Notes under the pieces: generated by a model | What the model was told of the DNA's origin: nothing | Database searches by the model: none | What the model saw: only the letters and a program-made list of their open reading frames with translations | Part shown: positions 1 through 64,000 of the stretch, piece after piece | How the letters are laid out: the number at the start of each line of letters is the position of its first letter | Numbering within the stretch: position 1 is the first letter of the stretch | Source: Dehalococcoidales bacterium | Lineage (GTDB): Bacteria > Chloroflexota > Dehalococcoidia > Dehalococcoidales > Fen-1064 | DNA length: 64,000 nucleotides | Assembly: GCA_020342155.1 (NCBI GenBank) | Contig: CP070842.1 | Span: 555,930-619,929, forward strand | Reading direction: 5' to 3' | Position numbers and translations under genes: made by a program

Positions 1-1
1 A

Positions 2-1000
2 CTAGCAATCCTGGCAGCCCTCGATTACCGACGCCGTACCGGCAAAGGACAGTACATAGACCTCTCCCAGTATGAGGCTGGGGTTCATCTTCTATCACCC
101 CTTATCCTAGATAATGTAGTTAATAAGCGAGTAGCCTCCAGAATGAGCAACCAGTCACCATACGCCGCTCCCCACAATGCCTATCCCTGCCGCGACCGCC
201 ACAGAGATAGGTGGTGTGCCATCGGCGTCTATACTGACGAAGAATGGAAAAGTTTCTGCCAGGTCCTTGGCGACCCAGCCTGGACCAGGGACGAGCGTTT
301 CAACACCCTCCGGGCGAGAAGAGAGAACGAAGAAGAGCTTGACCGTCGCATTGAAGAATGGACAATGAACATCCACCCCGACGATGTGGTAAGAAGGTTG
401 CAGCTAGCTGACGAACCTGTACCCGTAAAGAGACTGTATACCGGTCAGGAGTTACAGGAGTACGAATTTGATGTCAAGCACCGCTCCCCCTACACTGCTC
501 CCCACGGAGTTTATCGTTGCCAGTGGGAAGACCGGTGGTGCGTCATTGCCGTGTACACGGATGACGAATGGCAGAGCTTTTGTAAGGTCCTTGGCAATCC
601 AAAGTGGACCAGCGATGCACGTTTCAGCACTTTCCAGGGCAGGAAAGAGAACGAAGAAGAACTGGACAGACTGATAGCGACCTGGACAGTCAACCGTACC
701 TCGGAGGAAGTGATGAGCATGATGCAGGCAGCTGGGGTACCCGCTGGTATTGTCGCTACCGGCGAAGATCTAATAGAGCATGACCTGCAGCTTAAACATC
801 GCCACGTGTACCATGAACTCAACCACCCCGAGATTGGCACATATCATGGTGTAGCACCTTCCTACGAGTTCTCCAAATGCCCAGTCGAAGTAGAGCGTGC
901 CCCTCTCATGGGCGAGCATAATGAAAGTGCTTTGAAGGAAATCCTCGGCATGTCGGAAGAGGAGATTAAGGAGCTGATACTAGAGGAGGTCATCGAATAA
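2..1000 (+). CDS. Class III (CaiB/BaiF-type) CoA-transferase, 5'-partial, with internal domain duplication
   Basis: Frame 2 is open from the window edge (LAILAALDYRRRTGKGQYIDLSQYEAG...) and continues into ORF 143..1000. The SPYxAPHxxY...RWCxIxVYTDxEWxxFCxVLG motif occurs twice. Confidence 0.8.
   Translation, partial: LAILAALDYRRRTGKGQYIDLSQYEAGVHLLSPLILDNVVNKRVASRMSNQSPYAAPHNAYPCRDRHRDRWCAIGVYTDEEWKSFCQVLGDPAWTRDERFNTLRARRENEEELDRRIEEWTMNIHPDDVVRRLQLADEPVPVKRLYTGQELQEYEFDVKHRSPYTAPHGVYRCQWEDRWCVIAVYTDDEWQSFCKVLGNPKWTSDARFSTFQGRKENEEELDRLIATWTVNRTSEEVMSMMQAAGVPAGIVATGEDLIEHDLQLKHRHVYHELNHPEIGTYHGVAPSYEFSKCPVEVERAPLMGEHNESALKEILGMSEEEIKELILEEVIE
155..802 (+). repeat. Diverged in-frame tandem duplication (copy 1 155..484, copy 2 485..802) inside the CoA-transferase gene
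   Basis: Copy 1 runs SPYAAPHNAY...DVKHR and copy 2 runs SPYTAPHGVY...QLKHR. They align end to end (EEWxSFCxVLGxPxWTxDxRFxT...RxENEEELDRxI..WT.N). Confidence 0.8.
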
Positions 1001-1146
1001 CGATAATCCAGCCCTTCAGGCCTTTAATGCCTGCCCTGAATAAACCCATTCAATGACCGACCCAACCTGTTTCTCGTAGATTATCGATTTCCAGGAAACA
1101 AGATACTAGAGCGAAACCAGCGCCTGTCAAGACAGCGTACTACGGG

Positions 1147-1611
1147 TCAGTTGGCCGGCACTGCAAACAGTTCTGCCACCTTCTGTGCTGTCATTTCACC
1201 GTGGACACCATCATTAACCTTAATGCAGGGTGCCAAGGCACAACAGCCGATGCAGGCGACACTCTCCAGAGTATATTCCATGTCATCACGGGTCTCGCCT
1301 TCCTCAACACCGATTTCCTCCGAAATTTCACTAAGAACCCGGGAAGCACCACGGACGTGACATGCGGTACCCCGGCACACGGTGACAAGCTGCCGCCCGA
1401 TTGGTGTCAGTCGGAACTGCGAATAGAACGACGATACGGAGTATATCTCACCTTCCGGTATATCGAGAAAACCGGCAATCAGTTGTATTGCTTCCTCAGG
1501 CAGATAACTGAACTGAGCCTGAACTTCAAGCAGGAGCGGTATCAGATCACTCCCCCTACCTCGATAGTGAGATAACATTTCCCTGAGGAGTTCTTTATCT
1601 ATTTCGACCAT
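1147..1611 (-). CDS. NuoE/HydC-like thioredoxin-fold [2Fe-2S] ferredoxin
   Basis: CRGTACHVRG...ACIGCCALAPC cysteine pattern and ~150 aa length typical of NADH dehydrogenase subunit E-like proteins. Confidence 0.85.
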   Translation of the reverse strand: MVEIDKELLREMLSHYRGRGSDLIPLLLEVQAQFSYLPEEAIQLIAGFLDIPEGEIYSVSSFYSQFRLTPIGRQLVTVCRGTACHVRGASRVLSEISEEIGVEEGETRDDMEYTLESVACIGCCALAPCIKVNDGVHGEMTAQKVAELFAVPAN

Positions 1612-1666
1612 AAGCCTCTTCTATCTCCATCTAATGTGATTAAGCAAACCAATTATATCACCCCTG

Positions 1667-3256
1667 CTACCCAAGAATCTCCATTGCCTCATCACGGTAG
1701 GCATCCATCAGATAGGGTATTCCGGTAACCTTGGCACACTCCTCTGTTAGTGACATCAGGTCGCTCTGGGAGATTGCTGACACGCTGAAATTCCTGGAAC
1801 CGGCCATCAGCTGTTGAAGTCCCACTCGAATCTTCTCGGAGTAACTATAGATTCCGATTGCTCCCAGAGGTATATTCTGTATCTCCTCTGAGCCAACGAT
1901 GTTCTTCACATCTTCATAGTTCACGAATATCTCTTCCACACTTGACCCGAACTGCCCTACCGTATTGGGTAGTTTGCCTTCTTCCAGCCATCCACTTATA
2001 TTTCTGCCAACAAACCCGGGAATCATCAGTGCTCTACCCATGCAGACCGCCTTAGCAAATGGTGCACCCAGAGCAAGCGCCTTGAATACTCCGTCCTCGC
2101 TGCTGAAGGCGCCTGCGAAGGCGATGTCGGGAGGTCTCTCACCTTTGTCCGCCAGCTTCTTGCAGAACTCATATGCGGCTGAATGCAGGTATAAGCTGGG
2201 CATACCCCACTCTTGCATCATACGCCACGGGCTCATGCCGGTTCCGCCAGGAGCACCATCTATTGTGAGCAGGTCAATTTTCGCCTTGGAGCTCCACTTG
2301 AGTGCCATCGCCAGTTCACGTAGGCCGTAGGCACCGGTCTTCAGTGTGATACGCTGGAACCCCAGGTCTCTCAGACGCTGTACTTCCACGTAGAAGCTCT
2401 CTTCATCAATAAATCCCATTCGGCTATGTCGCTCGAACTCCTTGATAGCTCCTTCCTTAAAAGCGGCCTGGTTTACCGGATTTGAAGGGTCGGGAGTAAC
2501 GATGTAACCCCGCCTCTGAAGCTCCAAGGCTCGTTCCAGGCTACCTACCTTGATTTCTCCACCGATGCTCTTGGCACCCTGTCCCCACTTCAATTCAATG
2601 GTATCCAGGCCGTGTTTCTTGCTGACATATTCGGCCACGCCGAGCCTGGTATCCTCCACATTCATCTGGACCAGGATTTCTCCATATCCCTGGTGGTAAC
2701 GCCGGTATACCTCAATCCTGCGGTCCATGTCCGGCGCATTTACCACCTTACCACTGGAGTCGCGCTCCAGTTGCGGGTCGATTCCGCAGACATTCTCGCC
2801 GCACACCAGTGTAACGCCGCTTATGGCCGCACCGACAGCGAAGTGTTCCCAGTTCTTACGGGCAATCTCGGTCGAACCCAGGGCGCCGGTGAATATCGGT
2901 ACCTTCATCCTTACTTTCTTGTCCCAGCCATATTCGGTCTCAGTGCTTACGGTAGGGAATGTGGCCGTGTCAGGACTTGCTTCGACACCTTCCGGCAGTC
3001 CTTTGGCACCCAAAGCGTATCCCTGGATATTGAGATGTGAGTAGTCAACAGGATAATCCTTATCGCCACCGGCGGTTATCTCACCGAAAGGCCCGGGATA
3101 AATAAGCTCTCGACCACGAAAAGCGGCTTTGAACACCTCACAATTACCGGTGCAGGTATCAATACAGCGGGAACAAAGACCGCTCATCGGTACTACGCTT
3201 CGCGAGCGGTTCGCCGTCCTGGTAGCATCATTTGAGTTTGGCCGTGATAGATTCAT
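1667..3256 (-). CDS. Glutamate synthase (GltB) FMN-domain-like Fe-S flavoprotein
   Basis: N-terminal CSRCIDTCTGNC cysteine cluster plus a GltB domain-2-like TIM-barrel sequence (GGTGMSP, EWGMP). Start moved to ATG 3254-3256, preceded by AAGGAG 9 nt upstream. Confidence 0.7.
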   Translation of the reverse strand: MNLSRPNSNDATRTANRSRSVVPMSGLCSRCIDTCTGNCEVFKAAFRGRELIYPGPFGEITAGGDKDYPVDYSHLNIQGYALGAKGLPEGVEASPDTATFPTVSTETEYGWDKKVRMKVPIFTGALGSTEIARKNWEHFAVGAAISGVTLVCGENVCGIDPQLERDSSGKVVNAPDMDRRIEVYRRYHQGYGEILVQMNVEDTRLGVAEYVSKKHGLDTIELKWGQGAKSIGGEIKVGSLERALELQRRGYIVTPDPSNPVNQAAFKEGAIKEFERHSRMGFIDEESFYVEVQRLRDLGFQRITLKTGAYGLRELAMALKWSSKAKIDLLTIDGAPGGTGMSPWRMMQEWGMPSLYLHSAAYEFCKKLADKGERPPDIAFAGAFSSEDGVFKALALGAPFAKAVCMGRALMIPGFVGRNISGWLEEGKLPNTVGQFGSSVEEIFVNYEDVKNIVGSEEIQNIPLGAIGIYSYSEKIRVGLQQLMAGSRNFSVSAISQSDLMSLTEECAKVTGIPYLMDAYRDEAMEILG

Positions 3257-3459
3257 AACTGAGAACTCCTTTCTGTTATTGTGCCGTCTTACTAATAATA
3301 TCAAAAGATTGCGGTAAAAACAAGGCCTTATTTTGCCGCTTCATGGACTGACTGTGTCAGAAGAATGCCCTGGATCAGCTTTTTCTCGAAAAGTACCGGA
3401 ACCATAGCACCACAGCCCCTGAACCAAGGCCTAAATGGTCAAATTTCAGGAAGTTATTA

Positions 3460-3468
3460 TGATATAAT
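3460..3468 (+). promoter_or_regulatory. Extended -10 promoter element (TGATATAAT) upstream of FemAB-like paralog 1
   Basis: TGnTATAAT at 3460..3468, about 65 nt upstream of ATG 3533. It lies inside the longer 3365-start ORF, which argues for the shorter gene model. Confidence 0.4.
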
Positions 3469-3532
3469 AACGCTTAAAGTTCATCCTTCCAGAGTTTTAA
3501 CGGCCTTAGTAATAACCTCAAAAGGTTCAGTT

Positions 3533-4612
3533 ATGAGGATTAGAGAAGCCACCGCAGAGGATAGGGCAGCTTGGAATACCTTTGTCGATACCGAAGGTGG
3601 CGACTTTATTCATTATTACGACTGGAAGCAAACTTATGAAACCAGAGGCGACCAATTCATTCCACTCTTAGCCGAAAATGCAAAATCCGAGTTAATCGGT
3701 ATACTCCCCATTGTTAAAGAGAAAAGGTTCTTGTCTTCAATCCTCCATTCCGATATAAAGACAGGAGGCTTTTTGTTAAAAAGTGACCTGTCGGAAATGG
3801 AAAGATGCGAGGCAATTTCAGCATTCCTGGAATATGTAGAGGCATATTACTCCAAAGGGTGTTCCCGTTTCACATTAAAAGAGAACCTGCCATCCGCCGG
3901 CAAGCTGAGTGAGGAACCTACAACAATCCTAACCGATAACGGATTTCGGTTCAGATACGATGCACTAACCCACCTACCATGTACGTTTATCCTCGAATTA
4001 AAACAACCTTTTGAAGAGAACATCTGGAAAGGCTTATGGTCACACAATCTCAGGAAAAAACTCAATAAAGCTGGAAGAAAAGGTGTAGTTACTATTCAAG
4101 ACCCAGAGCTAGGCTATACTGATATCTTTATAGACATGGTAAATGAAAACTACAAACGTCACAGGAGCATCCCTCCAACAAGAGATGAGATTAAGGTAAC
4201 ACTGAATACGTTCAGGGATAAAGTAAAGTTGTTTATTACCCTGCTAGATAATAAACCAATTATGACATTTCTAAGTTATTACCATGCTTCAACATGCTTT
4301 CTGGCCGAAATCGGAAGTTACTCTAAGGATATCGAAGACATGAACATACTATGTTACATGACAGCAATTGAGGACGCCTGCAATGCAGGCTACAGGTTCG
4401 TTGACTTTTCATACACGGCAACATCTGGTCTGGCATTCTTTAAAGGGCAATTCAAAGGAACTAGAGTGCCTTTCAGAATATATGAGAAGAGATACTCAGT
4501 CCCAAGGACTCTTATAGAACTGGGTCCTGTTGTTATCAAGAAAGCCTGGCAGGATAAAACCTACATCTGGAAAAAGCGGCAGATATTGTGGGATAGGATA
4601 GTCCACTGGTAA
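3533..4612 (+). CDS. FemAB-like / Acetyltransf_6 (CelD-like GNAT-fold) protein, paralog 1 of 3
   Basis: 359 aa from MRIREATAEDRAAWNTFVDTEGG..YYDWK. Collinear with the two downstream paralogs, and the N-terminal pattern is typical of FemAB-like aminoacyl/acyl transferases (family assigned from memory). Confidence 0.6.
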   Translation: MRIREATAEDRAAWNTFVDTEGGDFIHYYDWKQTYETRGDQFIPLLAENAKSELIGILPIVKEKRFLSSILHSDIKTGGFLLKSDLSEMERCEAISAFLEYVEAYYSKGCSRFTLKENLPSAGKLSEEPTTILTDNGFRFRYDALTHLPCTFILELKQPFEENIWKGLWSHNLRKKLNKAGRKGVVTIQDPELGYTDIFIDMVNENYKRHRSIPPTRDEIKVTLNTFRDKVKLFITLLDNKPIMTFLSYYHASTCFLAEIGSYSKDIEDMNILCYMTAIEDACNAGYRFVDFSYTATSGLAFFKGQFKGTRVPFRIYEKRYSVPRTLIELGPVVIKKAWQDKTYIWKKRQILWDRIVHW

Positions 4613-4716
4613 GTTGTGTAACAGATAGAAAGAATTTCTCAAGGATCACATCGCACAGTGCCAATCAGTAGTAATGTATATGCGATATTTTACTGATATA
4701 CCAAAGGAAACCATAT

Positions 4717-5796
4717 ATGAAGATTAGAGAGGCTACCACACAGGATAAGGCAACATGGAACACCTTTGTTGATACCGAATACGGTAGCTTTCTTCAGTAT
4801 TATGACTGGAAGCATGTCTTCGAGAACAGGGGCTACACATATATCCCACTATTAGCTGAGAATAATGCAATCGAGTTAGTTGGTATACTTCCCATTATTA
4901 GAGAGAAAAGGTTTCTCTCCTCAATCCTCCATTCCGATGCACGAACAGAGGGCCTTTTATTAAAAAGTAACCTGGCAGACATGGAGAGATACGAGGTGAT
5001 TTCAGCATTCTCAGAATATGTGGATGCTCATTATTCCGACGGGTGTTCCCGCTTTACATTACGTGAAAGGCTTCCGTTAGCTGAAGAGATGAGTGAGGAA
5101 CCTGACACAGCTCTAATCGATAATGGATTTCGTTTCAGATACGACAAACAAGCTCATCTACCGTGTACGTTCATCCTGAAATTGAAACAACCTTTTGAAG
5201 AGAACATCTGGAAAGGCTTATGGTCACACAAATTCCGGCAGAAAATTAATAAGATCAAGAGAAGTGGTGCAGTTGTTATTCACGATCGCGAGCTGAACTA
5301 CGTTGATGATTTCATAGACATGTTCTTTGAAAACTGCAAACGGCACGGAACTACGCCTCCGACAAGAGAGCAGGTCATGTTTGAACTCCACACTTTCAGG
5401 GATAGAGTAAAGCTATATTTTGCCCTGCTTGATAACCAGCCTATTGTAGCCTTGCTATGTTACTACAGTGCTTCGACGTGTTGCCTATGGGAAATGGGAA
5501 GTTATGAGAAGGACACCGATAATGCTACTCTATTATGCTATACAGCAGCAATTGAGGAAGCCTGCAATACAGGCTACAAATTCGCTGATCTTGGATTCAC
5601 ATCAACACCCGGTCTGGCATTCTTCAAAGAACATTTTAGAGCAAACAGAATTCCCTTTACCGTTTATGAGAAGAGGTTCTCTATTCCCAGGACTATCATG
5701 GAAACGGCTCCCCGGGTAATTAAGGCAGCCTGGCATGATAAAACCTACCTTTGGAAAAAGCGACATAGACTATGGGATAGGATAATCCACTGGTAA
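4717..5796 (+). CDS. FemAB-like / Acetyltransf_6 protein, paralog 2 of 3
   Basis: 359 aa, MKIREATTQDKATWNTFVDTEYG..., aligns with paralogs 1 and 3 over the full length. Confidence 0.6.
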   Translation: MKIREATTQDKATWNTFVDTEYGSFLQYYDWKHVFENRGYTYIPLLAENNAIELVGILPIIREKRFLSSILHSDARTEGLLLKSNLADMERYEVISAFSEYVDAHYSDGCSRFTLRERLPLAEEMSEEPDTALIDNGFRFRYDKQAHLPCTFILKLKQPFEENIWKGLWSHKFRQKINKIKRSGAVVIHDRELNYVDDFIDMFFENCKRHGTTPPTREQVMFELHTFRDRVKLYFALLDNQPIVALLCYYSASTCCLWEMGSYEKDTDNATLLCYTAAIEEACNTGYKFADLGFTSTPGLAFFKEHFRANRIPFTVYEKRFSIPRTIMETAPRVIKAAWHDKTYLWKKRHRLWDRIIHW

Positions 5797-5933
5797 GAGT
5801 AGGGATGTAATGATAAAGTACATCCCTGCATCTAGATACCATATCAGAGTACTACTGAGAAAAGATGGGTGAACTCTATTGACTCGCTGGTTGCTCTGAA
5901 ATGAAATCGATGGGTATTAAAAAGGACGCCTAT

Positions 5934-7013
5934 ATGAGAGTTAGAGAGGCGACCTCAGAAGACAGGGAAGCATGGAACGCCTTTGTTGATACGGAAGGTG
6001 GTAGATTCATTCAATATTACGACTGGAAACCTGTCTACGAGAACAAAGGGGCGAAATACATTCCACTCTTAACCGAGAATGATTCATCCGAGATAGTCGG
6101 GATACTCCCCATTATCAGAGAGAAGAGGGCCCTCTCTTCAATTATCCATGCTGATACAAGAACAGGGGGACTATTAACTAAAACAAGCCTATCGGATACA
6201 GAACGATACCAGGTAATATCAGAACTCGTAAAATATGTGGACACACAGTACTCCAGGGGGTGTTCCCGCTTCACGTTAAAGGACAACCTCGCGTTGGCTG
6301 AAGAGATGAGTGAGGAAGCCTCAGCAGCTTTCATCGACAACGGATTTCGCTTCCGATATGATAAGCAAACACGTCTGCCATGTATTTTCATTCTAGAGTT
6401 AGAACAACCTTTCGAAGAGAACATCTGGAAAGGCCTGTGGTCGAGTAAATTCAGGCAAGAGATGAACAAGGTTAAGAGAAGTGGTGTCGTTATTATTCAA
6501 GACAGCGAGTTCCATTATGCAGATGTTTTTATAGACATGCTCTCTGCAAACTACAAACGCCATGGAACAATACCTCCAACAAGAGACGAGGTTATGACGA
6601 CATTGAGTATTTTCAGAGATAAAGCAAAGCTATTTGTTGCCCTACTCTACGACCAACCAACTGTGGTATTACTATGTTATTACTATGATTCGATATGCTA
6701 TTTAGCAGAAATCGGTAGTTATGAAAAGGACACCAGCGATGCAAATAAATTATGCTATGTGGCAGCAATTGAGGATGCCTGTAATGAGGGCTATAGATAT
6801 GCTGATTTATCAGTCGCAGCGACATCTAGTCTGGCATTATTCAAAGAGCGATTTAAAGCAACTAGAGTCCCCTTTATTATTTATGAGAAGAATTATTCTG
6901 TTATTAGGACTCTCATAGAACAGTTACCTGTCTTGACCAAACGAGCCTGGCACGACAAAACCTACATCTGGAAAAAGCGCCGCAAACTATGGGATAGGCT
7001 TGTTCATTGGTAA
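5934..7013 (+). CDS. FemAB-like / Acetyltransf_6 protein, paralog 3 of 3
   Basis: 359 aa when started at MRVREATSEDREAWNAFVDTEGG (ATG 5934, AAAGGA upstream). Same length as paralogs 1 and 2. Confidence 0.6.
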   Translation: MRVREATSEDREAWNAFVDTEGGRFIQYYDWKPVYENKGAKYIPLLTENDSSEIVGILPIIREKRALSSIIHADTRTGGLLTKTSLSDTERYQVISELVKYVDTQYSRGCSRFTLKDNLALAEEMSEEASAAFIDNGFRFRYDKQTRLPCIFILELEQPFEENIWKGLWSSKFRQEMNKVKRSGVVIIQDSEFHYADVFIDMLSANYKRHGTIPPTRDEVMTTLSIFRDKAKLFVALLYDQPTVVLLCYYYDSICYLAEIGSYEKDTSDANKLCYVAAIEDACNEGYRYADLSVAATSSLALFKERFKATRVPFIIYEKNYSVIRTLIEQLPVLTKRAWHDKTYIWKKRRKLWDRLVHW

Positions 7014-7084
7014 ACTATGTGATAATACGTAATCGTATTTCATAGGTATCGAATGAGTGAACTATTACGAAGGAATCATGGAAC

Positions 7085-8296
7085 ATGCCACCACTGGATA
7101 TTGAAAAGACCAAGGCAATAGTATTTAATTGCTATGTAGGCGGATTAGCAGTAATACGGTCATTAGGTCGCAGAGGTATACCTGTAGTGGCTGTTGATTA
7201 TCATAGAGCTGCTATTGGCTTTTCGTCCAGATATGCCTATAAGTCTGTTATTGCTCCCCACCCTGGAATAGACGAAGACGCCTTTATTAACTTCCTTATA
7301 GAGGGCGCCAATAAATGGGCGGGGAGCATCCTGATTCCAGCACATGATTTTGAGCTAGCCACTTTTTCACATTTTAAAGAAGAGCTATCCAAACACTACA
7401 TCATTCCGGTCCCGTCCTGGGAAGCCACTAAGAATATTGTTGATAAAAAAGGAACGTACGAGATTGCCGCAAGATTAGGTATTCCCATCCCGAAAACGAT
7501 TTCAGTAGACTCTGTTAGCTCGATGGAGACTCTGCAGGACAACCTGGATTATCCATGCTTGCTCAAACCACGCAAGGGATACGAATTTTTTTCAAAATCC
7601 AACCAAAAATCCTTCGTTATCAAGGATTCTGAGCAGCTTGAACCGGGGATAGACCAAGCAAACAAATTTGGCTGCGAGATGATGATTCAGGAGCTTATCC
7701 CTGGTGGGGACGACCAGTTCTACGAGTACATGGCCTACTACGACCAAGAAAGCAGACCGTTGGCTGAGTTTACCTGGCGGAAGCTGAGGCAGAACCCCCC
7801 GGTACTGGGGGTTGGCAGAGTGGGTGAAAGTACCCATTCGGAAGAAATCATTGGATCTAGTCGACAGATACTAGATGAACTATCGTTTGTGGGCCTGTGC
7901 GAGGTCGAATTCAAGAAAGATCCCAGGGATGGTAAATTCAAACTCGTTGAGATAAACGGCAGAAACACTTTGCAGATGGCCTTGCCGATTAGATGCGGTA
8001 TTGACTTTCCCTGGATAATGTATAATGACCTGGTATGGAATAACAAGCTGCAAGTCTCAGAATACCAGAATGGCGTTAATTGGATTAATGAACTGGCCGA
8101 CATCCCGTCTGCGATTCGACACCCTATTCGAGAGAAACCCTTGACCAAAGAGTATTTGGTTCCTTATTTCTCACCAAAGACTTACGCCATTTTCGCTACG
8201 GATGACTGGAAGCCAGCTATCATGGCTTGGTATCATAGTGCGAAGCGCCGATTCCTGTCCATGCTGAGAATATCTACAAGTGTTTTTACTTTGTGA
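7085..8296 (+). CDS. ATP-grasp superfamily carboxylate-amine ligase (COG3919-like)
   Basis: N-terminal Rossmann-like VFNCYVGGLAVIRSLGRRGIPV, central ...LLKPRKGYEF...MIQELIPGGDDQ..., and EVEFKKDPRDGKFKLVEINGR typical of the ATP-grasp fold. Confidence 0.7.
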   Translation: MPPLDIEKTKAIVFNCYVGGLAVIRSLGRRGIPVVAVDYHRAAIGFSSRYAYKSVIAPHPGIDEDAFINFLIEGANKWAGSILIPAHDFELATFSHFKEELSKHYIIPVPSWEATKNIVDKKGTYEIAARLGIPIPKTISVDSVSSMETLQDNLDYPCLLKPRKGYEFFSKSNQKSFVIKDSEQLEPGIDQANKFGCEMMIQELIPGGDDQFYEYMAYYDQESRPLAEFTWRKLRQNPPVLGVGRVGESTHSEEIIGSSRQILDELSFVGLCEVEFKKDPRDGKFKLVEINGRNTLQMALPIRCGIDFPWIMYNDLVWNNKLQVSEYQNGVNWINELADIPSAIRHPIREKPLTKEYLVPYFSPKTYAIFATDDWKPAIMAWYHSAKRRFLSMLRISTSVFTL

Positions 8297-8340
8297 TAGA
8301 TAAGCGCAAGGTGTCTTGGGCATAAAAGACGTAACGGCTC

Positions 8341-9054
8341 GTGCTGAAGGTGAGAATGAGGAACAAAGTAGTCGGCATCCTGGGCGGAATGGGACCGGAG
8401 AGTACGGTATATCTATTCCGTAAGATAATCGAGGGAACTCAGGTACAGAAAGAACAGGAGCACCTCAGAATAATCATCGATAACAACCCGCAGATTCCTG
8501 ACCGGACAGAAGCCATCCTGGGAAAAGGGCCCAGTCCACTACCCGAACTCGAAAAGTCCATTCGGAACCTCGAACAATGCGAAGTCGATATGATAGGTAT
8601 CCCGTGTAATACCGTTTTTTATTACTATGAGTCTATACAGAATATGACACAGATACCAATAATCCATCTAATCAGTGAGTGTGCTGAATATATCCGCGAG
8701 AATATGCCACGATTGCATACGATAGGTCTACTGGCTACCACTGGTACAATCGTAACTGGACTTTACCAGAAACATCTCTCAGAGGCTGGCATTACATTAG
8801 CATGTCCTTCGGAAGAGACTCAAAGTGAGCTAATGAGTATAATATATGGCGAGCGGGGCATCAAAGCCGGTGATACCCGTAGACACAGAGAGAGGTTGTT
8901 AGAAATAGCCACGGATATGATAGAGGACGGGGCAGGTGCAGTAATTACTGGCTGTACCGAAATAGAAGTGGCACTCGAAGGAGAGCCAAGTATTCCCCTT
9001 ATCTATCCAATACAGTTATTGGCCTCTGCCATTATAAAAAAGGCAACGAGTTAA
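8341..9054 (+). CDS. Aspartate/glutamate-family amino-acid racemase
   Basis: GILGGMGPEST, catalytic-Cys contexts GIPCNT and TGCTEI, ~230 aa. GTG start is uncertain. Confidence 0.8.
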   Translation: MLKVRMRNKVVGILGGMGPESTVYLFRKIIEGTQVQKEQEHLRIIIDNNPQIPDRTEAILGKGPSPLPELEKSIRNLEQCEVDMIGIPCNTVFYYYESIQNMTQIPIIHLISECAEYIRENMPRLHTIGLLATTGTIVTGLYQKHLSEAGITLACPSEETQSELMSIIYGERGIKAGDTRRHRERLLEIATDMIEDGAGAVITGCTEIEVALEGEPSIPLIYPIQLLASAIIKKATS

Positions 9055-9082
9055 AACCCGGTTTTCCAGTCGAATATCTGAA

Positions 9083-10645
9083 CTAAGGGAGATTCACCTC
9101 GAAATCTTCCCAGGCGTCAAGCTCTTCACGGTACGGGTCTACCACTAACCGGCACGGAACATCGAAAAGCATCGTGGCGCGGTTACTAGCAGCATATGGT
9201 TCCCATTTTGGTATATCCGGGTGGTTAGGGTCGCCACTACGTGCAAAGGCAAGCCACGCCTCGCTCATCGATGTAGCCAGCTCGTATCTATCAGAGCGCT
9301 CACCAGTAAGGGCCGCCTCATCGACATTGTTAAAAATGAACGGGATATCGAGACCATGACATGCTTTGAAGAGGTATCCGAGGTAGTCAGACTCCCAGGT
9401 AAGCAGGTACATATAGACCGGGACATCACTGGCTGCCGCCTTACGCTCAGCGAGTCGAATAGATGCCAGCCTGAATCCTTCACTCGTAATCCCGATTAGC
9501 AAGTCCCAGGGCGTGGCATCAGGCCGTGTCTTCTTATAAACGCTGAGTATTCTATCCAGTCTATCACCGAGCTGGGGGGCTAATCGCTCGCGTAACTCAG
9601 ATTCTTCAAGTCGCCGCCGCCGTTGGTCAGCCGCCAGGAAGAGTGCCGACTCGTCCCGATTACAGCCAATCACCAGCGGGACATCCGCCGCTGTCGGTGC
9701 TGCCACGGGGTCAAACGGATGGGCAGGTAGGTAGTTGCCGTCCACTACCGGGGCAAATCGCATGAGGGCTCCACCGGCTACAGGTACACCTATCATACCA
9801 TCGGCAGTCCGCTCCACTAATATCCTGTTCACAGCTTCGAGCAGCTCATTTACCGGCATTTCCTGAAGTTTTTCAATCTCACTTGCCTTAATATTCAGTC
9901 CTGCCAGCAGCTGTTTGGTCATGCCTGTAGCCTCCTCGGACTCTACCCCTCGCAGCCCCGGGCCACTCTGTATAACAGCACGGTGAAACAGGCCCTTTGC
10001 CGAAGGCATGGCCAGCATCTTGCCAACCTTGCTGCCACCGCCGGATTCACCGAAAATCATTACGTTGCCCGCGTCACCGCCGAACTCACTGATGTTGTCC
10101 CGGACCCACTCCAGAGCCAGCACAATATCCAGCATTCCGGCTACACCTGAGCCAGCATACTCCTCACCAGCAATATCTTCCAGGTGCAGGTAACCAAAGA
10201 CATTGAGCCGGTGGTTGATTGTTACCACGACGACATCACCACGTTTGGCCAGTGCGGCGCCATTATACATTACGGACGAACCTGAACCCGTCCCAAAGCC
10301 ACCACCATGAAGCCAAACCATAACCGGACGCTTGCCACCATCTCCCATGGCTGATGTCCATATATTCAGTACCAGGCAGTCTTCACTCTGAGGCAACACT
10401 CTGACCTGCCCAAAGACAGGTCTGGCTGCTCTACCTTCGTCTGCTACTTGTCCTACCTGCGGACAGGTTGGCCCATAGTCAGTGGTGTCACACACACCCA
10501 CCCACGGCTCGGTTGGTGTCGGTGGCAGGAAACGACGATTCCCGCCTGTTGACGCACCGTATGGTATACCTTTAAAGGTAAAAACCTCTCGTTCCATTGT
10601 GCCACGTATTTTCCCCGCAGTTGTTTCGGCAATAATCTCGCTCAT
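9083..10645 (-). CDS. Type-B carboxylesterase/lipase (PnbA-like)
   Basis: FKGIPYGA...RF N-terminal motif, HGGGF oxyanion region, and nucleophile elbow GESGGG. Confidence 0.85.
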   Translation of the reverse strand: MSEIIAETTAGKIRGTMEREVFTFKGIPYGASTGGNRRFLPPTPTEPWVGVCDTTDYGPTCPQVGQVADEGRAARPVFGQVRVLPQSEDCLVLNIWTSAMGDGGKRPVMVWLHGGGFGTGSGSSVMYNGAALAKRGDVVVVTINHRLNVFGYLHLEDIAGEEYAGSGVAGMLDIVLALEWVRDNISEFGGDAGNVMIFGESGGGSKVGKMLAMPSAKGLFHRAVIQSGPGLRGVESEEATGMTKQLLAGLNIKASEIEKLQEMPVNELLEAVNRILVERTADGMIGVPVAGGALMRFAPVVDGNYLPAHPFDPVAAPTAADVPLVIGCNRDESALFLAADQRRRRLEESELRERLAPQLGDRLDRILSVYKKTRPDATPWDLLIGITSEGFRLASIRLAERKAAASDVPVYMYLLTWESDYLGYLFKACHGLDIPFIFNNVDEAALTGERSDRYELATSMSEAWLAFARSGDPNHPDIPKWEPYAASNRATMLFDVPCRLVVDPYREELDAWEDFEVNLP

Positions 10646-10766
10646 GTCTTATTCCTTTCTATTGGCATGTGATAGTGTTTGATACCGCTGCTGTTGCGTG
10701 ATTCCTACTCAACCTTTGTCAAGCAATCGTACCATAGATAATAATCCGACTGCTACTATCTGATAG

Positions 10767-10795
10767 TTGACGGCTGTTTCTCTCCATGCTACAGT
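10767..10795 (+). promoter_or_regulatory. Sigma-70-type promoter candidate for glpK (TTGACG-N17-TACAGT)
   Basis: Hexamers at 10767..10772 and 10790..10795 with exact 17-nt spacing, 37 nt upstream of the glpK ATG. Confidence 0.45.
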
Positions 10796-10831
10796 CTGAA
10801 GTGCGCGAAGCTGGTTAATGGAACAATCTCT

Positions 10832-12334
10832 ATGTCGATTAAAAGCTACATCCTGGCTCTAGACCAGGGAACTACCGGGAGTACTGCTCTGCTCGTTGAC
10901 GAGGAAGGGCAAGTCGTCTCCAAGTCATACCAAGAAATACAGCAGATATATCCCCAGCCAGGTTGGGTAGAGCAGTCTCCTAATGAGCTCTTCCAGACTT
11001 CACTGTCGGTAGTCCTGGAGGCCATACAGAAGGTAGGGGTATCAATCTCTCAGGTAAAGGGGATAGGTATTACCGGTCAACGGGAGACAACTATAGTATG
11101 GGACCGTCATACTGGAGAGCCGGTGAGTAACGCCATAGTCTGGCAGTGCCGGCGTACCGCCTCAATGTGCGAAGAACTCAAGCAACAGGGCTTGGGCCAG
11201 CCTATTAAGGAAAAGACAGGACTTATCATTGATGCTTACTTCTCGGCCACCAAGCTCCGCTGGATTTTGGACCACATCCCGCAGGGTCAACACCGTGCCC
11301 AGCAGGGCGACCTCCTATTCGGAACGGTAGATAGCTGGCTCATCTGGAACCTTACTGGTGGCGCCGTTCACGTCACCGATTACACCAATGCCTGCCGTAC
11401 CATGTTGTTCAACATAAATTCCCTCCAATGGGATAGCGAACTCCTTGACGCTCTTGAAATACCTGAAGCTGTTCTTCCGCAGGTTATGCCCTCCAGTAAG
11501 GTTTACGGTGAAACTGCCTCTGGTCTTCTCGGCGATTCTAAGGTTCCCATAGGGGCTATAGCCGGCGACCAGCAGGCAGCCCTTTTTGGCCAGGCCTGCT
11601 ATGACCCCGGAATGGCCAAAAATACTTATGGCACAGGTTCTTTCGTTCTGCTAAACACCGGTGATAGTCCGGTCCCCTCTCAGAAAGGCCTGATTACCAC
11701 CGTAGCTTGGGGGCTAAATAACAGAGTAAGTTACGCACTGGAGGGGAGTATATTCATCACAGGCGCCGCGGTACAGTGGCTCCGGGATGGCCTGAAAATT
11801 ATCACTGACGCCGCCGAGAGTGAGGCCATGGCCTGCTCTGTCGCTGACAACGGTGGAGTCTACTTCGTCCCAGCCTTTGTCGGTCTTGGTGCTCCTTACT
11901 GGGACATGTACGCTCGGGGCACTATCGTGGGGATTACCAGGGGCACCACTAGAGAGCATCTAGTGAGGGCTACCCTTGAGGCCATAGCCTATCAAACTCG
12001 GGAAGTCGTAGAAGCTATGGAGGCTGAGGCTGACCTTCATATCCCGCTACTCCGGGTGGACGGCGGAGGCACCGCCAATTCATTCCTAATGCAGTTCCAG
12101 GCTGATATTCTGGGGATTCCTATTCAGCGGACGGCAGTAGCTGAGACCACTGCCCTGGGAGCCGCGTATCTGGCAGGGCTGGCAGTTGGTATGTGGCGAG
12201 ATACCAAGGAGTTAACGCGAAAATGGCACGCCGCTGATATCTATGAGCCGAACATGGATACCGGCGAGCGTGAGATACTCTATAATCACTGGAAGTGTGC
12301 CGTAGAACGTGCCCACGGATGGAGCTTAGAGTAA
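10832..12334 (+). CDS. glpK: Glycerol kinase
   Basis: [12 protein letters not shown]..., [13 protein letters not shown] and the FGGY-family C-terminus; 500 aa. Confidence 0.95.
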
Positions 12335-12350
12335 AACGAGAAAGTCTGGC

Positions 12351-13970
12351 ATGAAAAGAGACTTCGGCAAGCTCAAGGGAGAGAACTTCGATCTGATTGT
12401 GGTCGGTGGGGGTATTGTTGGAGCAGGTATTGCCCGTGATGCTGCCCTCCGCGGCCTCCACACGTTACTTGTGGAAAAAGAGGGCTTTGCCCACGGTACC
12501 ACTTCACGCTCTACCCGGCTTATTCATGGAGGACTACGCTACCTGCGCACCCTGCAATTCAAGTTAGTCAGGCAAGACTTGCGGGAACGAGAAATCCTTC
12601 TCAAAATTGCCCCTCACTTAGTGCATAGGCTCCAGTTCGTCATCCCGGCACTGCGCAGCGAGCCCTTCTACCGGTTCTCCCTACCTTTTGGCTTATACCT
12701 GTACGATATCCTGGCAAAGGGAAGTAGTTTACCCCGCTGGCGGCGGTTTTCCCGACAAAAAACCTTAGATCTAGAACCGAGCTTGGTAGATATTGACGGG
12801 CTCGTAGGCTCATATCTTTACTATGACTGTCAGGCAGAGTTCATGGAAAGGCTTTGCCTGGAGAATGTTCTATCCGCTGCCGAGAATGGTGCTTGTATCC
12901 TGAACCACGCTGCGGCCATGAATTTACTGACTAAAAACGGTACCGCACAAGGAATCGAGGTAAAAGATACACTCACCGGAGAAAACTACGTTGCTAACGG
13001 ACGCATGGTACTCAACGCCGGGGGACACTGGGCAGACCTGATGTGGGATAAGCTTAACATTAATAGCACAGATAGACTACGCCGGACTAAAGGCATCCAT
13101 CTGCTAACCAGGAAGGTCTCCAATAACGCCCTTGTATTATTCGCCAAGAGCGATGGCCGTCTTTTTTTTGTAATTCCCCTGGGGGAATACTCCTTAATCG
13201 GCACTACCGATACCGACTATGCCAACGATTTGGATACCGTATATGCCAGTTCCTCAGACGTGAAATATCTAGTCACAGAGATGCGTCATTACTTCCCCCA
13301 GTTCGGGCAAGACGATATCTACTATGCAATGGCCGGCTTAAGGTCCCTTGTCGCCTCAGAGAATAAGGCAGCCTCCGACACCTCACGAGCACACAAACTC
13401 GTTGACCATGAGCAAAAGAACGGCAAAAAAGGTTTTATCACCGTGCTGGGTGGAAAGATAACAGCCTATCGCTCTATCGCCGAGGAAGCACTAGACCTGG
13501 TCTGCAAGAAATTTGGTGTGCAAGCTCCATGTATTACCGCAGATACCCCGCTTCCAGGAGCACCAGCCGTACCTGCTCAAGACATAGAACAAGCCACCCA
13601 ACAGCACGGCCTCCCTTTAGAAACGGTCGCTTATCTCGCAACCTTATACGGTTCAAGGTTTTCTGTGGTGCTTAACTATGTAAGTGCAGATAAGCGGCTG
13701 GGACAACCAATTGTGGCCAGTTGCCGGGATATTCTAGCCCAGATTAAATACGCTGTTGATGAAGAGGAGGCCATGACCCTGAGTGATTTTCTATTATGCT
13801 GCACCAATATCGGACTTGGGCAATCACAAGGTCTCGATGCCATCGAGACAGTAGCTCGGGAAATGGGACTGCTTCTGGGATGGAGTAAAACAGAAGAGCA
13901 AGACCAGATAGAAAGCTACCGGGCTTTAGCAGCTCTGGGCCAGCGCTTCAGGACCGAGGCTATTAACTAA
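12351..13970 (+). CDS. FAD-dependent glycerol-3-phosphate dehydrogenase (GlpA/GlpD family)
   Basis: DLIVVGGGIVGAGIARDAALRGL...GTTSRSTRLIHGGLRYL, immediately downstream of glpK. Confidence 0.9.
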   Translation: MKRDFGKLKGENFDLIVVGGGIVGAGIARDAALRGLHTLLVEKEGFAHGTTSRSTRLIHGGLRYLRTLQFKLVRQDLREREILLKIAPHLVHRLQFVIPALRSEPFYRFSLPFGLYLYDILAKGSSLPRWRRFSRQKTLDLEPSLVDIDGLVGSYLYYDCQAEFMERLCLENVLSAAENGACILNHAAAMNLLTKNGTAQGIEVKDTLTGENYVANGRMVLNAGGHWADLMWDKLNINSTDRLRRTKGIHLLTRKVSNNALVLFAKSDGRLFFVIPLGEYSLIGTTDTDYANDLDTVYASSSDVKYLVTEMRHYFPQFGQDDIYYAMAGLRSLVASENKAASDTSRAHKLVDHEQKNGKKGFITVLGGKITAYRSIAEEALDLVCKKFGVQAPCITADTPLPGAPAVPAQDIEQATQQHGLPLETVAYLATLYGSRFSVVLNYVSADKRLGQPIVASCRDILAQIKYAVDEEEAMTLSDFLLCCTNIGLGQSQGLDAIETVAREMGLLLGWSKTEEQDQIESYRALAALGQRFRTEAIN

Positions 13971-14010
13971 TAGAGGGAATAACCAGTGCTAAAGGGAAGA
14001 GAATGCCAAC

Positions 14011-16128
14011 ATGAGTGAATCTACCGGTGAACAAATAATTAAAAGTAATTGTCGTGGTTGCCACGGTGGTTGCGGTGTTCTGGTCCATGTTAGAGACGGC
14101 GTCATTTTCAAGATTGAAGGCGACCCTGACTTCCCTACCAATCACGGCAGCATGTGCAGTAAGGGTCTAGCCTTTCACCAGCTGGTGTATCATCCGGACC
14201 GGGTCAAGTACCCCCTCAAACGAGCTGGTAAAAGAGGCGAGGGCAGGTGGCAAAGAATCTCCTGGGATGAGGCCCTGGATACCATTGTCAATAGACTGAA
14301 GCAGGTAATAGAGACCTATGGTCCTGAGTCCATTGCCTTAGGACAGGGCACCTCCAGAGAAGGTGAGTCCTTTTTTGCCAGATTCGGCAATCTGTTAGGC
14401 ACACCAAATATCTTCACTGCCGGACACTTCTGCTATTTGTCCAGGGTGGGTGCCTCCCTAGTAACCTGTGGTAACCTTCCTATCTCTGACTACGATAATG
14501 ACCCGAAGTGTGTCATGGTGTGGGGAAACAACATTCTCTGGGTCAACGCCGATGAGTACACCGGTGAAAACCTGTCCCGCGTAATGGCCAAGGGAATAAA
14601 GCTGATTGTCATCGACCCCAGGTTGACTTACCTATCAAGCAGGGCAGATATCTGGCTACAGCTCAGGCCGGGAACAGATGCTGCCCTGGCATTTGGCATG
14701 GCCCACGTGATAATTGATGAAGAGCTTTATGATAGCGAGTTTGTCGAGAAGTACGTCCACGGCTGGGATGAGTTCGTTGAGCGTGTCCGCGAATACCCCC
14801 TGGACAAAGTGGAGGAGATTACCTGGGTACCGGCGGAAAAGATAAGGGAAGCGGCCAGGCTCTTTGCTCAAACGAAGCCGGCTACTATCCAATGGGGAGT
14901 AGCCATCGAGCAGACCATCAATTGCATTGACGCTGACCGGCTTCTCATTGACCTGGTGGCCATAACCGGTAATCTGGATATACCCGGTGGAAGTGTCTTC
15001 TTCCAACCGCCAAAAGGGAGGACGATTAGCCAGTTCACCTATCATCGGGAGTTTCCTCCGGAGCAGAGAGCCAAGTACCTGGCCGGTGATGCTCATAAGC
15101 TCTGTCAGATGATTGGACTGCTGCCGGAAAAGTATGTTTGGGACGCTATTCTTACCAGCAAGCCCTACCCCATCAAGGCGATTATGATTCAGGCTTCCAA
15201 CCCCGTTATTACTAGGCCCAATGCCAAAGAGGTCTATAAAGCATTGAGTGAGGTCGAGTTCCTGTCGGTAGCTGATTTTTTCCTGACACCCACTGCAGAT
15301 CTGGCAGATATTTTCCTGCCGGCAGCTACCTGGCTGGAAGCAGATTATACCGGTGGCTTCTTCTTCCGCCACGGGTATCTGTTCCCCAGAAGGAAAATCG
15401 TGCAGATCGGCGAATGCAAGTCTGACTTCGAGATATGGAACGAATTGGGTCGAAGGATGGGGCAGAAAGGCTGGGGGTCTAATGTCGAGGCTGACCTCGA
15501 CTTCATACTGGAGCCCGGCGGTGTTACCTGGGCTCAGGTCAGGGATAAGCCCTATTTAAGAGGTGAGGTAGTCTACAGAAAGCACGAGAAAAAGGGCTTT
15601 TCCACACCCACGGGCAAGTTTGAGCTCTACTGCTCCACTTTTGAGAAATGGGGCTACGACCCGCTACCAAAGTACCTGGAAATACCCGAGAGCCCGGTAA
15701 GCAAACCGGAAATGACAAAGGAGTACCCATACATTCTGATTACCGGCCCCCGGTCACCCGTCTTTTTCCATTCTGAGCACCGCATGATTCCCTGGCTGCG
15801 TGAGTGCCACCCCGACCCCATCGTCGAGATGCACCCTCAGGCAGCTGAGAAACACGGTATCGACGAAGGCGATTGGGTATACATTGAAAGCCCGAGAGGA
15901 AGAATCAAGCAGCGGGCTAACATTAGCCCCGGGATTGATCCACGGGTGGTATGTATTCAGCACGGCTGGTGGTTCCCCGAACAGAAAGACCCGGGACATG
16001 GTTGGGACCAGTCAAGTAGTAATATCCTCACCGATAATGACCCCGATACCTATGATATCTCGATGGGTGCCTCCAACCTGAGGGCCTTGATGTGCAAAAT
16101 ATACCCGGTTACGGAAGAGGAGGCATAA
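14011..16128 (+). CDS. Cytoplasmic molybdopterin (bis-PGD) oxidoreductase, DMSO-reductase superfamily
   Basis: N-terminal [4Fe-4S] motif CRGCHGGCGVLVHV...CSKG with no Tat signal. C-terminal beta-barrel domain (GDWVYIESPRGRI). Confidence 0.85.
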   Translation: MSESTGEQIIKSNCRGCHGGCGVLVHVRDGVIFKIEGDPDFPTNHGSMCSKGLAFHQLVYHPDRVKYPLKRAGKRGEGRWQRISWDEALDTIVNRLKQVIETYGPESIALGQGTSREGESFFARFGNLLGTPNIFTAGHFCYLSRVGASLVTCGNLPISDYDNDPKCVMVWGNNILWVNADEYTGENLSRVMAKGIKLIVIDPRLTYLSSRADIWLQLRPGTDAALAFGMAHVIIDEELYDSEFVEKYVHGWDEFVERVREYPLDKVEEITWVPAEKIREAARLFAQTKPATIQWGVAIEQTINCIDADRLLIDLVAITGNLDIPGGSVFFQPPKGRTISQFTYHREFPPEQRAKYLAGDAHKLCQMIGLLPEKYVWDAILTSKPYPIKAIMIQASNPVITRPNAKEVYKALSEVEFLSVADFFLTPTADLADIFLPAATWLEADYTGGFFFRHGYLFPRRKIVQIGECKSDFEIWNELGRRMGQKGWGSNVEADLDFILEPGGVTWAQVRDKPYLRGEVVYRKHEKKGFSTPTGKFELYCSTFEKWGYDPLPKYLEIPESPVSKPEMTKEYPYILITGPRSPVFFHSEHRMIPWLRECHPDPIVEMHPQAAEKHGIDEGDWVYIESPRGRIKQRANISPGIDPRVVCIQHGWWFPEQKDPGHGWDQSSSNILTDNDPDTYDISMGASNLRALMCKIYPVTEEEA

Positions 16129-17777
16129 CAATACTTAAAGAATACAAACGCATAACCGTTGCTGAGAACTGTCATGGTTGCTTCGCCTGTGAAGTGGCCT
16201 GCAAGCAGGAGCATAGCCTGCCGGTAGGTCCCCGATGGATAAGGGTATATCCCGATATGAGAGAAGTTGGCGGTCAGTGGCGACTCAGCTACTTTGTCAC
16301 CGAGTGCGGGCGTGCCGCACCTGCTCCGTGTCAGCTTGCCTGCCCCGCCGGACTGAATGCCTGGCACTACGTCAGTCTTGCTTCGCAGGGCAAATTCAAG
16401 GAAGCCCTTGAGGTGATAAGGAAGACAACGCCTTTTGCCGGAGTTCTGGGTCGTGTCTGTACCCGTCCCTGTGAACTGGATTGTGAGCGCGGGAAGGTCG
16501 ATGTACCGGTGGCGATTCGTGCTCTAAAGCGCTTCCTGGCTGACCACGAAATGCAATCAGGCAGAGAGAAAGCAACTCCCGTGAAGCAGACCAAGGACAG
16601 CCAAGTAGCTATCATCGGCTCTGGTCCGACCGGTTTGTCCTGCGCCTACGACCTCATCCGGCAGGGGTATCCGGTTACCGTGTTCGAGACTGACGAAAGG
16701 CCCGGCGGCCAATTACGCTACGGAATTCCAGAAAACAGGCTACCAAAACAAATAGTGGATGATGAGATTGGTTACATCGAGGAACTGGGAGTAGAGATAA
16801 AGACAAACACCCCAATTAAAGACTTGTCGGGAGTTTTAAGTCAGGAATATCAAGCCATCTTTCTGGCAGCTGGTGCTCACCTGAGCCAGAAAATGGAAAT
16901 CCCCGGAGAAGATACCGAAGGGGTAACGTATGCCCTCGATTTTCTCAAACGCTTGAATTCCGGGCAGAAGGTTACTCTTGGGGAAAAGGTAGCTGTTATT
17001 GGCGGCGGTAATACAGCGGTCGACGCCGCCAGAGTGGCACTGCATATGGGAGTAAAGGAAGTCTCAATCATCTATCGTCGCTCCCGAGCCGAAATGCCGG
17101 CGATGGCTGCGGAAGTAGAGGAGGCGGAGCGGGAAGGTGTAAAAGTGGACTTCCTGGCAGTTCCAACTAGAATATTGAGTAAAGGTAACCAACTAACAGG
17201 TATTGAATGCGTTCGAATGGAGTTAGGCGAGTACGATGCTAGCGGTCGCCGGTCTCCAGTGCCTGTCAGAGGCTCTCAGTTCAACGTAGACATCGATAAT
17301 CTGCTTGTCGCTGTTAGTGAGTCGGTAGACAAGGCAATGCTGCCTGAAGGCCTAAAATCGACTGAACGGGGGACTGTTCATGTAAATCCCCACACTTTAC
17401 AGACAAACGTGGTTGGTGTGTTTGCTGGCGGTGATGTCGTCACCGGCCCGAGGGATGTTGTTGGGGCGATTGCCGCAGGTAAAGAAGCCGCCGTCTCCAT
17501 TGACCGTTACCTCAGTGGAATGGACTTAAGGGAGGACAGATCAACCACAGCTAGAGTATTGCGTGAGGTAACAAAGGGAGACAGCATCAGGACAGTTACC
17601 GCCTTGATTGATGAAAAAAAGGCCATTGCTGAAGCCAAGCGCTGCCTGAATTGCGGCGTGTGCGCCGAAACACTCGAAAACGGGTTACAGACGGCTTGTG
17701 TCAATGCCTGCCCCAGTCATTGTATTTACTATCGGGATATCTGGGAAATCACACCCAAAACAGGCCCATATCTGTAG
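16092..17777 (+). CDS. GltD-like NAD(P)H-dependent FAD/Fe-S oxidoreductase with N- and C-terminal ferredoxin motifs
   Basis: CHGCFACEVACK, GltD-like CxxxC clusters, IIGSGPTGLSCA and VIGGGNTAVDAAR dinucleotide folds. GTG start overlaps the upstream gene by 37 nt, preceded by GAGGG 7 nt upstream; no other in-frame start codon before the first Cys motif. Confidence 0.8.
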   Translation: MQNIPGYGRGGITILKEYKRITVAENCHGCFACEVACKQEHSLPVGPRWIRVYPDMREVGGQWRLSYFVTECGRAAPAPCQLACPAGLNAWHYVSLASQGKFKEALEVIRKTTPFAGVLGRVCTRPCELDCERGKVDVPVAIRALKRFLADHEMQSGREKATPVKQTKDSQVAIIGSGPTGLSCAYDLIRQGYPVTVFETDERPGGQLRYGIPENRLPKQIVDDEIGYIEELGVEIKTNTPIKDLSGVLSQEYQAIFLAAGAHLSQKMEIPGEDTEGVTYALDFLKRLNSGQKVTLGEKVAVIGGGNTAVDAARVALHMGVKEVSIIYRRSRAEMPAMAAEVEEAEREGVKVDFLAVPTRILSKGNQLTGIECVRMELGEYDASGRRSPVPVRGSQFNVDIDNLLVAVSESVDKAMLPEGLKSTERGTVHVNPHTLQTNVVGVFAGGDVVTGPRDVVGAIAAGKEAAVSIDRYLSGMDLREDRSTTARVLREVTKGDSIRTVTALIDEKKAIAEAKRCLNCGVCAETLENGLQTACVNACPSHCIYYRDIWEITPKTGPYL

Positions 17778-17839
17778 CTTGAGACTCGCCGATAGATACG
17801 GATGTCACTGTACCTCGAAAATGTGGAATCTAACGTCAC

Positions 17840-17868
17840 TTGACATCACTCTAGTTTACCTCTAGACT
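17840..17868 (+). promoter_or_regulatory. Sigma-70 promoter TTGACA-N17-TAGACT (copy 1 of a duplicated ~49-bp promoter segment)
   Basis: -35 at 17840..17845 and -10 at 17863..17868. The ~49-bp segment 17829..17877 recurs at 18654..18702. Confidence 0.6.
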
Positions 17869-17905
17869 GTGAGCACCGATTCAGCACGGGAGAGTTAGTG
17901 ATAAT

Positions 17906-18391
17906 ATGAACACATCGTCCGAAGTGGTCTTTCTTCTTGGTGCAGGTGCCTCTGTTAAGGCTGGGGTACCTGATACATTGAAATTTGTAACAGAATTTCA
18001 AGCCAGTATAAAGAATGGAGAAATGAGACGTACGGTCGATAAGGTTATTGAGATACTGAACAGTTGGCTAGAAAGTAAATGGACTACCGTCAAACTCGAC
18101 GTCGAACTTCTCCTAGAAACACTCACTAAGTTGGAATTAAAAGACCAAGAACCTTTATTGCAGTTTTATGGGGAAGGTGAATATTTGCTTGAAGAGTATA
18201 GTCCAAAACAAAGTATAATCGAAAATTTAAAAGACTATATTAAGAGTAGAGCAATAATTGATTCAGATGAACGTATACAGTATCTCCAGCCACTTCTAGG
18301 ATTTATTGAGCAATATCCAACTATTGATGTGATTTCAGCGTTTAGCAAGGTTCAGTCAGACGAAACTACGATGTGTTCTGTTATGTTCTGA
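17906..18391 (+). pseudogene. N-terminal fragment of a SIR2-like (SIR2_2/DHS-like NAD-binding) protein
   Basis: VVFLLGAGASVKAGVPDT matches the GAGxSxxxGxP N-terminus of SIR2-like proteins. The ORF stops after 161 aa, about where the next conserved SIR2 motif (recalled from memory) would be expected. Confidence 0.45.
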
Positions 18392-18609
18392 GACAGCTCC
18401 TGAACCAGTTTGGTAAGAACAGAGTTATGTTCGACACGGATGCCTCCAGTCTGGAACATTTGCTGACGACAAAAGAGTTTGTTAAGAGTATTATCAATCT
18501 TCCCAACAAGGCCCCAGATCCTATTCACTTCACTGAGGAAGAAGTATCCGCAATCCTTGATAGTAATGCTCGCCGGTTGCTTGACTCTATACCGAACACA
18601 ATCTCCTAG
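18373..18609 (+). pseudogene. C-terminal fragment of an amidohydrolase-2-type metal hydrolase
   Basis: FGKNRVMFDTDAS...FTEEEVSAILDSNARRLL resembles the conserved C-terminus (G.DRxxFGSDxP...LSxEExxKILxxNAxRLL). Only 78 aa, in a different frame from the SIR2-like fragment and overlapping it. Confidence 0.45.
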
Positions 18610-18664
18610 GGCTCGCCGACATACACGAATTCCACTTTCCCTCAACTGCACAACTCAACATCAC

Positions 18665-18693
18665 TTGACATCATTTCAATTTACTTCTAGACT
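18665..18693 (+). promoter_or_regulatory. Sigma-70 promoter TTGACA-N17-TAGACT (copy 2), upstream of the RDD gene
   Basis: -35 at 18665..18670 and -10 at 18688..18693. Sequence is similar to 17829..17877. Confidence 0.6.
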
Positions 18694-18728
18694 GTGAACA
18701 CCAACCCGTACGTATATGTTCGTCTGGA

Positions 18729-19331
18729 ATGTATAAGCCGATGAAATGCAAGATCTGCGGGCAGGACAATCCCCTGGAAGCTAGTTTCTGTGGTAGCTGT
18801 GGCGCTGTTCTAGCCGACACGATTGAGTCAGTCGTACCAGAAGCAGCACTCACTCCCTCGCGGGTTGTACCAGCGGTATCTGTTGAGTATGCGGGCTTCT
18901 GGATACGCTTTGCTGCATCCATAATAGATTCGATAATAGTGGAAGCTGTCTATTTTTTATTCGCCTTCTTACTGTATAGGGCAGTAATCGCTGACCTGTA
19001 TTCACCTTTTATCTCCGTATTCTGGTTCCCTATACCTTGGTTGTTACCCTGGTTGTACTACTGGCTCTTCATTGGGTTAAAGGGACAGACTCTGGGCAAG
19101 ATGGCAGTTGGTATTAAAGTGATCAATATCCAAGGTGAAAAACCGGGACTCGGGCTCGCCGCACTCCGAGAAATCGTGGGGAAACTAGTTTCCAGTATCG
19201 TTTTTTGCTTGGGCTATTTGTGGATCGCTTTTGATGAACAAAAGCAAGGCTGGCACGATAAGATTGCCAGTACCTATGTAGTCAAAGTAGAATCCCACAA
19301 TATGAGGGGAGGGTACAATGAAGTGTCCTAG
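18729..19331 (+). CDS. Zinc-ribbon + RDD-family membrane protein
   Basis: CKICGQ...CGSCG zinc ribbon. RDD hallmarks YAGFWIRFAASIIDSII, GQTLGKMAVGIKV and GWHDKIA. Confidence 0.8.
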   Translation: MYKPMKCKICGQDNPLEASFCGSCGAVLADTIESVVPEAALTPSRVVPAVSVEYAGFWIRFAASIIDSIIVEAVYFLFAFLLYRAVIADLYSPFISVFWFPIPWLLPWLYYWLFIGLKGQTLGKMAVGIKVINIQGEKPGLGLAALREIVGKLVSSIVFCLGYLWIAFDEQKQGWHDKIASTYVVKVESHNMRGGYNEVS

Positions 19332-21270
19332 TTGTAATAAAGATAATGATCCCGAAAATAGTTACTGTATCTCCTGCGGAGCTCTCATATCTGAAGAGAT
19401 GCCAGTGCTCCGAGAGGAGATTAGCCATCTGAGACGACTGATCGAACTGATGCAAGAGCGCCTGGTTATCCTGGAACGTACCCAAGGGATTTCTGGACCG
19501 CGACCAGAGCTGGGACCTACTCCTCCAGAAACATTAACCCCCGCCCAGACAGCAGCTCCACCAGCCGGACCAGTACCGGCCGATCTGGCAGTAACACCCC
19601 CTGCCCCTCCCAAATCCCGAACCCCCAGAGCAATAGAACGGGAGTGGGAGCAGATTCTGGGAGGAAGCTGGCTCGCCCGCATAGGTGTCCTTGCCATTAT
19701 CATCGGCGTAGGTTTTTTCCTTAAATACGCCTTTGACCAGAACTGGCTCGGCCCCACCGCCCGAGTTATTCTGGGTGTTGTAGCCGGTCTGATTATGATT
19801 GGTGGCGGCCATTACTGGGGAAAAAAATATCCTACTTTTGCTCAAGCGATTAGTGGCGGGGGTATCGCTCTTCTTTATCTCTCTGTCTTTGCTGCCTACA
19901 CCATGTTTGGTTTAGTCGATTTTTATCCGGCAGTCGCATTATTACTACTCATCAGTATCAGTTCAGCCCTGCTGGCACTACGTTATAACTCGATGGCCCT
20001 GGCTATCATCAGTATCATTGGTGCATTCGTAGCACCCTTTGTGCTATCAGTCGCTACCGGTGGGGCTTCAGGTACCGGCGGTGTTATCGAGGCCAGCCAG
20101 AGCTTCTGGCTCTTGGTGTATGTCATGGTAGTAGACCTGGGTGTCCTCTGGTTGTCTACCTTCCGTAAATGGCGCTGGTTCACCCTTATGGCGCTCGCTG
20201 GCTCCCTGATAGTATTCGGGGTGTGGTACAACCGTTTTGGCGACGAGGTCAGCCTGCTGACCTCGATGGGTAGTCTGACCATTATATTCCTTATCTTCGT
20301 GGCGGCAACCACGCTCTATCACATTATCTGGCGCCGGGTGTCCCGGGATTTTGACTACATATTGATGGCAGTTAACGCTACCTCCTATTTCGGGATAAGC
20401 TACGGACTAATGTGGAACGATTTATCTGAATGGCTCGGGGGCTTCTCTCTACTAATGGCCCTGTTTTACAGCGGGCTTGCCTATATTTTTATCAAAAGAG
20501 GTGCCGTGAACGTCAGGCTCGCCTTTTTCGCCCTGGGCATTACCCTGCTCTTCTTGACGATAGCCATACCTGTCCAGCTTAATGACACGGCGTGGACAAC
20601 AATCGCCTGGGCGGCTCAGGGTACTATTCTCTTATGGCTTTCACTAAAACTCCGGATGCCCCTACTGCGTATCACCAGTTATATTGTTTTTACTGTGACG
20701 TTTATACGGTTGCTGTTCTTTGATACCACAGTGAGCCTGCGTGACTTTACGCCAGTCCTCAACGAGCGTTTCCTGGCTTTCATCTTTGGCATCGTCGCCA
20801 TGTACCTTGCCGGTTACCTTCTGTGGAGAGAAAGAGAGTCTTTGTGGCCACGCGAGCAGACCGCCTGGTCTGTTTACCCGATTTTCATCGGAATTGCCAA
20901 CTTCTTTACTCTCTGGTTGCTGAGCACTGAGGTTTGGGATTTCTTTACGAAACAGCTGAGTACTACGACAGACTGGACCGCCAGAGATGGCCTCCGCAGT
21001 GCCCGGAACCTATCACTCACAGGACTCTGGGCGGGCTATGCCGTGATACTCCTTGTAATTGGCATAACCAGACGTTTACGATTGGTAAGGCTTTCTGCTC
21101 TAGGCCTACTGGTGATACCCATAGTTAAGGTCTTCGTTTATGACGTATTTGCCCTTGAGCAGGTATACCGCATTATCGCCTTTATAGGCCTGGGCATCCT
21201 TCTACTCACCAGCGCCTACCTGTACCAGCGTCACAGGAAAGCTATCGTAGGCTTCTTTACCAAGGAATGA
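19318..21270 (+). CDS. Zinc-ribbon + Pro-rich linker + polytopic DUF2339-like membrane protein
   Basis: CPSCN...CISCG, Pro-rich spacer, then EWEQILGGSWLARIGVLAIIIGVGFFLKYA and more than 10 predicted TM helices. Overlaps the RDD gene by 14 nt. Confidence 0.65.
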   Translation: MKCPSCNKDNDPENSYCISCGALISEEMPVLREEISHLRRLIELMQERLVILERTQGISGPRPELGPTPPETLTPAQTAAPPAGPVPADLAVTPPAPPKSRTPRAIEREWEQILGGSWLARIGVLAIIIGVGFFLKYAFDQNWLGPTARVILGVVAGLIMIGGGHYWGKKYPTFAQAISGGGIALLYLSVFAAYTMFGLVDFYPAVALLLLISISSALLALRYNSMALAIISIIGAFVAPFVLSVATGGASGTGGVIEASQSFWLLVYVMVVDLGVLWLSTFRKWRWFTLMALAGSLIVFGVWYNRFGDEVSLLTSMGSLTIIFLIFVAATTLYHIIWRRVSRDFDYILMAVNATSYFGISYGLMWNDLSEWLGGFSLLMALFYSGLAYIFIKRGAVNVRLAFFALGITLLFLTIAIPVQLNDTAWTTIAWAAQGTILLWLSLKLRMPLLRITSYIVFTVTFIRLLFFDTTVSLRDFTPVLNERFLAFIFGIVAMYLAGYLLWRERESLWPREQTAWSVYPIFIGIANFFTLWLLSTEVWDFFTKQLSTTTDWTARDGLRSARNLSLTGLWAGYAVILLVIGITRRLRLVRLSALGLLVIPIVKVFVYDVFALEQVYRIIAFIGLGILLLTSAYLYQRHRKAIVGFFTKE

Positions 21271-21347
21271 TAGGCAGATTATCTCGAAACGACTTCAGGC
21301 TTTATACTCTATGAGCCCCGCTACTCGCGCTGAGGTGACTTCTTTAT

Positions 21348-22826
21348 TCAGGCACTGACCGGCAGGTAGACGGTGAAGGTAGAGCCTTTCCCTACTTCGC
21401 TTTCAACCTCTATCCTGCCGCCGTGGCGCTCGATAATACCGTGAGCTACGGATAGCCCCAGGCCCACCCCCCTGACTTCTTTCTTGGTATGGAAAAAGGG
21501 AGTGAACAACTCATCCATGTTCTCAGGGGCTATACCACATCCGGTATCCCGAAAGCTCACACGGATATCACCATCCTCATCCAGTGAGACGCTAACAGTA
21601 AGTTTGCCTCCTTCAGACATCGCCTCGATAGCATTGGCTGCCAGATTGACGAATACCTGTCGGAGCTGTTTGGAATCGGCCATTATGACCGGTAGCGGAG
21701 TTATCTCTTCTCTCGATACCTTAATACCCTTTATCTGGGCCTGGTGGTCAACCATCGACACGACCTGAGCAATAATGCTATTCACTTCCACTGGCTGTAA
21801 CACTGGCTCTGTCTGGGAGGCAAAATCAAGGAGGCTATGTACCAGCACAGAACAGTATGTGACAGCCTCTTCAATCTTTAGCAGGCTGGTGATGGTCTCA
21901 TCTTTATTAAACGATCCACGTTCCATTTTCTTACTGAGCAATTTGGTATACGTCAAGGCTCCAGCTAATGGATTGTTTATTTCATGGGCTATGGCAGACG
22001 ACAATTGACCAAGCGCATCCATCTTTTCGGTCTGGACTAACTGCCTCTGGGTACTTCGTAGTTGCTCGATGTAGCTATTCAGTTCTTCATTCAGTGACAG
22101 CAACTCCTCATAAGTAAGCCTTCTGGGAGTAATTGCTTGTGTCTCTTTTTGCGAGTCTATTGCCAGGGAATCCCGTCGGCTAGCCAGTTCAGCCAGCCTG
22201 CGCTGGATTGTGTCTTCGACCGTTTGCCCGAATTCACAGGTGGCACACTGAAAACCGTGGGTGCAGAGTCGATATGAGATAATACCCTCGGCGGCATAGT
22301 GGCAAAGCCCACTATTATCAGGAGGGTTATTGATTGTCCCTAGTGCTGTATCAGACTCTGTTATGCTCTCCTGTGTTATCTTCTCATGCATCATCCGGTC
22401 AAATTTACAGGTAATGCAATCGTGGTTACGTGTGCAGATTTGATGGGATACTACACCGAGCTTCATCCAGACACACTCTTCAGGCTTCACCCCACCACTG
22501 GCAGTTTCAGGATCAGCTTCTGACTTGGCCAACTCGTCTTTCGTTCTCTGTAGCCAGATACGTGTTTCGATATTACCGGGAGCAATTTTAAGAATGGCTT
22601 CGAATTCATCTTGAGCCTCTTGATAACGCCCCGTTTCAAAGTGGGCCTTACCCTGCTCATGGTGGGCCCGGATATTTTTTGGCACCATGGCTATGACCTG
22701 CTCATCAGACAGTTCGACTGTAGCCGTATTTTCAGCCGTTTCCTCGTCCATCACCTTATCTTCCCCTGTGGTCACAGCTTTCTTTCTCTCCACCTTAATT
22801 CTACTGTATTGATTATCAACCGCCAT
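21348..22826 (-). CDS. Sensor histidine kinase: TPR-like helix pair + 2x Cx12Cx5Cx2C module + HisKA + HATPase_c
   Basis: H-box SSAIAHEINNPL with N/G boxes in the C-terminus. Cys modules at aa 118-140 and 175-197. Confidence 0.85.
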   Translation of the reverse strand: MAVDNQYSRIKVERKKAVTTGEDKVMDEETAENTATVELSDEQVIAMVPKNIRAHHEQGKAHFETGRYQEAQDEFEAILKIAPGNIETRIWLQRTKDELAKSEADPETASGGVKPEECVWMKLGVVSHQICTRNHDCITCKFDRMMHEKITQESITESDTALGTINNPPDNSGLCHYAAEGIISYRLCTHGFQCATCEFGQTVEDTIQRRLAELASRRDSLAIDSQKETQAITPRRLTYEELLSLNEELNSYIEQLRSTQRQLVQTEKMDALGQLSSAIAHEINNPLAGALTYTKLLSKKMERGSFNKDETITSLLKIEEAVTYCSVLVHSLLDFASQTEPVLQPVEVNSIIAQVVSMVDHQAQIKGIKVSREEITPLPVIMADSKQLRQVFVNLAANAIEAMSEGGKLTVSVSLDEDGDIRVSFRDTGCGIAPENMDELFTPFFHTKKEVRGVGLGLSVAHGIIERHGGRIEVESEVGKGSTFTVYLPVSA

Positions 22827-23082
22827 CTGATATGCAGCTTATTATGGGCTACCTGCCATGCCTAATTAGAAAACTGTTTGACTAGGCATACTCTACAAAC
22901 AGATACGCCGAGATTACACTCGTAAGTGCATGCTTTGAGAGAGAAGAGAATACCTGAAGACTAATAAAAATACCAGAGGTCTTACAGTTAGAAAGGATGA
23001 CAAATCAAATCAGGTAGGCAGAATATATACAGATACTATACGCAGCACCCGCAATTGAATCATGCACACGGAGCAATAAAGA

Positions 23083-23742
23083 TTACGGCAGGTCTTTCAG
23101 AGTGAGCCAGCCTTTTCTAAACCCGAATAATATTGCTTCAGTACGTGAAGCTACTTCGAGCTTATTGAAAATACTCCCCAGATGGGTCTGAACGACATTC
23201 AAACAAAGGACGAGGCGCTCTGCAATATCATTGTTACTTACACCTTTAGCAACTAATTTCAGCACCTCTACCTCGCGCTCGTTGAGCGGTTCGGTTCCCG
23301 GGACTCCGGCTGGGGTCGGAGATATCAGATGCTCTATAACTCGACGGGCGACTACGGGGTGAAGTACTGCCTCGCCGGCGTACACTGCCCGAATAGCATC
23401 AATCAGTTCATAGATTTTCAGACCCTTCAGCAAGTAGCCAGCTGCTCCCGCTTCTAAGAGGGCAAAAATGTACTGGTCGTAATCATAAGCGGTGAGTACC
23501 AGTACGGCTATGGATGGCTGCAGCTCCTTTATCCTTTTCGTGGCTTCTATGCCATTGAGCTTGGGCATATGGACATCCATTATGACCACATCTGGCTTCA
23601 GCTCCGTGGCTAGCCTGACAGCCTCTTCACCATCACCGGCTTCACCAACTACTTCCATATCTTCTTCACGCTGCACCGACGCACGAGTCAATTCCCGTAC
23701 CATAACGTGGTCTTCGGCCAGTAAAACCCTGATAGTATACAT
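23083..23742 (-). CDS. NarL/LuxR-family response regulator
   Basis: REC (LLAEDH...DVVIMDVHMPKLNG) plus C-terminal LuxR HTH (LNEREVEVLKLVAKGVSNNDIAERL). Confidence 0.9.
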   Translation of the reverse strand: MYTIRVLLAEDHVMVRELTRASVQREEDMEVVGEAGDGEEAVRLATELKPDVVIMDVHMPKLNGIEATKRIKELQPSIAVLVLTAYDYDQYIFALLEAGAAGYLLKGLKIYELIDAIRAVYAGEAVLHPVVARRVIEHLISPTPAGVPGTEPLNEREVEVLKLVAKGVSNNDIAERLVLCLNVVQTHLGSIFNKLEVASRTEAILFGFRKGWLTLKDLP

Positions 23743-23822
23743 TACATTCCCAAATTTACAGTTAGCCTACCGTCGTTATCAAGCGTAAAGCAAGGGAAGC
23801 CATACCCATTTGTATGAGTATA

Positions 23823-24824
23823 CTACGTAGAAGCACCCTCCTCGATCAAGGCGTAGTGGGGTGGGAGCGCCCCGGTAGGACAAATAGCAAAGCACTCTTT
23901 ACAGTCAGCGCATTCTTTGCTGGCTATCTCTGGGAAAAACATGACCTCCCGTTCCGTTCCTCTACCAATAAAGCCTATGGCGTTTTTACCCTTCACCTCA
24001 GCACAGTAACGCACGCATAAACCACATAGAATACAGAAATTCGGTTCTACTTCGAACTTGGTTTCACTTGCCCCGCTTAGCTCGTAATTTCCTTTCGACT
24101 CCAACCCGGATATACCGTATCTCATTCCGTAATTCACCAGTGGTTGGACACCAGGGGCCCGAGCCCACATCAACTCCAACAGCATTTTACGGATTTTAAC
24201 TACCTGTTCCGATTCTGTCTTGACTATGAGTCCATCCTCAACAATGTAGACGCATGAAGTAACCAAACGCGATCTTTGCCCTCTGATTATCTCCACTATG
24301 CACAACCGACAGGCACCATAAGGTGACAGTTTCTCATGGTGACAGAGGGTAGGAATGTCAATTCCAATACTCTGTGCCGCCTCCAGAATGGTCGCCCCTT
24401 GTCGGACCTCAACCTCTCTGTCATCGATAACACAGGTAACGGTCTCCGGTCTTATCTCAACCTGGACCGGCCCCAGAGTCTGGCTAACCAGTTTCTCCAG
24501 ATCATTAAGGTCAAAGGGCTTGGGCAGATAATCAATAACCCCCTCTTTCATCGCCTCTACCGCTGTCTGGACAGAAGGGTAAGCAGTAATAATAATGCCA
24601 TTAAGCTGTGGCTGTTTCGCCCTGGCCTTCCTTAGTACCTCAAGCCCATCTGCTCCCGGCAACCTCAGGTCGAGGATGAGAAGTCCATAGTCCTGCTCCT
24701 CGATTGCTTTCAGCGCCTCGTCCCCTTGCGTGGCACTTTCCACCTGATAACCACCATCGGTTAGCCAGTCCTGGAGCGACTCTCTCATAATCGCTTCGTC
24801 TTCTACTATCAGAATCGGTTTCAT
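23823..24824 (-). CDS. REC domain fused to a NuoG/HydA-N-terminal-like [2Fe-2S] domain plus 2x[4Fe-4S] ferredoxin domain
   Basis: MKPILIVEDE...DLRLPGADG receiver; Cx10Cx2Cx15C (CHHEKLSPYGACRLC...C) 2Fe-2S pattern; CILCGLCVRYC and CADCKECFAICP motifs. GAGGAGG RBS. Confidence 0.8.
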   Translation of the reverse strand: MKPILIVEDEAIMRESLQDWLTDGGYQVESATQGDEALKAIEEQDYGLLILDLRLPGADGLEVLRKARAKQPQLNGIIITAYPSVQTAVEAMKEGVIDYLPKPFDLNDLEKLVSQTLGPVQVEIRPETVTCVIDDREVEVRQGATILEAAQSIGIDIPTLCHHEKLSPYGACRLCIVEIIRGQRSRLVTSCVYIVEDGLIVKTESEQVVKIRKMLLELMWARAPGVQPLVNYGMRYGISGLESKGNYELSGASETKFEVEPNFCILCGLCVRYCAEVKGKNAIGFIGRGTEREVMFFPEIASKECADCKECFAICPTGALPPHYALIEEGAST

Positions 24825-24853
24825 TCGTCTACCTCCTCTTATTTCTCCTCAGC

Positions 24854-26764
24854 TTATCCACGCACGACTTCAGTGCCTTGTGCAACAAATTCTGGTACTT
24901 CCACACCGGAAAGTACAGTAATGGCGCCAAAACGAGCGGGACAAACCTCAAGACAAGTCCCGCACTTGGTGCATTTCTCCTGGTCTATTATATGGATTAG
25001 ATTTTTCCCACCGTCGATAGCCCCTACCGGGCAATTCCTCAGACAAATCATGCACGCCTGACACTTCTCCGGCTCTATCCAGTAATTTATCAACGCCTTA
25101 CAGACACCGGCCGGGCACTGCTTCTTCATAATATGAGCTTCATACTCATCCCGGAAGTACCTGAGCGTGCTCAGCACTGGATTGCAGGCCGTCTGTCCCA
25201 GTGCGCAAAGTGCCGAGTCTCCAAGCACCTCCGGTATTTCGTCCAGCAGCTTAAAGTCTTCTTCGCTGCTTTCCCCTTCGCAAATTCTATTCAGCACCTT
25301 AAGCATCTGGTATATCCCCTCACGGCAGGGCAAACACTTACCACAAGACTCCCCGGCGAGGAAGTTAATAAAATACCTGGCCACATCCACCATGCAGGTG
25401 TCCTCATCCATGACGATCATGCCGCCCGAGCCCATCATAGAACCTACTTTAGTGAGCTCATCGAAATCTACGGGGAGGTTAAGGAACTTATCCGGGATAA
25501 CTCCCCCCGAGGGGCCACCGGTCTGGACTGCCTTGAACTTCTTTCCATCAGGAATTCCACCGCCGATATCGTAAATCACCTCTCGGAGTGTCATTCCCAT
25601 AGGCACTTCAACCAGCCCGGTATTTTTCACCTTGCCAACCAGGGAGAAAATCTTTGTGCCCTTACTGCCTTCGGTCCCGATGTTGGTAAACCATTCAGCA
25701 CCGTTGTTGATAATGAGAGGTACATTGGCCCAGGTCTCCACATTATTCAGATTACTGGGTCTATCCCAGATACCGCTAACCGCAGTGCGGATATATTTCG
25801 GTCTGGGTTCACCAACCCTGCCCTCTATTGCTGTCATTAAAGCACTGGATTCACCCGATACAAAGGCACCAGCACCTCGGTGTATTTTAACGTCAAAATT
25901 AAAACCGGAGCCGAGAATATCCGAACCCAGAAGACCGAGTTCTCGTGCTTGCTCTAGAGCAATATTTAGATTCCCCACAGCTAAGGGATATTCCTGCCGC
26001 ACATAGATGAACCCCTCATGTGAGCCAATAGCGTAGGCACCGATAATCAGGCCTTCCAGTACGCTGTGAGGATTACCCTCAAGAAGGCTCCTGTCCATAT
26101 AGGCCCCAGGGTCGCCTTCGTCAGCATTTACGATAACGTATTTTCTCTCGCCTGGTGCGTCGCGGGTGGTCTCCCACTTTCTTCCAGCCGGGAAACCGCC
26201 ACCCCCTCTGCCCCTTAGATTAGACTCTTTTACCTCTTCCATAACCTCTTCAGGTGTCATCTCTAAAAGGGCTTTTGCCAGGGCGGCATAGCCACCAAGC
26301 GTAATGTAGTCCTCTATATTCGTAGGGTCGATGAGCCTGTTATTGCCAAAAATAACCCGGCTCTGGTGTTTATAGAAGGGTATCTCGCTCTCATGCGCGA
26401 TCTTTTGACCGTCATCATCCTCATACAGCAGACGGTCAACTACCTTCTTTTCGACTAATGTTGTAGAAACAATCTCAGGGACATCATCCGACCTTACTCT
26501 CAGATAGCATATTTCTTCAGGAAAGATGACTACCAAGGTACCCTTCTCACAGAAACCATGGCACCCCGTCCGGCGGATATCCACCTTCTCTTGAAGTCCG
26601 TTACTCTGGATATTGGCAACAAAGGCCTCGGCAACCTTTTCACTGCCGTAAGCATGACATCCCGTACCTGAACAAATGGTTACACATGGTTTGTTTGGGT
26701 CTCTCTTGGCTAGTATTTCCTGTCTTAAGTTCTCCAGGTCAGCGGCTGAGTTTAATCTGCCCAT
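24854..26764 (-). CDS. NuoF/HydB-like NAD(H)-binding FMN Fe-S subunit (N-terminal thioredoxin-like 2Fe-2S, C-terminal 2x[4Fe-4S])
   Basis: GRGGGGFPAGRKW (FMN), GAGAFVSGESSAL (NADH), ESCGKCLPCREG (N3 cluster), CQACMICLRNCP and CTKCGTCLEVCP. Confidence 0.9.
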   Translation of the reverse strand: MGRLNSAADLENLRQEILAKRDPNKPCVTICSGTGCHAYGSEKVAEAFVANIQSNGLQEKVDIRRTGCHGFCEKGTLVVIFPEEICYLRVRSDDVPEIVSTTLVEKKVVDRLLYEDDDGQKIAHESEIPFYKHQSRVIFGNNRLIDPTNIEDYITLGGYAALAKALLEMTPEEVMEEVKESNLRGRGGGGFPAGRKWETTRDAPGERKYVIVNADEGDPGAYMDRSLLEGNPHSVLEGLIIGAYAIGSHEGFIYVRQEYPLAVGNLNIALEQARELGLLGSDILGSGFNFDVKIHRGAGAFVSGESSALMTAIEGRVGEPRPKYIRTAVSGIWDRPSNLNNVETWANVPLIINNGAEWFTNIGTEGSKGTKIFSLVGKVKNTGLVEVPMGMTLREVIYDIGGGIPDGKKFKAVQTGGPSGGVIPDKFLNLPVDFDELTKVGSMMGSGGMIVMDEDTCMVDVARYFINFLAGESCGKCLPCREGIYQMLKVLNRICEGESSEEDFKLLDEIPEVLGDSALCALGQTACNPVLSTLRYFRDEYEAHIMKKQCPAGVCKALINYWIEPEKCQACMICLRNCPVGAIDGGKNLIHIIDQEKCTKCGTCLEVCPARFGAITVLSGVEVPEFVAQGTEVVRG

Positions 26765-26835
26765 GACTCTCTCCTCTTTTTCAATCTCACTTAATAGACA
26801 CTCCGAACAGCGTTTGCTTTCCTATTCTCCATAGC

Positions 26836-27303
26836 CTATTCGCAAGTATCAGCAATCTCATCAAGTTCTTTCCTGGAAGGACTGCTATGATATTCCTCAT
26901 CGACTACCATCACCGGTCCCAGGGCACAGCAGCCAAGACAGTTTACTGTTTCCAGACTGAAGCGCATGTCATCCGAGGTCTCACCCGGTTTAATCTCTAA
27001 TTTCTCTGTTACTCTATCCAGGAGGCGAGGTGCACCACGCACCTGGCAGGCAGTCCCTAAACAGACCGATACCGAGTGTCGTCCTCTTGGTGTCAGACTG
27101 AAGGCTTTATAGAAAGTAGCTATATGATAGATTTGGCTCAAGGGAATTCCGAGCCTCTGGCTGGCCTGCATAAGGGCATCCCTGGGCAACCAGCGGTTTT
27201 CGTGCTGAATGTCGAGAAGCACCTGAATCAGAGAAGACTTGTCACCCTTATATTTGTCTATGATTTCATCGGTTTGAGCAACATCCTGGACCATCTTATT
27301 CAT
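26836..27303 (-). CDS. NuoE/HydC-like [2Fe-2S] subunit
   Basis: CLGTACQVRG...CLGCCALGPV pattern; 155 aa. Confidence 0.9.
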   Translation of the reverse strand: MNKMVQDVAQTDEIIDKYKGDKSSLIQVLLDIQHENRWLPRDALMQASQRLGIPLSQIYHIATFYKAFSLTPRGRHSVSVCLGTACQVRGAPRLLDRVTEKLEIKPGETSDDMRFSLETVNCLGCCALGPVMVVDEEYHSSPSRKELDEIADTCE

Positions 27304-27309
27304 ACCTCC

Positions 27310-28371
27310 TTAGTTTTCACCCCAGTAAGACCACCACCAACTAAGCTCTTTTTTATGTGAAGCCTCTTGTCGGGCGGCCAGCTCGACTGCTCTTTTTGCT
27401 AGCTTCTGCTGGAGGGCGTCGTCCATCATTTGTCCGAATTCACAGGTCTCGCACTGGTAGATACGGGAGCAGAGGCGGTAGGACACGTCATTCTTAAGAG
27501 CATAGCGACACAACCTCTGACTGCCGGGTAACGCCAGTAGTTTTTCCATGGCTGCATCAAGTTCAGAGGAGTCACCGCTAGCCAACTTGTCCTGCATCTC
27601 CTGGTCAAACTCACATGTCATGCAGTCGTAGTTGTTAGTGCAGACGCGATAAGACACCATCCCCATGCTCATCCAGACGCATTGTTTAGGTTTTTCTTCC
27701 CCTGGAGCCAATGCTTCAGTCTCAGGTTCGGCCAGCGTCCTTTTTATCTTCTGAATCCAGACCCTGTTCTCGATATTAGCCGGAGCAACTTCCAGGATAG
27801 CCTGAAATACCCTTAATGCCTCTATGTATCTGCCAGCTTCGAAGAGAGTCTTACCCTGCCTGAGGTGGCCTGGAACCTCCTCAGGAATAACAGCGATAAC
27901 CTCCTCGACCCGAACCTCCTCGACAACAACCTCCTCAACCTTGACCTCTTCTACCTTAACTGGCTCGTCTATAATCTCCTTAGTACCTGCCCGCGGTGTT
28001 ATTTCAATCTGTACCGGCCCGAGAGTCTCCCTGATTAGCTTCTCCATTTCATTAAGGTCAAAAGGCTTGGGCATATAATCAACAGCCCCTATTTTCATCG
28101 CCTCTACGGCTGTCTCAACTGAAGGATAGGCAGTAATGATGATTCCCTTGAGTTGGGGCCTTCTCTCTTTAGCTTCCCGCAATACCTCAAGCCCGTCTTT
28201 CCCCGGCAGCCTCAGGTCAAGAACGACAACACCGAAGTCATGTTCCTCGATAGTTTTCAGTGCTTCACTCCCCTCCTCTGCAGTTTCTACCTGATAGCCC
28301 CCATCCTTGAGCCAGTCTTTTAAAGACTCTCTCATAATTGCTTCGTCTTCTACTATCAATATCGGTTTCAT
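27310..28371 (-). CDS. REC domain + (K/V/R)VEEV repeat linker + TPR-like helix pair + 2x Cx12Cx5Cx2C module
   Basis: The receiver is nearly identical to that of 23823..24824. Cys modules at aa 238-260 and 295-317 (numbered from ORF start 28392). Start set at MKPILIVEDE (ATG 28369-28371, GGGGG 7 nt upstream). Confidence 0.75.
   Translation of the reverse strand: MKPILIVEDEAIMRESLKDWLKDGGYQVETAEEGSEALKTIEEHDFGVVVLDLRLPGKDGLEVLREAKERRPQLKGIIITAYPSVETAVEAMKIGAVDYMPKPFDLNEMEKLIRETLGPVQIEITPRAGTKEIIDEPVKVEEVKVEEVVVEEVRVEEVIAVIPEEVPGHLRQGKTLFEAGRYIEALRVFQAILEVAPANIENRVWIQKIKRTLAEPETEALAPGEEKPKQCVWMSMGMVSYRVCTNNYDCMTCEFDQEMQDKLASGDSSELDAAMEKLLALPGSQRLCRYALKNDVSYRLCSRIYQCETCEFGQMMDDALQQKLAKRAVELAARQEASHKKELSWWWSYWGEN
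27898..27957 (-). repeat. 4 x 15-nt in-frame tandem repeat encoding KVEEV-KVEEV-VVEEV-RVEEV
   Basis: Plus strand reads aacctcctcgac-type units with 15-nt periodicity. Confidence 0.8.
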
Positions 28372-28449
28372 CTTCTCGCCCCCTTCACTCATTTTTTAAC
28401 TCCTTAAGACAACTAGCTCGTCTATCTGATAACTCCCACACTATTATCA

Positions 28450-28466
28450 TGCAATTTTCTCGCCAA
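28450..28466 (-). promoter_or_regulatory. Sigma-54 (-24/-12) promoter: TTGGCGAGAAAATTGCA
   Basis: The reverse complement of 28450..28466 matches TGGCAC-N5-TTGCW at GG-N10-GC with TGGC and TTGCA intact (2 mismatches, AC to GA). It lies ~80 nt upstream of the REC/Cys-rich gene, with sigma-54 and a sigma-54 activator encoded immediately upstream. Confidence 0.65.
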
Positions 28467-28471
28467 AGAAT

Positions 28472-28500
28472 AAGGCTGCCCTGATATTTAGGGCAGCCTT
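28472..28500 (-). terminator. Perfect 11-bp inverted repeat (AAGGCTGCCCT-N7-AGGGCAGCCTT): terminator of the ntrC-like gene, or an activator site
   Basis: GC-rich hairpin 42 nt after the stop of 28542..29903, followed on the minus strand by AUUCUUU. It lies only 5 nt upstream of the -24 element. Confidence 0.5.
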
Positions 28501-28541
28501 CTCTACGATTCAAACAGATACTATCTATGTAAAGGAATCAT

Positions 28542-29903
28542 TCAGCGAGTGCCTATTTTTTTTACATCCAATCCATACGCCTTAATTTTATTATAGAGAG
28601 TCATTCTCGCGATTCCTAAGACCGCGGCAGCTTCACTGTAGTTGCCGTTGGTCTCAGTGAGTACATGCAGAATGTGGTTCTTCTCAACCTCATCAAGACT
28701 TTTGCCTGCCAGTGTTACCCTTACTAACTGCGAGTTTTCCTGAACCAGATCTCCCACCTCGATACAGGCATTTTTAGATAAAATGACCGCTCGCTCAATT
28801 GCGTTTTCTAGCTCTCTAACATTGCCAGGCCACTCATATTTTAGGAGAAAATCGGTAGCCTTTGGAGAATATTCGGTGATTTCCTTCTGGTTCTCCGTGG
28901 CAAACTTCTCCAGGAAGTACTGGGCTAAGAGAGGTATATCTTCTTTTCTCTCTCTTAATGGAGGCAGGTCAATCGAAACTACGTTCAAACGATAATAAAG
29001 GTCTTCACGAAATGTTTCATCGGTCACGGCCCTCTTAATATCTTTATTTGTCGCTGAAACAACCCTGACATCAGTCTTAACCAGTTCGTTACCACCAACC
29101 CTGGTGAATTCCTTCTCTTCCAGTACTCTCAACAGGTGACCCTGAATATTAGCACTCATGTCACCAATCTCATCCAGAAAGAGAGTGCCTTTATTAGCGA
29201 CCTCGAACTTACCCTTTTTTTGCGCATAAGCTCCGGTGAAGGACCCCTTTTCATGGCCAAACAGTTCACTCTCTAGAAGACTCTCAGGCAAGGCAACGCA
29301 ATTAACGGCGACAAATGGCTTACTCCGACGATGACTCTGGGAGTGAATAGAGCGGGCCACAAGTTCCTTGCCGGTGCCACTCTCACCTGTAATCAATACA
29401 GTAGCATTGCTCCTGGCTACAACCTTAATTATCTCAACTACCTGTTGCATCTTGGGACTTTTAGCGGTGATATTTTCAAATTCGTAACGCTCCTTTAGCT
29501 TCTTGTGCAAGGAAATGTTCTCCTCAACCAATCCCTGATGCTCAACCAATTTCTCAAGTAGAATCGCCAACCTTTCTGGGCAGAAAGGCTTCTCGATATA
29601 GTCATAGGCACCTTCTCTCATAGCAGAAATGGCGGTTGGGATGCTCGCGAAAGCGGTAATGATTATCACGTTAACAACCGGGTTCATCTCCTTTGCTTTC
29701 TTCATAAACTCTATCCCATCCATACCCGGCATCACGAGATCACTAATGATAATCCCTATCTGCTCCTCTTCCAGTATCTCCAGGGCTTGAGAGCCGCTCT
29801 CCGCAGTAAACACATGATAACCGGCATCATTTAGCCAGTCACAAAGCGATTCGCGAACAATAGCTTCATCGTCAACAACGAGGATATTAGCTTCTCTACT
29901 CAT
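28542..29903 (-). CDS. NtrC-family sigma-54-dependent response regulator (REC + AAA+ + Fis-type HTH)
   Basis: GESGTGKE Walker A, GSFTGA (GAFTGA-type sigma-54 contact loop), C-terminal HTH ...AAAVLGIARMTLYNKIK. Confidence 0.9.
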   Translation of the reverse strand: MSREANILVVDDEAIVRESLCDWLNDAGYHVFTAESGSQALEILEEEQIGIIISDLVMPGMDGIEFMKKAKEMNPVVNVIIITAFASIPTAISAMREGAYDYIEKPFCPERLAILLEKLVEHQGLVEENISLHKKLKERYEFENITAKSPKMQQVVEIIKVVARSNATVLITGESGTGKELVARSIHSQSHRRSKPFVAVNCVALPESLLESELFGHEKGSFTGAYAQKKGKFEVANKGTLFLDEIGDMSANIQGHLLRVLEEKEFTRVGGNELVKTDVRVVSATNKDIKRAVTDETFREDLYYRLNVVSIDLPPLRERKEDIPLLAQYFLEKFATENQKEITEYSPKATDFLLKYEWPGNVRELENAIERAVILSKNACIEVGDLVQENSQLVRVTLAGKSLDEVEKNHILHVLTETNGNYSEAAAVLGIARMTLYNKIKAYGLDVKKIGTR

Positions 29904-31836
29904 GGTAAGCCTCCAAGCGGACAGTAAAGGTAGTTCCCTCCCCCTCTTTACTATCTACCTCAATTCTTCCCTGATGTCGTTGGATAATTCCATAGGCCAC
30001 AGCTAGTCCTAAACCTACCCCTTTACCCTTCTCTTTTGTGGTAAAGAAGGGAGTAAAGAGCTTGTGCAGGTTTTCTTGAGAGATACCTGACCCTGTATCC
30101 TGAACCTCTATCTTAATCTGGTCGTCATTAACTACTGAGGTACGGAGGACTAACTCACCCCCCTTTGACATTGCTTGGATGGCATTCATGATAAGGTTTG
30201 TAAGAACCTGATGAAGCTGGTCAAAATCAGCCATGACTTTAGGCAAGTCAGGGCTATATTCTTTTCTCACCTCAACATTCTGCAGACCGGCCTGGTGACC
30301 AATGATGTTAAAAGCTCGCTCGATAACCTGGTTTATGTCTACCAGCCTGAGGGTTGGTGTTGACTGGCGAGCAAAATCCAAGAGATTACGAATTAACCTG
30401 GAACTACGGGTAAGCTCTGAGTCCATTTTTGTCAGGTAGTCCAGCGATTTTTCCTTACTGATGGTATTATTAGATATGTTTTTCTCCAGCAACTTGGTAT
30501 AGACAAGGACACCGGCCAGAGGATTATTGACCTCGTGAGCAATAGAGGCTGCCATCTGGCCTAAGGAGGTTAGCTTCTCGGCCTGGATAAGGTCTTCCTG
30601 AGTAGCCTCCAGTTTCTTGAGTAAATAAGGCCAACACATATTAATCTCTGCCAATTCCTGGCCGATGGCAACAGCCAACTCTCTACAGGAAGCGTAACCA
30701 CAAGCTCCACAATCCATCCGGTAACTGGGACTAACCCTGCCAATTTGCTCAAGGAGACCTCTGACTTCTTCTTCGCTGGGAGTTGGTAGGTAGATACTGC
30801 GCCCAGTAAATTTACGGTTGAGGTCAATCGTAGCGTAACGCTCGATGTCCTTCTCAGTCTGGGTGGGGTCTACATTACTCCGAGCGTATCTAGCAATAAG
30901 CTCCTTTCGACTAAAACCGCTTAGTTCATTATCAATAAACGGTCCATCAATACACCCGTGACAAAAATACAGATTAGCAAATCTAGCAGTGATGTCACCT
31001 TGAGCAAATTCCCCAAGAATCTTGACAACATATTCCCTACCGTGAACACTCATGACATCATTCTTCATTATGTCATCAGTTAATCCCATAACCTTAAGCA
31101 GGCCGCCTGATATGGCAAATAGCCGACCAAGCTTGGATATAGGGCCAGCAAACTGCTCGTCCTGCTCACTGCTCGGGACAATTCCTTTATCAGCAAACAT
31201 TTCCTTTAATTCCGTAAAGGTTAGCACAGCATCCACCATACCATCAGCATTCTTATCGGCGATTTCTGCTTTCTTAGCAACACACGGACCAATGTAGACC
31301 ACCTTAGCCTGCGTGTTGTGATATTGCTTGATTATTCTACCCATGGCAATTGTAGGTGAAACAATGGGTGCCAGATTACTGAGTAGTGAGGGATGGTACT
31401 TCTCGATGTAGGTTACTACCGCCGGGCAGTTAGATGAGATTATAGGCCCGTCTTTAACTTCGTCTAGTAGTTGGATGTATTCCCCACTGATTAGCTCGGC
31501 ACCGAAGGCTGCCTCCATCACATTGCTGAATCCCAGCTTCTTAAGAGAGGTTACAAATTGCCCAGGCTTACAATTGAGCAAGGCAGCTGGGAAGGAAGAG
31601 GAAACTACAGCTACCACATCAGGGTGGTTAGCCAATAGCTGCCGAACTAATTCGACATCGCTCTCCGCTTGCTTTGCCCCGGTAACACAGACACGTATAC
31701 AGTTGCCACAATCAATACAACGTTCCTTTATTACCTCAGCCAACCCTTCTCTTATCTTGATTGCCTTAGTCGGACAGTGACGTACACAGGCGTAGCACCC
31801 CTGACACTTCTCTCGGTCGGTATAGACAACGCTCAT
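29896..31836 (-). CDS. Histidine kinase with N-terminal 2x[4Fe-4S] + [FeFe]-hydrogenase H-domain-like sensor + Cx2Cx4Cx16C motif
   Basis: CQGCYACVRHCP and CIDCGNCIRVC; H-cluster-type motifs SSNCPAV, IGPCVAKKAE, FCHGCIDGP; CGACGYASC-x16-C; then SIAHEVNNPL H-box and an HATPase_c domain. Confidence 0.8.
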   Translation of the reverse strand: MSVVYTDREKCQGCYACVRHCPTKAIKIREGLAEVIKERCIDCGNCIRVCVTGAKQAESDVELVRQLLANHPDVVAVVSSSFPAALLNCKPGQFVTSLKKLGFSNVMEAAFGAELISGEYIQLLDEVKDGPIISSNCPAVVTYIEKYHPSLLSNLAPIVSPTIAMGRIIKQYHNTQAKVVYIGPCVAKKAEIADKNADGMVDAVLTFTELKEMFADKGIVPSSEQDEQFAGPISKLGRLFAISGGLLKVMGLTDDIMKNDVMSVHGREYVVKILGEFAQGDITARFANLYFCHGCIDGPFIDNELSGFSRKELIARYARSNVDPTQTEKDIERYATIDLNRKFTGRSIYLPTPSEEEVRGLLEQIGRVSPSYRMDCGACGYASCRELAVAIGQELAEINMCWPYLLKKLEATQEDLIQAEKLTSLGQMAASIAHEVNNPLAGVLVYTKLLEKNISNNTISKEKSLDYLTKMDSELTRSSRLIRNLLDFARQSTPTLRLVDINQVIERAFNIIGHQAGLQNVEVRKEYSPDLPKVMADFDQLHQVLTNLIMNAIQAMSKGGELVLRTSVVNDDQIKIEVQDTGSGISQENLHKLFTPFFTTKEKGKGVGLGLAVAYGIIQRHQGRIEVDSKEGEGTTFTVRLEAYHE

Positions 31837-32951
31837 TAGTCCCCCTCACTTTCATACCGAACATACTTACTCTTGCACCGAGAAGCAGGCAATCTCAGCT
31901 CTTTCCTCAGGTCGGCCACCGAGCGACGAGAGATGGTCACACCGAATTTTTCCTGCAGCTCAGTCTTTATCGCGTCATCTGAGGAAAGTCCTTCCTCGGT
32001 TTCAAGAAGTTGTTTGATTAGTTCTTTCTTAAACTTCTTCGATCTGGGGAAAAAGTGCTTAAGGGGAACCTCTGTACCCAAAGGTGTCTCTAGGCTTTTC
32101 CTGTTGATGGCACGACTAACAGAGCTGGGAGCAAGCCCAATTTTCTCAGCCAGTTCTTTCTGACTGAAGGGTAATAGAGATTTAGGATCACCACACTCCA
32201 GATATAACGCTTGCTTATCAACAATACCCTGCAGTATTTGACTTACCGTGTCCTTGCAGCTATTAACTGATTCTAGTCTCTTGAATAGCTGCTTAGCTTC
32301 ACTGACCTCAGTCTCAGTGAAAACCCCTCTTACCCTCAACTCCTCAAAGCTTCCGTAATCAATCCGATATCTTCCCCGGGCAAAGGGGGCGGATAAGTAT
32401 CCAATAGTAAAGCTATCCCCCCGTCTCTCTACCGAGGCAATTTTAGAATAGCGAATTTGCTCTGAACTGAAAGCGGAGGGATGATAGAACTCACTTAGAA
32501 TAGAGAAGTCATTGACAAGGTCATTTATCTCTCGGACTTCTGAAATACTCAGACCACATTCCTCAGCAATCTCTTCCAGGACCATCCCTGACTCAGGAAA
32601 CAAGAAGTAACGCTTGAATTTCTCCAGTCCCAACTTCTCTACTAGACGAACGATTCGCGCCTTGTTTTCTAGAAGGGATTCCACGTCAAGAGAGCCTTTG
32701 TCGGCTGTGGTTTCTTCTCTAAGCTGAAAATATTGGGATGAAATATCGGTCTTGGGAACTCTCTGGTAATGGATGAGTTTCTCTTCCTGATAAAGCCTCA
32801 CAAAGAGAGGAGTTTTTTCTAGCTCGATGACAAGCTGAATGAAGGTTTGCTCAGGCATTTCCAGCAACTTGGCCTGTTCTATGAGGAAGACTTGTTTTAA
32901 TTCCTGCCTGATTTGTTGGGATTGTCTTTGCTCTGTTATCATACTAGGCAT
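31836..32951 (-). CDS. rpoN: Short (371 aa) sigma-54 (RpoN) family sigma factor
   Basis: Gln-rich region I (EQRQSQQIRQELKQ...LLEMPEQTF..ELEKTPLF), HTH (LAPSSVSRAINRKSLETPLGTEVPLKHFF), and an RpoN-box-like GVTISRRSVADLRKELRLP. Overlaps the kinase start by 1 nt. Confidence 0.8.
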   Translation of the reverse strand: MPSMITEQRQSQQIRQELKQVFLIEQAKLLEMPEQTFIQLVIELEKTPLFVRLYQEEKLIHYQRVPKTDISSQYFQLREETTADKGSLDVESLLENKARIVRLVEKLGLEKFKRYFLFPESGMVLEEIAEECGLSISEVREINDLVNDFSILSEFYHPSAFSSEQIRYSKIASVERRGDSFTIGYLSAPFARGRYRIDYGSFEELRVRGVFTETEVSEAKQLFKRLESVNSCKDTVSQILQGIVDKQALYLECGDPKSLLPFSQKELAEKIGLAPSSVSRAINRKSLETPLGTEVPLKHFFPRSKKFKKELIKQLLETEEGLSSDDAIKTELQEKFGVTISRRSVADLRKELRLPASRCKSKYVRYESEGD

Positions 32952-32960
32952 TGTAAAAAT

Positions 32961-32989
32961 ATTTTACTACTCCTGTGATGTATTGTCAA
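32961..32989 (-). promoter_or_regulatory. Sigma-70 promoter TTGACA-N17-TAAAAT, only 9 nt upstream of the rpoN-like ATG (near-leaderless)
   Basis: The reverse complement gives TTGACA (32984..32989), a 17-nt spacer and TAAAAT (32961..32966). ATG at 32949..32951, no SD sequence. Confidence 0.45.
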
Positions 32990-33147
32990 TATATTTAGCA
33001 TTAATATCTAGAGTAACTAAAAAGAATGGAATGAGGTGAGAGCTGGTAAGAGATTATGCTTATTACTCCAGGCTACGGAAACGAAAAGATGACCTGCAAG
33101 AGCAAAGGAGCACCTGAGCAAGGCGGTAGGAGCTTACCGGGATATGT

Positions 33148-33951
33148 TCACCCTCGTCCTTCCACAATTGGTGATCGGTCGGAGTTGAGAACGGCAACAA
33201 GAAGGTAGATTCCCCCAGCATATTGTGCGGCTCTTCCAATCCATGCAACTAGACCCTCGACAGAACCCAGAAATATAAAGATGGAGCCCTGGGCAAAAAG
33301 TGATACACCAAGGAAACACCAGAAACGAAAGGCTGTTTGCGACCTGGAATACATCCATAGGTAGACAAACGATGAAACAAGAAAAAGGACTATTGTTGTT
33401 ATTCTAACAGCGCTTCTGAGAAGTACACTCTTTTCGGGTACATAGAATGAGGGAATCACGCCCCTAAACGCGAGTAGGGTAACTACAGCGATGCCGGCGA
33501 TTATCCCCAAGTAGCACAGAAGCACAATCTGAGATCTTCGCCAAAATTCTGGATTGGCCAGATGTGGTTTGGTCACTTCCACGACAGCTCCAGTCAAATA
33601 CAGGGCTGAAGCTATCAAAGCTGCACCCTCATTTGCAGTAATACGGGTATTCAACTCCTCAGCTGGCAGCCACCCGTAGAACAGACTACCAGCACCTAAG
33701 GCCAGTACACCGCAGCCAAGCCATAATACCTGTGACGAAATCGAAACCGCCGCTCTCCTTGCCGCAACATAGGCTACAAGCACCGCAACCGCAGAGATGA
33801 ACACCGTGTTGAGTATATTAATCGGTAAAGGGAGATCGTAGACCTCAACGATATCGACGATATCGAGGCCGACGAAGATAACGCCAAGCGCCGCAATGAT
33901 AAGAACTATACCTAGTGCGAATCCCTTTAACATGTCGGCATCTCGTGGCAA
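33148..33951 (-). CDS. Polytopic membrane protein of unknown function (~7 TM)
   Basis: Hydrophobic segments throughout; no recognisable catalytic motif. Confidence 0.5.
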   Translation of the reverse strand: MPRDADMLKGFALGIVLIIAALGVIFVGLDIVDIVEVYDLPLPINILNTVFISAVAVLVAYVAARRAAVSISSQVLWLGCGVLALGAGSLFYGWLPAEELNTRITANEGAALIASALYLTGAVVEVTKPHLANPEFWRRSQIVLLCYLGIIAGIAVVTLLAFRGVIPSFYVPEKSVLLRSAVRITTIVLFLVSSFVYLWMYSRSQTAFRFWCFLGVSLFAQGSIFIFLGSVEGLVAWIGRAAQYAGGIYLLVAVLNSDRSPIVEGRG

Positions 33952-34167
33952 TAATAGTACAGACTACGTATTGATGACAACCTTAACGCCCATCAATCAC
34001 GAAAAGGAGCACCCGTCTTTCTCAGAATACGGCACCTACGATGAAAGGAGACGGTTCTGCGAGACCGTGTTCAAATGCCCCCACATACAGGGTAGCAATA
34101 TCTTAAGGAAAGACCGAAATGAATGCCTTCGTTTTTATTAACACGAGGGGGGTACAATATGTTGAAA

Positions 34168-34179
34168 TGGTGGGCGGTA
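34168..34179 (+). repeat. 12-bp copy (TGGTGGGCGGTA) of the tRNA-Val 3' end: candidate distal att remnant
   Basis: Identical to 56868..56879 (complement of the tRNA-Val acceptor 3' strand plus CCA), same orientation, exactly 22,700 bp away. A GAACCT follows at a shifted offset. Confidence 0.35.
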
Positions 34180-34636
34180 CTGGACAATAGGTAGAACCTT
34201 TGAGTTAGATTTCTCACTGCCTGTCTAGAGAATACCTAACAATCAGACTGACCGTTTAGATATTCACCTTTTTACTTTTTATGTCCTTACGCCCATTTTT
34301 GTCAATTAACTATATTAGATGTTAAGAGATTACATTATTGGCGGGTTTACGTAATCATAGTATAGATCCAGGCGGGTTTCTTTGAGGTTCTCTAGTATTC
34401 TCAGAAATATACAAGAAATCGGCAATTGTCATCACTGCCAACCAATGTGCCATTCACCACGCTATAGGCATAGGTAGTTTGACCTCCCCGAGATGCTTGG
34501 TTTTACCTATTGCACCTCATGCTTTTCGGGCTCTTTTGTCATCAGAGGACAGGCAAAGTAGTCGATGATGTTTCACCATCACGATGATAGTCTTTAAGTA
34601 GACAGGAAACCAGATAACCAAGAAAGGAGGATAGCC

Positions 34637-34747
34637 ATGGAAGGAGTACTACTACAAACAATACATATCGTAACAAAACTTGGCATACCTCTGATTATTC
34701 TCTTCTTGCTGGGATTTATTATCAATTCACGACCAAGGTATGGTTGA
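34637..34747 (+). CDS. Small (36 aa) single-TM protein
   Basis: AAGGAGG 6 nt upstream of the ATG. Sequence MEGVLLQTIHIVTKLGIPLIILFLLGFIINSRPRYG. Confidence 0.4.
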   Translation: MEGVLLQTIHIVTKLGIPLIILFLLGFIINSRPRYG

Positions 34748-34777
34748 GAATCAGGTCTAATAAAGGAGGTGAAATCA

Positions 34778-34969
34778 ATGGAGACTGTACTGACAATCCT
34801 GATGTTCCTGGGAATTTACGTCGTCTTTCCTCTACTCGTAGCCACTATCGTGTGCGGTATAGCCCTGTTGGCGAGACGTCGTGCTAGGAGTGTGGAGATA
34901 GCCAAACGTGCCAAGGCTCCGACTGCAGCCAAGAAGGTAGGGCTCGCTCATCATCCTGCTAAGACTTAG
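34778..34969 (+). CDS. Small (63 aa) single-TM protein with basic tail, tandem paralog A1
   Basis: AAGGAGG-N8-ATG. The first 31 codons differ from A2 by 8 synonymous and 1 nonsynonymous change. Confidence 0.7.
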   Translation: METVLTILMFLGIYVVFPLLVATIVCGIALLARRRARSVEIAKRAKAPTAAKKVGLAHHPAKT

Positions 34970-34999
34970 TACGAGATTATCAATAAGGAGATGAAATCA

Positions 35000-35182
35000 A
35001 TGGAGGCTGTACTGACAATCCTGATGTTCCTGGGAATCTACGTCGTCTTTCCCCTACTCGTGGCCACCATCGTATGTGGTATAGCTCTGCTGGGGAAGCG
35101 GCGTGCTACGAGGGCCGCAAGGGCTAAAGCCCCAGCAGCCAGAGAGGCCGAAGAACTCACCCATGAGCCTGCTAAGGCGTAG
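35000..35182 (+). CDS. Small (60 aa) single-TM protein with basic tail, tandem paralog A2
   Basis: AAGGAG-N9-ATG; METVLTILMFLGIYVVFPLLVATIVCGIALL core shared with A1. Confidence 0.7.
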   Translation: MEAVLTILMFLGIYVVFPLLVATIVCGIALLGKRRATRAARAKAPAAREAEELTHEPAKA

Positions 35183-35215
35183 CGAGTGAACGGTAGCGGA
35201 TGATAAAACTCCGGC

Positions 35216-35257
35216 AGAGACCCCTGGTTTGAGTTAAACTCCCAGCCAGGGGTCTCT
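35216..35257 (+). terminator. Perfect 12-bp stem hairpin after the small-ORF cluster
   Basis: AGAGACCCCTGG...CCAGGGGTCTCT with an 18-nt loop. No clear U-tract, so intrinsic termination is uncertain. Confidence 0.4.
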
Positions 35258-35259
35258 CT

Positions 35260-35351
35260 ATGCACACATTGCGTAACGGCATAATGGGTCAGGTGTGCAG
35301 TCTGGAATGGGTCTCGTGGCGGATGAACGTGCCTCTGCCTGATGGTAACCT
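35260..35351 (+). promoter_or_regulatory. Conserved promoter/operator module, copy C5 (-35 ATGAAC 35323..35328; TGn-TAACCT -10 at 35346..35351)
   Basis: Shares blocks ATGCACACATTGC / GTCAGGTGTGC / GGAATGGG / CGTGGCGGATGAAC and the exact 17-nt spacer with the copies at 46935, 49477 and 56410. Lies 16 nt upstream of the fdnH-like ATG. Confidence 0.65.
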
Positions 35352-35366
35352 GATTAATGATACATC

Positions 35367-36221
35367 ATGAGTGATAAAGCTATCCTTTTCAACACCACCA
35401 GATGCATTGCGTGTCGCGGTTGCCAGGTGGCCTGCAAGCAGTGGAATGAGACAGACGAGGTGATTCCCACTGAACAGAACAGCGTACGATCAGTAAACCG
35501 TGGCAGTTATGAAAATCCCCCGGACCTCTCACCAAAGACTTGGATGACGATTAAATTCATTGAGAAACCGCAGGGCGATTCCATAGAGTGGTTTTTCAAT
35601 CGTCGTAGCTGTATGCATTGTACTGAGGCTGCCTGTGTCGAGGTGTGCCCCTCTGGGGCTCTTTATCACAACGAAGATGGGTTTGTCACCTATGATAAAG
35701 ATAAATGTACAGGCTGTGGTTATTGTGAGCAATACTGCCCGTTTGATGTTCCTCGATTAGACACAAATATTGTCACAGGCGTGGGTAAAATGGACAAGTG
35801 TACTCTCTGCACGACCCCAAGCCTCAATCGTCTCTCGGCAGGTGAAGAACCTGCGTGTGTCAATACCTGTCCCACTCACGCTCTAGTCTTCGGTGATAGG
35901 GACGAGCTTATCTCCGAAGCTAAAACACTGGTCACCGGTCTGCAGACAACCGGCTCTAGGGTCTATCCCAAGGCAACGCTTTACGGAGAACAGGAACTCG
36001 GTGGCCTCCACGTTCTTTATGTTCTGACAGACTCGCCTGGAGTCTACGGCTTGCCAGAGAATCCTCAGTTCCCTATCGCGGCCACACTCCAGAGAGATGT
36101 CTTCCGTCCCCTTACTAAGGTGGTGTGGCTCATGGTCGCTGGTGGCCTGGCACTGAACGTCTTGATTGCCTGGTTCAGGCAGAGGCAACTTAGTGAGGAG
36201 AACTCTCATGGAAATGATTGA
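35367..36221 (+). CDS. fdnH: FdnH/HybA-like 4x[4Fe-4S] electron-transfer subunit with C-terminal TM anchor
   Basis: CIACRGCQVACKQWN, CMHCTEAACVEVCP, CTGCGYCEQYCP, CTLC...CVNTCP; C-terminal hydrophobic helix. Confidence 0.85.
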   Translation: MSDKAILFNTTRCIACRGCQVACKQWNETDEVIPTEQNSVRSVNRGSYENPPDLSPKTWMTIKFIEKPQGDSIEWFFNRRSCMHCTEAACVEVCPSGALYHNEDGFVTYDKDKCTGCGYCEQYCPFDVPRLDTNIVTGVGKMDKCTLCTTPSLNRLSAGEEPACVNTCPTHALVFGDRDELISEAKTLVTGLQTTGSRVYPKATLYGEQELGGLHVLYVLTDSPGVYGLPENPQFPIAATLQRDVFRPLTKVVWLMVAGGLALNVLIAWFRQRQLSEENSHGND

Positions 36222-36861
36222 ACGCTATACACGAGCAGCGAGATGGTTTCACTGGCTTATTGCCATCGTATTTTTTGAGATGGCACTGTCAGGGCTACTC
36301 ATCTTTCTCCCCTGGGTTCCTTCAGGCACGATAGGCATGTGGACTCGACTTATCCACCGTATTGGCGCAGTGTTTCTCGTTGGCGCTCCGGCAATATTCA
36401 TGCTTTTTGCCTGGCAACGTTCATGGGATTTCATTAAGGAAGCATTCACCTGGGGTAAAGAAGACCTCGAATGGCTGCGAGCCGCACCAGGCTACTATTT
36501 TGGCGGTGACCCGAGGATGATGCCACCCCAGGGTTATATTAACACCGGGATGAAGCTATACCGAATATCTATCATCCTCGGTGGTGGCGTATTTCTTATT
36601 ACGGGATTTATCATGACATTTCTCAGGGGAATTGTACCTCCGGCGGTCTTCCAGTGGTGCCTCGTCCTGCACGATGTCACCTTTATCGTGGCTATCGGTA
36701 TGTTCCTTTTGCACTTTCAACTCGGCGTTTTTCACCCTAGAATGGATGAGTCTCTCTTGTCTATGTTCGATGGCAAGGTCTCAGGTGTCTACGCCAAGTC
36801 CCACCATGGCAAGTGGTATGACGGAGTTAATAATAGAGATGACGATAACTCCTCCGAATAA
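36208..36861 (+). CDS. fdnI: FdnI-like di-heme cytochrome b membrane subunit
   Basis: RYTRAARWFHWLIAIVFF..LSGLLIF, 4 TM with conserved His. Start set at ATG 36208 (GAGGAG upstream), overlapping fdnH-like by 14 nt. Confidence 0.7.
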   Translation: MEMIERYTRAARWFHWLIAIVFFEMALSGLLIFLPWVPSGTIGMWTRLIHRIGAVFLVGAPAIFMLFAWQRSWDFIKEAFTWGKEDLEWLRAAPGYYFGGDPRMMPPQGYINTGMKLYRISIILGGGVFLITGFIMTFLRGIVPPAVFQWCLVLHDVTFIVAIGMFLLHFQLGVFHPRMDESLLSMFDGKVSGVYAKSHHGKWYDGVNNRDDDNSSE

Positions 36862-36898
36862 ATACTGGAGTCCTGATTCTGGGTAAGCATTCTACTGA

Positions 36899-37798
36899 TT
36901 GCAGACTCGAATCGCTGCGCAGGAGCAGACAGTGACGAACACCTGGCATGATACAGTCAGGAACTATATTGAGATACTAAAGCCTCGTGAGACCAGCCTG
37001 ATAGTCTTAATCGGTGCTTGTGCTGCAGTACTGGCCGGAGACGGGCATCCTCCATTGGACAGACTGGTGCTTGTTCTGGTAGCACTGCTCTTTGCCAGCG
37101 CCGGTGCCAATGGGTTAACCAACTACCTGGACCGTCATATCGATGCCAAAATGCAACGCACCAGACATAGAGTTTTACCGTCAAAACGCATCCACCCCGC
37201 AGAAAAGGTGTTACCACTAATACTAAGCCTGTTCATTGCCGGCCTGAGTCTGGCATGGTACCTGCACTTTTTTTGTTTTCTAGCCGGCTTGGGGGGCACA
37301 CTAGCAGCCATCGTGTGGCGCAAACGGTGGACGTGCGTCTTTCCGCAAGGCGTACTTGCTAGCTGTGCCCCCGCCCTGGCTGCATGGTTCGCTATTAGAG
37401 CAAGCCCCAGCTGGTTACTGATATCGCTATGCCTGGTTATCGCCATCTGGGTACCACTGCATCTCTGGAGTATCATGATAACCTGGCGGGACGACTATCT
37501 TGGCGCCGGAATATCTTTCTTTCCGTTGAACCTCAAGACAGACGAGGCAGCCAAAATTCTGGTAGGGCTCAGCCTACTTCTGTACAGCGCTTCTATCGCC
37601 GCTTGTTTTATAAGTAAATCCTCATGGATATCTGTGGTGATGGTCAATCTGATGGGTATTATACTGGTCTATACCAGCATACGGCTGGCTACTTCAATCT
37701 CTTCAAAGCGCTCCTGGAGACTGTATAAACTATCTGCTTTTCCCTACATGGGTTTGGTATTCATGGCTATGTGCCTGGATACTTTGGTGCGAGGTTGA
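36899..37798 (+). CDS. UbiA-family prenyltransferase (heme O synthase CtaB/CyoE-like)
   Basis: YIEILKPRET..., NYLDRHIDAKMQRTRHRVLPSKRI Asp-rich motif, ~8 TM. TTG start is uncertain. Confidence 0.65.
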   Translation: MQTRIAAQEQTVTNTWHDTVRNYIEILKPRETSLIVLIGACAAVLAGDGHPPLDRLVLVLVALLFASAGANGLTNYLDRHIDAKMQRTRHRVLPSKRIHPAEKVLPLILSLFIAGLSLAWYLHFFCFLAGLGGTLAAIVWRKRWTCVFPQGVLASCAPALAAWFAIRASPSWLLISLCLVIAIWVPLHLWSIMITWRDDYLGAGISFFPLNLKTDEAAKILVGLSLLLYSASIAACFISKSSWISVVMVNLMGIILVYTSIRLATSISSKRSWRLYKLSAFPYMGLVFMAMCLDTLVRG

Positions 37799-37895
37799 AG
37801 AGGCACGGCTGCGTTTACTCTGGGATAGCTCGGCTAAATGTACCACACTGAGTCTACGTATCACGTATAACCCTAGGAATTATTAGAGGGAAAAA

Positions 37896-38690
37896 ATGAG
37901 TAAGACACGTTCTACCAGCGGGGACTTGACAACTTCGGCGAAAAAACGTGATTTCCAGCACCTGGGTATTCTCGCCCTGATGATGGTATTTTGCAGCGTC
38001 TTCTATTATTTCGGGGAAATAATAGACCTGACAGGATGGGAAGGCCTACGCTGGAGCTTCTTTTACAGTGTGCATGATGTGCACCGACTCCTTTTTCTCA
38101 TTCCCATAATCTACGCTGGCTATTTCCTCGGATACAAAGCGACTGCACTGGTCACCATTGTTGCCGTTGGTACCTGTCTGCCCCGCGCCCTTTTCATATC
38201 GACTTTTCCTGACCCACTGCTGCGGCCGGTGCTTTTCATCATAGTGGCCAGCGTGCTCGGCTATTTCGCTGCCAGAGTACGTGACCTATCAAAAAAACAG
38301 CACCGCTCTAAAGTTTTACTTAATAATAAGATAGACAGGCTTTCGGCCATACTGGAGGGAATAGGGATAGGAGTCCTTATCATTGGTCCAGACTACAGCA
38401 TTCGTTTTTACAACCGAAACTTAATACGAGATTTCGGTGAAGTTACAAAGTCCCATTGCTACGAATATTTACACGGACTTGATGCACCATGCCACCCGGT
38501 CTGTAAACTGTCGGATGTCATAAACGGGGCAGTTGAACGTTGGGAATATGTATTTCCAGACGGTAGAACATTTGAGATATCCGCTTCACCTCACATTGAT
38601 TCCGATGGCGTAACCTGTCAATTGTCAGTACTCAGAGATATTACACGCTACAGAAAGGGTGACGCAGAACCAGCTGGTCCGACCAACTGA
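37896..38690 (+). CDS. Stand-alone membrane sensor: LPRALFIS-type TM module + Cys-containing PAS-like domain, no output domain
   Basis: The N-terminal ~130 aa align with the N-termini of the kinases at 39098, 50377 and 53447. C-terminal GIGVLIIGPDYSIRFYN...CYEYLHG...CHPVC is PAS-like. Confidence 0.6.
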   Translation: MSKTRSTSGDLTTSAKKRDFQHLGILALMMVFCSVFYYFGEIIDLTGWEGLRWSFFYSVHDVHRLLFLIPIIYAGYFLGYKATALVTIVAVGTCLPRALFISTFPDPLLRPVLFIIVASVLGYFAARVRDLSKKQHRSKVLLNNKIDRLSAILEGIGIGVLIIGPDYSIRFYNRNLIRDFGEVTKSHCYEYLHGLDAPCHPVCKLSDVINGAVERWEYVFPDGRTFEISASPHIDSDGVTCQLSVLRDITRYRKGDAEPAGPTN

Positions 38691-38805
38691 AATGAAGGCG
38701 GCTCAGTGAATATCTCATGATGTACCTCATGTTTTTACTGCTTCCATCCGCTCGATTACCTGAAATCGAGCGGGAACCCTCATTTTTATTGAGGCAAGCT
38801 CGACC

Positions 38806-39036
38806 ATGGGATTAGAATGGATTCTTCAACTGGTGCTATTTGGTGTACTTCACTGGGCATTGGCAGCATTGCTGTTGCAGGACCTGGCCAACAGAAAGCA
38901 GGTAGTGGGGAAGCGAAAAGCACCATGGGCGATAGCTATAATGTTCGTCACCTTTGTTGGGTCACTGGTATACATGCTATGTCATCCCCGGGTCTTCTTA
39001 GAAGATGACACCGATGAGAACAATACCGAGCGATGA
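38806..39036 (+). CDS. Small PLDc_N-domain-like membrane protein
   Basis: 76 aa, two TM, ...KAPWAIAIMFVTFVGSLVYML pattern. Confidence 0.55.
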   Translation: MGLEWILQLVLFGVLHWALAALLLQDLANRKQVVGKRKAPWAIAIMFVTFVGSLVYMLCHPRVFLEDDTDENNTER

Positions 39037-39097
39037 CTATTTGAGCGAAGTGCAGTCTTTCTCTTGGTCGGAGATGGCGATCTGTCTTGATACCAAC

Positions 39098-40768
39098 TCA
39101 TGTCACCTGCTTTGGCAATACTACTTTAATAGATGTCCCCCTACCTGGCTCAGACAACATCTTCAGGCTTCCACCCAGCAATCGTACCCTTTCCTGCATC
39201 CCCACCAGGCCGAGTTTACCCAGAGGAGCGAGGTCAGCCACTCGCTCTGGTAATTCGAAGCCCTTGCCGTTATCTCTAATAGTTAAGAGTGTACTGTCGT
39301 CACCATACTCTAGCACGACCCAGGCTTGCGATGCCTCGGAATGCTTCCAAACATTTCTCAACGCCTCTTGTGCTATGCGGAACAAGACCAGCTCTACCTC
39401 AGGGGCAAAACGATTGACCGAACCTGTTACTTGCACCTCGATAGCTATCCCGAAATGCTGTTCCAGATCGGAAGCCAGCCATTCTAAGGCTGGTACCAGT
39501 CCCAAGTCATCCAGTATTGATGGTCGCAGGTCCTGACTGAAACGTCGCACCCCTTCCAGTGCCTTGTCCGCCTGTTGTCGGAGTTCCTCTAATAACACCA
39601 TGTCCTGTGATGATAAGCCCTTGCCACCGGCAATAAAAATATCCAACCGTCGTGAGAGAGCTACTAAATCCTGAGCAGTCTCATCATGAAGCTCCCGGGC
39701 AATACGCCTTCGCTCTTCTTCCTGTGCCCTAGTTACCTGCTGAAGATAGAAAGTTAGGCTCTCTCGCATCTGCTTCTCCTTCTCCGCATCGCTGGCAATC
39801 TGCTCTGCCATTATGCGCTGATTATAATAGAGACGGGCATTATCCACAGCTACCCCAATGTGACTGGCAATATGAGAAAGGAGTTCTACATCCTCCTGTA
39901 CAAACTCGCGAGGACCACGAGTGGCCACACATAGTGTACCCGTAACCCTGCCTTCGGCCTTCAGCGGAGCAATTATCTCAGCCCGGATACCATCCTTCCT
40001 GACCACCTCTCTGGTCAGCCTGGGATCAGCAGAGGTGTCCTTAACTACCAATGACTCACCCGTCTGGGCAACCTGCCCGTTGAACCCTTCGCCCACCTTC
40101 AGCCTGCTTAGTTCCGCCACCAGCTCCTCAGAGACTCCAAGGTGTATTTTAGGTTCAAGCCCTTGGGTTTTTTCATCCAGCAGGAAAGCCAGGACCACCT
40201 CCACATCCATTACTTCTGCGACCTTGTCTGCAGCAGCGTGCAGGATAGCCTCTAACTCCAGGGATTGACCAAGAACATCTGAAACCTCGTTTAAAGCAGC
40301 CAATCGTCTCTCGTTTTTCTGTATGGACTCGAGATACGACTGCAGTTCACCCTGGGCTACTGCCAATTTTTGCAGTGCCAGTTGAGTGCGGTTTTTCTCT
40401 CTTCTGTAGAGCTCAAACCACAGGTTTACTAACCCACCGACAATTATTACAGCACAGACCTCCACTACAGCATCGCGTGAGACTGTCGAAATCAATATAG
40501 CGCGAGGCAACATAATGGCCAGAGCCACTGTAGTAGCAGCCAGAAATCCCCGCATACCAAAGATAAAGGATGCATAGGAAATGGGTAAAAGAAAAAGGAT
40601 TCGCTCAAGGGCATGCCGGGTCAGACCTAACGCTGGTGAGATAGACGGTAGCAGGGATTCTTCAGGATAGTGAAAGATGGCTCCGATGACAAACATCACC
40701 GTCAAAATCCACAAGTGGATACCCATGACTAAAATACGTCGATTCGCTGATTCTGGTTCTTCTCTCAC
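39098..40768 (-). CDS. Sensor histidine kinase (LPRAILIS TM module + GAF + HisKA_3 + HATPase_c)
   Basis: ARELHDETAQ H-box (NarX/DegS type), GAF-like central region, C-terminal ATPase motifs. Confidence 0.9.
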   Translation of the reverse strand: MREEPESANRRILVMGIHLWILTVMFVIGAIFHYPEESLLPSISPALGLTRHALERILFLLPISYASFIFGMRGFLAATTVALAIMLPRAILISTVSRDAVVEVCAVIIVGGLVNLWFELYRREKNRTQLALQKLAVAQGELQSYLESIQKNERRLAALNEVSDVLGQSLELEAILHAAADKVAEVMDVEVVLAFLLDEKTQGLEPKIHLGVSEELVAELSRLKVGEGFNGQVAQTGESLVVKDTSADPRLTREVVRKDGIRAEIIAPLKAEGRVTGTLCVATRGPREFVQEDVELLSHIASHIGVAVDNARLYYNQRIMAEQIASDAEKEKQMRESLTFYLQQVTRAQEEERRRIARELHDETAQDLVALSRRLDIFIAGGKGLSSQDMVLLEELRQQADKALEGVRRFSQDLRPSILDDLGLVPALEWLASDLEQHFGIAIEVQVTGSVNRFAPEVELVLFRIAQEALRNVWKHSEASQAWVVLEYGDDSTLLTIRDNGKGFELPERVADLAPLGKLGLVGMQERVRLLGGSLKMLSEPGRGTSIKVVLPKQVT

Positions 40769-40796
40769 AGCATCTCCAGTGTATCTACGTATGAAG

Positions 40797-41459
40797 TCAG
40801 GATATGTCCTCTAGGCTGAACCACCCCTCTTTTAACCCTCGTAGAATGGCCTCAGTGCGTGAGCCGACCCCTAATTTATCGAAGATACGGGCGAGGTGAC
40901 CCTGTACAGTTCGGACGCTGAGATAGAGCTTATCAGCAATATCGCCGTTGCTCAGACCTTTGGCTGCCAGCATGAGTACTTCAAGCTCTCTCTCAGTAAG
41001 GGATGCAGGAGCAACCTGACCAGCCCCCTGCTTGGATGGCATGAAACGCCGCAGGACCTTGCTCGCAATTGCCGGATGAAGCACTGACTCGCCATGATAA
41101 ACCGAGCGAATTGCCTCTACCAGTTCAGAGCCACGTACATTCTTCAACAGGTAACCAGCCGCTCCCGCCTCGAGGAGGCTGAAGACATATCTGTCATTGT
41201 CATATACTGTCAGGACCAGCACGGCAGTGGAAGGAACAGCCTCCTTCAGTCGCCTGGTGGCTTCGATGCCATTAAGCTTTGGCATAGCAATATCCATAAT
41301 GGCGACATCGGGTTTGAGTCTGATGACTTGCTCAACAGCCTCTTCACCATCGCCTGCCTCGGCTACCACCTCCATGTCGCTTTCGGCTTCAAGGACCCGG
41401 CGGGTACCCTCACGGACTATAGCATGGTCATCAGCCAGCAATATTCTGATCTTCTCCAT
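40797..41459 (-). CDS. NarL/LuxR-family response regulator
   Basis: MEKIRILLADDH...GEAGDGEEAV...MPKLNG; LuxR HTH LTERELEVLMLAAKGLSNGDIA. Confidence 0.9.
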   Translation of the reverse strand: MEKIRILLADDHAIVREGTRRVLEAESDMEVVAEAGDGEEAVEQVIRLKPDVAIMDIAMPKLNGIEATRRLKEAVPSTAVLVLTVYDNDRYVFSLLEAGAAGYLLKNVRGSELVEAIRSVYHGESVLHPAIASKVLRRFMPSKQGAGQVAPASLTERELEVLMLAAKGLSNGDIADKLYLSVRTVQGHLARIFDKLGVGSRTEAILRGLKEGWFSLEDIS

Positions 41460-41485
41460 GCAACCTCTCCTCGTAGATAGTGCAG

Positions 41486-42664
41486 CTAGTTGGAACCTGC
41501 CTCAGTGATAGCCCCTTCTTTATTACCTGGGCCCATTGGTAGAAGCCGATTAGCCAGCCAGATGACAAGCATGGCATCGGCGACGAGTCCGGCTGATACG
41601 GCAAACTCCATCCAGTAAGGGAAATAGGTGAAATCTGGCCGTATACCAAGAGCCAGCATACTTACGTTGAAACGGTTGAATATCAGTCCTACTACAACCA
41701 GCGTCGCCGTCCAGAACAGCCATGTCCTGCTTTGTCTCACACTGGGCATGGAGAATAGGACGATTGGCAGGATAGCACCAATAACCATTTCTCCCCACCA
41801 GAGCAGGTTCTCCGGATAGGCTGTAAAGATTAGCGTCAGGTCTCCCCTGGCCAGCAGGTCTACTATTTTCAGTAAAAGATAAACACTCAGTATATAGGCG
41901 GTCATTTTGCCCAGGCCGCTGAAGATATCAAGACTTAAACGGTGGCCGAAGACCCGGCTGCTCAGCGTTGACTCGAACATCACCATCGCCGGTCCCACTG
42001 CAATGGCCGAATTAAGAAAAAGTATTGGTAGTATCGGTGTGTACCAAAGGGTGTGAAGGGTCTCTGGCATCATTAGCAGCATTGACCCCAAGGATGACTG
42101 GTGCAGAGTGGAAAGGACAATGCCGGCAATCACCAAGGGTATCTGTATTGCCCGGATAATGCGCATAGGAATTTGCCACTTGAATCGTTTTATTATGGGC
42201 AGGTCGGATTTACTTAAGGCCTCAAAAACCACCGGGCTGAACTCTAGGGCAAGTACAATGGTGTAGGTCATGACACACAATGACACTTCAAACATTGGGG
42301 AGTGGATGTTCCAGTTAAAAAGGAAGCGCCAGATGTACCAGGGCTGTCCCAGGTCCACCAGCAGGGCAAGTATCACCAGAGTATAGCCCAAGAACGCAGT
42401 CAGGATTGCCGGTCTCGCCACGGCATGGTATTTTTCGCGTCTGAAGATATACACAATCCCCGCCAGGGTGAACCCGCCAGCTGCCAGGGCGACGCCACAA
42501 TACAGGTCGAAGCTTATCCAGAGCCCCCAGGCACGACCATCACTGAGGTTGGTCGTTGCCCCCAGTCCATTGATATAGCGGAGTATCATGGTTATCAGCC
42601 CAATCAGAACCACAGTTGTCAGGATAAGTGTGCCAACCGGGATTGAACGTTTGTTTATCTTCAT
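41486..42664 (-). CDS. nrfD: NrfD/PsrC-family integral membrane quinone-interacting subunit
   Basis: 392 aa, ~10 TM. Start overlaps the stop of the Fe-S subunit gene (ATGA). Confidence 0.8.
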   Translation of the reverse strand: MKINKRSIPVGTLILTTVVLIGLITMILRYINGLGATTNLSDGRAWGLWISFDLYCGVALAAGGFTLAGIVYIFRREKYHAVARPAILTAFLGYTLVILALLVDLGQPWYIWRFLFNWNIHSPMFEVSLCVMTYTIVLALEFSPVVFEALSKSDLPIIKRFKWQIPMRIIRAIQIPLVIAGIVLSTLHQSSLGSMLLMMPETLHTLWYTPILPILFLNSAIAVGPAMVMFESTLSSRVFGHRLSLDIFSGLGKMTAYILSVYLLLKIVDLLARGDLTLIFTAYPENLLWWGEMVIGAILPIVLFSMPSVRQSRTWLFWTATLVVVGLIFNRFNVSMLALGIRPDFTYFPYWMEFAVSAGLVADAMLVIWLANRLLPMGPGNKEGAITEAGSN

Positions 42665-43467
42665 TTAGGCACTCCTACCCGCTCCTTATCATCTGGGGTG
42701 ACTGCCCCTCCAGACCCCTGTCGACGTTTCACCAGCCAGTAAATGCCGGACATGAGTGCTGCCACGCCTACAAGCACGGGTGGAACGGCACCCATGGCAC
42801 GTTCAACGTTAACCGTCACCGCCTCCGAGCCGACAACTGGCATTCCGAGCATATCGAAAGGAACGGGGGAGAGGTACAGCCAGGACGTACCACCAACTTC
42901 CTCTTCTCCATATACATGGTTCACATATTTGCTTGGTTCGGCAGCAATACGCTGGTGGGCTTCAGCAATAAGGGCATCACGCTCGCTAAACTTGAGTGCG
43001 CCTGAGGGGCACGCTGTTACACAAGCAGGTTTGAGTCCACCAGTCTGACGGTCTGCACAAAAGGTACACTTGCGCACCCAGGGTGTCGGGTCGTCCCACT
43101 GATAGGCCGGGATACCGAAAGGACAGGCAACCATACAATAGCGGCAACCAATACATTTGTGGTCGTCGTACAAGACTGGCCCCTCCTCCGTTTTCTGGAA
43201 AGCTCCCACCAGGCAGGCAGCAGCACAGGCCGGATGCTCACAGTGCATGCACTGGATTTTGGTAAAAACCCAGTGGAATTTGCCGTCATAGTCTGCCTCA
43301 CTAAAGTGGACTTTGGTCAGTGTATAGGCTGTGGTCTTTGGTGGGTTTTCGTAGCTGCCGGTATTGGTGGTAGTTTCTCCCGGCATCTCGTTCCACTGCT
43401 TGCAGGCCACCTGACACGCCCGGCATCCTATGCACTTGTTGGCGTCACAGAGAACTGCTTTGCTCAT
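42661..43467 (-). CDS. fdnH: FdnH/PsrB-like 4x[4Fe-4S] subunit with C-terminal TM helix
   Basis: CIGCRACQVACKQWN, CMHCEHPACAAAC, CIGCRYCMVACP, CTFC...CVTACP. Confidence 0.85.
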   Translation of the reverse strand: MSKAVLCDANKCIGCRACQVACKQWNEMPGETTTNTGSYENPPKTTAYTLTKVHFSEADYDGKFHWVFTKIQCMHCEHPACAAACLVGAFQKTEEGPVLYDDHKCIGCRYCMVACPFGIPAYQWDDPTPWVRKCTFCADRQTGGLKPACVTACPSGALKFSERDALIAEAHQRIAAEPSKYVNHVYGEEEVGGTSWLYLSPVPFDMLGMPVVGSEAVTVNVERAMGAVPPVLVGVAALMSGIYWLVKRRQGSGGAVTPDDKERVGVPK

Positions 43468-43468
43468 G

Positions 43469-46400
43469 TTAAGCCCTCCTTATGTTGCATAGGAAGGTCT
43501 TGTACTCCGGGATGGTAGTGTTAGCATCGCCGACGTGCGGAGTAAGAATATTACCGCTATCGCCCTTAGCCATACCGCTGTATCCAAAGTGCCAGATTAC
43601 GCCGATGTGGTAAATGGTCTTGCCACCCACCGTCAGCGGCGGGAAGCGTTTGGTCACGATGGCCACGGCGCTAATCTCTCCCCGGGCAGTACTGACTGTC
43701 ACCATGTCTCCGTTCTCAATACCCTTGTCTGCGGCCAGTTCTTCACCCATCTCTACATACATATTGGGCATGAGCTCCACCAGCCAGGGGAGGTTCCTCG
43801 TCATGATGCCGGTCTGCCAGTGTTCGGTGCAGCGGTATGTGGTGCCCACATAAGGATACTGCTCAGGTGTTCCCTGCTGATTGCGATATGTGCCGATAAA
43901 GGAGCAGGGATTAATCTTGGTGCCCGACATCAGGTTTTCATCCAGAGGGCTTTCCCAGGGCTCATAAACCTCCGGCACTGGCCCCTCGGCCAGGCCGTAA
44001 CCCCAGAGACGTGCCACCCCTTCCGGTTTCATAATAAAGGGGAGGTACTTTGCCCCGTTCCCGGCTTGGTTGATTGGAGGCCAGCCCCCATCGGCGATAT
44101 CGCCCTGCCATTTCCCCTGACCGTACGAGATGACCGGGTGTTCACTGTCCCAGGGCACCCCATCAAGGTCAACCGAAGCCCGGTTATAGATAATACGTCG
44201 GTTGACCGGCCAGCACCAGGCCCAGTTGGAATACAGACCGATTTGCTGGGGATGCGTATCCACCGGGTCAGTTTTCTTGGCCTTATTGCCGTCTGTCTCG
44301 GTATACATGTTACAGTAGAGCCAGTTTCCCGAACTGGTAGTACCATCATCCTTGAGGGAGCCGAAGCTGGCCATCAACTGGCCGGTTGAGTCATAGCCGT
44401 TTATCTCTCTTGCTACCGCATCGGCCGTGATGTGGCTCCCATAGTCCCAGTCCAGCTCCACGACTGGCTTCGCCAGCGGACGGCTGTCCGCCTGATAAAG
44501 CTCTTTCAGCTTCAGCATAACCAGGTTCATAATCTCAAGGTCAGGCATTGCCTCTCCCGGAGCTTCCACCGCTTTATAGCGCCATTGTGCCCAGCGGCCG
44601 CTGTTAGTGATGCTCCCCTCCTTTTCGTAAGAGCAGGCCGCCGGGAGGATGAATACCTCGGTCTTGATATCAGCCGGTGCAACCCCAGGTCTCTTCCAGA
44701 ACTCGGCTGTCTCGTTCATCCATATATCAGCGGCGACCAGCCAGTCCAGGTTTGCCAGAGCAGCACGCGCCCCGTTAGAATTGGGGCCACCCGATGCCGG
44801 GTTCTGTCCCCAGTTCCAGAGTCCCTTAATTGTGCCCTGACCCATCGCCTCAATCATCCCGATGTGAGTGTAATTCAGACTGGGGTCACGTTTCGGCAGG
44901 TAGTGAAAACAGAAATCATTACTTTGGGTAGCCGCATTGCCGTACCAGGCTTTGAGCAGGCTCACCACATACTTCTTGTAGTTGCCCCACCAGTTGGCAC
45001 TGGTGTCTCCGGCGAGGCCCTGAGGCGTGATGGTTGACGGGCGAGCTCGTCTGAGGTAGTCCTCAAGGTCAGCGTCACCCTCTACCGGAGCCACCAGGTA
45101 CCCTGGCAAGATGTGGCTTAGCAGACACATGTCAGTCGACCCCTGGACATTGGAGGTGCCACGTAGAGCGTTGATACCGCCTCCAGAAACACCCATGTTG
45201 CCCAGCAGGAGCTGGAGTATGCCATAGGCCCTGATATTCTGGGTGCCATAGGTATGCTGGGTAGCCCCCATAGCATACATGATGGTACCAGCCTTACCTC
45301 GCTGTCCGGTAGCACTGTATGTCCGGCATATCTCCCGATAAACATCCTTGGGGGTGCCGGTAATATTACAGACGGTATCGATGTCGTAGCGGGAGAAGTG
45401 ATTCTTAAGCAGTTGGAAGACACAGTTTGGGTTTTCTAGGGTGGGGTCTGTGTCTGGAGTGGCGGTATCGGCATATTGCCAGCTCCCCCTAGATGCGGCT
45501 GTGTACTTGCCATCCTCCACTTCACCAAAAAGCCCATCATGAAAGACAAATTCCTGATTGACGATAAAGGAGGCATTGGTGTACTGGATGATATATTCCA
45601 TATTGTAGTTGGCAGGATTATCCGCAATGTCATCGAGTACGTATTTTATCATTCCACCGATGAAGGCGATGTCTGTACCCGACCTCAGAGGTGCATAGAT
45701 ATCGGCCTTAGATGATGTCCGGGTGAAACGCGGATCAACATGGATAAGCTTGGCCCCCCTGGCCATTGCTTCCGACACCCACTTGAAGGATATAGGGTGG
45801 TTCTCCGCGGCATTAGAGCCAATTATCATGATGCAGTCGGCATTTTGGATATCAATCCAGTGATTGGTCATGGCCCCTCTACCAAAACTCTCCGCCAAAC
45901 TGGCGACGGTAGAGGAGTGTCAGAGCCGGGCACAGTGCTCTAGATATACCACTCCCAGTGCCCGGTTCATCTTGGCAAGCAGATAACACTCTTCGTTGTC
46001 CAGTTCACCACCGCCAAGGCAAGCAATCGCGTCAGTCCGGCCCATTGCTTCATTCCAAGACGCGTCACGGGTAGACTTGACCCTCTGGGCGATGGTATTT
46101 ATCATCCAGCCCCAAGACTTCTCCTCCCAGTCAGCCGAGTTCGGTGCCCGGTACAGGGGCGTGGTTAGGCGGTACGTGTTAGGTTTGCCATTTACTTGGT
46201 GAATCTGGGCCATAGCCAGCCCCTTGGGGCAGAGTGACCCCTCGTTGACGGGATGGTCAGGGTTCCCCTCTATCTTGATAATGCCATCCTCATAGTCGGC
46301 TACAATGGCCCCGCAACCAACCGAGCAGTAGCAGCAGATGGTGGCTGTCTCTTTGACCCTTGTCTTTAGCTGCAATTCCTTAGGAGCAGCAATTACAATC

Positions 46401-46483
46401 CCTTTCGTGTCAAAGGTGAGCACCGCTGCGGCACCGATTCCCGCCCCCGAGAACTTCAGAAAGTCTCTACGGTTTAGTCTCAC
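43469..46483 (-). CDS. fdnG: Tat-exported, selenocysteine-containing formate-dehydrogenase-type molybdopterin subunit (FdnG-like); in-frame TGA at 45920..45922
   Basis: ORFs 45920..46483 and 43469..45898 are in the same frame (3015 nt). RRDFLK Tat motif and CCYCSVGCG [4Fe-4S] motif. Junction reads EHCARL-TGA-HSSTVASLAESFGRGAMTNHW, the conserved Sec/Cys active-site context. A hairpin follows the TGA. Confidence 0.85.
45876..45922 (-). promoter_or_regulatory. UGA(Sec) codon plus putative SECIS hairpin
   Basis: mRNA reads UGA-CACU-CCUCUACC-G-UCGCC-AGUUU-GGCGG-AGAGUUUU-GGUAGAGG. The 8-bp lower stem and 5-bp upper stem start 4 and 13 nt after the UGA. Confidence 0.55.
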
Positions 46484-46609
46484 AAATCCTCTCCTCCTTT
46501 CTGCTTATCACGCTTCGTCGAGCGAGAAGCCAGTCAGGCGACCCTGCTTGACGACAAAGACATTCACGCACATATTTGCCCTTACGCTTCTTCCAGTAGA
46601 CCACTACTT

Positions 46610-46849
46610 TTACCACCATTTGTCCTGTGCACCTTTCACGGAAATCCACGTTTTTAACCGGTTATCCAGCTTGCCGACCCATGACTCTATCTTCGCGACA
46701 TCACCCCTTACCAGGGCTGTCATTTCCTCTGGGGTCAAATCATACTCCTGCAATACCTTGTAAGGATTCTCCACCAACCGGGCAAGAAATTTTTGGTCGC
46801 TGGCAGCTCTGGATAATATATCTATAATTACCTTTCGATCCGGTGGCAC
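46610..46849 (-). CDS. Small helical protein of unknown function (LigA-subunit-like motif), first gene of the FDH operon
   Basis: 79 aa, GTG start with GGAGGA 9 nt upstream. ...FLARLVENPYKVLQEYDLTPEEMTALVRGD resembles the LigA-like small-domain family (weak, from memory). Confidence 0.4.
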   Translation of the reverse strand: MPPDRKVIIDILSRAASDQKFLARLVENPYKVLQEYDLTPEEMTALVRGDVAKIESWVGKLDNRLKTWISVKGAQDKWW

Positions 46850-46868
46850 TCGTCCTCATCCTCCGCTC

Positions 46869-46921
46869 ATGCCAGCAAACCATAGCTCGCTTATTTTTAG
46901 CTAACGACGTTCTGCTGGCAT
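46869..46921 (-). other. 5'-leader hairpin (9-bp perfect stem ATGCCAGCA/TGCTGGCAT, 35-nt internally paired loop) ending 4 nt before the SD of 46610..46849
   Basis: Arms at 46869..46877 and 46913..46921. Lies between the predicted TSS (~46928) and the GGAGGA. Confidence 0.4.
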
Positions 46922-46934
46922 CTTAATTGTTATC

Positions 46935-47058
46935 AGATTAACACCAGGTAAAAAGTGGTTCATCCGCCACGAGGCCCATTCTCCCGAGTACACCTGGCTC
47001 ATTCTATGACTAAGCAATCTGTGCACATTGAAAGCCATCAGCAATATCGTCTGGGTCT
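46935..47058 (-). promoter_or_regulatory. Conserved promoter/operator module, copy C1 (-35 ATGAAC 46958..46963; TGT-TAATCT -10 46935..46940)
   Basis: About 85% identical to copy C2 over ~125 bp, with an exact 17-nt spacer. Drives the small-protein/Sec-FDH/NrfD/RR/HK operon. Confidence 0.65.
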
Positions 47059-47131
47059 TCGCGATCGGGATATTCAGCCAAGTTTATAGTGCTGCCAAAC
47101 GCACTTTCACCACGTTATTTATATAATGCAA

Positions 47132-47175
47132 AGAGAGTCTGGAGGCAGCCGTCTTAAACTGCTTCCGGACTCTCT
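47132..47175 (-). terminator. Long hairpin downstream of the SBP gene (candidate terminator)
   Basis: AGAGAGTC(TGG)...(CCG)GACTCTCT stem, followed on the minus strand by UUGCAUUAUAU. Confidence 0.45.
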
Positions 47176-47219
47176 TACTTTAGAATTTAAAGGTTTCTGG
47201 TAACTGGGCTACTTCCCAG

Positions 47220-49046
47220 CTATTTCATAGCTTTCTTTAAATCCTGGTCGATCCAGAGATACTTTACGGAGCCGGCATAGTTGTAGTAACCGACAGCATA
47301 TGTACCATAGTAGTTCTTTACCCACGGCCACCAGATCATGTAGTAATCCGGGACCACCGAGGGGATACAGTATGCCTGCTCGAGGAGCCACGGCATCAGT
47401 TCACGGTGGATTCTCATCATTTCGGCATCGTTGGTACCGGCGTACTGTTTTATCTCCGCATAAGCATCTTCAATCTCGGGTACACTGTAGTCCTCATTGA
47501 TATAGCTGACGTTGTAAGCACCCGGACCCCTGTAATTAATCATCTTCATGTAGGTACCATTACCAGCGGGAGTGATGTACATAATCTCGTAGGCGGTGTG
47601 GTTCCTGGCACGAGCCCGCGTGCTGTAGTCAGTGTAATCATGAATATCGAGTTGCATGTCGATGTTGATATCCGCCAGCATCTCCTGATACATGGAGAGG
47701 ATGTCTATCATTGCGGGCGTATTCCAGCAGATGACACTGCAGTCGAAACCCTCGGAGTAAGCAGTCTGGTCCAGTTTCGCCTGGGCTGCTGCTATGTCCG
47801 CTGGTCCATAGAACGCCTGGACATCCTCGGGCAGTTCCTCCAGGGGCATGTGGGCAGCCTTGTACTCGGTGGTGGGTGTTACCGGCCAAGTCACTAACTC
47901 ACCCGAGCCTTCCCAGTACTGGTCCCTTATCAGCGGTTGGTCTATGGCCAGCATCATCGCTTGCCTGACCTCTTTTACGCTGAAGGGTGACTCCGGCAGG
48001 TCTGTTCTGAAGAACATGCAGTTAGCCATATCGTAGAGGTAAGTCTTATATTCTATATCACTCATCTTGGGATCAGTAACAATGGGCTGGGCATCATTGT
48101 AGTTAATCAACTGCATGACGTCAAGCTGTTTGGAGCGAAAAGCTGCTTCCCTGACGGAGGGATCCGTGATGACCAAAGACTTGATTTTGTCTACATAGGG
48201 CAAGCGGTTTCCCTTACCCGGGCCGATGGGGTCGGTTTCCCAGTAGTCCGGGTTCTTAATGTAGGTGATCTGGCTGCTGGGTACGTAGTCGGATAGTATG
48301 AATGGCCCGGTGCCGACGACATTTTGCCAGTCTGACTCACCTCCGTATAGATCAATCACCTCGGGTGCTACGATTGACATGTAGTCGGGTATCAGGGTTA
48401 CCAGGTTAACCCACTGGTCTGCGGGAACTGTGACAGTTACCGTCCGCGCAATATTATCAACTGTTACCTCCGCGGTCCGACTCATTGTGGCATAAAAGTA
48501 CGCGAAATACCCCGTGGACATTGCCCTCTCTATGCTAAATCCGACATCTTCAGGCGTCAGTAGTCGGCCGTTTACCGGTGGCTTGTTCTGCCATCTGACC
48601 CCCTCGCGGATGTGGAAGACGATTGTCCCGAGTTCAGGTATTGTCCAGCTATCTGCCAGACAGCCGATCTTCAGGTCCATGCGATTATCGCCGCCATTGA
48701 TAAAATCAGACTCGCCTGTGCCTGCCGGTCCCTTTGTCCAGTCACCCTGCAATAGCTCATTATGGGTCATTTTAGAGCTGCCAACATAGACGTGACCTCC
48801 GTAGTTAGGCGGAAGTACTTCGTCAAAATACGGGGGATCCGCGGTCCGGGGGTATACGAATTCACCCCCATACTGCGGTACGCCATCGTCTCCTTCCTCC
48901 TCTTCTTCCTCCTCTTCTTCCTCCTCTTCTTCTTCCTCCTCTTCTTCCTCCTCCTGCTCACCAGGTCCTGTTCCATCGCAAGACCACGCCACCAGGGTCA
49001 ATACCATGATACAACTCAGAGATATCCATAAGAATTTTCTCTTCAC
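47220..49046 (-). CDS. Family-5 (DppA/OppA-type) ABC substrate-binding lipoprotein with a poly-Glu linker
   Basis: Signal peptide with lipobox-like LVAWSC, run of 20 Glu, then YGGEF..., ...NPDYWE... typical of SBP_bac_5. GTG start with AGGAGA upstream. Confidence 0.85.
   Translation of the reverse strand: MKRKFLWISLSCIMVLTLVAWSCDGTGPGEQEEEEEEEEEEEEEEEEEEEEGDDGVPQYGGEFVYPRTADPPYFDEVLPPNYGGHVYVGSSKMTHNELLQGDWTKGPAGTGESDFINGGDNRMDLKIGCLADSWTIPELGTIVFHIREGVRWQNKPPVNGRLLTPEDVGFSIERAMSTGYFAYFYATMSRTAEVTVDNIARTVTVTVPADQWVNLVTLIPDYMSIVAPEVIDLYGGESDWQNVVGTGPFILSDYVPSSQITYIKNPDYWETDPIGPGKGNRLPYVDKIKSLVITDPSVREAAFRSKQLDVMQLINYNDAQPIVTDPKMSDIEYKTYLYDMANCMFFRTDLPESPFSVKEVRQAMMLAIDQPLIRDQYWEGSGELVTWPVTPTTEYKAAHMPLEELPEDVQAFYGPADIAAAQAKLDQTAYSEGFDCSVICWNTPAMIDILSMYQEMLADINIDMQLDIHDYTDYSTRARARNHTAYEIMYITPAGNGTYMKMINYRGPGAYNVSYINEDYSVPEIEDAYAEIKQYAGTNDAEMMRIHRELMPWLLEQAYCIPSVVPDYYMIWWPWVKNYYGTYAVGYYNYAGSVKYLWIDQDLKKAMK
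48894..48953 (-). repeat. 60-nt GAA/GAG microsatellite-like tract encoding 20 consecutive Glu
   Basis: Plus strand reads (ttc/ctc)x20 with a partial 12-nt periodicity. Confidence 0.9.
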
Positions 49047-49186
49047 TACCTCTCATCTCCTTTCACTTGGGTGCGCAATTACTGCTGTCACTCCTGTTTC
49101 TGAAAGTCTCACATCTCGCACCTCCATAGCTGTAGATTGCAGCTTATGCACGGCTTGCTATTACTCGTCTGCTTGATTGTATTAGG

Positions 49187-49399
49187 CTAGCTGCTTGTCC
49201 AGTCTATTCTTCGTTCCAGAGTACTGCCTGACTCGCCGACTCTTTCAGCCGCCCGTAGATGTATTACCGAGCCCGATATGAAGTGGACAACGAGAAAGGC
49301 TATAGCAATTACCAGAAGGAGGGTGGGTTTAATTAATATCAATCTTCCCATAACGCAAGCACGTATATCTTTGCACTTGGTTGCTTCACAGCCACGCAA
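49187..49399 (-). CDS. Questionable small TM ORF in the leader of the SBP gene
   Basis: TTG start (internal ATG at 49349..49351), no SD, one hydrophobic helix (LLLVIAIAFLVVHFI). Confidence 0.2.
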   Translation of the reverse strand: MRGCEATKCKDIRACVMGRLILIKPTLLLVIAIAFLVVHFISGSVIHLRAAERVGESGSTLERRIDWTSS

Positions 49400-49476
49400 T
49401 CACGTGATCACCTCTATAGCCAGTTGTGTCTCATCTCTCCTGAGCTGTAGATATTCTGTTAATGCTCTGTTATTTC

Positions 49477-49600
49477 CAGATTAGCACTGGGCTAAAAGTG
49501 GTTCATCCGCCACGATACCCATTCTACCGGGCACACCTGGCCGAATATACCTAAGCAATCTGTGCACATTGAAAGCCATCAACAATATCATCCAGGCTTT
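49477..49600 (-). promoter_or_regulatory. Conserved promoter/operator module, copy C2 (-35 ATGAAC 49500..49505; TGC-TAATCT -10 49477..49482)
   Basis: Same blocks and the same 17-nt spacer as C1, C3 and C5. Points toward the small ORF and SBP gene, and is divergent from the RR2-HK2 promoter. Confidence 0.65.
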
Positions 49601-49614
49601 CCCATGCCAATACC

Positions 49615-49643
49615 TTTGAACTGTTCTTCGTGTCGGTGTACAA
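49615..49643 (+). promoter_or_regulatory. Sigma-70 promoter TTGAAC-N17-TACAAT for the RR/HK operon at 49687
   Basis: Hexamers at 49615..49620 and 49638..49643, 43 nt upstream of the ATG. Confidence 0.5.
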
Positions 49644-49686
49644 TTAGTTCGGTGTATTACACGATAACTAGAATGGTGGTCGGTCT

Positions 49687-50364
49687 ATGGACAAGATAAA
49701 GGTCGTTATTGCTGATGACCATGTACTCTTTCGTGAAGGAACCCGCAACCTTATTGAGCAAGAACCGGACCTGGAAGTCATCGGAGAAGCCGGCGACGGT
49801 GAGGAGGCTGTCAGGCTAGTAACTCAGCTCCACCCCCACGTCGCTTTAGTCGATATTGCTATGCCTAAAATCAATGGCATCGAAGTAACAAGACAGATGA
49901 AAGTTCACTGCCCCGCAACAGCAGCCCTAATCCTCACTGCTTATGATGATGACCCGTACGTGTTCGCCTTGTTGGAGGCTGGAGCTGCCGGTTATCTGCT
50001 CAAGAATGTCAGTGGAAAGGAACTCGTCAATGCCATTCGGGCAGTACATGACGGCGAGGCTGTACTCCACCCGACCATTGCTGAAAAGGTCTTTAGACGG
50101 ATTGCCACTTCAACACCGAAGCCGGAGGCTGCATCTCAAGTTAACGACCTTAGCGAGCGCGAAATGGAGGTGTTAAAACTGGCGGCAAAAGGGATGCATA
50201 ACCAAGATATTGCAGATAGACTCTATCTCAGCAGGCGAACAGTTCAATCTCATCTGACAAACATCTTTCAGAAGATGAATGTAGGCTCCAGAACCGAGGC
50301 AATAGTGCAAGCCTTTGGTAGGGGTTGGCTTACTCTGGATGACATTGTCGAGGAGCTGCCATAG
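49687..50364 (+). CDS. NarL/LuxR-family response regulator
   Basis: MDKIKVVIADDH...GEAGDGEEAV...MPKING; LuxR HTH. Confidence 0.9.
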   Translation: MDKIKVVIADDHVLFREGTRNLIEQEPDLEVIGEAGDGEEAVRLVTQLHPHVALVDIAMPKINGIEVTRQMKVHCPATAALILTAYDDDPYVFALLEAGAAGYLLKNVSGKELVNAIRAVHDGEAVLHPTIAEKVFRRIATSTPKPEAASQVNDLSEREMEVLKLAAKGMHNQDIADRLYLSRRTVQSHLTNIFQKMNVGSRTEAIVQAFGRGWLTLDDIVEELP

Positions 50365-50376
50365 GGAAGGTCACCG

Positions 50377-51843
50377 GTGAAACAAACACTCAGGCAGACA
50401 CTAAAGGTCCCTCATCTGTGGATTATACTCGCCATCATGGCTTTTGGGTCTATCGTCTACTACGCAGACCAGATTCCAATACTTGATGACATCGTATCGC
50501 AGGCACCAATACAGCTAGCCCGCTACTCAACGCACCGAATCCTGTCCATCATCCCAGTAGCATATGCAGCTTTTATTTTCCGGTTTCGAGGTGGAGCTAT
50601 CATCGCCACCGTTGTGAGCCTTGGCCTCCTGCCTCGGGCTTTGTTCATATCGTCACAAAGGCCCGAAGCATTGGCAGAAACAGTTGCTTTCTTCGCCATG
50701 GGTGTTTTCGTTAGCTGGCTAATTGACCGACAGCAGCAGTCCCTACGTCGATTGGAGAACACTCAACTGGAACTCATGGCATCACTCAAGACAGTCCAAG
50801 ACCAGCAGTACCAGTTGCAACTTTCCGAAGAGCGTTACCGAGGCTTATTTGAGAACGCTGGTGAAGCCATCTTTGTATGTTCTACCGATGGCGAGATTAC
50901 CTCGGCTAATAATGCCTGTGAACTGCTCACCGGGTATGACTACGACAGCCTGATAGCTACAACCATCTATGAGCTCTTTTCAGGAGAAGGTAAAGAAACA
51001 GTGAGGAGAATCTTCTCGGAGGGACTCGGCGGGAGAACCATCAGCGGGACTGATGAGCTTAGTTTAGCGAGAAAAGATGGGTCAGAGGCATTTATCAGGC
51101 TTGCCGTAAGTCCCTTGCCCAGCGGGAATCAGACAATTGCTTTGCAGGCCATCGCGACAGACGTCACCGAGGAAAGACGACTACGGAGTAATATGGAGTA
51201 CTACATTACCCAAATAACCAGAGCACAGGAGGACGAACGTCTGCGCATCTCCCGGGAACTTCACGATGATACAGCCCAGGTACTGGCCGGGCTATCCCGT
51301 GATATTGCCTCACTCACCACAGATGAAAGCATACTGCCACAGAACGTAGTAGAGGATTTGAAGACATTGCGCGAAACAGCCAACTCCATGCTGGAGGGAG
51401 TTCGACGTTTCAGTCAGGACCTCAGGCCCTCTATTCTGGATGACCTGGGTCTGGTCCCAGCACTTGAGTGGCTTCTCGATAATATAGAGAAGCAGCACGA
51501 TATTAAAACCGGGATCAGCATTACCGGGAACCAGCGCCGTCCGGTGCCAGAAAAGGAGTTGATTATTTTCCGTGTTGCACAGGAGGCGCTCAGCAATGTG
51601 AGAAGGCATTCTAATGCTTCGACCGTCGAGATGAGCATTGATATCGATGAGGCGGCATTGACACTCATCATAAGTGATAATGGTAGGGGCTTCGATATAC
51701 CGCAAAGAGCCAGCGACCTGGTTCAGTCTGGCAAACTGGGTATCGTGGGCATGAGGGAGAGAGCACGCCTTGTCGGCGGTACCCTGATTGTCCAATCAGA
51801 GTCTGGAAAGGGCACTACAGTAACTCTAAGAGTGCCTGAGTGA
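50377..51843 (+). CDS. Sensor histidine kinase (LPRALFIS TM module + PAS + HisKA_3 + HATPase_c)
   Basis: SRELHDDTAQ H-box, PAS (SEERYRGLFENAGEAIFV), N-terminal TM module shared with three other proteins. Confidence 0.9.
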   Translation: MKQTLRQTLKVPHLWIILAIMAFGSIVYYADQIPILDDIVSQAPIQLARYSTHRILSIIPVAYAAFIFRFRGGAIIATVVSLGLLPRALFISSQRPEALAETVAFFAMGVFVSWLIDRQQQSLRRLENTQLELMASLKTVQDQQYQLQLSEERYRGLFENAGEAIFVCSTDGEITSANNACELLTGYDYDSLIATTIYELFSGEGKETVRRIFSEGLGGRTISGTDELSLARKDGSEAFIRLAVSPLPSGNQTIALQAIATDVTEERRLRSNMEYYITQITRAQEDERLRISRELHDDTAQVLAGLSRDIASLTTDESILPQNVVEDLKTLRETANSMLEGVRRFSQDLRPSILDDLGLVPALEWLLDNIEKQHDIKTGISITGNQRRPVPEKELIIFRVAQEALSNVRRHSNASTVEMSIDIDEAALTLIISDNGRGFDIPQRASDLVQSGKLGIVGMRERARLVGGTLIVQSESGKGTTVTLRVPE

Positions 51844-51856
51844 GTATTAAAACTTC

Positions 51857-51902
51857 CGCCTTCCCAAAGGTCGGCTAATAACCAATCCAGGGAAGGCGTT
51901 TT
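51857..51902 (+). terminator. Rho-independent terminator candidate after the kinase gene
   Basis: CGCCTTCCC...GGGAAGGCG 9-bp stem (24-nt loop) followed by TTTT. Confidence 0.45.
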
Positions 51903-51944
51903 GAGTCCCGGACAATAGGCGACTACTGCGGTCTGATAGTCCCC

Positions 51945-52178
51945 TTACAGTGTCAACGTTAACTCTTCGCTTGTTCCTTTGTTAAGCGGCGTGATTGGCA
52001 GGCCTTCTGTTGTTAACCCTTCCAATTCACGGGCCTTCTTCTCTTCAGTAACGCGTCTCTTGCGTGCCTCCTTAACAGCTTCGTATATACCGCCAATGTT
52101 AAGGTACCAGACAAACGCTGCCGGAAAGAGTATGACCGGTATTATTACCACTAATGCTACTATCACCTGCCATTCCAT
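51945..52178 (-). CDS. Small (77 aa) single-TM protein, tandem paralog B1
   Basis: AAGGAGG-N8-ATG. MEWQVIVALVVIIPVILFPAAFVWYLNIGGIY..KEARKRR shared with B2. Confidence 0.6.
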   Translation of the reverse strand: MEWQVIVALVVIIPVILFPAAFVWYLNIGGIYEAVKEARKRRVTEEKKARELEGLTTEGLPITPLNKGTSEELTLTL

Positions 52179-52240
52179 TTTATACACCTCCTTCTGTACC
52201 TCTTTTATCTATCAGATGGGCACTTTAGGCTCTCCTTAAC

Positions 52241-52414
52241 CTATCGTTGCTCAGCCATTGCTACCCTGTGCTTTTCGTCAAGTACAGCCCTCTTCTTTCG
52301 GGCTTCTTTGATGACTATATATATGCCACCAATGTTCAGGTACCAGATAAAGACAACGGGGAAAAGGACGAAAGGTACTGCCACCACCAGGGCTACTACA
52401 AACTCCCACTGCAT
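52241..52414 (-). CDS. Small (57 aa) single-TM protein, tandem paralog B2
   Basis: AAGGAGG-N8-ATG. MQWEFVVALVVAVPFVLFPVVFIWYLNIGGIY..KEARKKR. Confidence 0.6.
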   Translation of the reverse strand: MQWEFVVALVVAVPFVLFPVVFIWYLNIGGIYIVIKEARKKRAVLDEKHRVAMAEQR

Positions 52415-52745
52415 GGCTAACACCTCCTTTCCTGATTTCCTTTCATTGGAGGCAAGGGTGAAGCGATGAAACTGAACCGAAGGGAATTCCTCGTTTTTCC
52501 TTTCCTCTTACCTCCACTGCTACTCTATCATTCGGTTATCAATCCTGACTTCCGTCGGACTACTCATTCCCTGCCTTATCTCTATCCCGAAGAACACACA
52601 GATATACTTGCCTTGATAGACACAATATACCTAGATAAAAGGGGGGGAACTGGGTTGAAATACCTACATGCCAAGGTAGATATGAGTCTTGTTGCCGAGT
52701 ATTGGCCGGGGTATCATGGAAATGAAAGAGATAAGGAGGGTACCA

Positions 52746-53411
52746 TTGGGTGGAATCCGAATCCTAATAGCTGATGACCATGTTGTCGTACGCGAGGGCA
52801 CTCGACGGGTGCTGGAGCAGGAACCGGACTTGACTGTTGTTGGCGAGGCTGGCGACGGAGAGGAAGCAGTCCGACTCACTGGCGCCTGCAACCCCGATGT
52901 TGCCATAATTGATATCAATATGCCCAGCGTCGACGGCATTAAAGCCACCGAACAGATAAAGACGCTATATCCCTCTGTCGCCGTGTTGATATTGACAGCC
53001 TATGACGACGACCAATTCATATTCCGCCTCTTAGAGGTCGGTGCAGCCGGCTACCTCTTGAAAAGCATACGGGGTCAGGAACTGATTGATGCGGTACGGG
53101 CTGTTTATGCTGGCGATTCAGTCCTTCACCCTTCTATCGCACGGAAGGTACTGAAACGTTTCCATCCCGAAACCGGAGAAATTATCGAACAGAAACCGCC
53201 TGATTTTCTAACAGAGCGTGAAATACAGGTGCTTATGCTGGCAACCCGAGGCCAGAGCAATCAGGAGATTGCTAATGAACTCTGTCTGAGTCTCCGTACC
53301 GTTCAGACGCACCTGGGTAATATCTTCAACAAGCTTCAGGTTGGCTCACGAACCGAAGCCGTGGTACGTGCCCTGAAACATGGCTGGATTACGCTTGAAG
53401 ATATACCCTGA
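52746..53411 (+). CDS. NarL/LuxR-family response regulator
   Basis: GIRILIADDH...GEAGDGEEAV...MPSVDG; LuxR HTH. Start placed at TTG 52746 (AAGGAGG 6 nt upstream), matching the N-termini of the paralogs; the ORF is open from 52689. Confidence 0.85.
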   Translation: MGGIRILIADDHVVVREGTRRVLEQEPDLTVVGEAGDGEEAVRLTGACNPDVAIIDINMPSVDGIKATEQIKTLYPSVAVLILTAYDDDQFIFRLLEVGAAGYLLKSIRGQELIDAVRAVYAGDSVLHPSIARKVLKRFHPETGEIIEQKPPDFLTEREIQVLMLATRGQSNQEIANELCLSLRTVQTHLGNIFNKLQVGSRTEAVVRALKHGWITLEDIP

Positions 53412-53446
53412 GGGTAAGGTTTAAAGAAAATAGTCGGGTATTAAAC

Positions 53447-54898
53447 ATGCAACGCTGGTCGGCATCAGATAGACTGAAAAGAATCGCTACTAAACCACAG
53501 TCGTGGTTTATACTGGCTTTACTTGTGTTGCTAACTGTTCCGCACTATGGGGACGCTATCAAACAGCCGGAATTCCTAACCAACGTATTAACCAACCTCG
53601 GAGTAACCCGCCATGCCTTTGAAAGAATTCTATACCTCGCACCAATAGTTTGGGCCAGTTTTCTTTTTGGCTGGAGAGGAGCCGTCTTAACCTCAACAGT
53701 TGCACTCGGATGCATGCTGCCCCGTGCTATTTTTATCTCGCCTAGTCCGTTGGATGCGATACTGGAAACGAGTGCCGTTTTTATACTCGGTAACGTACTG
53801 GCTATTGGCTTCGAATCACTCCGGAGAGAACGACAGCGCCGGACTGAATTAGAGGTAACACAGCACGAATTGGCAGCATCTGAACAAAGGTATCGGGCAT
53901 TATTCGAGAACGCACACGATGCTATCTGGGTCCAGGATATGGAAGGCAACATACTCGCTGCCAATGAAGCAACGGCAAAACTAACCGGCTACGCGGTAGA
54001 CAACCTTGCGCGGATGAATGTAACGGATTTCCTATCACAGGAAGGCCTAGAACTTGCCAGGAAAATACGACATCAGCTCCTCGAAGGGGAGACTCTTCAG
54101 GGAGCATACGACCAGAGTATAATCAAGAAAGACAGGACGGAGGCACTCCTACGCTTAAGTTCAAACTTGCTTCATCAAGATGGCGAACCAGTAGTTATTC
54201 AGCATATCGCGCGAGATATTACCGAGGAGAAACGGCTGCATGAGAACCTACGTTTTTATTTACACCAGGTCACCAGGGCTCAGGAAGAGGAGAGAAAACG
54301 TATATCATTAGAACTACATGACGAGACCATTCAGGCGTTGGTCGTTTTGTCCAGGCAACTGGATGAACTCGCCTCTAATGGTAGAAATATCTCTGACGAA
54401 AGTCGGCTTTGCTTGGAGGAATTACGAGAACAGACCAACAACACCATGCAAGGAGTACGTCGCCTGAGTCAGGATTTGCGGCCGGCTGCCCTAGACCGTC
54501 TCGGTCTTTTGGCTGCACTGGAACGGCTCGCCACCGACACCTCAGAATACTCTGGAATAGCCACCAGCATCAACGTAGTCGGTAGCGAACGTCGCCTTGA
54601 CGAAGAAGTGGAGCTAGTACTTTTCCGTATCACCCAAGAAGCGCTAAGAAATGTGTGGCGACACTCTCAGGCAACCAAGGCCGAAATCATGGTCCAGTTT
54701 GAAGAAGATGGAACGAGAATAACTATCAGGGACAACGGTAAGGGCTTCCATACCCCGCAACTGATGGGGGACCTTGCTAAAGATGGTAAACTTGGCTTGG
54801 CCGGGATGGAAGAGCGTGCCCGTCTTGTAGGAGGCTCACTCAAAGTGCAGTCTCAGCCATGTATTGGGACCACCTTAACAGTAGAGCTACCAATATAG
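53447..54898 (+). CDS. Sensor histidine kinase (LPRAIFIS TM module + PAS + HisKA_3 + HATPase_c)
   Basis: SLELHDETIQ H-box, PAS (SEQRYRALFENAHDAIWV). Confidence 0.9.
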   Translation: MQRWSASDRLKRIATKPQSWFILALLVLLTVPHYGDAIKQPEFLTNVLTNLGVTRHAFERILYLAPIVWASFLFGWRGAVLTSTVALGCMLPRAIFISPSPLDAILETSAVFILGNVLAIGFESLRRERQRRTELEVTQHELAASEQRYRALFENAHDAIWVQDMEGNILAANEATAKLTGYAVDNLARMNVTDFLSQEGLELARKIRHQLLEGETLQGAYDQSIIKKDRTEALLRLSSNLLHQDGEPVVIQHIARDITEEKRLHENLRFYLHQVTRAQEEERKRISLELHDETIQALVVLSRQLDELASNGRNISDESRLCLEELREQTNNTMQGVRRLSQDLRPAALDRLGLLAALERLATDTSEYSGIATSINVVGSERRLDEEVELVLFRITQEALRNVWRHSQATKAEIMVQFEEDGTRITIRDNGKGFHTPQLMGDLAKDGKLGLAGMEERARLVGGSLKVQSQPCIGTTLTVELPI

Positions 54899-54919
54899 CT
54901 ACTAGGAAGCATTGTCTTG

Positions 54920-55852
54920 TTACTTCGTCTCGGCACCGGGAGCCTTCACAAGAAGTAGAGGTTTGTTTCCCCTGTGCAGTACCTTCTCACCGACACTGCC
55001 GAAAACCCAGTGACCTACACTGGAGCGTTTGTTAATCGACATGGCTATCATATCAGCCCCGATGCCGTTAGCGAAATCGATGATTTCTTCGGCTGCATTA
55101 CCCGGTTTGACTTCAAGTCCTAGCGTCATACCATTCTCGTTCAGTTGCTTTCCGATACGTTCAAGGTAGTCCTCAGCGGGAATCTCGGCAGATGCTATCT
55201 GTTGTTCACGGTCTATGGTATATTCATACCCCTTGGTAGTGATAGTGTGGTAACTACCAGCCAACACTTGAAAAAGAACCACTTCCGCCCCTAGTCCGGA
55301 AGCAAGCCAGGCTACATGTGGAATCACCGCCTCGCTTTCTCGAGAACCATCCAGGGGCACTACTATCCTTTTTAATATTCCCTGCTCTGGTGCTGTACGA
55401 TGTCTCTCTTTAGCTCTAACGAGCATGATCGGTTTTTCTATAACCTTAATTACTCTATTGGCAACGCTTCCCAAGACCCAACGAGTGACACCTGAGTGTC
55501 CGTGAGTTGCCATTACAACAAGGCTAATTTCATCCTCCGCAGCGCAGTCTATGATTCCCTCGGCGGCCGTACTGCGTTTGAGATCAAGTGTTACAGCAAT
55601 ACCTTTCTCTTTAAGTCGGTCACGAACCTTTTCCAGGTACAAGCTAGCACTTGATTCTGAAGCAACTGTTTGCTCTAATGAGTAAGCTACTTCAATCGAT
55701 TCTGTATACACGTTATACATGTTCAAAGTAACCACTCTAAGCAATTTGATACCAGTACCGAGCTTGACTGCCAGCTCTTCAGCATAGGGTAGCACTACCT
55801 CAGCCAGTTCCGAACCGTCTAGAGGTACAAGTATTTCCTTATCCACGCTCAC
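54920..55852 (-). CDS. Tandem-domain universal stress protein (2x UspA)
   Basis: Two repeats of ILVPLDGS...ADMIAM/LVVMATHGHSG...GSV..KV. Confidence 0.85.
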   Translation of the reverse strand: MSVDKEILVPLDGSELAEVVLPYAEELAVKLGTGIKLLRVVTLNMYNVYTESIEVAYSLEQTVASESSASLYLEKVRDRLKEKGIAVTLDLKRSTAAEGIIDCAAEDEISLVVMATHGHSGVTRWVLGSVANRVIKVIEKPIMLVRAKERHRTAPEQGILKRIVVPLDGSRESEAVIPHVAWLASGLGAEVVLFQVLAGSYHTITTKGYEYTIDREQQIASAEIPAEDYLERIGKQLNENGMTLGLEVKPGNAAEEIIDFANGIGADMIAMSINKRSSVGHWVFGSVGEKVLHRGNKPLLLVKAPGAETK

Positions 55853-56154
55853 CCTCCCGATGTCTTTTTTCTCGAAATAGCATCGTATGAAATCAACCAG
55901 ACCTTATAAAAATACAGGATTGAATACGCTATACAGAACCTTGTCAGCCACGCTACCAAATACCTACCGACCAAACCCTACATTCCTGCAGACTGAAGGA
56001 CAATACCTGGCATTATCCTATCAGCATCCCACGAACCGGATAACAGATATAATCAGCTATCCCGCAAAGTATGGGCTTGCAGGTTCCTACAGAATATATT
56101 GTTTTCGTATCGCCTTTCCTTCTTTCTTATCATGATATAATGGGTACTTGACGT

Positions 56155-56340
56155 TTAGACTGCCCCTGATTTCGTGGCGCATACAGGATATGCCTGTAAC
56201 CTCTCCACTCCCGATGATCGCTCAGAATAAGTAATATGCCTCCTATAACCACACTGAAGGCATACTACATCTTTTCCAAGTGAACTCATTTCCAAGAAAA
56301 GGTCACCGTTACACTTGGGACACGCTTTCAACCAAAACAT
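56155..56340 (-). CDS. Small zinc-ribbon protein
   Basis: CPKCNG...CLQCGY; AAGGTGG 9 nt upstream of the ATG; downstream of promoter module C3. Confidence 0.5.
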   Translation of the reverse strand: MFWLKACPKCNGDLFLEMSSLGKDVVCLQCGYRRHITYSERSSGVERLQAYPVCATKSGAV

Positions 56341-56409
56341 AGATATCTACCACCTTAAATCCGACCCACTCGGCAATGACCACATTGATTATCTCCTACT
56401 TATAAATCC

Positions 56410-56505
56410 ACACTAGCACCGATAGGAGTGCCTTTCATCCGCCAACCTGCTCATTCTGGTGAGTGCACGTGGCTGATTCGCTACATAGGTAATGTGTGCA
56501 TTCGG
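56410..56505 (-). promoter_or_regulatory. Conserved promoter/operator module, copy C3 (-35 ATGAAA 56433..56438; TGC-TAGTGT -10 56410..56415)
   Basis: More diverged copy that keeps the blocks GAATGCACACATT / GCCACGTGCAC / CAGAATGAG / TTGGCGGATGAAA and the 17-nt spacer. Confidence 0.55.
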
Positions 56506-56586
56506 TGGGCAAAAACAAGGCCAATTCCTGTTCTGATAATTGATGGTGGAGAACATACTTTGTGCTTCGTCCGAGATTCCCTTTAG

Positions 56587-56865
56587 CTCTCTTCTCTCAA
56601 ACTCGGGCTGAAGAACCCAGGATTCTTAAAAATAGTAATATCTGGCAGGAAAGTCGAACTTACTAATCTGGAAAATACAACCGGCTATGTAGAAGATCTC
56701 AATGAACTTCTAAAAGAGGGGGTGTTAACAGAAAGAAGGGCATTTATATGAAGTTTCGTAAAAGAGGTTAGAGTTACTGGTAATCAAGTGGTTTTAGGCT
56801 ACTCTATTCCCATTCTCCCAGAGAAAGTGACTATAGAGAAAGACGGGGTTCTACCTACTGTATAG
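56587..56865 (+). pseudogene. C-terminal remnant of a site-specific recombinase/integrase, with an in-frame TGA at 56749..56751
   Basis: Frame 1 reads ...GFLKIVISGRKVELTNLENTTGYVEDLNELLKEGVLTERRAFI*SFVKEVRVTGNQVVLGYSIPILPEKVTIEKDGVLPTV*. No N-terminal catalytic part is present, and it ends 2 nt from the tRNA 3' end. Family assignment is from memory of integrase C-termini abutting tRNA att sites. Confidence 0.45.
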
Positions 56866-56867
56866 CG

Positions 56868-56944
56868 TGGTGGGCGGTAGAGGATTTGAACCTCTGGCCT
56901 CTGCGATGTCAACGCAACGCTCTAACCAACTGAGCTAACCGCCC
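56868..56944 (-). tRNA. tRNA-Val(GAC): tRNA-Val (anticodon GAC), CCA encoded
   Basis: Reverse complement folds as a cloverleaf: GGGCGGU/ACCGCCC acceptor, GCUC/GAGC D-stem, UUGCG-UUGACAU-CGCAG anticodon arm, AGAGG-UUCAAAU-CCUCU T-arm, ACCA end; 77 nt. Confidence 0.9.
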
Positions 56945-57060
56945 TTCACCATAATGCTAGCAGACGTCGGGCTAGTTAATCAAGTATGTAAAAGAGGAGG
57001 CAGTCTCAAATGGATACCTCCTCTTGTTGCATTATTAACTATACCCTGTGCCAGCGTCTC

Positions 57061-57732
57061 CTAAGGGATACGCCAGCTTGCCCATCTGTCGCCGTCCACC
57101 TCTTTGCCATAGGCCTTTTTCGGAGTGACACCTCTGGCAATAAGGGCAGCGGTGACAGCCTTGATGATATCACCAATGATAAAAGGTGTCGCCCCTATCC
57201 CGAGGAGAGCCACGAATGACACCGGCGAACCTTTGACGAGGTCAAGATACAGGTGGAGCTGGAGGAGACCCGGGATATAAATCAGAATGAAGTTGGCAAA
57301 TAACATCAATCCCAGCATACTGAGAAAGCTCCGCGACCTGACATACCTGTCTGTGAAATAGCCCAAGAAGAGGGCTGACAGGATGAAACCGACTAGATAT
57401 CCCCCGGTGGGGCCTGTGAGATGACCTATTCCACCGGCAGTGAACGCCGACATCCCGGCAGTCGGTGCAAACCAGGGAACACCAGCAACGCCTAAACCGA
57501 CGTAAACTGCCATACTGACGCCTCCCCACCATCTCCCCATAAGCACGCCGGCCAGAAGTACGGCAAACGTCTGTCCGGTGATAGGGACCGGCCAGCCAAA
57601 CTTCAACTGGGCAATCAGACCGGTCAGTCCGGCAAAGCCGAGTGCCAGCGCCAGCTTCATCGGCAGGCTGAGCTCATACCGCCACCGAAAGACATCAAAT
57701 TTAGCCTGGTCAATTCGTGCCGCTACCTGCAT
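57061..57732 (-). CDS. bioY: Biotin transporter BioY (ECF S-component)
   Basis: ...VPITGQTFAVLLAGVLMG...GGYLVGFILSALFLGYF... typical BioY sequence with ~6 TM. Confidence 0.8.
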   Translation of the reverse strand: MQVAARIDQAKFDVFRWRYELSLPMKLALALGFAGLTGLIAQLKFGWPVPITGQTFAVLLAGVLMGRWWGGVSMAVYVGLGVAGVPWFAPTAGMSAFTAGGIGHLTGPTGGYLVGFILSALFLGYFTDRYVRSRSFLSMLGLMLFANFILIYIPGLLQLHLYLDLVKGSPVSFVALLGIGATPFIIGDIIKAVTAALIARGVTPKKAYGKEVDGDRWASWRIP

Positions 57733-57836
57733 ACGTACCTCCTACTTGTGGTTTCTTAACTGTCTGCCAGTTTGTAGCCATCGCATACTTTAGCACACGC
57801 CGAGAGGACAATCAACGCTATCCGGTTCTATTTAAC

Positions 57837-58073
57837 CTAAGCAGTCGGTTTCTCTTTGCCGATTATGGCAATTTCCAGGTTCTTACCACAGTTGGGACAG
57901 ACCATATTGAGAGTAAGCGGTTGGCTCATGATACGCTCAGCAACAGCCGTCACCATTGAGTCAATATTGTCGAGGCGCGTATCCAGCATATCGAGATGTT
58001 TCTTGAGGCGCTCCACATCCTGTACTATCTCTTCAGTCACTGCCGGAGCTGTATTTTCGTCAGCCAAGTCCAC
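57837..58073 (-). CDS. Small coiled-coil protein with C-terminal CxxC
   Basis: 78 aa; function unknown. Confidence 0.4.
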   Translation of the reverse strand: MDLADENTAPAVTEEIVQDVERLKKHLDMLDTRLDNIDSMVTAVAERIMSQPLTLNMVCPNCGKNLEIAIIGKEKPTA

Positions 58074-58267
58074 ACCCTCCCCAAACTATTATTCGATTAG
58101 GTATACAGGAAAAATCACCAGATACAATAGCATACCACACACCATCCCATTCAATCCATCGCTCGCTGGGGCTCCAGACCGCCCTCAAATACCAGAATTC
58201 AAGTTTGGGAAGTACTCTCAGTAAACCACCCAGCTGTATGATACTTCAGGCGAGTACGCTCCCGGAG

Positions 58268-58780
58268 CTATGAATCCTTCCGTCGTCTCCTGCGGCGTCT
58301 CTGCTTCGGCACGAGCAGTACCGGCACACCGGCTTTCCGGGTAACCTCATCAGCAACGCTCCCCAGTATCGCCCGTTTCAGCCCGCCCTTACCACTGGTC
58401 ATCATCACAATCAGGTCGACTCTCTTTTCAGCGGAATACCGGACAATTGCCTTACCCGGATCTCCCATGGCGATGTGACAGGCCCCCTCTATGCCCTGCT
58501 TGTTAATTGCTCTGAGTTTCTGTTGGAGGTACTTTCTGGCACGCGTTACGTGGATACGGTCCTGAATCCGTGCCGATTGCACCGCTAGCCTGGCGGAAGT
58601 CGGGTCCACTCCTATTTCTGTAGCTGTTGAACTGGGGACAACAGTAGCCGGCGGTACTGCTCTCACAATAATCAGCTTTGCCTGGTACCGTTTGGCGATG
58701 TCACTTGCGTAGGGAAGCGCCTGTCCACTGAACCTTGAGCCATCCAAGGGTACCAAGATACGTTTAAACATCGTCTCCAA
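58268..58780 (-). CDS. Universal stress protein with poly-Arg C-terminal tail
   Basis: ILVPLDGS...DLIVMMTSGKGG...GSVADEV; C-terminus KQRRRRRRRKDS. Confidence 0.8.
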   Translation of the reverse strand: METMFKRILVPLDGSRFSGQALPYASDIAKRYQAKLIIVRAVPPATVVPSSTATEIGVDPTSARLAVQSARIQDRIHVTRARKYLQQKLRAINKQGIEGACHIAMGDPGKAIVRYSAEKRVDLIVMMTSGKGGLKRAILGSVADEVTRKAGVPVLLVPKQRRRRRRRKDS

Positions 58781-58979
58781 TCTCCTTCACTAATCTACTA
58801 CAGGACACTTATACCTTCCCACTCGATGGCAACCGCATATATAAGAATCATTGTTGCTCAACGGCGATTCTGATTATATTGCAGAGCGGACGCCGTGTCA
58901 AAAACTTTCACGCAATAGAGTCTTGATTTGCTATATCCGATGGCATATACTTGTTCCAAAAGAAAAGGAGGACGTCCCG

Positions 58980-59231
58980 ATGCCTGAAGAAGCGATTGGG
59001 AAAGTGAGTGACTTCTTCGCCAGGCCGGTAGTAGCCGGTATCGAACTGACCGCAACTCTAAAGGTAGGCGACCAGCTCCACATTCAGGGGCACACCACCG
59101 ACCTCGAGATTACGGTCGATTCAATGCAAATCAACAACGTCAATGTACAAGAGGCCAAAGCCGGGGACTCTGTCGGTATTAAAGTCCCGGACCGGGTGAG
59201 GCGGGGAGATACAATCTACAAGGTCACTTGA
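58980..59231 (+). CDS. Small EF-Tu-domain-2-like beta-barrel protein
   Basis: 83 aa from ATG 58980 (AAAGGAGG upstream); ...GDQLHIQGHTTD...AKAGDSVGIKV...GDTIYKV pattern. Confidence 0.55.
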   Translation: MPEEAIGKVSDFFARPVVAGIELTATLKVGDQLHIQGHTTDLEITVDSMQINNVNVQEAKAGDSVGIKVPDRVRRGDTIYKVT

Positions 59232-59238
59232 TTAAAGC

Positions 59239-59703
59239 CTATGTAATGCCCTTGAGCAAGTTTACCATCTCGATGGCATCTACGGCAGCGTCAAAACCCT
59301 TGTTGCCGGCCTTGGTTCCGGCACGCTCAACCGCCTGCTCCAGAGTATCGGCAGTAATTATACCGTAGGCGATTGGCAGTCCCGTCTCAAGGCTTGCTCT
59401 GGCAATGCCCTTGGTAACCTCAGCAGCAATATACTCAAAATGAGGTGTTGCCCCACGAATCACCGCCCCGAGGCAAATAACAGCATCATACCGCTTGGTC
59501 TGAGCCAGTTTCTGGGCTACCAGTGGTATCTCGAATGAACCCGGCACCCAGGCAATATCTATGTCGCCATCCCCTACACCGTGACGGAGCAACGCATCTT
59601 GTGCCCCCTCAAGCAGTTTCCTGGTAATAAACTCATTGAAACGTGAAGCCACCACCCCGAACTTCAGCCCCTTTCCCAGTAGCATCCCTTCAAAAAGACT
59701 CAC
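59239..59703 (-). CDS. ribH: 6,7-dimethyl-8-ribityllumazine synthase
   Basis: ...[17 protein letters not shown]...L..HGV....I...WVPGSFEIP... canonical RibH. Confidence 0.95.
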
Positions 59704-59795
59704 TGTTTCCTCCTTCTTTCCGGATTGACCGGCCCCTGCCGTATAATCCGGTTCAACCGGAACAAACCGGGCAGGGAATGTGTTAGCCCTCGAAT

Positions 59796-61025
59796 CTATT
59801 TGGGTTCACTTTCTGGCAATTCCAGCAGGTGTCCCATCTTCTGCTGCTTCGTTTCCAGGTAATGCAGATTATACGGATTCGGCGGGCATATAATGGGCAC
59901 TGCTTCCACTATCTTTAGACCATAACCTTCAAGACCAGCCCGTTTCTTCGGGTTATTTGTCAATAAACGAATATTCTTTAGTCCCAAGTCTACCAATATT
60001 TGCATCCCTATACCATAATCCCGTCTATCGGGAGGGAAACCCAGAGCCTCATTAGCCTCCACGGTATCGAGCCCGTTGTCCTGAAGCTCATAAGCTCTTA
60101 TCTTGTTATGGAAGCCGATTCCTCTCCCCTCCTGCCTCATATAAAGCACAACACCCTGCCCTTCTTCAGCAATCATCTGCACGGCCATCTGTAACTGCTC
60201 ACCACAATCACAGCGGAGACTACTAAATACATCCCCGGTGAGACACTCACTGTGAACCCGGACAAGTACAGGTTCTTCAGTATCTATGTCCCCCATCACG
60301 AGAGCAAGGTGCTCGTCTGGGTCAACATCACTTCTGTAAGCAATCGCCTTGAACTCACCAAAGCGTGTCGGTAGGTCCGCCTCGGCTACCTTATGTACCA
60401 GTTTTTCGTGATGACGTCGATAGGCAATCAGGTCGGCCACGCTAACTATCTTCAGGTCGAACTTATCAGCAATTACCTCGAGTTGAGGCATACGTGCCAT
60501 TGTGCCGTCTTCGTTCATAATCTCACAGACGACGCCAGCCGGATAAAGACCGGCTAGCCGCGCTAGGTCAACAATCGCTTCGGTCTGCCCTGCCCTTACC
60601 AGGACACCACCATCACGGGCACGCAGCGGGAACGTGTGTCCCGGTTGAACAAGGTCTTCCGGTCTGGTCGCCGGGTCAACAATAGCCTTAACTGTTTCGG
60701 CACGGTCGGCCGCAGAGATACCGGTGCTGGTCCGGTGCTTGGCTTCCACGGATATGGTGAAAGCAGTCCCGTACTTAGCTGTATTATTTTGCACCATCAT
60801 CGGGATATTAAGCTCATCTAGGCGCTTACCGGTAACAGGCATACATATCAGACCCCTAGCATGCTTGGCCATGAAATTAATCGCCTCAGGAGTGACCAGT
60901 TCTGCTGCCATGGACAGGTCGCCCTCATTCTCGCGGTCTTCATCATCAACAATAATGACAAACTTACCGGCCTTTATGTCTTCGATAGCCTCTGAAATAG
61001 TTGATAGTCCCATACTCACCCCCAT
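59796..61025 (-). CDS. ribBA: Bifunctional 3,4-dihydroxy-2-butanone-4-phosphate synthase / GTP cyclohydrolase II
   Basis: [11 protein letters not shown] (RibB) and [21 protein letters not shown] (RibA) motifs. Confidence 0.95.
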
Positions 61026-61040
61026 ATCAAGGAAGGTAAA

Positions 61041-61670
61041 TCAACCAACCAGAAATCCATGCTCCCGCAGGAAATCTTCGGTGATGCCGGAAGTTTCTGG
61101 CTTGGTGAGTACCTCCACGTATTTAGCAATGATATCCGCCTCCAGGTTTACAGGGTCACCTACACGACGCTCACCGATTGTCGTGTTACGGCGGGTATAT
61201 TCAACAATTGACACACTAAAAGAAACCGCTTCTCTGGTTATGACCGTGAGGCTAAGCCCGTCGACAGCGATAAAGCCTTTCTCCACCATGTAGCGCATCA
61301 CCTGCGGGGGGGCTTCAAACTCGACCATCAGGGTATTGTCCTCCCACCGCATCGAGGCTACTCGTCCCATGCCATCAATATGCCCCTGAACAAGGTGGCC
61401 ACCGAGGCGTCCTCCGAACGTTAGGGCCCGCTCCAGGTTGACACCATCCCCGACCTTTAGCTGACCGAGATTAGACCTTTTGGCTGTCTCTGGCATTATG
61501 TCAATAGAGAACGAGTAATCATCAAATCGGGTCACTGTCAAGCAGGCACCATTGACATTGATACTGTCACCTATCTGCATGTTCTCAAGTACCCGGTCTG
61601 CCCTTACCTTGAGCTTCCCTGGCTGGATGTAGTCAATCCGGCCTACCTCTTCAGCTATTCCGGTGAACAA
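61041..61670 (-). CDS. ribE: Riboflavin synthase alpha chain
   Basis: MFTGI..E.G...... duplicated-barrel sequence with GDSINVNGACLTV and HLVQGHIDG. Confidence 0.95.
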   Translation of the reverse strand: MFTGIAEEVGRIDYIQPGKLKVRADRVLENMQIGDSINVNGACLTVTRFDDYSFSIDIMPETAKRSNLGQLKVGDGVNLERALTFGGRLGGHLVQGHIDGMGRVASMRWEDNTLMVEFEAPPQVMRYMVEKGFIAVDGLSLTVITREAVSFSVSIVEYTRRNTTIGERRVGDPVNLEADIIAKYVEVLTKPETSGITEDFLREHGFLVG

Positions 61671-61673
61671 CCA

Positions 61674-62765
61674 TTAACCTCCGATATACCCGCTGACCAT
61701 CACGTCACCGTTGCATTCCATGGCGGTAACACGCTCCAGGTGGATTGAGTCAGCGATTTTATCGACACCCCTGCCCCCGACCGCCGTTTCTGCCTCACTG
61801 CCACCAATAATGACCGGAGCAACAAAGGCAACAACCTTATCAACAAGACCATGGTCAAACATGTAGCCGAGAAGCGTGCCGCCGCCCTCAACGAGAATAC
61901 TGGTTATTTCACGCTGACCGAGTACCTTGAGCAATTGCTCCAGGTCCACCAGTCCCTCACTCGAAGGCAACTCTACCACATCAGCATTCATGCTTTGATA
62001 ACCTTCAACAATCTCAAGCTTAACCCCTTCTCCCAGCGCTAAAAGCGCCCGGCCTGGCTCACCGAATACCTGTGCGTTTACCGGTGTGCGTCCGTTAGCA
62101 TCAACGATAATACGCAGTGGCTGTTTTCTCATCACGCCACCACGCTCACCACACCGACATGTAAGCTGTGGGTCATCGGTAAGAACAGTATTCACCCCAA
62201 CCATAACAGCATCAGTAATATGCCTCAGAGAATGGACGTATCTCCTCGACTCCTGATTACTTATCCACCTGGAATCACCGCTCCGGGTGGCAATCTTCCC
62301 ATCCAGACTCATAGCAAACTTGGCAGTGACGAACGGTATACCGGTGGTGACGTATTTAATATAGGTCTCGTTAACCTCCCTGGCATCTTCCTCGTGCTCA
62401 CCCACGAACGTGCCGATACCCTGTCTCCGCAGTTCCTCTTCCCCCTTGCCCGAGACTCGAGGATCCGGGTCAAGCATCGCCATATGTACCTCGGCGACAC
62501 CGGCGGTAACTATTGCCCCTGTGCACGGCGGCGTGCGGCCGAAGTGGCAACAGGGCTCCAGAGTAACATACATTACACTGTTCTGGGCAGCGCTGCCCGC
62601 CTGCTCCAGGGCGACGACTTCAGCGTGCGCAGAGCCGGGAGGCTGCGTGTAACCCTGGCCCACAACCTCTTCATCCTTGACTATAACTGCGCCAACCGCA
62701 GGGTTAGGGCTGACCTGTCCCAAAGCTAGTCCCGCTAAGGAGAGCGCCTGTTCCATATAGTCCAT
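61674..62765 (-). CDS. ribD: Bifunctional riboflavin biosynthesis deaminase/reductase
   Basis: HAEVVAL...PCCHFGRTPPC deaminase zinc motif plus a C-terminal reductase domain. Confidence 0.95.
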   Translation of the reverse strand: MDYMEQALSLAGLALGQVSPNPAVGAVIVKDEEVVGQGYTQPPGSAHAEVVALEQAGSAAQNSVMYVTLEPCCHFGRTPPCTGAIVTAGVAEVHMAMLDPDPRVSGKGEEELRRQGIGTFVGEHEEDAREVNETYIKYVTTGIPFVTAKFAMSLDGKIATRSGDSRWISNQESRRYVHSLRHITDAVMVGVNTVLTDDPQLTCRCGERGGVMRKQPLRIIVDANGRTPVNAQVFGEPGRALLALGEGVKLEIVEGYQSMNADVVELPSSEGLVDLEQLLKVLGQREITSILVEGGGTLLGYMFDHGLVDKVVAFVAPVIIGGSEAETAVGGRGVDKIADSIHLERVTAMECNGDVMVSGYIGG

Positions 62766-62932
62766 CTTGCTGCCATTCTAGCACCACCCCGAGAGCAAGT
62801 GCAACAATGACCAGGTAGGCCACAATAGTACCAGAAAGGGATAATTGATTGTAACAGACTAGAAGTGCCGACATAAAGCGAGTATAATTGGGATTAAGAT
62901 TCAGTCTGAGAGAGGGGCCCTTCATCATACGC

Positions 62933-63496
62933 ATGAAAAAGCCAGTTCGTGACTTCCTCATTATGATAGCAATCGCGGTAGTAGTCTTTTTCGGACTACG
63001 ACTCACGCTGCAAACGTACGTAGTTTTAGGTCCCAGCATGGAGCCAAACTTCGAAACAAACCAGCGATTGCTGGTAAACAAGCTCGTGTATAACTTCCAT
63101 GACCCGGAAAGGGGAGATGTCGTCATCCTCTGGCCACCTTTTGACGTCGATGCCCCTTTCATCAAACGCGTGATTGGTTTACCCGGTGAGCGTGTCGAGA
63201 TAAGACAAGGCCAGGTCTACATCCACCAGCCGGATGGTGCTGTCCTAGAGCTTGATGAGGAAGATTACATCGAGTACCAAGCCACGAGACAATATTTTGG
63301 TGAAATTATACCCGAAGGTGAGTATTTTGTCCTTGGCGACAACCGGAATAATACCGATGACTCACGCAATGGTTGGACGGTGCCGGCCGAAAACATCATC
63401 GGCAAGGCGTGGCTGTCAATCTGGCCACCAAACCTGTGGGGAATGGCAGCCAACCATCCCTTCCCCGAACAGGTCGCCAATGCGGCCAGTGACTGA
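62933..63496 (+). CDS. lepB: Signal peptidase I
   Basis: GPSMEPNF (Ser box), KRVIGLPGE (Lys box), GDNRNNTDDSR. Start set at ATG 62933 (MKKPVRDFL). Confidence 0.9.
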   Translation: MKKPVRDFLIMIAIAVVVFFGLRLTLQTYVVLGPSMEPNFETNQRLLVNKLVYNFHDPERGDVVILWPPFDVDAPFIKRVIGLPGERVEIRQGQVYIHQPDGAVLELDEEDYIEYQATRQYFGEIIPEGEYFVLGDNRNNTDDSRNGWTVPAENIIGKAWLSIWPPNLWGMAANHPFPEQVANAASD

Positions 63497-63596
63497 GCTG
63501 ACCCAGTCTACTTTCTGAAGCTTTTAGTATAAGCATGTTTATCATTCCTACTGCTTAGCCATAAACTGCGAAGATAAATCCGGTACAGTGCATAGA

Positions 63597-63625
63597 TTGA
63601 CGTAGGTTATAGCATCACTTATTAT
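63597..63625 (+). promoter_or_regulatory. Sigma-70 promoter candidate TTGACG-N17-TATTAT
   Basis: Hexamers at 63597..63602 and 63620..63625, ~52 nt upstream of ATG 63678. Confidence 0.4.
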
Positions 63626-63677
63626 TTTATTGTTTCTTTCCACAAGAGAATTTGACAATAGTAGCAGGAAAAACACT

Positions 63678-64000
63678 ATGGCGAAGAAAAGAGAGGAATT
63701 AGCCTACTGCGGTGTTGACTGTGAGGAATGCAACATATACCGCGCGATGGTATATGGAGAAGAATTGAAGCCTGAAACGATACAAAGGTGGCAGGAAGAT
63801 GCCAAGAAATACTGGAGAATAGACTCTCTAGACCCGAAAGACATTAACTGTCAGGGCTGCCGATACGATGGAGAAGAAGTGTTCTATGGCTTTAGGCTAT
63901 GTCCCACTCGTAACTGTTGTAAAAAACAGGGGCTTAGTAGCTGTGGGCTCTGCCCGGAATGGAAGACATGCGAGCTACTTGATGGGTCTGGGGGTAAAGA
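63678..64000 (+). CDS. Cys-rich DUF3795-like protein, 3'-partial (runs off the window)
   Basis: MAKKREELAYCGVDCEECNIY...CQGC...CPTRNCC...CGLCPEW; open to the window end and absent from the ORF track because it has no stop. Confidence 0.55.
   Translation, partial: MAKKREELAYCGVDCEECNIYRAMVYGEELKPETIQRWQEDAKKYWRIDSLDPKDINCQGCRYDGEEVFYGFRLCPTRNCCKKQGLSSCGLCPEWKTCELLDGSGGK

Follow-up and report, generated by a model that had tools for sequence, protein, structure and literature searches.

Within the 64-kb window (the whole stretch of DNA analyzed here, from a host labelled Dehalococcoidales) we saw a compact low-GC island of five genes on one strand (Table 1). The original prediction had described three collinear paralogs of equal length but clear divergence, followed by an ATP-grasp ligase and a racemase, and all five genes are indeed present in that arrangement. 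GC content was 0.41-0.46 in the cassette genes, 0.52-0.55 in the genes that flank them, and 0.49 over the window, and the same kind of contrast between cassette and flanks was found in L065, a syntenic contig from a close relative.

Table 1. Genes and features of the cassette region (positions are those of the window).
Feature	Position	Strand	Remarks
Glutamate-synthase-like gene	1667-3304	-	Upstream flank
Cassette island, low-GC	3305..9082		Between glutamate-synthase-like and carboxylesterase genes
Promoter-like site TGGTCA-16-TATGAT, upstream of fem1	3436..3463	+	Consensus scan
fem1, Fem-like double-GNAT transferase, 359 aa	3533..4612	+	PF13480; start set by alignment
fem2, Fem-like double-GNAT transferase, 359 aa	4717..5796	+	PF13480; AF2 model; Foldseek
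Structured fem2-fem3 spacer, includes hairpin 5801-5827	5797..5933	+	Folding energy
fem3, Fem-like double-GNAT transferase, 359 aa	5934..7013	+	PF13480; 64% to fem1/fem2
ATP-grasp carboxylate-amine ligase, 403 aa	7085..8296	+	AF2 model, fold search, weak profile matches
PLP-independent aspartate-type racemase, 237 aa	8341..9054	+	PF01177, TIGR00035, NF052483, 1jfl match
Carboxylesterase gene	9083-10645	-	Downstream flank

The fem1 reading frame is open upstream as far as an ATG at 3365; the product called by NCBI is 415 residues long. Since all three paralogs and 60 homologs share the N-terminus M-R/K-I/V-R-E-A-T, and a conserved promoter-like element lies within the extension, we took 3533 as the start. 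This element had 9 of 12 consensus matches, a score that alone is not above chance; it and its surroundings are kept upstream of the single L065 fem gene. Position 3460, where the cassette was originally said to begin, falls inside this promoter region, and no gene starts there. The fem3 reading frame likewise extends back, to 5901, with an AAGGA ribosome-binding site preceding the ATG at 5934, and the racemase begins with a GTG for which an ATG at 8356 is an alternative (232 residues). The perfect 9-bp hairpin noted earlier 3' of fem2 is real and lies in a larger structured spacer (137 nt, -44.8 kcal/mol, z = -5.2) with a 56-nt core (-23 kcal/mol, z = -5.5); lacking a T tract, it does not qualify as a canonical intrinsic terminator, and the spacer had no match in Rfam. 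Folding of the other cassette spacers found no structure, and a search of the cassette spacers for a candidate precursor-peptide ORF found none.

The three fem products align without gaps over 359 residues at 64-65% pairwise identity (fem1 and fem2, 65%; fem3 with either, 64%). Pairwise dN/dS was 0.15-0.25 with dS of about 1, and we therefore regard all three paralogs as old and under purifying selection. Of the two profiles proposed for them, PF13480 (Acetyltransf_6) matched each paralog (26.2, 36.6, and 32 bits for fem1, fem2, and fem3; cut-off 22), whereas PF02388 (FemAB) stayed below threshold (20 bits for fem2 against a cut-off of 24). PF13480 also includes enzymes whose donor may be acyl-CoA, such as HfsK. 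The peptidoglycan-specific NCBIfam FemX model scored 22 bits (cut-off 500), and the best NCBIfam match, TIGR03019, scored 32-44 bits (cut-off 260), so the paralogs are not members of that family.

A Foldseek search with the AF2 model of fem2 (pLDDT 88.4, pTM 0.84) gave FemX_Wv as the top match (E-value 7e-18, TM 0.73/0.77), along with FemA, FemX_Sa, and Sba18/Sbb17, and then MprF. The best 25 matches were all aminoacyl-tRNA users, MprF/aaPGS domains filling strong ranks 12-25, and acetyl-CoA-using tandem GNATs came farther down the list. The FemAB-like fold named in the original prediction is thus borne out as a double-GNAT, and every one of its nearest solved structures is an aminoacyl-tRNA-dependent transferase; because the coiled coil of FemA is missing, the paralogs resemble FemX. 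Lys304 of fem2, directly preceded by Phe303, was invariant across 60 family members, and its position held Lys in 91/91 aligned distant superfamily members (F/Y/W before it in 88/91). This Phe-Lys motif matches the catalytic pairs Phe304-Lys305 of FemX_Wv and Phe328-Lys329 of DhpH-C (PMC12945691). The C-terminal 24 residues are conserved and basic (net charge +5 to +7) and include four Trp, and no transmembrane or flippase domain was found in the paralogs. On these models, the paralogs are most likely Fem-type double-GNAT transferases that use aminoacyl-tRNA.

Although Pfam and NCBIfam gave weak matches for the ligase, its AF2 model (pLDDT 95.7) matched 2pn1 (E-value 8e-20) and then biotin carboxylase, PurK/PurT, and L-amino-acid ligases, RizA and BL00235 among them. 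With its invariant residues (K161, E275, K277, N291, and R293, including an E-I-N-G-R motif), it is an intact enzyme of the ATP-grasp type that had been claimed. Several homologs carry the automatic JGI name 'D-aspartate ligase', and on these names the ligase may be an ortholog of the characterized Asl enzymes. The assignment of the last gene as an Asp/Glu-type racemase also held: it scored 135 bits to PF01177 and 207.6 bits to TIGR00035 asp_race (cut-off 93), and its full-length match to the Pyrococcus horikoshii aspartate racemase 1jfl (E-value 4e-57) aligned both catalytic cysteine motifs (PCNT and GCTE), identifying a two-cysteine, aspartate-type enzyme. It scored 225.7 bits to the cysteate racemase CuyB model NF052483 as well (cut-off 190).

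The fem family is rare, with about 75 clusters at 90% identity, all from metagenomes and MAGs. In L065 and L066, both from the close relative, fem, ATP-grasp, and racemase genes occur in cassette order (74%, 80%, and 79% identity to the window, respectively, with the upstream gene at 92% on the protein level), but with one fem gene instead of three; downstream, L065 has an MFS transporter in place of the carboxylesterase gene. The expected co-conservation of the five-gene set therefore stands as a trio: the conserved unit is fem-ligase-racemase with one fem gene, and the set of five was found nowhere else. More distant relatives have from 1 to 8 tandem copies (1, 2, 3, and 8 were seen) and the paralogs group by genome, which does not favor anciently fixed sequential roles, and the three sequential transferases of the original prediction are not supported, though its enzyme identities are. 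Same-family ATP-grasp genes adjoin fem homologs in 15/48 non-redundant loci, and in 8/13 (about 60%) of those flanked by 1.3 kb or more on each side, usually directly downstream on the same strand; their products are 28-32% identical to the window ligase over its full length. A racemase accompanies fem in the closest relatives only (0 of about 47 other loci), and our search of loci with a glycan context found none. The neighbors in related loci were polysaccharide deacetylases (about 12 loci), DegT sugar aminotransferases (6), GT1 (6), Wzx-type flippases (4), and DUF2206 (4), together with UDP-sugar dehydrogenase and nucleotidyltransferase genes. Some related fem loci look archaeal.

The acceptor, left fully open before, is narrowed by these surface-glycan clusters, which point to an amino sugar over a free natural product. 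Our best reading is a peptide decoration by tRNA-dependent and ATP-dependent steps, in which the cassette builds a short D-amino-acid-containing peptide on an amine-bearing envelope acceptor, most likely the amino sugar of a surface glycan; we give this a probability of about 0.5. Beside the cassette itself, in the window as in L065, there is no gene for a deacetylase, a sugar aminotransferase, a glycosyltransferase, or a flippase, so the proposed glycan acceptor is carried over from relatives with 40-68% identity. The racemase would convert the L-form to D-aspartate or its sulfonate analogue D-cysteate, and the ATP-grasp enzyme would turn a carboxylate into an acyl phosphate and couple it to an amine, by analogy with Asl/AslA adding a D-amino acid to the acceptor. 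Each Fem transferase might then use aminoacyl-tRNA to place an L-amino acid or glycine on a free amino group, which could be that of the sugar or the alpha-amino group of the residue added just before. The acceptor most likely would be an amino sugar on the precursor of an S-layer or cell-surface glycan, on the cytoplasmic side of the membrane. The three enzymes could act successively, as FemX, FemA, and FemB do, or differ in donor or acceptor specificity, and gain or loss of tandem copies would alter peptide length or composition.

A similar arrangement is the type B flagellin glycan locus of Clostridioides difficile, where a FemAB-like gene (CDR20291_0244) adjoins an ATP-grasp gene (0245); this is a comparison of gene order and not of sequence. 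With the ornithine-cyclodeaminase-like 0246 and the sugar aminotransferase 0247, they belong to a locus for Fuc3N capped with taurine, alanine, and glycine, a peptide amide-linked to an amino sugar; the cap is missing in mutants of 0245 and 0246, whereas no mutants of 0244 and 0247 could be obtained (PMC5207246, PMC5207245). The FdtB-like 0247 has counterparts in the DegT-family aminotransferases that, with glycosyltransferases, accompany relatives of the window genes; however, C. difficile has one Fem-like gene and no racemase, and the window lacks a glycosyltransferase or aminotransferase. A precedent for a Fem-like enzyme acylating a sugar amine is given by Sba18/Sbb17 (PMC12945691), which with Orf11 perform aminoacyl-tRNA-dependent aminoacylation of the amino sugar streptothrisamine in streptothricin-type pathways. 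Sba18/Sbb17 matched the fem2 model with E-values of 7e-14 to 8e-13 (TM up to 0.79 on the target), but these enzymes of about 285 residues come from Streptomyces secondary-metabolite clusters without tandem paralogs or an ATP-grasp or racemase partner.

Such enzymes also raise the alternative that the product is a soluble small molecule with no glycan, for example a peptide natural product made with tRNA or a metabolite such as an oligopeptide with D-Asp, an antibiotic, or a compatible solute, on the model of the dehydrophos, pacidamycin, and streptothricin pathways. Natural-product pathways with Fem-like enzymes are established (PMC12945691), Sba18/Sbb17 and the ligases RizA and BL00235 were among the fold matches, the cassettes of the window and L065 are self-contained, the latter adjoining an MFS transporter, and in another locus (L007) the neighbors of three fem homologs include PqqD, an ABC exporter, NTP_transf_5, a formyltransferase, and a B12 radical-SAM enzyme. 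We consider this possible but doubtful, since the window cassette has no scaffold-forming, tailoring, or resistance genes, its spacers hold no candidate precursor peptide, and deacetylases, DegT enzymes, glycosyltransferases, and flippases dominate the conserved neighbors across the family. Those deacetylases, and the fact that PF13480, an 'acetyltransferase' profile, alone passes threshold, could instead suggest N-acyltransferases that re-acylate deacetylated amino sugars from acyl-CoA or another donor without tRNA, the three copies differing in acyl or acceptor specificity. This resembles the proposal for Caulobacter HfsK, a Fem-like GNAT of unknown donor with a genetic tie to the deacetylase HfsH (PMC5362036), which like the PEP-CTERM/XrtA FemAB proteins (TIGR03019) occurs with polysaccharide deacetylases in exopolysaccharide loci. 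Those systems are proteobacterial and without ATP-grasp or racemase partners. Acetyl-CoA-using tandem GNATs do appear lower in the fold list, but the best 25 matches and the invariant Phe-Lys, which serves aminoacyl transfer in FemX and DhpH-C (PMC12945691), favor tRNA, and the partners found here (the amino-acid racemase and the ATP-grasp amide ligase) suggest peptide rather than fatty or acetyl chemistry, making such a role rather unlikely. An MprF-like aminoacylation or peptidylation of a membrane lipid head group (PE, PS, PG, or an aminoglycolipid) seems quite improbable, despite the MprF/aaPGS matches, the basic Trp-rich tail resembling membrane-interface helices, and a membrane-anchored phosphatidylserine-decarboxylase homolog (135 bits) beside the ATP-grasp gene in L001 and L007: that homolog is missing from the window and L065, neither a transmembrane nor a flippase domain occurs in the paralogs, tRNA binding would account for the basic tail just as well, and sugar-modifying neighbors are far commoner than lipid genes.

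We also considered peptidoglycan cross-bridge synthesis as in Gram-positive cocci, with Fem enzymes adding L-amino acids or glycine and the ATP-grasp enzyme adding D-Asp to the stem-peptide diamino acid of lipid II or UDP-MurNAc-pentapeptide. The enzyme set fits both known routes, the Fem transferases and Asl with racD (PMC4155827, PMC2922099), the ligase homologs bear the name 'D-aspartate ligase', and FemX_Wv was the best structural match. As in FemABX, there is a double-GNAT fold, an invariant Phe-Lys, and paralogs encoded together like femA-femB; yet the paralogs are only 16-18% identical to FemX and fall below its PF02388 and NCBIfam cut-offs, their number varies from 1 to 8 with grouping by genome, and their relatives, some of archaeal appearance, neighbor glycan-modification genes and not mur. 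In Lactococcus lactis the D-Asp ligase gene aslA and racD share an operon (PMC4155827), and here too, as for Asl_fm of Enterococcus faecium, the genes for an ATP-grasp ligase and a PLP-independent Asp-type racemase are direct neighbors on one strand, a likeness of arrangement and of JGI names; the window racemase differs in also passing the cysteate-racemase model, and most ATP-grasp genes of the family have no racemase neighbor. The original proviso about a wall-less Dehalococcoidia-type host gains support, as the Dehalococcoidales order is reported to have lost core peptidoglycan genes (PMC10284905), and the host is probably without peptidoglycan. If it is wall-less, the acceptor cannot be a peptidoglycan stem peptide, unlike that of Asl/RacD. 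With no mur, mraY, pbp, or ftsW gene among the larger window ORFs scanned or in about 50 related loci, we regard a cross-bridge role as very improbable. Consistent with the earlier statement that no glycosyltransferase, Mur ligase, or transporter is adjacent, a scan of the larger ORFs across the window yielded neither a glycosyltransferase nor a Mur ligase nor any further envelope gene, and the sole transporter-type genes, for an SBP_bac_5 solute-binding protein and BioY, both unrelated, lie about 40-50 kb off.

The ligase family also occurs in other lineages, which we count in favor of the envelope reading. One homolog (62% identity) adjoins BacA and an AsnB-like gene, and one on Priestia plasmids (32% identity) forms a PIG-L deacetylase-GT4-ATP-grasp unit among spore-coat genes.

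The original prediction of three collinear, diverged paralogs of the same length, followed on one strand by an ATP-grasp ligase and a racemase, agreed with what we found: all five genes were located on the forward strand (see table). The products of fem1, fem2 and fem3 shared 64-65% pairwise identity in an alignment without any gap, and pairwise dN/dS between the genes was 0.15-0.25 at a dS of about 1, which makes all three old, intact genes subject to purifying selection. The cassette forms a low-GC island: its GC content is 0.41-0.46, that of the genes on either side 0.52-0.55. The fem1 reading frame reaches back to an ATG at 3365, and the NCBI product (P0003) has 415 residues; since every paralog and 60 homologs have in common the N-terminus M-R/K-I/V-R-E-A-T, and since a promoter-like element (TGGTCA-16-TATGAT, 3436-3463) is kept upstream of the orthologous fem gene in a related contig, we placed the true start at 3533. 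The public annotation of fem1 thus has an apparent N-terminal over-extension of 56 codons (3365-3532), which has no counterpart in any homolog and within which the conserved promoter-like element falls.

Genes of the Fem, ATP-grasp and racemase cassette (window positions)
Gene	Position	Strand	Product
fem1	3533-4612	+	Fem-like, 359 aa
fem2	4717-5796	+	Fem-like, 359 aa
fem3	5934-7013	+	Fem-like, 359 aa
ATP-grasp gene	7085-8296	+	
racemase gene	8341-9054	+	

The FemAB-like/Acetyltransf_6 assignment proposed for the paralogs stood for one of its two HMMs: all three passed the PF13480 cut-off, whereas against PF02388 (FemAB) fem2 was sub-threshold (20 bits, cut-off 24) and fem1 and fem3 had no match. 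Their best NCBIfam matches were to PEP-CTERM FemAB and FemX, both far under cut-off (for the PEP-CTERM-associated FemAB model TIGR03019, 32.4, 43.6 and 40.6 bits against a cut-off of 260). An AlphaFold (AF2) model of fem2 built from 60 homologs (pLDDT 88.4, pTM 0.84) had two tandem GNAT domains, as in the FemX architecture, and the suggested likeness to FemX and FemA was borne out, the top Foldseek match being Weissella FemX (FemX_Wv, 7z5y; E-value 7e-18, TM 0.73/0.77, ~346 columns). Next in the PDB order came S. aureus FemA and FemX, then the aminoacyl-tRNA-dependent synthases Sba18/Sbb17, which were solved with the amino sugar streptothrisamine, and then the aminoacyl-phosphatidylglycerol synthase domains of MprF, with CoA-dependent tandem GNATs ranking after all of these. 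Lys304, which follows Phe303, does not vary across 60 fem-family homologs, and among 91 aligned distant superfamily members the equivalent residue is a lysine in all 91 and is preceded by F, Y or W in 88. The Phe-Lys catalytic pair is Phe304-Lys305 in FemX_Wv, with Lys329 in DhpH-C (PMC12945691); judging from the motif, Phe303-Lys304 of fem2 would be its equivalent, and the fem2 model shows a Fem-type fold with a catalytic-type lysine. The C-terminal tail is basic and Trp-rich. When the paralogs were searched for a hypervariable stretch that might determine specificity, none was found, variation being evenly spread with a weak between-array correlation (r = 0.31). No tRNA or aminoacyl-tRNA synthetase gene lies near the cassette, the sole tRNA of the window being a tRNA-Val (56868-56944), and PADLOC returned zero defence-system matches for the five proteins.

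The ATP-grasp protein had weak matches in HMM libraries and matched no curated model for Asl, the D-aspartate ligase, in NCBIfam/Pfam. Its structure model (pLDDT 95.7) matched the folds of 2pn1, biotin carboxylase, PurK/PurT and L-amino-acid ligases (E-values ~1e-17 to 1e-20), a search that left the substrate class no narrower. K161, E275, K277, N291 and R293 are invariant in the family, and with its nucleotide- and Mg-binding residues in place the protein is an intact ATP-grasp enzyme. Many homologs are named "D-aspartate ligase" by JGI, these being automatic names. The racemase gene begins 44 nt 3' of the ATP-grasp gene on the same strand, an order kept in L065, one of the two closest syntenic relatives. 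In L. lactis the Asl gene and racD (aspartate racemase) lie in one operon (PMC4155827); the window shares with it the ligase-racemase adjacency, a likeness by gene order and automatic homolog names. That the last gene encodes an Asp/Glu-type racemase was supported by PF01177 (135 bits) and TIGR00035 (207.6 bits) and by a full-length match to the aspartate racemase of Pyrococcus horikoshii (1jfl; E-value 4e-57), in which both catalytic cysteines (PCNT and GCTE) are aligned; its sequence is that of a predicted Asp-type, two-cysteine, PLP-independent enzyme. The protein also passed the model for the cysteate racemase CuyB (225.7 bits, cut-off 190), itself a member of the aspartate racemase family (PMC11193023), and there were no cuyA or sulfonate genes near it. 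Its start is ambiguous, at GTG 8341 (237 residues) or ATG 8356 (232 residues); counted on the 237-residue form, the 1jfl alignment starts at residue 9, and the ortholog in L065 is 234 residues long.

Relatives of the fem genes were few. We found about 75 clusters at 90% identity among 5.8 billion, and 43 representatives (50% identity) at E-values of 1e-30 or less among 1.84 billion, with a superfamily of ~4,300 around them; all clade members came from metagenomes or MAGs, the only organism names being Dehalococcoidales or Dehalococcoidia. A genome-collection scan with fem patterns gave two loci only, one of them a duplicate of an eight-copy array. The relatives L065 and L066 have the same gene upstream (92% amino acid identity), a single fem gene (74% identity to fem2, 66-68% to fem1 and fem3), and then, in the same order, an ATP-grasp gene and a racemase gene whose products are 80% and 79% identical to those of the window; downstream lies an MFS transporter, as against the esterase of the window. 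The linkage of fem, ligase and racemase is conserved, and the co-conserved unit is this trio; the co-occurrence proposed for the five-gene set was seen for the trio, while the set with three fem genes was not found elsewhere.

Copy number thus differs between close relatives (one against three), and the fem paralogs, with dS of about 1, are more diverged than are the ligase and racemase between the window and L065 (dS 0.55-0.64), which suggests either duplication before the split followed by loss of copies in L065, or birth-and-death turnover of the array. Tested as a clean fem1/fem3 chimera from unequal crossover, the L065 fem gene gave a pattern that is not decisive, its N-terminus being slightly nearer to fem1 and its C-terminal half nearer to fem2. 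Other loci have two or three copies, and a 25-kb contig has eight tandem Fem-like genes, one encoding a canonical 352-residue, FemAB-positive protein and seven encoding proteins of 359 or 360 residues. In a neighbour-joining tree the paralogs cluster by genome, which argues for lineage-specific expansion or homogenisation and against anciently fixed roles. The seven copies in the eight-copy array (L001/L002/L012, 5454-14490; JGI Ga0315554_1000417, NCBI CAZTBG010000012.1) are 67-82% identical and separated by near-identical 53-54-nt spacers, and the array is flanked by genes for a deacetylase, an ATP-grasp protein, a phosphatidylserine decarboxylase (PSD) homolog, an HTH_17 protein and a DegT protein.

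The 9-bp hairpin noted at 5801-5827 is real. The 137-nt spacer between fem2 and fem3 in which it lies is unusually structured (-44.8 kcal/mol, z = -5.2); the remaining cassette spacers are unstructured. The hairpin has no T tract, an Rfam scan of 3200-9300 brought up no known RNA, whether riboswitch, T-box or other, over the hairpin or elsewhere, and a search of the cassette spacers for a small precursor-peptide ORF gave no plausible candidate. The ~45 nt past the fem1 stop (GTTGTGTAACAGATAGAAAG...; spacer 4613-4716) resemble the repeated spacers of the L001 eight-copy array (GTTGTGTGACAAGATACAGGGAAAG...), and the spacer between fem3 and the ligase gene has its homolog between fem and the ligase gene in L065. 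These likenesses suggest that the spacer was included in the duplication unit, and from them the arrays may be older than the grouping of paralogs by genome implies.

Looking beyond the closest relatives, we found that 15 of 48 non-redundant loci with fem homologs have an adjacent ATP-grasp gene of the same family (28-32% identity, full length), as do 8 of the 13 whose flanks reach 1.3 kb or more on each side, the gene typically lying directly downstream of fem; a racemase was present in none of these loci. Recurrent neighbours were polysaccharide deacetylases, DegT sugar aminotransferases (in L001, L014, L018, L025 and L030), GT1 and GT2 glycosyltransferases and a Wzx-type flippase (GT1, deacetylase and flippase genes being added in L028-L036), together with DUF2206 membrane proteins, UDP-sugar dehydrogenases, a sugar nucleotidyltransferase and, in two loci, the PSD homolog. 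At the family level, then, fem is linked to glycan-modifying genes. An ATP-grasp protein 62% identical to that of the window is encoded next to BacA and an AsnB-like amidotransferase. On a Priestia megaterium plasmid (NZ_CP085448.1; L068, 7022-11225), genes for a PIG-L deacetylase, GT4, an ATP-grasp protein (32% identical to that of the window, annotated as "carbamoyl-phosphate synthase") and a kinase make up a unit among spore-coat/exosporium genes, one that is present on dozens of Priestia plasmids. In L007 (1102-15721) three fem homologs occur with a deacetylase, a GNAT protein, an ATP-grasp protein and a PSD homolog, adjoining a PqqD-like protein, an ABC exporter, NTP_transf_5, a formyltransferase and a B12-binding radical-SAM enzyme, a context that is RiPP-like or natural-product-like, in contrast to the glycan contexts of other loci. 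The Fem-like and ATP-grasp pair was also seen among archaeal-type neighbours (Pilin_N, TrmB, a KaiC-like ATPase, DUF2206) in L005, L006 and L034, and an ATP-grasp protein 65% identical to that of the window (P0078) is labelled Candidatus Thorarchaeota. These observations point either to mis-binning or to an exchange of genes in which sediment archaea and Dehalococcoidia took part.

Our preferred reading, to which we assign a probability of about 0.5, is that the cassette adds a peptide to an amino sugar of a surface-glycan precursor through racemase, ATP-grasp and tRNA-dependent Fem steps. The racemase would supply D-Asp or D-cysteate, which the ATP-grasp enzyme would join to an amine via an acyl phosphate in the manner of Asl; the Fem paralogs would put L-amino acids or Gly from aminoacyl-tRNA onto free amino groups, and the acceptor amino sugar would be exposed through deacetylation or transamination. 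Sugar amines can be acylated by Fem-like enzymes such as Sba18/Sbb17 and Orf11 (PMC12945691). The nearest functional precedent is the type B flagellin locus of C. difficile, in which FemAB-like, ATP-grasp and FdtB-type aminotransferase genes occur with Fuc3N capped by taurine, alanine and glycine; the cap is lost in mutants of 0245 (ATP-grasp) and the adjacent 0246 (ornithine-cyclodeaminase-like), whereas the Fem-like and aminotransferase genes were not mutable (PMC5207246, PMC5207245). Of these gene types the window has only the Fem-like and the ATP-grasp.

Ordinary cross-bridge synthesis for peptidoglycan is a most improbable alternative. Proteins identical to those of the cassette belong to a MAG at NCBI that bears the label Dehalococcoidales bacterium, and ancestral reconstruction places the loss of core peptidoglycan genes at the ancestor of this order, which is reported to lack peptidoglycan (PMC10284905); mur, pbp and ftsW were found neither in the scanned ORFs of the window nor in the related loci. 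The earlier caution that a wall-less host would make such a role unlikely would apply here. Nor does any cell-wall, glycan or transporter gene adjoin the cassette, as had been noted. The scan of the rest of the window covered the larger ORFs, mostly including those of at least 150 residues; these encode redox enzymes, two-component and sigma-54 regulators, glycerol metabolism, riboflavin synthesis, a solute-binding protein, BioY and stress proteins.

The cassette of the window is self-contained, an MFS transporter adjoins the trio in L065, and the neighbours in L007 are RiPP-like, all of which would fit a tRNA-dependent soluble peptide metabolite; there are, against this, no scaffold genes, and we consider it unlikely. 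The deacetylase linkage would suit CoA-dependent N-acylation of the HfsK type (PMC5362036), but the structural match ranking and the Phe-Lys motif are at odds with it; we judge it quite unlikely. Aminoacylation of lipid head groups, which we judge very unlikely, is suggested by the likeness to MprF, by the PSD homolog as a neighbour and by the basic, Trp-rich tail.

Textbooks describe Fem transferases and D-aspartate ligases as enzymes of peptidoglycan synthesis. Here Fem-like genes and a gene for a putative ligase of the second type share a conserved cassette, in a lineage believed to lack peptidoglycan, and also occur on archaeal-looking contigs, in surface-glycan loci. All parts of the cassette fall into known enzyme classes, and the pairing of Fem-like and ATP-grasp proteins has a partly characterised precedent; what is new is a Fem clade that is distinct, rare and uncharacterised, its union with an Asl/RacD-like pair as one cassette, the setting in a lineage probably without peptidoglycan, and tandem fem arrays of one to eight copies. 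A cassette of this kind in such a setting suggests that tRNA-dependent, non-ribosomal addition of peptides to glycans, for which C. difficile flagellin is a single, partly dissected example, is more widespread. The five-gene set and the natural comparison of one- and three-copy cassettes offer a handle on the role of Fem-like proteins beyond cell-wall synthesis, on how paralog number relates to product length, and on envelope decoration in uncultured Dehalococcoidia; with so small a family and no member of it in culture, any biochemical finding would be a first. More speculatively, and with the odds against it, Dehalococcoidia may have kept or re-acquired cross-bridge chemistry (Fem and Asl-like) after losing peptidoglycan, with the gene pair also in some sediment archaea, and may build short mixed L/D peptides on S-layer or surface glycans, the fem arrays, as they grow and shrink between one and eight copies, setting the length or sequence of a template-free surface peptide, a fast-evolving "barcode".

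Elsewhere in the window (43469-46483, reverse strand), a molybdopterin oxidoreductase is present as two ORFs split by a single in-frame TGA at 45922-45920 (...CPAL-TGA-HSS...), the TTG at 45898 of the downstream ORF being in frame; this TGA looks like a candidate selenocysteine codon in a protein of ~1000 residues. Genes for Fer4_11 and NrfD subunits come after it.

Follow-up and report, generated by a model that had tools for sequence, protein, structure and literature searches.

Cupriavidus necator senses H2 through the regulatory [NiFe]-hydrogenase system HoxBC-HoxJ-HoxA, in which a hydrogenase-like sensor signals to a histidine kinase, then to an NtrC-family regulator, and finally to a sigma-54-dependent promoter. 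The locus analyzed here, which lies on the minus strand of a 64-kb stretch of DNA (the window) from a Dehalococcoidales MAG, follows the same logic. Its sensor, however, belongs to the unrelated [FeFe] type and forms one protein with the kinase, its sigma-54-like gene sits in the same operon, and its apparent targets are receiver-tagged bifurcation or oxidoreductase modules, whereas the Hox targets are hydrogenase structural genes.

Closer relatives of this sensor are found among the group C sensory [FeFe]-hydrogenases (e.g., TmHydS) and class C1, a histidine-kinase-linked class already listed in HydDB (PMC5037454). These proteins carry two N-terminal [4Fe-4S] sites and a C-terminal Cx2Cx4Cx16C motif (PMC8163306, PMC5037454); their H-domain keeps the cluster cysteines, has lost the proton-relay cysteine, and has M353 replaced by glycine, and the gene adjoins a Bfu-type enzyme. 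We found no characterized C1 member in the literature searched. The redox proteins of the locus most resemble the Type-2 Bfu enzymes (PMC9304861), for which a WorABC "plug" has been described (PMC12318220). Acetomicrobium mobile WorABCSL and the predicted Por-Bfu and Mbh-Bfu of Dehalococcoides combine a BfuB bearing extra N- and C-terminal cluster domains with a NuoE-like BfuC and a short BfuA that has the A1, A2, and A4 clusters only and no catalytic domain; separate subunits make up the catalytic module (PMC9304861, PMC12318220). The terms "receiver" and "response regulator" are absent from the Bfu literature searched.

On the transcriptional side, the locus shares with canonical sigma-54 (RpoN) and its enhancer-binding proteins a C-terminal HTH, an RpoN-box-like motif, TGGC-N7-TTGC with canonical spacing, and an activator with a GAFTGA-type loop. 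Unlike RpoN, the protein encoded here is of a ~365-aa type, has no recognizable core-binding domain, scores under family cut-offs, and shares its operon with one kinase and one activator beside an apparent single local target; the cassette is closer to an ECF-sigma cassette than to a global rpoN. Three features appear to be new: canonical receivers on BfuA here (and, in relatives, on BfuC and on NfnB-like and NfnA/AsrAB-like oxidoreductases), a divergent sigma-54-like factor sharing one operon with its own kinase and activator, and an unclassified TPR plus eight-cysteine module found both on receivers and on a kinase. A first-pass annotation knew of no description of the full arrangement, but the class of the H-domain kinase already has a name.

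A conserved regulatory core behind a predicted leaderless start

An ORF check recovered all nine minus-strand open reading frames where the first-pass annotation had placed them, and a Pfam search across the nine upheld its domain calls. The positions of the sigma-70-like promoter, the hairpin, and the -24/-12 element also agreed, as did the two-tier layout it had proposed, in which a regulatory operon that looks constitutive ends at a terminator and a sigma-54 promoter then leads into an effector operon. The regulatory core (sigma-54-like gene, sensor kinase, NtrC-type activator) recurs in 54 loci of Dehalococcoidia species genomes and is a real, conserved system. The kinase gene directly follows the sigma-54-like gene in 52 of these loci, the NtrC gene is present in 46, and the order of the three is kept in all 46 loci long enough to hold them. 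In our genome scan, the two-tier unit was almost exclusively confined to Dehalococcoidia MAGs. Conservation of the neighborhood, which had been proposed as a check, extends broadly to the core and the first receiver gene, but Bfu cargo is found in only 5 of 41 informative loci (other receiver-fused oxidoreductases occupy the position elsewhere), and the NarL and second kinase genes were encountered in no locus other than the window and the relative nearest to it.

The first operon is preceded by a sigma-70-type promoter, TTGACA-17-TAAAAT (32961..32989; this and all features below are on the minus strand), which is the best site in the region (11/12) and ends 9 nt upstream of the ATG of the sigma-54-like gene. 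With no Shine-Dalgarno sequence in this 9-nt stretch, a leaderless mRNA is predicted. Of 29 related loci, at least 22 keep the arrangement TTGACA-N16-18-TAAAAT-ATTTATACA-ATG.

The first gene (31836..32951) encodes a sigma-54-like protein that is divergent and, at 371 aa, compact (Pfam Sigma54_DBD, 1e-22); it is 100% identical to the NCBI entry [quoted passage not shown] It has a Gln/Leu-rich N terminus resembling region I, an unrecognized middle, and a C-terminal DNA-binding domain with the RpoN-box-like sequence SRRSVADLR; SRRSVAxLR occurs in 39 of 50 such proteins. Profile comparison with the PDB matched residues ~162 to 363 to sigma-54 chains, nothing in the PDB matched the N-terminal 210 aa, and a sigma-54 core-binding domain was not detectable by sequence in this protein or 36 relatives. 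The NCBIfam model TIGR02395 gives 88.5 bits, where its cut-off is 277. The proposal of a sigma-54 homolog is therefore secure for the C-terminal DNA-binding half, weak for region I, and without a recognizable counterpart for the core-binding domain. The window contains no canonical rpoN.

A kinase with a hydrogenase-like sensor and an NtrC-type activator

The start codon of the soluble histidine kinase HK1 (29896..31836) overlaps the stop of the sigma-54-like gene (TAATG). As initially annotated, it has an H-domain-like sensor: Pfam identifies two Fer4 domains, Fe_hyd_lg_C (7e-50), PF04060 FeS, HisKA, and HATPase_c. Alignment to HydA structures located the H-cluster motifs SSNCP, GPCVAKKAE, and FCHGC, the last of which is one residue shorter (CHGC) than the CHGGC of HydA. 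Among 161 relatives, the four cysteines of the [4Fe-4S]H cluster and the equivalents of K358 and E361 are invariant, whereas the proton-relay cysteine is replaced by N, T, S, or H; M353 is replaced by G, as in TmHydS. HK1 belongs to HydDB class C1 and, on these motifs, is a probable hydrogen-sensing kinase. In contrast to TmHydS and C1, it lacks a PAS domain, such that the sensory module (2x[4Fe-4S], H-domain, Cx2Cx4Cx16C) runs straight into the DHp (HisKA) and catalytic (HATPase_c) domains; its output is defined here as an NtrC-type activator, a private sigma-54-like factor, and one conserved promoter; and the adjoining Bfu enzyme has no H-cluster.

The NtrC-type enhancer-binding protein (28542..29903), whose gene overlaps that of HK1 by 8 nt, was likewise correctly called. 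It consists of a REC domain, an AAA+ domain (Sigma54_activat, 4e-74) with a GSFTGA loop, and a Fis-type HTH (HTH_8), and a G(A/S)FTGA loop is present in 44 of 44 orthologues. An intrinsic terminator hairpin (28472..28500; the best terminator-like site, with an 11-pair stem of which 7 are GC) followed by a T-tract marks the end of the regulatory operon, immediately next to the -24 element. In relatives, the stem varies in sequence but keeps its complementarity, with Ts after it.

The -24/-12 promoter, TGGCGAGAAAATTGCA (28450..28465), has its GG and GC 11 nt apart (GC at 28452-28451); ~58 nt separate it from the downstream ATG at 28392, and this interval contains an AAGGAG ribosome-binding site. 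It is the sole match to TGGC-N7-TTGCW in the 64 kb; chance alone would yield 1.28, and its significance thus derives not from the match count but from position and conservation. Among 46 related loci, ~42 have a near-invariant TGGCAAGAAAATTGCA behind ntrC and the terminator, with variable flanks; the element here differs from it by one mismatch. Across 771 kb of these loci, conserved copies occur solely at the post-terminator site, all other matches being inside ORFs or in palindromes at gene ends. No upstream activator sites were identified.

Receiver-tagged redox proteins downstream of the -24/-12 promoter

The first gene of the second operon encodes a REC-TPR-Cys8 protein (27310..28392), in which Pfam recognizes only REC and TPR. 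Its receiver is followed by an acidic VEE-repeat linker and by what had been noted simply as a Cys-rich module; this module is present but more exactly consists of TPR-like helices and, after them, two C-x12-C-x5-C-x2-C repeats, whose eight cysteines are all invariant in our alignment. Similarity to zf-CHY is faint. The first gene after the promoter carries this module (as REC-CysMod, CysMod alone, or REC-CysMod-Hdom) in 30 of 41 loci, and it occurs anywhere downstream of the promoter in 32 of 41.

The next three genes encode a NuoE-, NuoF-, and REC-Fe-S-type trio, assignments borne out by Pfam. BfuC (26836..27303; 2Fe-2S_thioredx, 5.5e-49) is a thioredoxin-like [2Fe-2S] protein that matches NuoE and HoxE in NCBIfam; its gene starts 6 nt after the preceding stop, with GGAGG inside the gap. 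BfuB (24854..26764; Complex1_51K, NADH_4Fe-4S, SLBB, two Fer4) is a NuoF-like FMN/NADH subunit with a thioredoxin-like [2Fe-2S] region at its N terminus and a 2x[4Fe-4S] ferredoxin domain at its C terminus. Its best solved relatives are the B subunits of bifurcating enzymes: NiFe-Bfu (7t2r_B, 4e-240), WorB (9mqx_B, 2e-225), and HydB (7q4v_B and 8a6t_B, both about 1e-216). REC-BfuA (23823..24824; REC, Fer2_4, Fer4) joins a receiver to a short BfuA with one [2Fe-2S] and two [4Fe-4S] clusters, lacking the His-ligated cluster and a catalytic domain. NCBIfam matches it to HoxU and the N terminus of FeFe_hydrog_A6, and its Fe-S part aligns to HydA1 residues 4 to 205 (6e-34) and WorA (9mqx_A, 1e-32).

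The trio had been taken for parts of a dismantled HydABC-type hydrogenase. We reject this, as the Fe-S domain is that of a short A subunit without the His-ligated cluster; with B matching Bfu B subunits and A matching WorA, the trio is better read, from these similarities, as a Type-2 BfuABC electron-bifurcating core. The missing catalytic subunit, previously seen as an oddity, is not anomalous, since the catalytic module is normally separate in this family. The trio departs from described Type-2 BfuABC in having a canonical receiver at the N terminus of BfuA (in relatives, at that of BfuC), in lacking the C-terminal Zn-finger and helix of BfuA, which are the docking elements of WorA, and in having no third-substrate module in the operon. 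The REC-BfuA fusion recurs in L001, L003, L046, and L055 and also in L058, which has an unrelated diderm context; the receiver is fused directly to BfuC in L003, L046, and L055.

The D/D/D/T/K residues are intact in every receiver class. The two redox-fused REC domains, reported as nearly identical, in fact agree at 94/125 aa (75%) and 288/375 nt (77%). Redox-fused receivers and the NtrC receiver have a common alpha-1 helix, DEAI(M/V)RESLxDWLxDxGY, from which that of the NarL receiver differs.

A NarL-type regulator and a second kinase

The NarL/LuxR-type response regulator (23083..23742; REC, GerE) follows an 80-nt gap and is separated by 256 nt from the gene for a second histidine kinase, HK2 (21348..22826; TPR, HisKA, HATPase_c); the NarL gene is probably a separate unit. 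The N-terminal sensor of HK2 is a TPR-Cys8 module, 43% identical over 199 aa to that of the REC-TPR-Cys8 protein. The kinase cores of HK1 and HK2 are 47% identical, with near-identical DHp helices and the common H-box AHE(V/I)NNPLAG that had already been noticed. Together with the receiver features described above, this makes the suggested branched phosphorelay, from both kinases to the receivers, plausible.

A proposed two-tier control unit and its alternatives

With moderate confidence, we propose that the kinase, the sigma-54-like factor, the activator, and the receiver-tagged bifurcation core form a self-contained two-tier control unit responding to H2 or a linked reductant signal. This proposal builds on the observed domains, the conserved motifs, the order of the genes, the promoter/terminator footprint, and intact receiver chemistry. 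The leaderless, sigma-70-driven first tier would supply the sigma-54-like factor, HK1, and the activator; the second, expressed from the -24/-12 promoter right behind the first tier's terminator, would supply receiver-tagged redox proteins, here REC-TPR-Cys8 and a flavin-based Type-2 BfuABC core. The presumed ligand (H2, or else a reductant signal closely tied to it) would alter the H-cluster-like site of HK1 and hence its autophosphorylation. Phosphoryl groups would pass to the NtrC-type activator, which would remodel RNA polymerase containing the 371-aa protein, whose sigma activity we infer, at the single downstream promoter. They would also pass, if these are the phosphotransfer partners, to the paralogous receivers of BfuA and REC-Cys8, so that one signal could control how much of an NADH/ferredoxin-linked bifurcation module (with a presumed third substrate) is made, and also its activity or assembly. 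HK2 may relay a second signal, sensed by its Cys8 module, to the same receivers.

Several parts of this proposal can be read differently. HK1 may report cellular redox or Fe-S status, its H-domain holding the [4Fe-4S] subcluster alone or an unusual cofactor, with the remaining circuit unchanged. The lost proton-transfer cysteine, the shortened motif 3, the absence of genes for the maturases HydE, HydF, and HydG from the window, and published doubt over H-cluster binding by some C1 proteins (PMC11406978) all fit this reading. So do ten loci in which a membrane kinase with the same DHp but no H-domain replaces HK1; the cassette is therefore not tied to H2. We nevertheless find it rather doubtful for HK1, as none of the 161 sequences departs from the cluster cysteines or from the Lys and Glu residues that touch the diiron site of HydA, and TmHydS and TamHydS, with the same substitutions, both bind an H-cluster and are reactive toward H2 (PMC8163306). 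A stand-alone DNA-binding protein built on the sigma-54 DNA-binding domain, such as a repressor or cofactor on the -24/-12 element, with initiation left to a canonical RpoN encoded elsewhere, would explain why sigma-54 likeness is recognizable in one half only and far under the NCBIfam cut-off, and L005 indeed encodes another protein with this domain, more divergent than the first. A true sigma-54-like factor better accounts for the region-I pattern (with weak Sigma54_AID matches in 20 of 36 relatives), the strong conservation along the whole length (mean column identity, 71%), a size like that of compact sigma-54 chains in the PDB match list (329 to 380 residues), and the operon shared with a GAFTGA-bearing activator in 46 loci. 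The top three Foldseek matches, over 246 to 301 columns, are also sigma-54 chains, albeit from a poor structure model (pLDDT 54). We consider the stand-alone alternative unlikely.

It is similarly improbable that the receiver-fused Fe-S/flavin proteins are signaling parts, i.e., phosphate sinks or adaptors under redox control that would adjust the phosphorelay to the NADH/ferredoxin state, rather than a metabolic enzyme. One receiver type does sit on widely differing redox modules and on the nonenzymatic TPR-Cys8, REC-Cys8 proteins are the sole cargo in many loci, and the third-substrate partner is absent. However, BfuB matches a working bifurcating enzyme at 802 bits, nearly full length and with all cluster domains included, which is more than would be expected of a mere sensor, and L003 runs on into ferredoxin and pyruvate:ferredoxin oxidoreductase genes, as in published Por-Bfu clusters (PMC9304861). 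Finally, chance adjacency or an assembly or annotation artifact, with no single functional system, is very hard to credit. The REC-BfuA gene is truncated in one public annotation, but 54 loci assembled independently of one another show the same gene order, neighboring genes overlap at their start and stop codons, and both promoter and terminator have been conserved. Together these rule the explanation out for the core genes, and it may apply only to NarL and HK2, with their gaps and narrow distribution.

Locus architecture and regulatory signals

The locus comprises nine minus-strand ORFs in head-to-tail order (21348 to 32951 of the window), and the domains claimed for all nine proteins in a first-pass annotation were each borne out by Pfam and NCBIfam. 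The first three genes, which we refer to as the cassette, overlap by 1 nt and then by 8 nt. They encode a 371-aa sigma-54-like protein with a sigma-54 DNA-binding domain (31836 to 32951, minus strand); a 646-aa histidine kinase, HK1 (29896 to 31836), with two ferredoxin-type clusters, an H-domain (Fe_hyd_lg_C, 7e-50), a PF04060 Fe-S motif, HisKA, and HATPase_c; and an NtrC-type activator with a receiver domain (REC), an AAA+ domain whose loop is of the GAFTGA type, and an HTH of the Fis type. The genes that follow, hereafter the cargo, begin with REC-Cys8 (27310 to 28392), in which TPR-like helices and then eight cysteines come after a receiver. Next come the NuoE-like protein BfuC (26836 to 27303; 6 nt from REC-Cys8, with GGAGG in between), the NuoF-like protein BfuB (24854 to 26764), and REC-BfuA (23823 to 24824), in which a domain with [2Fe-2S] plus 2x[4Fe-4S] is joined to a receiver. 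Gaps of 80 and 256 nt, respectively, lie ahead of the last two genes, which encode a NarL-type regulator (23083 to 23742) and a second kinase, HK2 (21348 to 22826), with the same TPR-Cys8 module as REC-Cys8.

The regulatory signals proposed for this region also held up. The sigma-70-like promoter, TTGACA-17-TAAAAT, is the top-scoring site of the region and ends 9 nt ahead of the first ATG; ahead of the sigma-54-like gene, the arrangement TTGACA-N17-TAAAAT-ATTTATACA-ATG is kept in at least 22 of 29 loci. Because there is no Shine-Dalgarno sequence, the mRNA of this gene is probably leaderless. The predicted hairpin (28500 to 28472) is the region's top terminator-like site, and the predicted -24/-12 element (TGGCGAGAAAATTGCA, 28465 to 28450) is the sole match to TGGC-N7-TTGCW within the 64-kb window. 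A hairpin and T-tract leading directly into TGGCAAGAAAATTGCA are found 3' of ntrC in about 42 of 46 loci. This 16-mer is almost invariant, whereas the hairpin differs in sequence between loci and retains its pairing and T-tract, which is the pattern expected of a terminator followed by a protein-recognized promoter. For the same reason, we rejected the hairpin as a binding site for the activator.

Across 771 kb of related loci, conserved copies of the -24/-12 motif were confined to the position after ntrC, and a search of these loci for further conserved sites, including upstream of genes for ~1100-aa GltD-like proteins, found none. A recurring TGGCA(A/T)AGCCTTTGCT was considered as an extra promoter and rejected; it is a palindrome at a gene end, and we read it as a hairpin. 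Some related loci have a tandem pair of -24/-12 elements before the first cargo gene, spaced ~56 to 66 nt apart in L022, L027, L038, L041, and L053 and 123 nt apart in L007.

Conservation of the cassette

We scanned one genome per GTDB species with a profile of the sigma-54-like protein, which yielded 53 loci, nearly all from Dehalococcoidia MAGs, and domains were mapped on every ORF of the loci by blastp with the window's domains as queries. The sigma-54-like gene is carried by 54 loci and is followed by a kinase gene in 52. This next kinase has an H-domain in 42 loci and is a membrane kinase with the same DHp helix and no H-domain in 10; both kinase types occur in 3. An NtrC gene comes after the kinase in 46 loci. 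Where at least 1.3 kb of sequence extends past ntrC (41 loci), the first downstream gene encodes a receiver in 36 and a TPR-Cys8 module is found downstream in 32.

The rest of the cargo is more diverse. Separate BfuC and BfuB with REC-BfuA are present in the window and its nearest relative and, in degraded form, in L050, and a REC-BfuC fusion accompanies BfuB and REC-BfuA in L003, L046, and L055. Other loci carry a receiver fused to an NfnB/GltD-like flavoprotein (L011, L022, and L027) or to an NfnA/AsrAB-like module comprising Fer4_22, FAD_binding_6, and NAD_binding_1 (L044, L047, and L049), and some have a second, short REC-Cys8. Because the remaining cargo varies by locus, the conserved unit is the cassette plus a receiver-first cargo. 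These parts of the neighborhood are broadly conserved, whereas the Bfu genes represent one option among several interchangeable cargoes.

The sigma-54-like gene very often has a gene for a ~1100-aa protein as its neighbor (L006, L008, L012, L014, L017-L020, L023, L044, L047, L049, and L052). This protein contains FAD/NAD(P)-binding regions, Fer4_20, Pyr_redox_2, and C-terminal ferredoxin clusters, and it has neither a receiver nor a conserved -24/-12 site.

HK1 resembles putative sensory hydrogenases

We aligned HK1 to solved HydA subunits and compared it across 161 relatives. HK1 has thousands of relatives, of which the named ones are from Dehalococcoidia or Dehalococcoidales. The four cluster cysteines (C137, C185, C292, and C295) are each kept in at least 159 of the 161, two of them strictly, and two of the four align with the TSCCP and MPC motifs of HydA. 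The TSCCP and MPCxxKxxE of HydA correspond to SSNCP and GPCVAKKAE in HK1, and the equivalents of the Lys and Glu are invariant or nearly so among the relatives. Further along is FCHGC, which we take to correspond to the third H-cluster motif, as in CpI. The position of the proton-relay cysteine (C299) is occupied by N, T, S, or H in the HK1 family, and that of M353 is Gly (GPC) in HK1. The N-terminal 2x[4Fe-4S] region matches Fer4 twice, PF04060 is present, and the Cx2Cx4Cx16C motif reads CGACGYASC-x16-C. The ORF with the H-domain also encodes HisKA and HATPase_c, and the closest solved kinase core is that of ZraS (1.9e-41).

These features match the listed marks of the putative sensory groups C and D (Land et al., PMC8163306), and TmHydS likewise has Gly in place of M353 (PMC8163306). 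Subgroup C1, "histidine kinase-linked (putative)", is an existing entry in HydDB (PMC5037454), so HK1, judged by sequence, is a probable member of a named, uncharacterized class. Genes encoding maturases HydE, HydF, and HydG were absent from the 64-kb window. Characterized group C [FeFe]-hydrogenases end in a PAS domain, whereas the H-domain of HK1 is wired directly to a kinase.

The sigma-54-like protein

By sequence, the C-terminal half of the 371-aa protein is clearly sigma-54. Sigma54_DBD is matched in Pfam at 1e-22 by the window protein and is also present in 36 of 36 relatives, the profile of the protein finds sigma-54 chains of solved structure (2e-13), and SRRSVAxLR, which resembles an RpoN box, occurs in 39 of 50 sigma-54-like proteins. 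The N-terminus is Gln/Leu-rich and has the look of region I, with LLEMPEEEFxxLIxEIExSPLF; matches to Sigma54_AID in 20 of 36 relatives are weak and sub-threshold (best E, 0.005). Sigma54_CBD gave no Pfam match even at E up to 10, and a profile search of PDB sequences with N-terminal residues 1 to 210 returned no sigma-54 match. Residues 50 to 210 are strongly conserved inside the family yet match nothing in these Pfam and PDB searches. Against TIGR02395, the whole protein scores 88.5 bits, far below the cutoff of 277.35; thus, we call it sigma-54-like and not RpoN. The AlphaFold2 model (mean pLDDT, 54) is too poor for fold assignment, and the top three Foldseek hits to this model, all sigma-54 chains over 246 to 301 columns at a TM of ~0.17, are a hint at most. 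Sigma-54 is present in only some Chloroflexi (Francke et al., PMC3162934).

One Dehalococcoidales MAG also encodes, divergently beside the cassette (L005:1053-2402, minus strand), a second, more divergent sigma-54-DBD protein of 449 aa (DBD, 6e-9) in which nothing else was recognized.

The cargo includes a receiver-tagged Bfu core

The closest solved relatives of BfuB are B subunits of the Bfu family, namely, 7t2r_B (4e-240, spanning BfuB residues 28 to 615), WorB (9mqx_B; 2e-225), and HydB (~1e-216), compared with ~1e-105 for true NuoF. By its Pfam domains, BfuB fits the NuoF-like FMN subunit type in which a [2Fe-2S]/Zn region lies at the N-terminus and 2x[4Fe-4S] at the C-terminus, and BfuC is a NuoE-like [2Fe-2S] subunit (5.5e-49). 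Alignment places the Fe-S part of REC-BfuA against the N-terminus of HydA1 and against WorA, a short A subunit of 247 aa. This part matches Fer2_4 and Fer4 twice, with no match to NADH-G_4Fe-4S_3, and the protein has thirteen cysteines in total. As in WorA, the region of the His-ligated cluster A3 is replaced, leaving A1, A2, and A4 only, with no A5 (cluster scheme of PMC9304861). We also asked whether the trio could be the NADH module that an 11-subunit complex I lacks. We set this aside because the extra domains of BfuB are of the bifurcation type and its nearest relatives are Bfu B subunits rather than NuoF.

In Type 2 Bfu enzymes, BfuA has A1, A2, and A4 only, and a separate module oxidizes the third substrate (Schut et al., PMC9304861); in the WorABCSL structure, the catalytic module is separate and the ABC core acts on it as a "plug" (PMC12318220). 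Por-Bfu and Mbh-Bfu have been predicted in Dehalococcoides (PMC9304861). The lack of a catalytic subunit in the window operon, noted in the first-pass annotation, is therefore normal for Type 2 Bfu. ORF and Pfam analysis also found no third-substrate subunits in this operon, and candidates lie only at a distance. The window operon does differ from the Type 2 norm in having a receiver at the N-terminus of BfuA and no partner genes. REC-BfuA also differs from WorA in that it lacks the C-terminal docking element, ending 13 residues past the last cluster. In L003, one of the loci with a REC-BfuC fusion, ferredoxin and POR genes lie downstream of the cargo.

A 705-aa molybdopterin oxidoreductase (FDH-like, without a NuoG-type N-terminus) overlaps a 561-aa GltD/NfnB-like flavoprotein at 14011 to 17777 (plus strand), 3.5 kb past HK2 and on the opposite strand. 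It is conceivable that this pair is a partner of the Bfu core; it is not kept beside the cassette in the nearest relative.

Full-length matches to the REC-BfuA fusion are few among 50%-identity representatives. A metagenome contig (L058:342-5751) encodes such a fusion (407 aa) with BfuB and a Fer4_11-BfuC fusion, as well as a cytochrome c7-like protein and an outer-membrane beta-barrel. This contig looks diderm, and the sigma-54 cassette is not in view on it; receiver-tagged Bfu therefore seems not to be confined to Dehalococcoidia. In another locus, L002 (GCA_011170375.1, 17294 to 18022), the public annotation starts REC-BfuA late, at 242 aa, and leaves out the receiver. At NCBI, the sigma-54-like protein of the window has a 100% identical entry from a Dehalococcoidales MAG (JSV77_03060) that is named "hypothetical protein". 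Owing to this omission and this naming, the system is invisible in current annotation.

Receivers, kinases, and the TPR-Cys8 module

The acidic pocket (E/D-D), phospho-acceptor D, T, and K are kept in REC-BfuA (4/4), REC-BfuC (3/3), REC-Cys8 (40/40), and REC-GltD (4/4). An alpha-1 helix, DEAI(M/V)RESLxDWLxDxGY, is common to the cargo receivers and the NtrC receiver, whereas that of the NarL-type regulator differs. The two fused receivers of the window, previously described as nearly identical, are only 75% identical in protein sequence. On the kinase side, the H-box and the next helix are common to HK1, HK2, and the membrane kinases. Since the intact receivers share alpha-1 and the kinases share the H-box and helix, one kinase type may serve several receivers.

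In the TPR-Cys8 module, TPR-like helices are followed by two C-x12-C-x5-C-x2-C repeats, and all eight cysteines are invariant. The module is found behind a receiver, on its own, and, in HK2, as the sensor. Pfam searches at E up to 10 returned TPR and a faint zf-CHY match only and no family of its own, and the AlphaFold2 model (mean pLDDT, 59; Cys repeats, <50) is too poor for a fold. Our guess is that TPR-Cys8 is a metal-dependent interaction or redox module.

A model for the cassette and its cargo

The overall reading that we favor, and hold to be on balance probable, is of a constitutive operon, an activator-driven promoter, and receiver control of the Bfu cargo. The constitutive leaderless operon would supply the sigma-54-like factor, an H2- or redox-sensing kinase, and the activator, and the kinase would phosphorylate the activator so as to open the single downstream sigma-54-type promoter. 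Phosphorylation by HK1 and HK2 would extend to the receivers of the cargo, placing a Bfu-type NADH/ferredoxin module under post-translational control.

Three rivals concern particular steps and are compatible with this reading and with each other. HK1 may sense redox rather than H2, which we regard as unlikely. It is less likely still that the 371-aa protein binds DNA without being a sigma: a GAFTGA-type loop is present in 44 of 44 activator orthologs, and from its co-occurrence with these activators and the conserved -24/-12 element, we infer that the protein acts as a sigma for the adjacent promoter. We would give similarly little weight to the view that the receiver-fused redox proteins are signaling rather than metabolic parts; the sequences point instead to a trio that would act as the core of an electron-bifurcating enzyme.

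Returning to the favored reading, a bolder form of it is possible but doubtful. An H2-sensing, [FeFe]-hydrogenase-derived kinase would phospho-gate Bfu via the receivers of BfuA (BfuC in relatives) and drive a minimal, essentially one-promoter sigma-54 system, with receiver phosphorylation gating Bfu assembly or movement of the C1-cluster domain in response to H2. If true, the Bfu core would become the first phospho-switched bifurcating enzyme, and the cassette the first "private" one built on sigma-54.

The logic of the cassette resembles that of HoxBC-HoxJ-HoxA, the H2-sensing system of Cupriavidus. The parts are already known in kind: a group C1 sensory hydrogenase, an NtrC/sigma-54 pair, and a Type 2 Bfu. 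The searchable literature, which is incomplete and so cannot prove absence, contained no account of receiver-fused NuoE, NuoF, or Bfu and none of this sigma-54-like cassette or the Cys8 module; nor was the system described in the literature on sigma-54 or sensory hydrogenases in Dehalococcoidia, within the same incomplete coverage. For H2 sensing by group C, the cassette offers a partner regulator and a single target promoter that is conserved across more than 40 species. As the H-domain kinase, partner regulator, and target promoter are all evident, the question of H2 sensing can be reduced to a simple in vitro experiment. Receivers on BfuA, BfuC, and Nfn-like proteins suggest post-translational switching of bifurcating enzymes, for which we found no report on the Bfu family in the searchable literature. 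A ~365-aa factor with an unrecognizable core-binding region and its own kinase and activator would widen what is meant by a sigma-54 system, in a phylum where sigma-54 is rare. Dehalococcoidia are abundant and uncultured in sediment and subsurface and have few regulatory circuits that can be read from sequence; the cassette is one.

Other features of the window

The 64-kb window is unusually dense in two-component systems. Besides the locus, it contains three further pairs of a NarL-type regulator and a HisKA_3 kinase, one with GAF and two with PAS domains (39098 to 41459, 49687 to 51843, and 52689 to 54898). The GAF pair (39098 to 41459) comes next after a gene set at 41486 to 46483 (minus strand), in which a molybdopterin oxidoreductase is divided into two ORFs by an in-frame TGA (45922 to 45924) within LEHCARL-(TGA)-HSSTVA and is followed by a 4Fe-4S subunit (42661 to 43467) and an NrfD-type membrane subunit (41486 to 42664). 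The TGA-split oxidoreductase is probably a selenocysteine-containing formate dehydrogenase alpha subunit.

At 1147 to 3304 (minus strand), a second NuoE-like [2Fe-2S] protein (154 aa) adjoins a 545-aa protein with a glutamate-synthase-like region. The interval from 33951 to 35367 has no long ORF apart from two tandem small ORFs of 66 and 63 aa (34769 to 35182, plus strand). Their hydrophobic N-termini, MKSME(T/A)VLTILMFLGIYVVFPLLVATIVCGIALL, are almost identical, and the pair lies directly upstream of genes for a Fer4_11 protein, a cytochrome b, and a UbiA prenyltransferase.

Follow-up and report, generated by a model that had tools for sequence, protein, structure and literature searches.

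What is bound by the duplicated, Cys-rich module that a histidine kinase has in common with a response-regulator protein, and to what is it coupled? A preliminary description of this Dehalococcoidales locus had reported four C-x12-C-x5-C-x2-C motifs of identical spacing, two in each protein. When this pattern was run as a regular expression on the six-frame translation of the window, by which we mean the whole 64 kb stretch analysed, exactly four matches were returned, all of them those originally described, against an expectation of 0.09 from Cys frequency and a mean of 0.055 (maximum 1) in residue shuffles. The Cx12Cx5Cx2C observation is confirmed, and the proteins and modules concerned are as follows.

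21348..22826, minus strand: soluble histidine kinase, 492 aa (ORF and Pfam)
22572..22670, minus strand: TPR of the kinase, aa 53-85 (Pfam TPR_2, 28.7 bits, 1.1e-6)
22185..22487, minus strand: twin Cys4 domain of the kinase, aa 114-214 (HMM domain aa 120-214, E = 4e-29)
22407-22475, minus strand: kinase Cys4 module 1, aa 118-140, CVWMKLGVVSHQICTRNHDCITC
22236-22304, minus strand: kinase Cys4 module 2, aa 175-197, CHYAAEGIISYRLCTHGFQCATC
27310..28392, minus strand: response-regulator protein (REC-TPR-Cys2), 360 aa (ORF and Pfam)
27397..27693, minus strand: twin Cys4 domain of the REC protein, aa 234-332 (HMM E = 2e-35)
27613-27681, minus strand: REC protein Cys4 module 1, aa 238-260, CVWMSMGMVSYRVCTNNYDCMTC
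27442-27510, minus strand: REC protein Cys4 module 2, aa 295-317, CRYALKNDVSYRLCSRIYQCETC

A conserved twin Cys4 domain

The motifs account for every Cys of the REC protein (eight) and for eight of the ten in the kinase. Modules 1 and 2 of one protein match each other by BLASTP (E = 3e-8, 30% identity over 33 residues) and are therefore homologous products of an internal duplication, while an HMM of the twin domain matches just the kinase and REC ORFs in the window, so that the duplicated module common to both proteins is borne out. The TPR-like helix pair noted ahead of it was also recovered, with a TPR_2 score above the cut-off of 27 bits in the kinase, where the AlphaFold model is confidently helical, and a sub-threshold 20.4 bits in the REC protein (aa 175-206). 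From its N-terminus the kinase comprises the TPR, the twin Cys4 domain, a coiled-coil linker, HisKA (aa 272-339, 1.8e-10) and HATPase_c (aa 384-490, 7.4e-30), and REC-TPR-Cys2 comprises Response_reg (aa 11-120, 1.6e-30), a Glu/Val-rich linker, the TPR, the twin Cys4 domain and a WWWSYW tail. TPR aside, Pfam found no sensor-domain family in the N-terminal region of the kinase; in this cytoplasmic sensor kinase the twin Cys4 domain would be the sole candidate for signal input.

AlphaFold, run with a diverse alignment, modelled the domain of the REC protein as two equivalent, compact modules (pLDDT 85.9, pTM 0.72), in which aromatic residues are conserved and C3-x2-C4 lies where a helix begins. 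None of the eight Cys varies across 78 aligned sequences with 23-61% identity to the query, and the full set is kept by 247 of the 251 unique full-length domains. The invariance, the fixed spacing and the modelled geometry suggest that the domain binds metal, each module probably forming an autonomous site in which C1 and C2 would close a 12-residue loop and C3-x2-C4 would cap a long helix. A metal-free thiol-disulfide switch would exploit the redox-active dithiol geometry of a C-x2-C at a helix N-terminus, but four strictly spaced Cys per module point to a tetrahedral or cubane site and not to a dithiol. Receiver domains are usually followed by a DNA-binding output, which could make the domain a DNA-binding zinc finger of the response regulator; yet both window copies of the domain are acidic, with a net charge of -5, and the N-terminal position it takes in kinases and GcvH-like proteins does not fit such an output. 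We consider both of these possibilities very improbable.

The inability to assign the module to a named family, expressed in the preliminary description, also held. The Cys region had no Pfam-A or NCBIfam match and retrieved nothing from the PDB by sequence or profile search, and the confident model found no PDB match with Foldseek. A confident zinc-ribbon or Fe-S family match was looked for and did not appear, with zf-CHY alone surfacing, below threshold. The four motifs belong to a conserved, previously unnamed domain of ~100 residues built from two homologous Cys4 modules.

The CHY zinc finger (PF05495, found for example at the N-terminus of Pirh2/RCHY1), the only family giving any score, was rejected as an identity: its 14-18 bits (E = 0.004-0.1) fall short of the 31.3-bit cut-off, and its hhalign probability was 0.7%. 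It resembles the window modules in its local C-x12/13-C-x5-C-x2-C pattern and in the aromatic residue that stands two places ahead of the third Cys. However, the CHY domain has His ligands that the window copies lack, the latter do not continue into the remaining CHY/CTCHY domain, and cross-bracing spans the motif in CHY sites, whereas Cys4 modules can occur singly.

Structural zinc is the alternative to which this echo is relevant: a Zn(Cys)4 site in each module would stabilise a small interaction domain, and TPR plus Cys2 would act as a non-sensing adaptor tethering kinases, receivers or GcvH-like domains to partners. Very small tandem modules, conserved aromatics and C-x2-C at a helix N-terminus are all consistent with zinc, and the sole database echo is itself a zinc finger, albeit one whose relation falls below the gathering threshold and finds no support from hhalign. 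Zn(Cys)4 sites usually have two short knuckles, however, which the 12, 5, 2 ligand spacing does not provide, and a purely structural role would leave the cytoplasmic kinase with a single TPR as its only sensing element.

Family breadth and fusion partners

The preliminary description had proposed mapping the domain's partners and distribution, and a profile of the Cys region now retrieves 460 representative clusters at E <= 1e-3 (133 of them at E <= 1e-10), in several architectures with a GcvH-like domain as the main partner; 76 sequences are close homologues. Family breadth, this partner, the sigma-54 promoter and the link to NuoEF-type genes described below all go beyond the earlier account. 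Database names of the relatives are 'hypothetical' or 'glycine cleavage system protein H' and nothing else. GcvH (PF01597) is the commonest fusion partner outside Dehalococcoidia (41 of 71 proteins scanned), although the window proteins have no GcvH domain and the Cys domain itself lies outside PF01597. Read by eye, two fusions (P0111 and P0124) have no Lys in the stretch matching the ESVK lipoyl-lysine motif and are therefore not canonical GcvH. Cys2-GcvH proteins of other phyla carry the module at the N-terminus and have NtrC and NuoEF genes beside them. Genes for HK, NtrC, Peptidase_M54 and Cys2-GcvH occur there in this order, with sigma-54 boxes present. One operon (L094) encodes NuoG(N)-module-GcvH, Cys2-GcvH, NuoE and NuoF; its 434-aa protein and a second protein (P0201) carry a lone single module after NuoG-type 2Fe-2S/4Fe-4S domains, which speaks for autonomy of the modules.

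These data bear on structural zinc from both sides. Many GcvH-type copies have a His next to C1 of module 2 (CRH, CLHH), which would suit zinc, and the several architectures are adaptor-like. Against this, the named taxa (Dehalococcoidia, Desulfobacterota, WOR-3, Eisenbacteria and one Acidobacteriota MAG) belong for the most part to anaerobic lineages, and fusion directly after NuoG-type Fe-S domains is not what a zinc adaptor would predict. We regard the zinc adaptor as rather unlikely.

Gene neighbourhoods of the two forms

The genomic context is the most informative evidence, and it differs between the two window proteins. Directly upstream of the kinase lies a two-component regulator.

23083..23742, minus strand: LuxR/NarL-type response regulator (Response_reg and GerE)

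The closest relatives of the kinase's twin Cys4 domain are stand-alone proteins of ~210 aa (61-64% identical), and in other genomes, orthologues of the LuxR/NarL regulator (60-79% identical) lie divergently beside a stand-alone TPR-Cys2 gene at 20 of 21 loci with upstream sequence. This stand-alone form adjoins a LuxR regulator with a HisKA_3 kinase in a housekeeping neighbourhood, with no redox enzyme nearby. In its core the Cys2 kinase shares 47% identity with the hydrogenase-like kinase listed below, and it is best read as the stand-alone, LuxR-associated form fused to a paralogous kinase core. NreB and AirS, likewise soluble histidine kinases, use an N-terminal four-Cys domain to bind an Fe-S cluster that senses O2 or redox state. 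The window kinase resembles them in having an N-terminal domain with Cys, its cofactor being putative, but the Cys of NreB/AirS lie inside a PAS domain with C-x2-C-x11-C-x2-C spacing, whereas Pfam and NCBIfam gave the window kinase neither a PAS match nor sequence similarity.

REC-TPR-Cys2 is preceded by a regulatory cassette of a sigma54-like gene, an [FeFe]-hydrogenase-like kinase gene and an NtrC gene, which ends in a terminator-like hairpin followed at once by a predicted sigma-54 box.

31836..32951, minus strand: short sigma-54-like protein, 371 aa (Sigma54_DBD 1e-22)
29896..31836, minus strand: [FeFe]-hydrogenase-like sensor histidine kinase (2x4Fe-4S, H-cluster domain, PF04060 FeS, HisKA, HATPase)
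28542..29903, minus strand: NtrC-type sigma-54 activator (REC, AAA+, HTH_8; Pfam)
28472..28500, minus strand: terminator-like hairpin, 11-pair stem with 7 G-C and then a T-rich tail, ending the upstream regulatory operon
28450..28465, minus strand: sigma-54-type -24/-12 element TGGCGAGAAAATTGCA, 58 nt upstream of the REC-TPR-Cys2 start codon

The sigma-54-like gene is conserved as the first of the cassette; the DNA-binding domain is the only part of its product recognised, TIGR02395 matching just the C-terminal third. The hydrogenase-like kinase matches Fe_hyd_lg_C (6.9e-50), FeS (2e-8), HisKA and HATPase, as well as TIGR04105 at 3e-55, below the cut-off of that model. The conserved four-gene arrangement of sigma-54-like, hydrogenase-like kinase, NtrC and REC-TPR-Cys2 genes was not found in the literature searched. 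Putative sensory [FeFe] hydrogenases linked to kinases are the HydS type, group C in Greening's classification, and the window locus has the same fusion of an H-cluster domain to a histidine kinase beside NuoE/NuoF-like genes. The REC-TPR-Cys2 gene is embedded in this signalling system; to our knowledge, the twin Cys4 domain is part of no described HydS system.

In counts that ignore kinship and come from loci that are nearly all MAGs of one class, REC-TPR-Cys2 follows directly on a same-strand NtrC gene at 40 of 43 related Dehalococcoidia loci with upstream sequence, and a TGGC-N8-TGC[AT] box lies upstream of 34/48 REC-type orthologues vs 0/24 stand-alone forms. Such proximity could mean that the Cys2 protein binds the neighbouring NtrC, tunes it by redox or metal state and, as the first product of the operon, exerts negative feedback. 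PspA and NifL likewise bind and modulate the sigma-54 activators PspF and NifA, with modulator and activator genes side by side, and PspA, like REC-TPR-Cys2, is the first product of a sigma-54 operon. The recurrence of a Cys2 gene near NtrC in WOR-3 and GcvH-type loci is consistent with this idea. NtrC adjacency is, however, equally explained if the gene is simply the regulated target; there is no homology to the Psp or Nif proteins, and it is with LuxR-type regulators, not with sigma-54 activators, that the stand-alone and kinase-fused forms are associated. Modulation of NtrC is accordingly quite improbable in our estimation.

On the downstream side, the sigma-54 box is followed first by REC-TPR-Cys2, whose stop codon is separated from the NuoE ATG by 6 nt.

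27322..27339, minus strand: WWWSYW C-terminal tail of REC-TPR-Cys2, a candidate docking motif for a NuoE/F/G(N)-like complex
26836-27303, minus strand: NuoE-like gene (Pfam and NCBIfam)
24854-26764, minus strand: NuoF-like gene (Pfam and NCBIfam)
23823-24824, minus strand: REC-NuoG(N)-like gene (Pfam and NCBIfam), its REC 70% identical to that of REC-TPR-Cys2

A WWWxYW tail was present at 10/10 related loci carrying close NuoE/NuoF homologues vs 0/66 lacking them (Fisher p = 1e-11, kinship ignored); among NuoE/NuoF loci, L072 is one tail-less exception. In other lineages, HdrD/HdrA/MvhD-like genes lie downstream. These associations raise the possibility that the domain is an electron-transfer subunit, i.e. 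a ferredoxin-like two-cluster domain through which electrons pass in NuoE/F/G(N)-, Hdr- or Fdh-type complexes, to which role the REC, kinase and GcvH fusions would be secondary. Tandem Cys4 duplication, on which 2x[4Fe-4S] ferredoxins are built, and the module directly behind NuoG-type clusters in L094 and P0201 argue in the same direction. Conversely, the stand-alone form lies away from redox enzymes, the N-terminal position in the kinase and C-terminal position in the receiver protein are typical of signalling modules, and many REC-type genes have no same-strand redox-enzyme gene downstream, which together make an electron-transfer subunit improbable. Many REC-TPR-Cys2 genes have no NuoEF neighbour and are apparently monocistronic; a NuoEF-specific role therefore cannot be general.

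Nature of the putative metal site and a proposed circuit

Three observations point to Fe-S: three Cys clustered at spacings of 2 and 5 with a fourth at a distance, placement of the module after the NuoG-type cluster chain, and the largely anaerobic character of the named taxa. On the other side, Cys-Pro and other classical Fe-S signatures are absent, Cys4 modules of ~23 residues with aromatic cores that AlphaFold folds cofactor-free are also typical of zinc fingers, and the pattern faintly resembles zf-CHY. Cx2Cx5C occurs in [4Fe-4S] sites of the FNR, Wbl and EndoIII type; FNR, WhiB-like proteins and EndoIII/MutY likewise combine three close Cys with a remote one, but the order in the window is mirrored (C-x5-C-x2-C) and no homology emerged from Pfam or PDB profile searches. 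On balance we lean slightly towards a redox-active Fe-S cluster as the metal centre and consider zinc the less probable occupant.

We conclude that the twin Cys4 domain probably represents a new metal-based module with a role in sensing or docking. The best reading, to which we give tentative preference at somewhat less than even confidence, is of a tandem Cys4 metal module that couples redox enzyme complexes to two-component signalling. For the window, we infer the following circuit from the gene architecture. The hydrogenase-like kinase would activate NtrC, which would fire the sigma-54 promoter and thereby express REC-TPR-Cys2 and then NuoE, NuoF and REC-NuoG(N). REC-TPR-Cys2 may dock on the NuoE/F/G(N) complex through its TPR and WWWxYW tail, where it could integrate phosphorylation with the state of the metal site as a feedback or regulatory subunit. 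If the metal site is Fe-S, the domain would relay to two-component signalling the redox or electron-loading state of complexes of the NuoE/F/G(N) type and of related flavin/Fe-S enzymes.

Twin cysteine modules in a kinase and a receiver protein

Four C-x12-C-x5-C-x2-C motifs, two in a soluble histidine kinase and two in a protein with an N-terminal receiver, were found exactly where the preliminary description had placed them, against ~0.06-0.09 matches expected from Cys content in a six-frame translation of the whole window.

Host proteins and their cysteine modules
21348-22826, minus strand: ORF of the soluble histidine kinase, 492 aa (TPR-Cys2 kinase)
22407-22475, minus strand: kinase module 1, aa 118-140, C-x12-C-x5-C-x2-C
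22236-22304, minus strand: kinase module 2, aa 175-197, C-x12-C-x5-C-x2-C
27310-28392, minus strand: ORF of the N-terminal receiver protein, 360 aa (REC-TPR-Cys2)
27613-27681, minus strand: REC protein module 1, aa 238-260, C-x12-C-x5-C-x2-C
27442-27510, minus strand: REC protein module 2, aa 295-317, C-x12-C-x5-C-x2-C

The two modules are homologous (E = 3e-8), which upholds the earlier claim of a duplication within one protein; no third copy of the resulting twin Cys4 domain was found in the window. The kinase core was recognized by HisKA (41.1 bits) and HATPase_c (104.1 bits) and carries the H-box SSAIAHEINNPL, and the receiver (PF00072) scored 106 bits over profile positions 1-110 of 111, a full-length match. 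A TPR-like helix pair had been proposed ahead of the Cys pair in both proteins. In the kinase this region is a Pfam-level TPR (TPR_2, PF07719, aa 53-85, 28.7 bits against a gathering threshold of 27), whereas the REC protein falls below that threshold at 20.4 bits, over columns that align one for one with the kinase TPR. A Glu/Val low-complexity repeat linker, VKVEEVKVEEVVVEEVRVEEV (27898-27972, minus strand; aa ~141-165), leads from receiver to TPR in the REC protein.

With the kinase TPR-Cys region as query, 76 proteins were recovered, all of which keep the spacing and most of which are stand-alone TPR plus twin Cys4 proteins of ~210 aa from Dehalococcoidia metagenome bins. A Cys-only profile run against 1.84 billion cluster representatives returned 460 hits with E <= 1e-3, 133 of them reaching E <= 1e-10; the family occurs in Dehalococcoidia, Desulfobacterota, WOR-3 and other lineages mainly of anoxic habitats. 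An alignment of 78 sequences with 23-61% identity to the query shows no invariant columns other than the eight Cys, and all eight are kept in 247 of 251 unique full-length domains. The twin Cys4 domain is a real, conserved and unnamed domain family.

The suspicion that the Cys module fits no named family held in searches of Pfam-A, NCBIfam and the PDB: Pfam-A and NCBIfam leave the Cys region uncovered, and PDB sequence and profile searches returned TPR matches alone, or none. Source annotations read 'hypothetical protein' or, for longer relatives, 'glycine cleavage system protein H'. The sole database lead, zf-CHY (PF05495), scored 13.5-17.9 bits (E = 0.004-0.1), below its gathering threshold of 31.3 bits, and hhalign against the N-terminus of human RCHY1, a bona fide CHY finger, gave a probability of 0.7% over 28 aligned columns. 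The lead was ruled out on these two results, and it is because of the RCHY1 profile comparison that we do not file the domain under zf-CHY. Fer4-type families (PF00037, PF12838 and relatives), defined here by a CxxCxxCxxxCP motif together with a Pfam match, matched neither protein, nor the Cys regions searched in isolation, with E values up to 10 allowed; the same search detected the Fer4 domains of neighboring proteins. The 'Putative Fe-S cluster' family PF04060 of RnfB and hydrogenases, with its Cx2Cx4Cx16C-type motif, matched neither TPR-Cys2 protein and did match the nearby hydrogenase-like kinase (2e-8). Literature searches on the Cys spacing, on GcvH with a cysteine-rich N-terminus, on Dehalococcoidia sensory hydrogenase/sigma-54 and on HymD yielded no relevant paper. 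In the databases and literature covered, no description appears of this family, of its fold, of its fusions with GcvH and REC or of its conserved setting beside sigma-54 and a hydrogenase-like kinase.

Predicted fold, domain partners and the proposed metal centre

A first AlphaFold model, based on 76 close homologues, was discarded for its Cys part (pLDDT below 50), the TPR alone being modelled. A diverse alignment gave a model of the REC protein's 99-residue domain with a pLDDT of 85.9 and a pTM of 0.72. Both modules are alike in this model, each presenting a bridge residue, C1, a short helix, a loop, a second bridge residue and C2, with C3-x2-C4 placed N-terminally in a long helix, an arrangement that would cluster four thiolates. 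The model has no significant structural match to any PDB chain, and the domain is without a solved or recognizable fold.

Among 71 longer relatives, a GcvH-like domain lies behind the twin module in 41 and a receiver ahead of it in 13; one is an orthologue of the window kinase, and one (P0201) combines the modules with NuoG-type 2Fe-2S/4Fe-4S domains and GcvH. The TPR is confined to the Dehalococcoidia branch of the family. At one related locus (L094) a single type-2 module directly follows NuoG-type Fe-S domains, and the modules are therefore autonomous units; a cross-braced eight-Cys site spanning both modules is unlikely because lone modules occur. An unrecognized N-terminal domain is thus present in hundreds of proteins that carry the annotation 'glycine cleavage system protein H'. 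In two GcvH fusions read closely by eye (P0111 and P0124) the lipoyl lysine is apparently missing, there being no Lys in the counterpart of ESVK, and the label is probably misleading for these proteins and their relatives.

From the eight invariant Cys and the compact modelled module, we infer that each module binds a metal centre. We lean towards an Fe-S centre because one remote and three clustered Cys (spacings 5 and 2) mirror known cubane signatures, because the module sits behind NuoG-type clusters, because a cytoplasmic kinase has no other candidate sensor, and because most named taxa are anaerobic lineages. Zinc is the main rival and would suit the small, aromatic-cored modules and their CHY-like pattern; it seems to us a credible but less probable occupant. 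Ranked lower are roles as an electron carrier, an NtrC modulator, a thiol switch or a DNA-binding output, the last of which we rejected on account of the domain's acidic character and its N-terminal placement in kinases and GcvH-like proteins.

The sigma-54 cassette and the origin of the kinase

Genomic context was compared across 79 species genomes. One locus, L009 of Dehalococcoidia MAG W156, shows synteny with the window, its proteins being 90-94% identical, which makes a related Dehalococcoidia the most likely source of the window. The comparison separated two subfamilies: the REC-fused form (48 loci) and the stand-alone form. The REC-fused form closes a conserved cassette that comprises a sigma-54-like protein, an [FeFe]-hydrogenase-like histidine kinase, NtrC and, as the last gene, REC-TPR-Cys2, with NtrC directly upstream of REC-TPR-Cys2 in 40 of the 43 loci with upstream sequence. 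The sigma-54-like gene is the cassette's first gene in most related loci. A sigma-70-like promoter lies ahead of this gene. In the window its product (31836-32951, minus strand) has 371 aa only; Pfam and NCBIfam recognize the C-terminal DNA-binding domain alone and detect no activator-interacting or core-binding region. The hydrogenase-like kinase (29896-31836, minus strand) carries as its sensor an [FeFe]-hydrogenase-like H-cluster domain with 2x4Fe-4S and a PF04060 FeS domain, and is a putative H2 or redox sensor. Three receivers lie within its 4 kb neighborhood.

Elements ahead of REC-TPR-Cys2
28472-28500, minus strand: terminator-like hairpin, with the sigma-54 element just after it
28450-28465, minus strand: sigma-54 -24/-12 element TGGCGAGAAAATTGCA, 58 nt ahead of the REC-TPR-Cys2 ATG

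This element has the -24 GG and -12 GC in TGGCAC-N5-TTGCW spacing, ahead of the gene and beside an activator gene. Because matches to the sigma-54 consensus with <= 2 mismatches are as frequent across the window as expected (31 versus 31), we weighed the site by its position and its conservation across loci alone. TGGC-N8-TGC[AT] precedes the gene in 34 of 48 REC-fused loci versus 0 of 24 stand-alone genes, with chance matches estimated at roughly 0.01 per locus under equal base frequencies, and in most of the listed REC-fused loci the element reads TGGCAAGAAAATTGCA. On this evidence REC-TPR-Cys2 heads a predicted sigma-54 operon, most likely under the control of the NtrC encoded beside it.

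In 20 of the 21 stand-alone loci with sequence available upstream, the neighboring gene, in divergent orientation, encodes a LuxR-type response regulator. These regulators are 60-79% identical to the window gene at 23083-23742, and a HisKA_3 kinase follows the regulator in the three loci with called genes (L001, L004 and L006). The sensor region of the window kinase is nearest to the stand-alone form (61-64% identity), and its kinase core shares 47% identity with that of the hydrogenase-like kinase. These resemblances indicate that the TPR-Cys2 kinase is a lineage-specific fusion of the stand-alone protein with a duplicated kinase core, beside a LuxR regulator of the same kind. By a Rosetta-stone argument, the fusion points to kinases as partners of the stand-alone protein.

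Genes for redox enzymes around the twin Cys4 domain

The window has a NuoE-like ATG 6 nt past the REC-TPR-Cys2 stop, with the NuoF-like and NuoG(N)-like genes next. REC-TPR-Cys2 ends in SWWWSYWGEN, and this WWWxYW tail is present in 10 of 10 related loci with close NuoE/NuoF homologues versus 0 of 66 without them (Fisher p = 1e-11, uncorrected for phylogeny); one NuoEF locus, L072, is an exception that lacks the tail. The NuoG N-terminal-like Fe-S subunit (23823-24824, minus strand) has an N-terminal receiver, 2Fe-2S and 2x4Fe-4S, without a catalytic domain. Its receiver is 70% identical to that of REC-TPR-Cys2, and the same subunit is ~210 aa long and free of REC in most related loci; electron-transfer subunits with a directly fused receiver are unusual.

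Downstream genes in other lineages encode HdrD-like, HdrA-like and MvhD proteins, or else further receiver proteins. Outside Dehalococcoidia, a kinase, NtrC and Peptidase_M54 stand ahead of Cys2-GcvH, the twin Cys4 domain fused to a GcvH-like domain, on three unrelated contigs. The string of histidine kinase, NtrC-type activator, archaemetzincin-like Peptidase_M54 and twin-Cys4-GcvH-like protein recurs in L089, L091, L092 and L094. At L094 a perfect sigma-54 box is followed by an operon of NuoG(N)-module-GcvH, Cys2-GcvH, NuoE, a 2Fe-2S protein and NuoF, and sigma-54-like boxes precede GcvH-type genes at L089, L088 and L008.

Elsewhere in the window, tandem small ORFs (34769-34969 and 34991-35182, plus strand; 66 and 63 aa) with near-identical hydrophobic N-termini (MKSME.VLTILMFLGIYVVFPLLVATIVCGIALL) precede genes for a 4Fe-4S protein and a cytochrome b (35367-36861). 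A DUF2339 membrane protein (19318-21270, plus strand), adjoined by an RDD-family protein (18729-19331), carries an N-terminal CxxC...CxxC zinc-ribbon-like motif, CPSCNKDNDPENSYCISCG.

We infer that the twin Cys4 domain serves in signalling or docking and links two-component systems to Fe-S flavoenzymes of the NuoEF, Hdr or Fdh type. A more detailed scheme, which we consider unlikely to hold in full, would make REC-TPR-Cys2 a phosphorylation-controlled Fe-S regulatory subunit, docked through WWWxYW on a NuoE/F/G(N)-type flavoprotein complex whose NuoG-like subunit, in this lineage, carries a second receiver. An H2-sensing two-component system would then exert both direct protein-level and transcriptional control over an electron-transfer or electron-bifurcating enzyme, and twin Cys4 modules would form a new class of Fe-S redox sensors that is widespread among anaerobes.

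The general kind of device, a Cys-rich metal module passing redox information to two-component signalling, is already known; the twin Cys4 domain lies outside the described families. Its context is unusually consistent, with a cassette and a sigma-54 promoter that are both conserved and genes for NuoEF-, Hdr- or Fdh-type enzymes, and it offers a testable entry into hydrogen and redox sensing and the regulation of electron-bifurcating modules in organohalide-respiring and syntrophic anaerobes, a poorly understood process.
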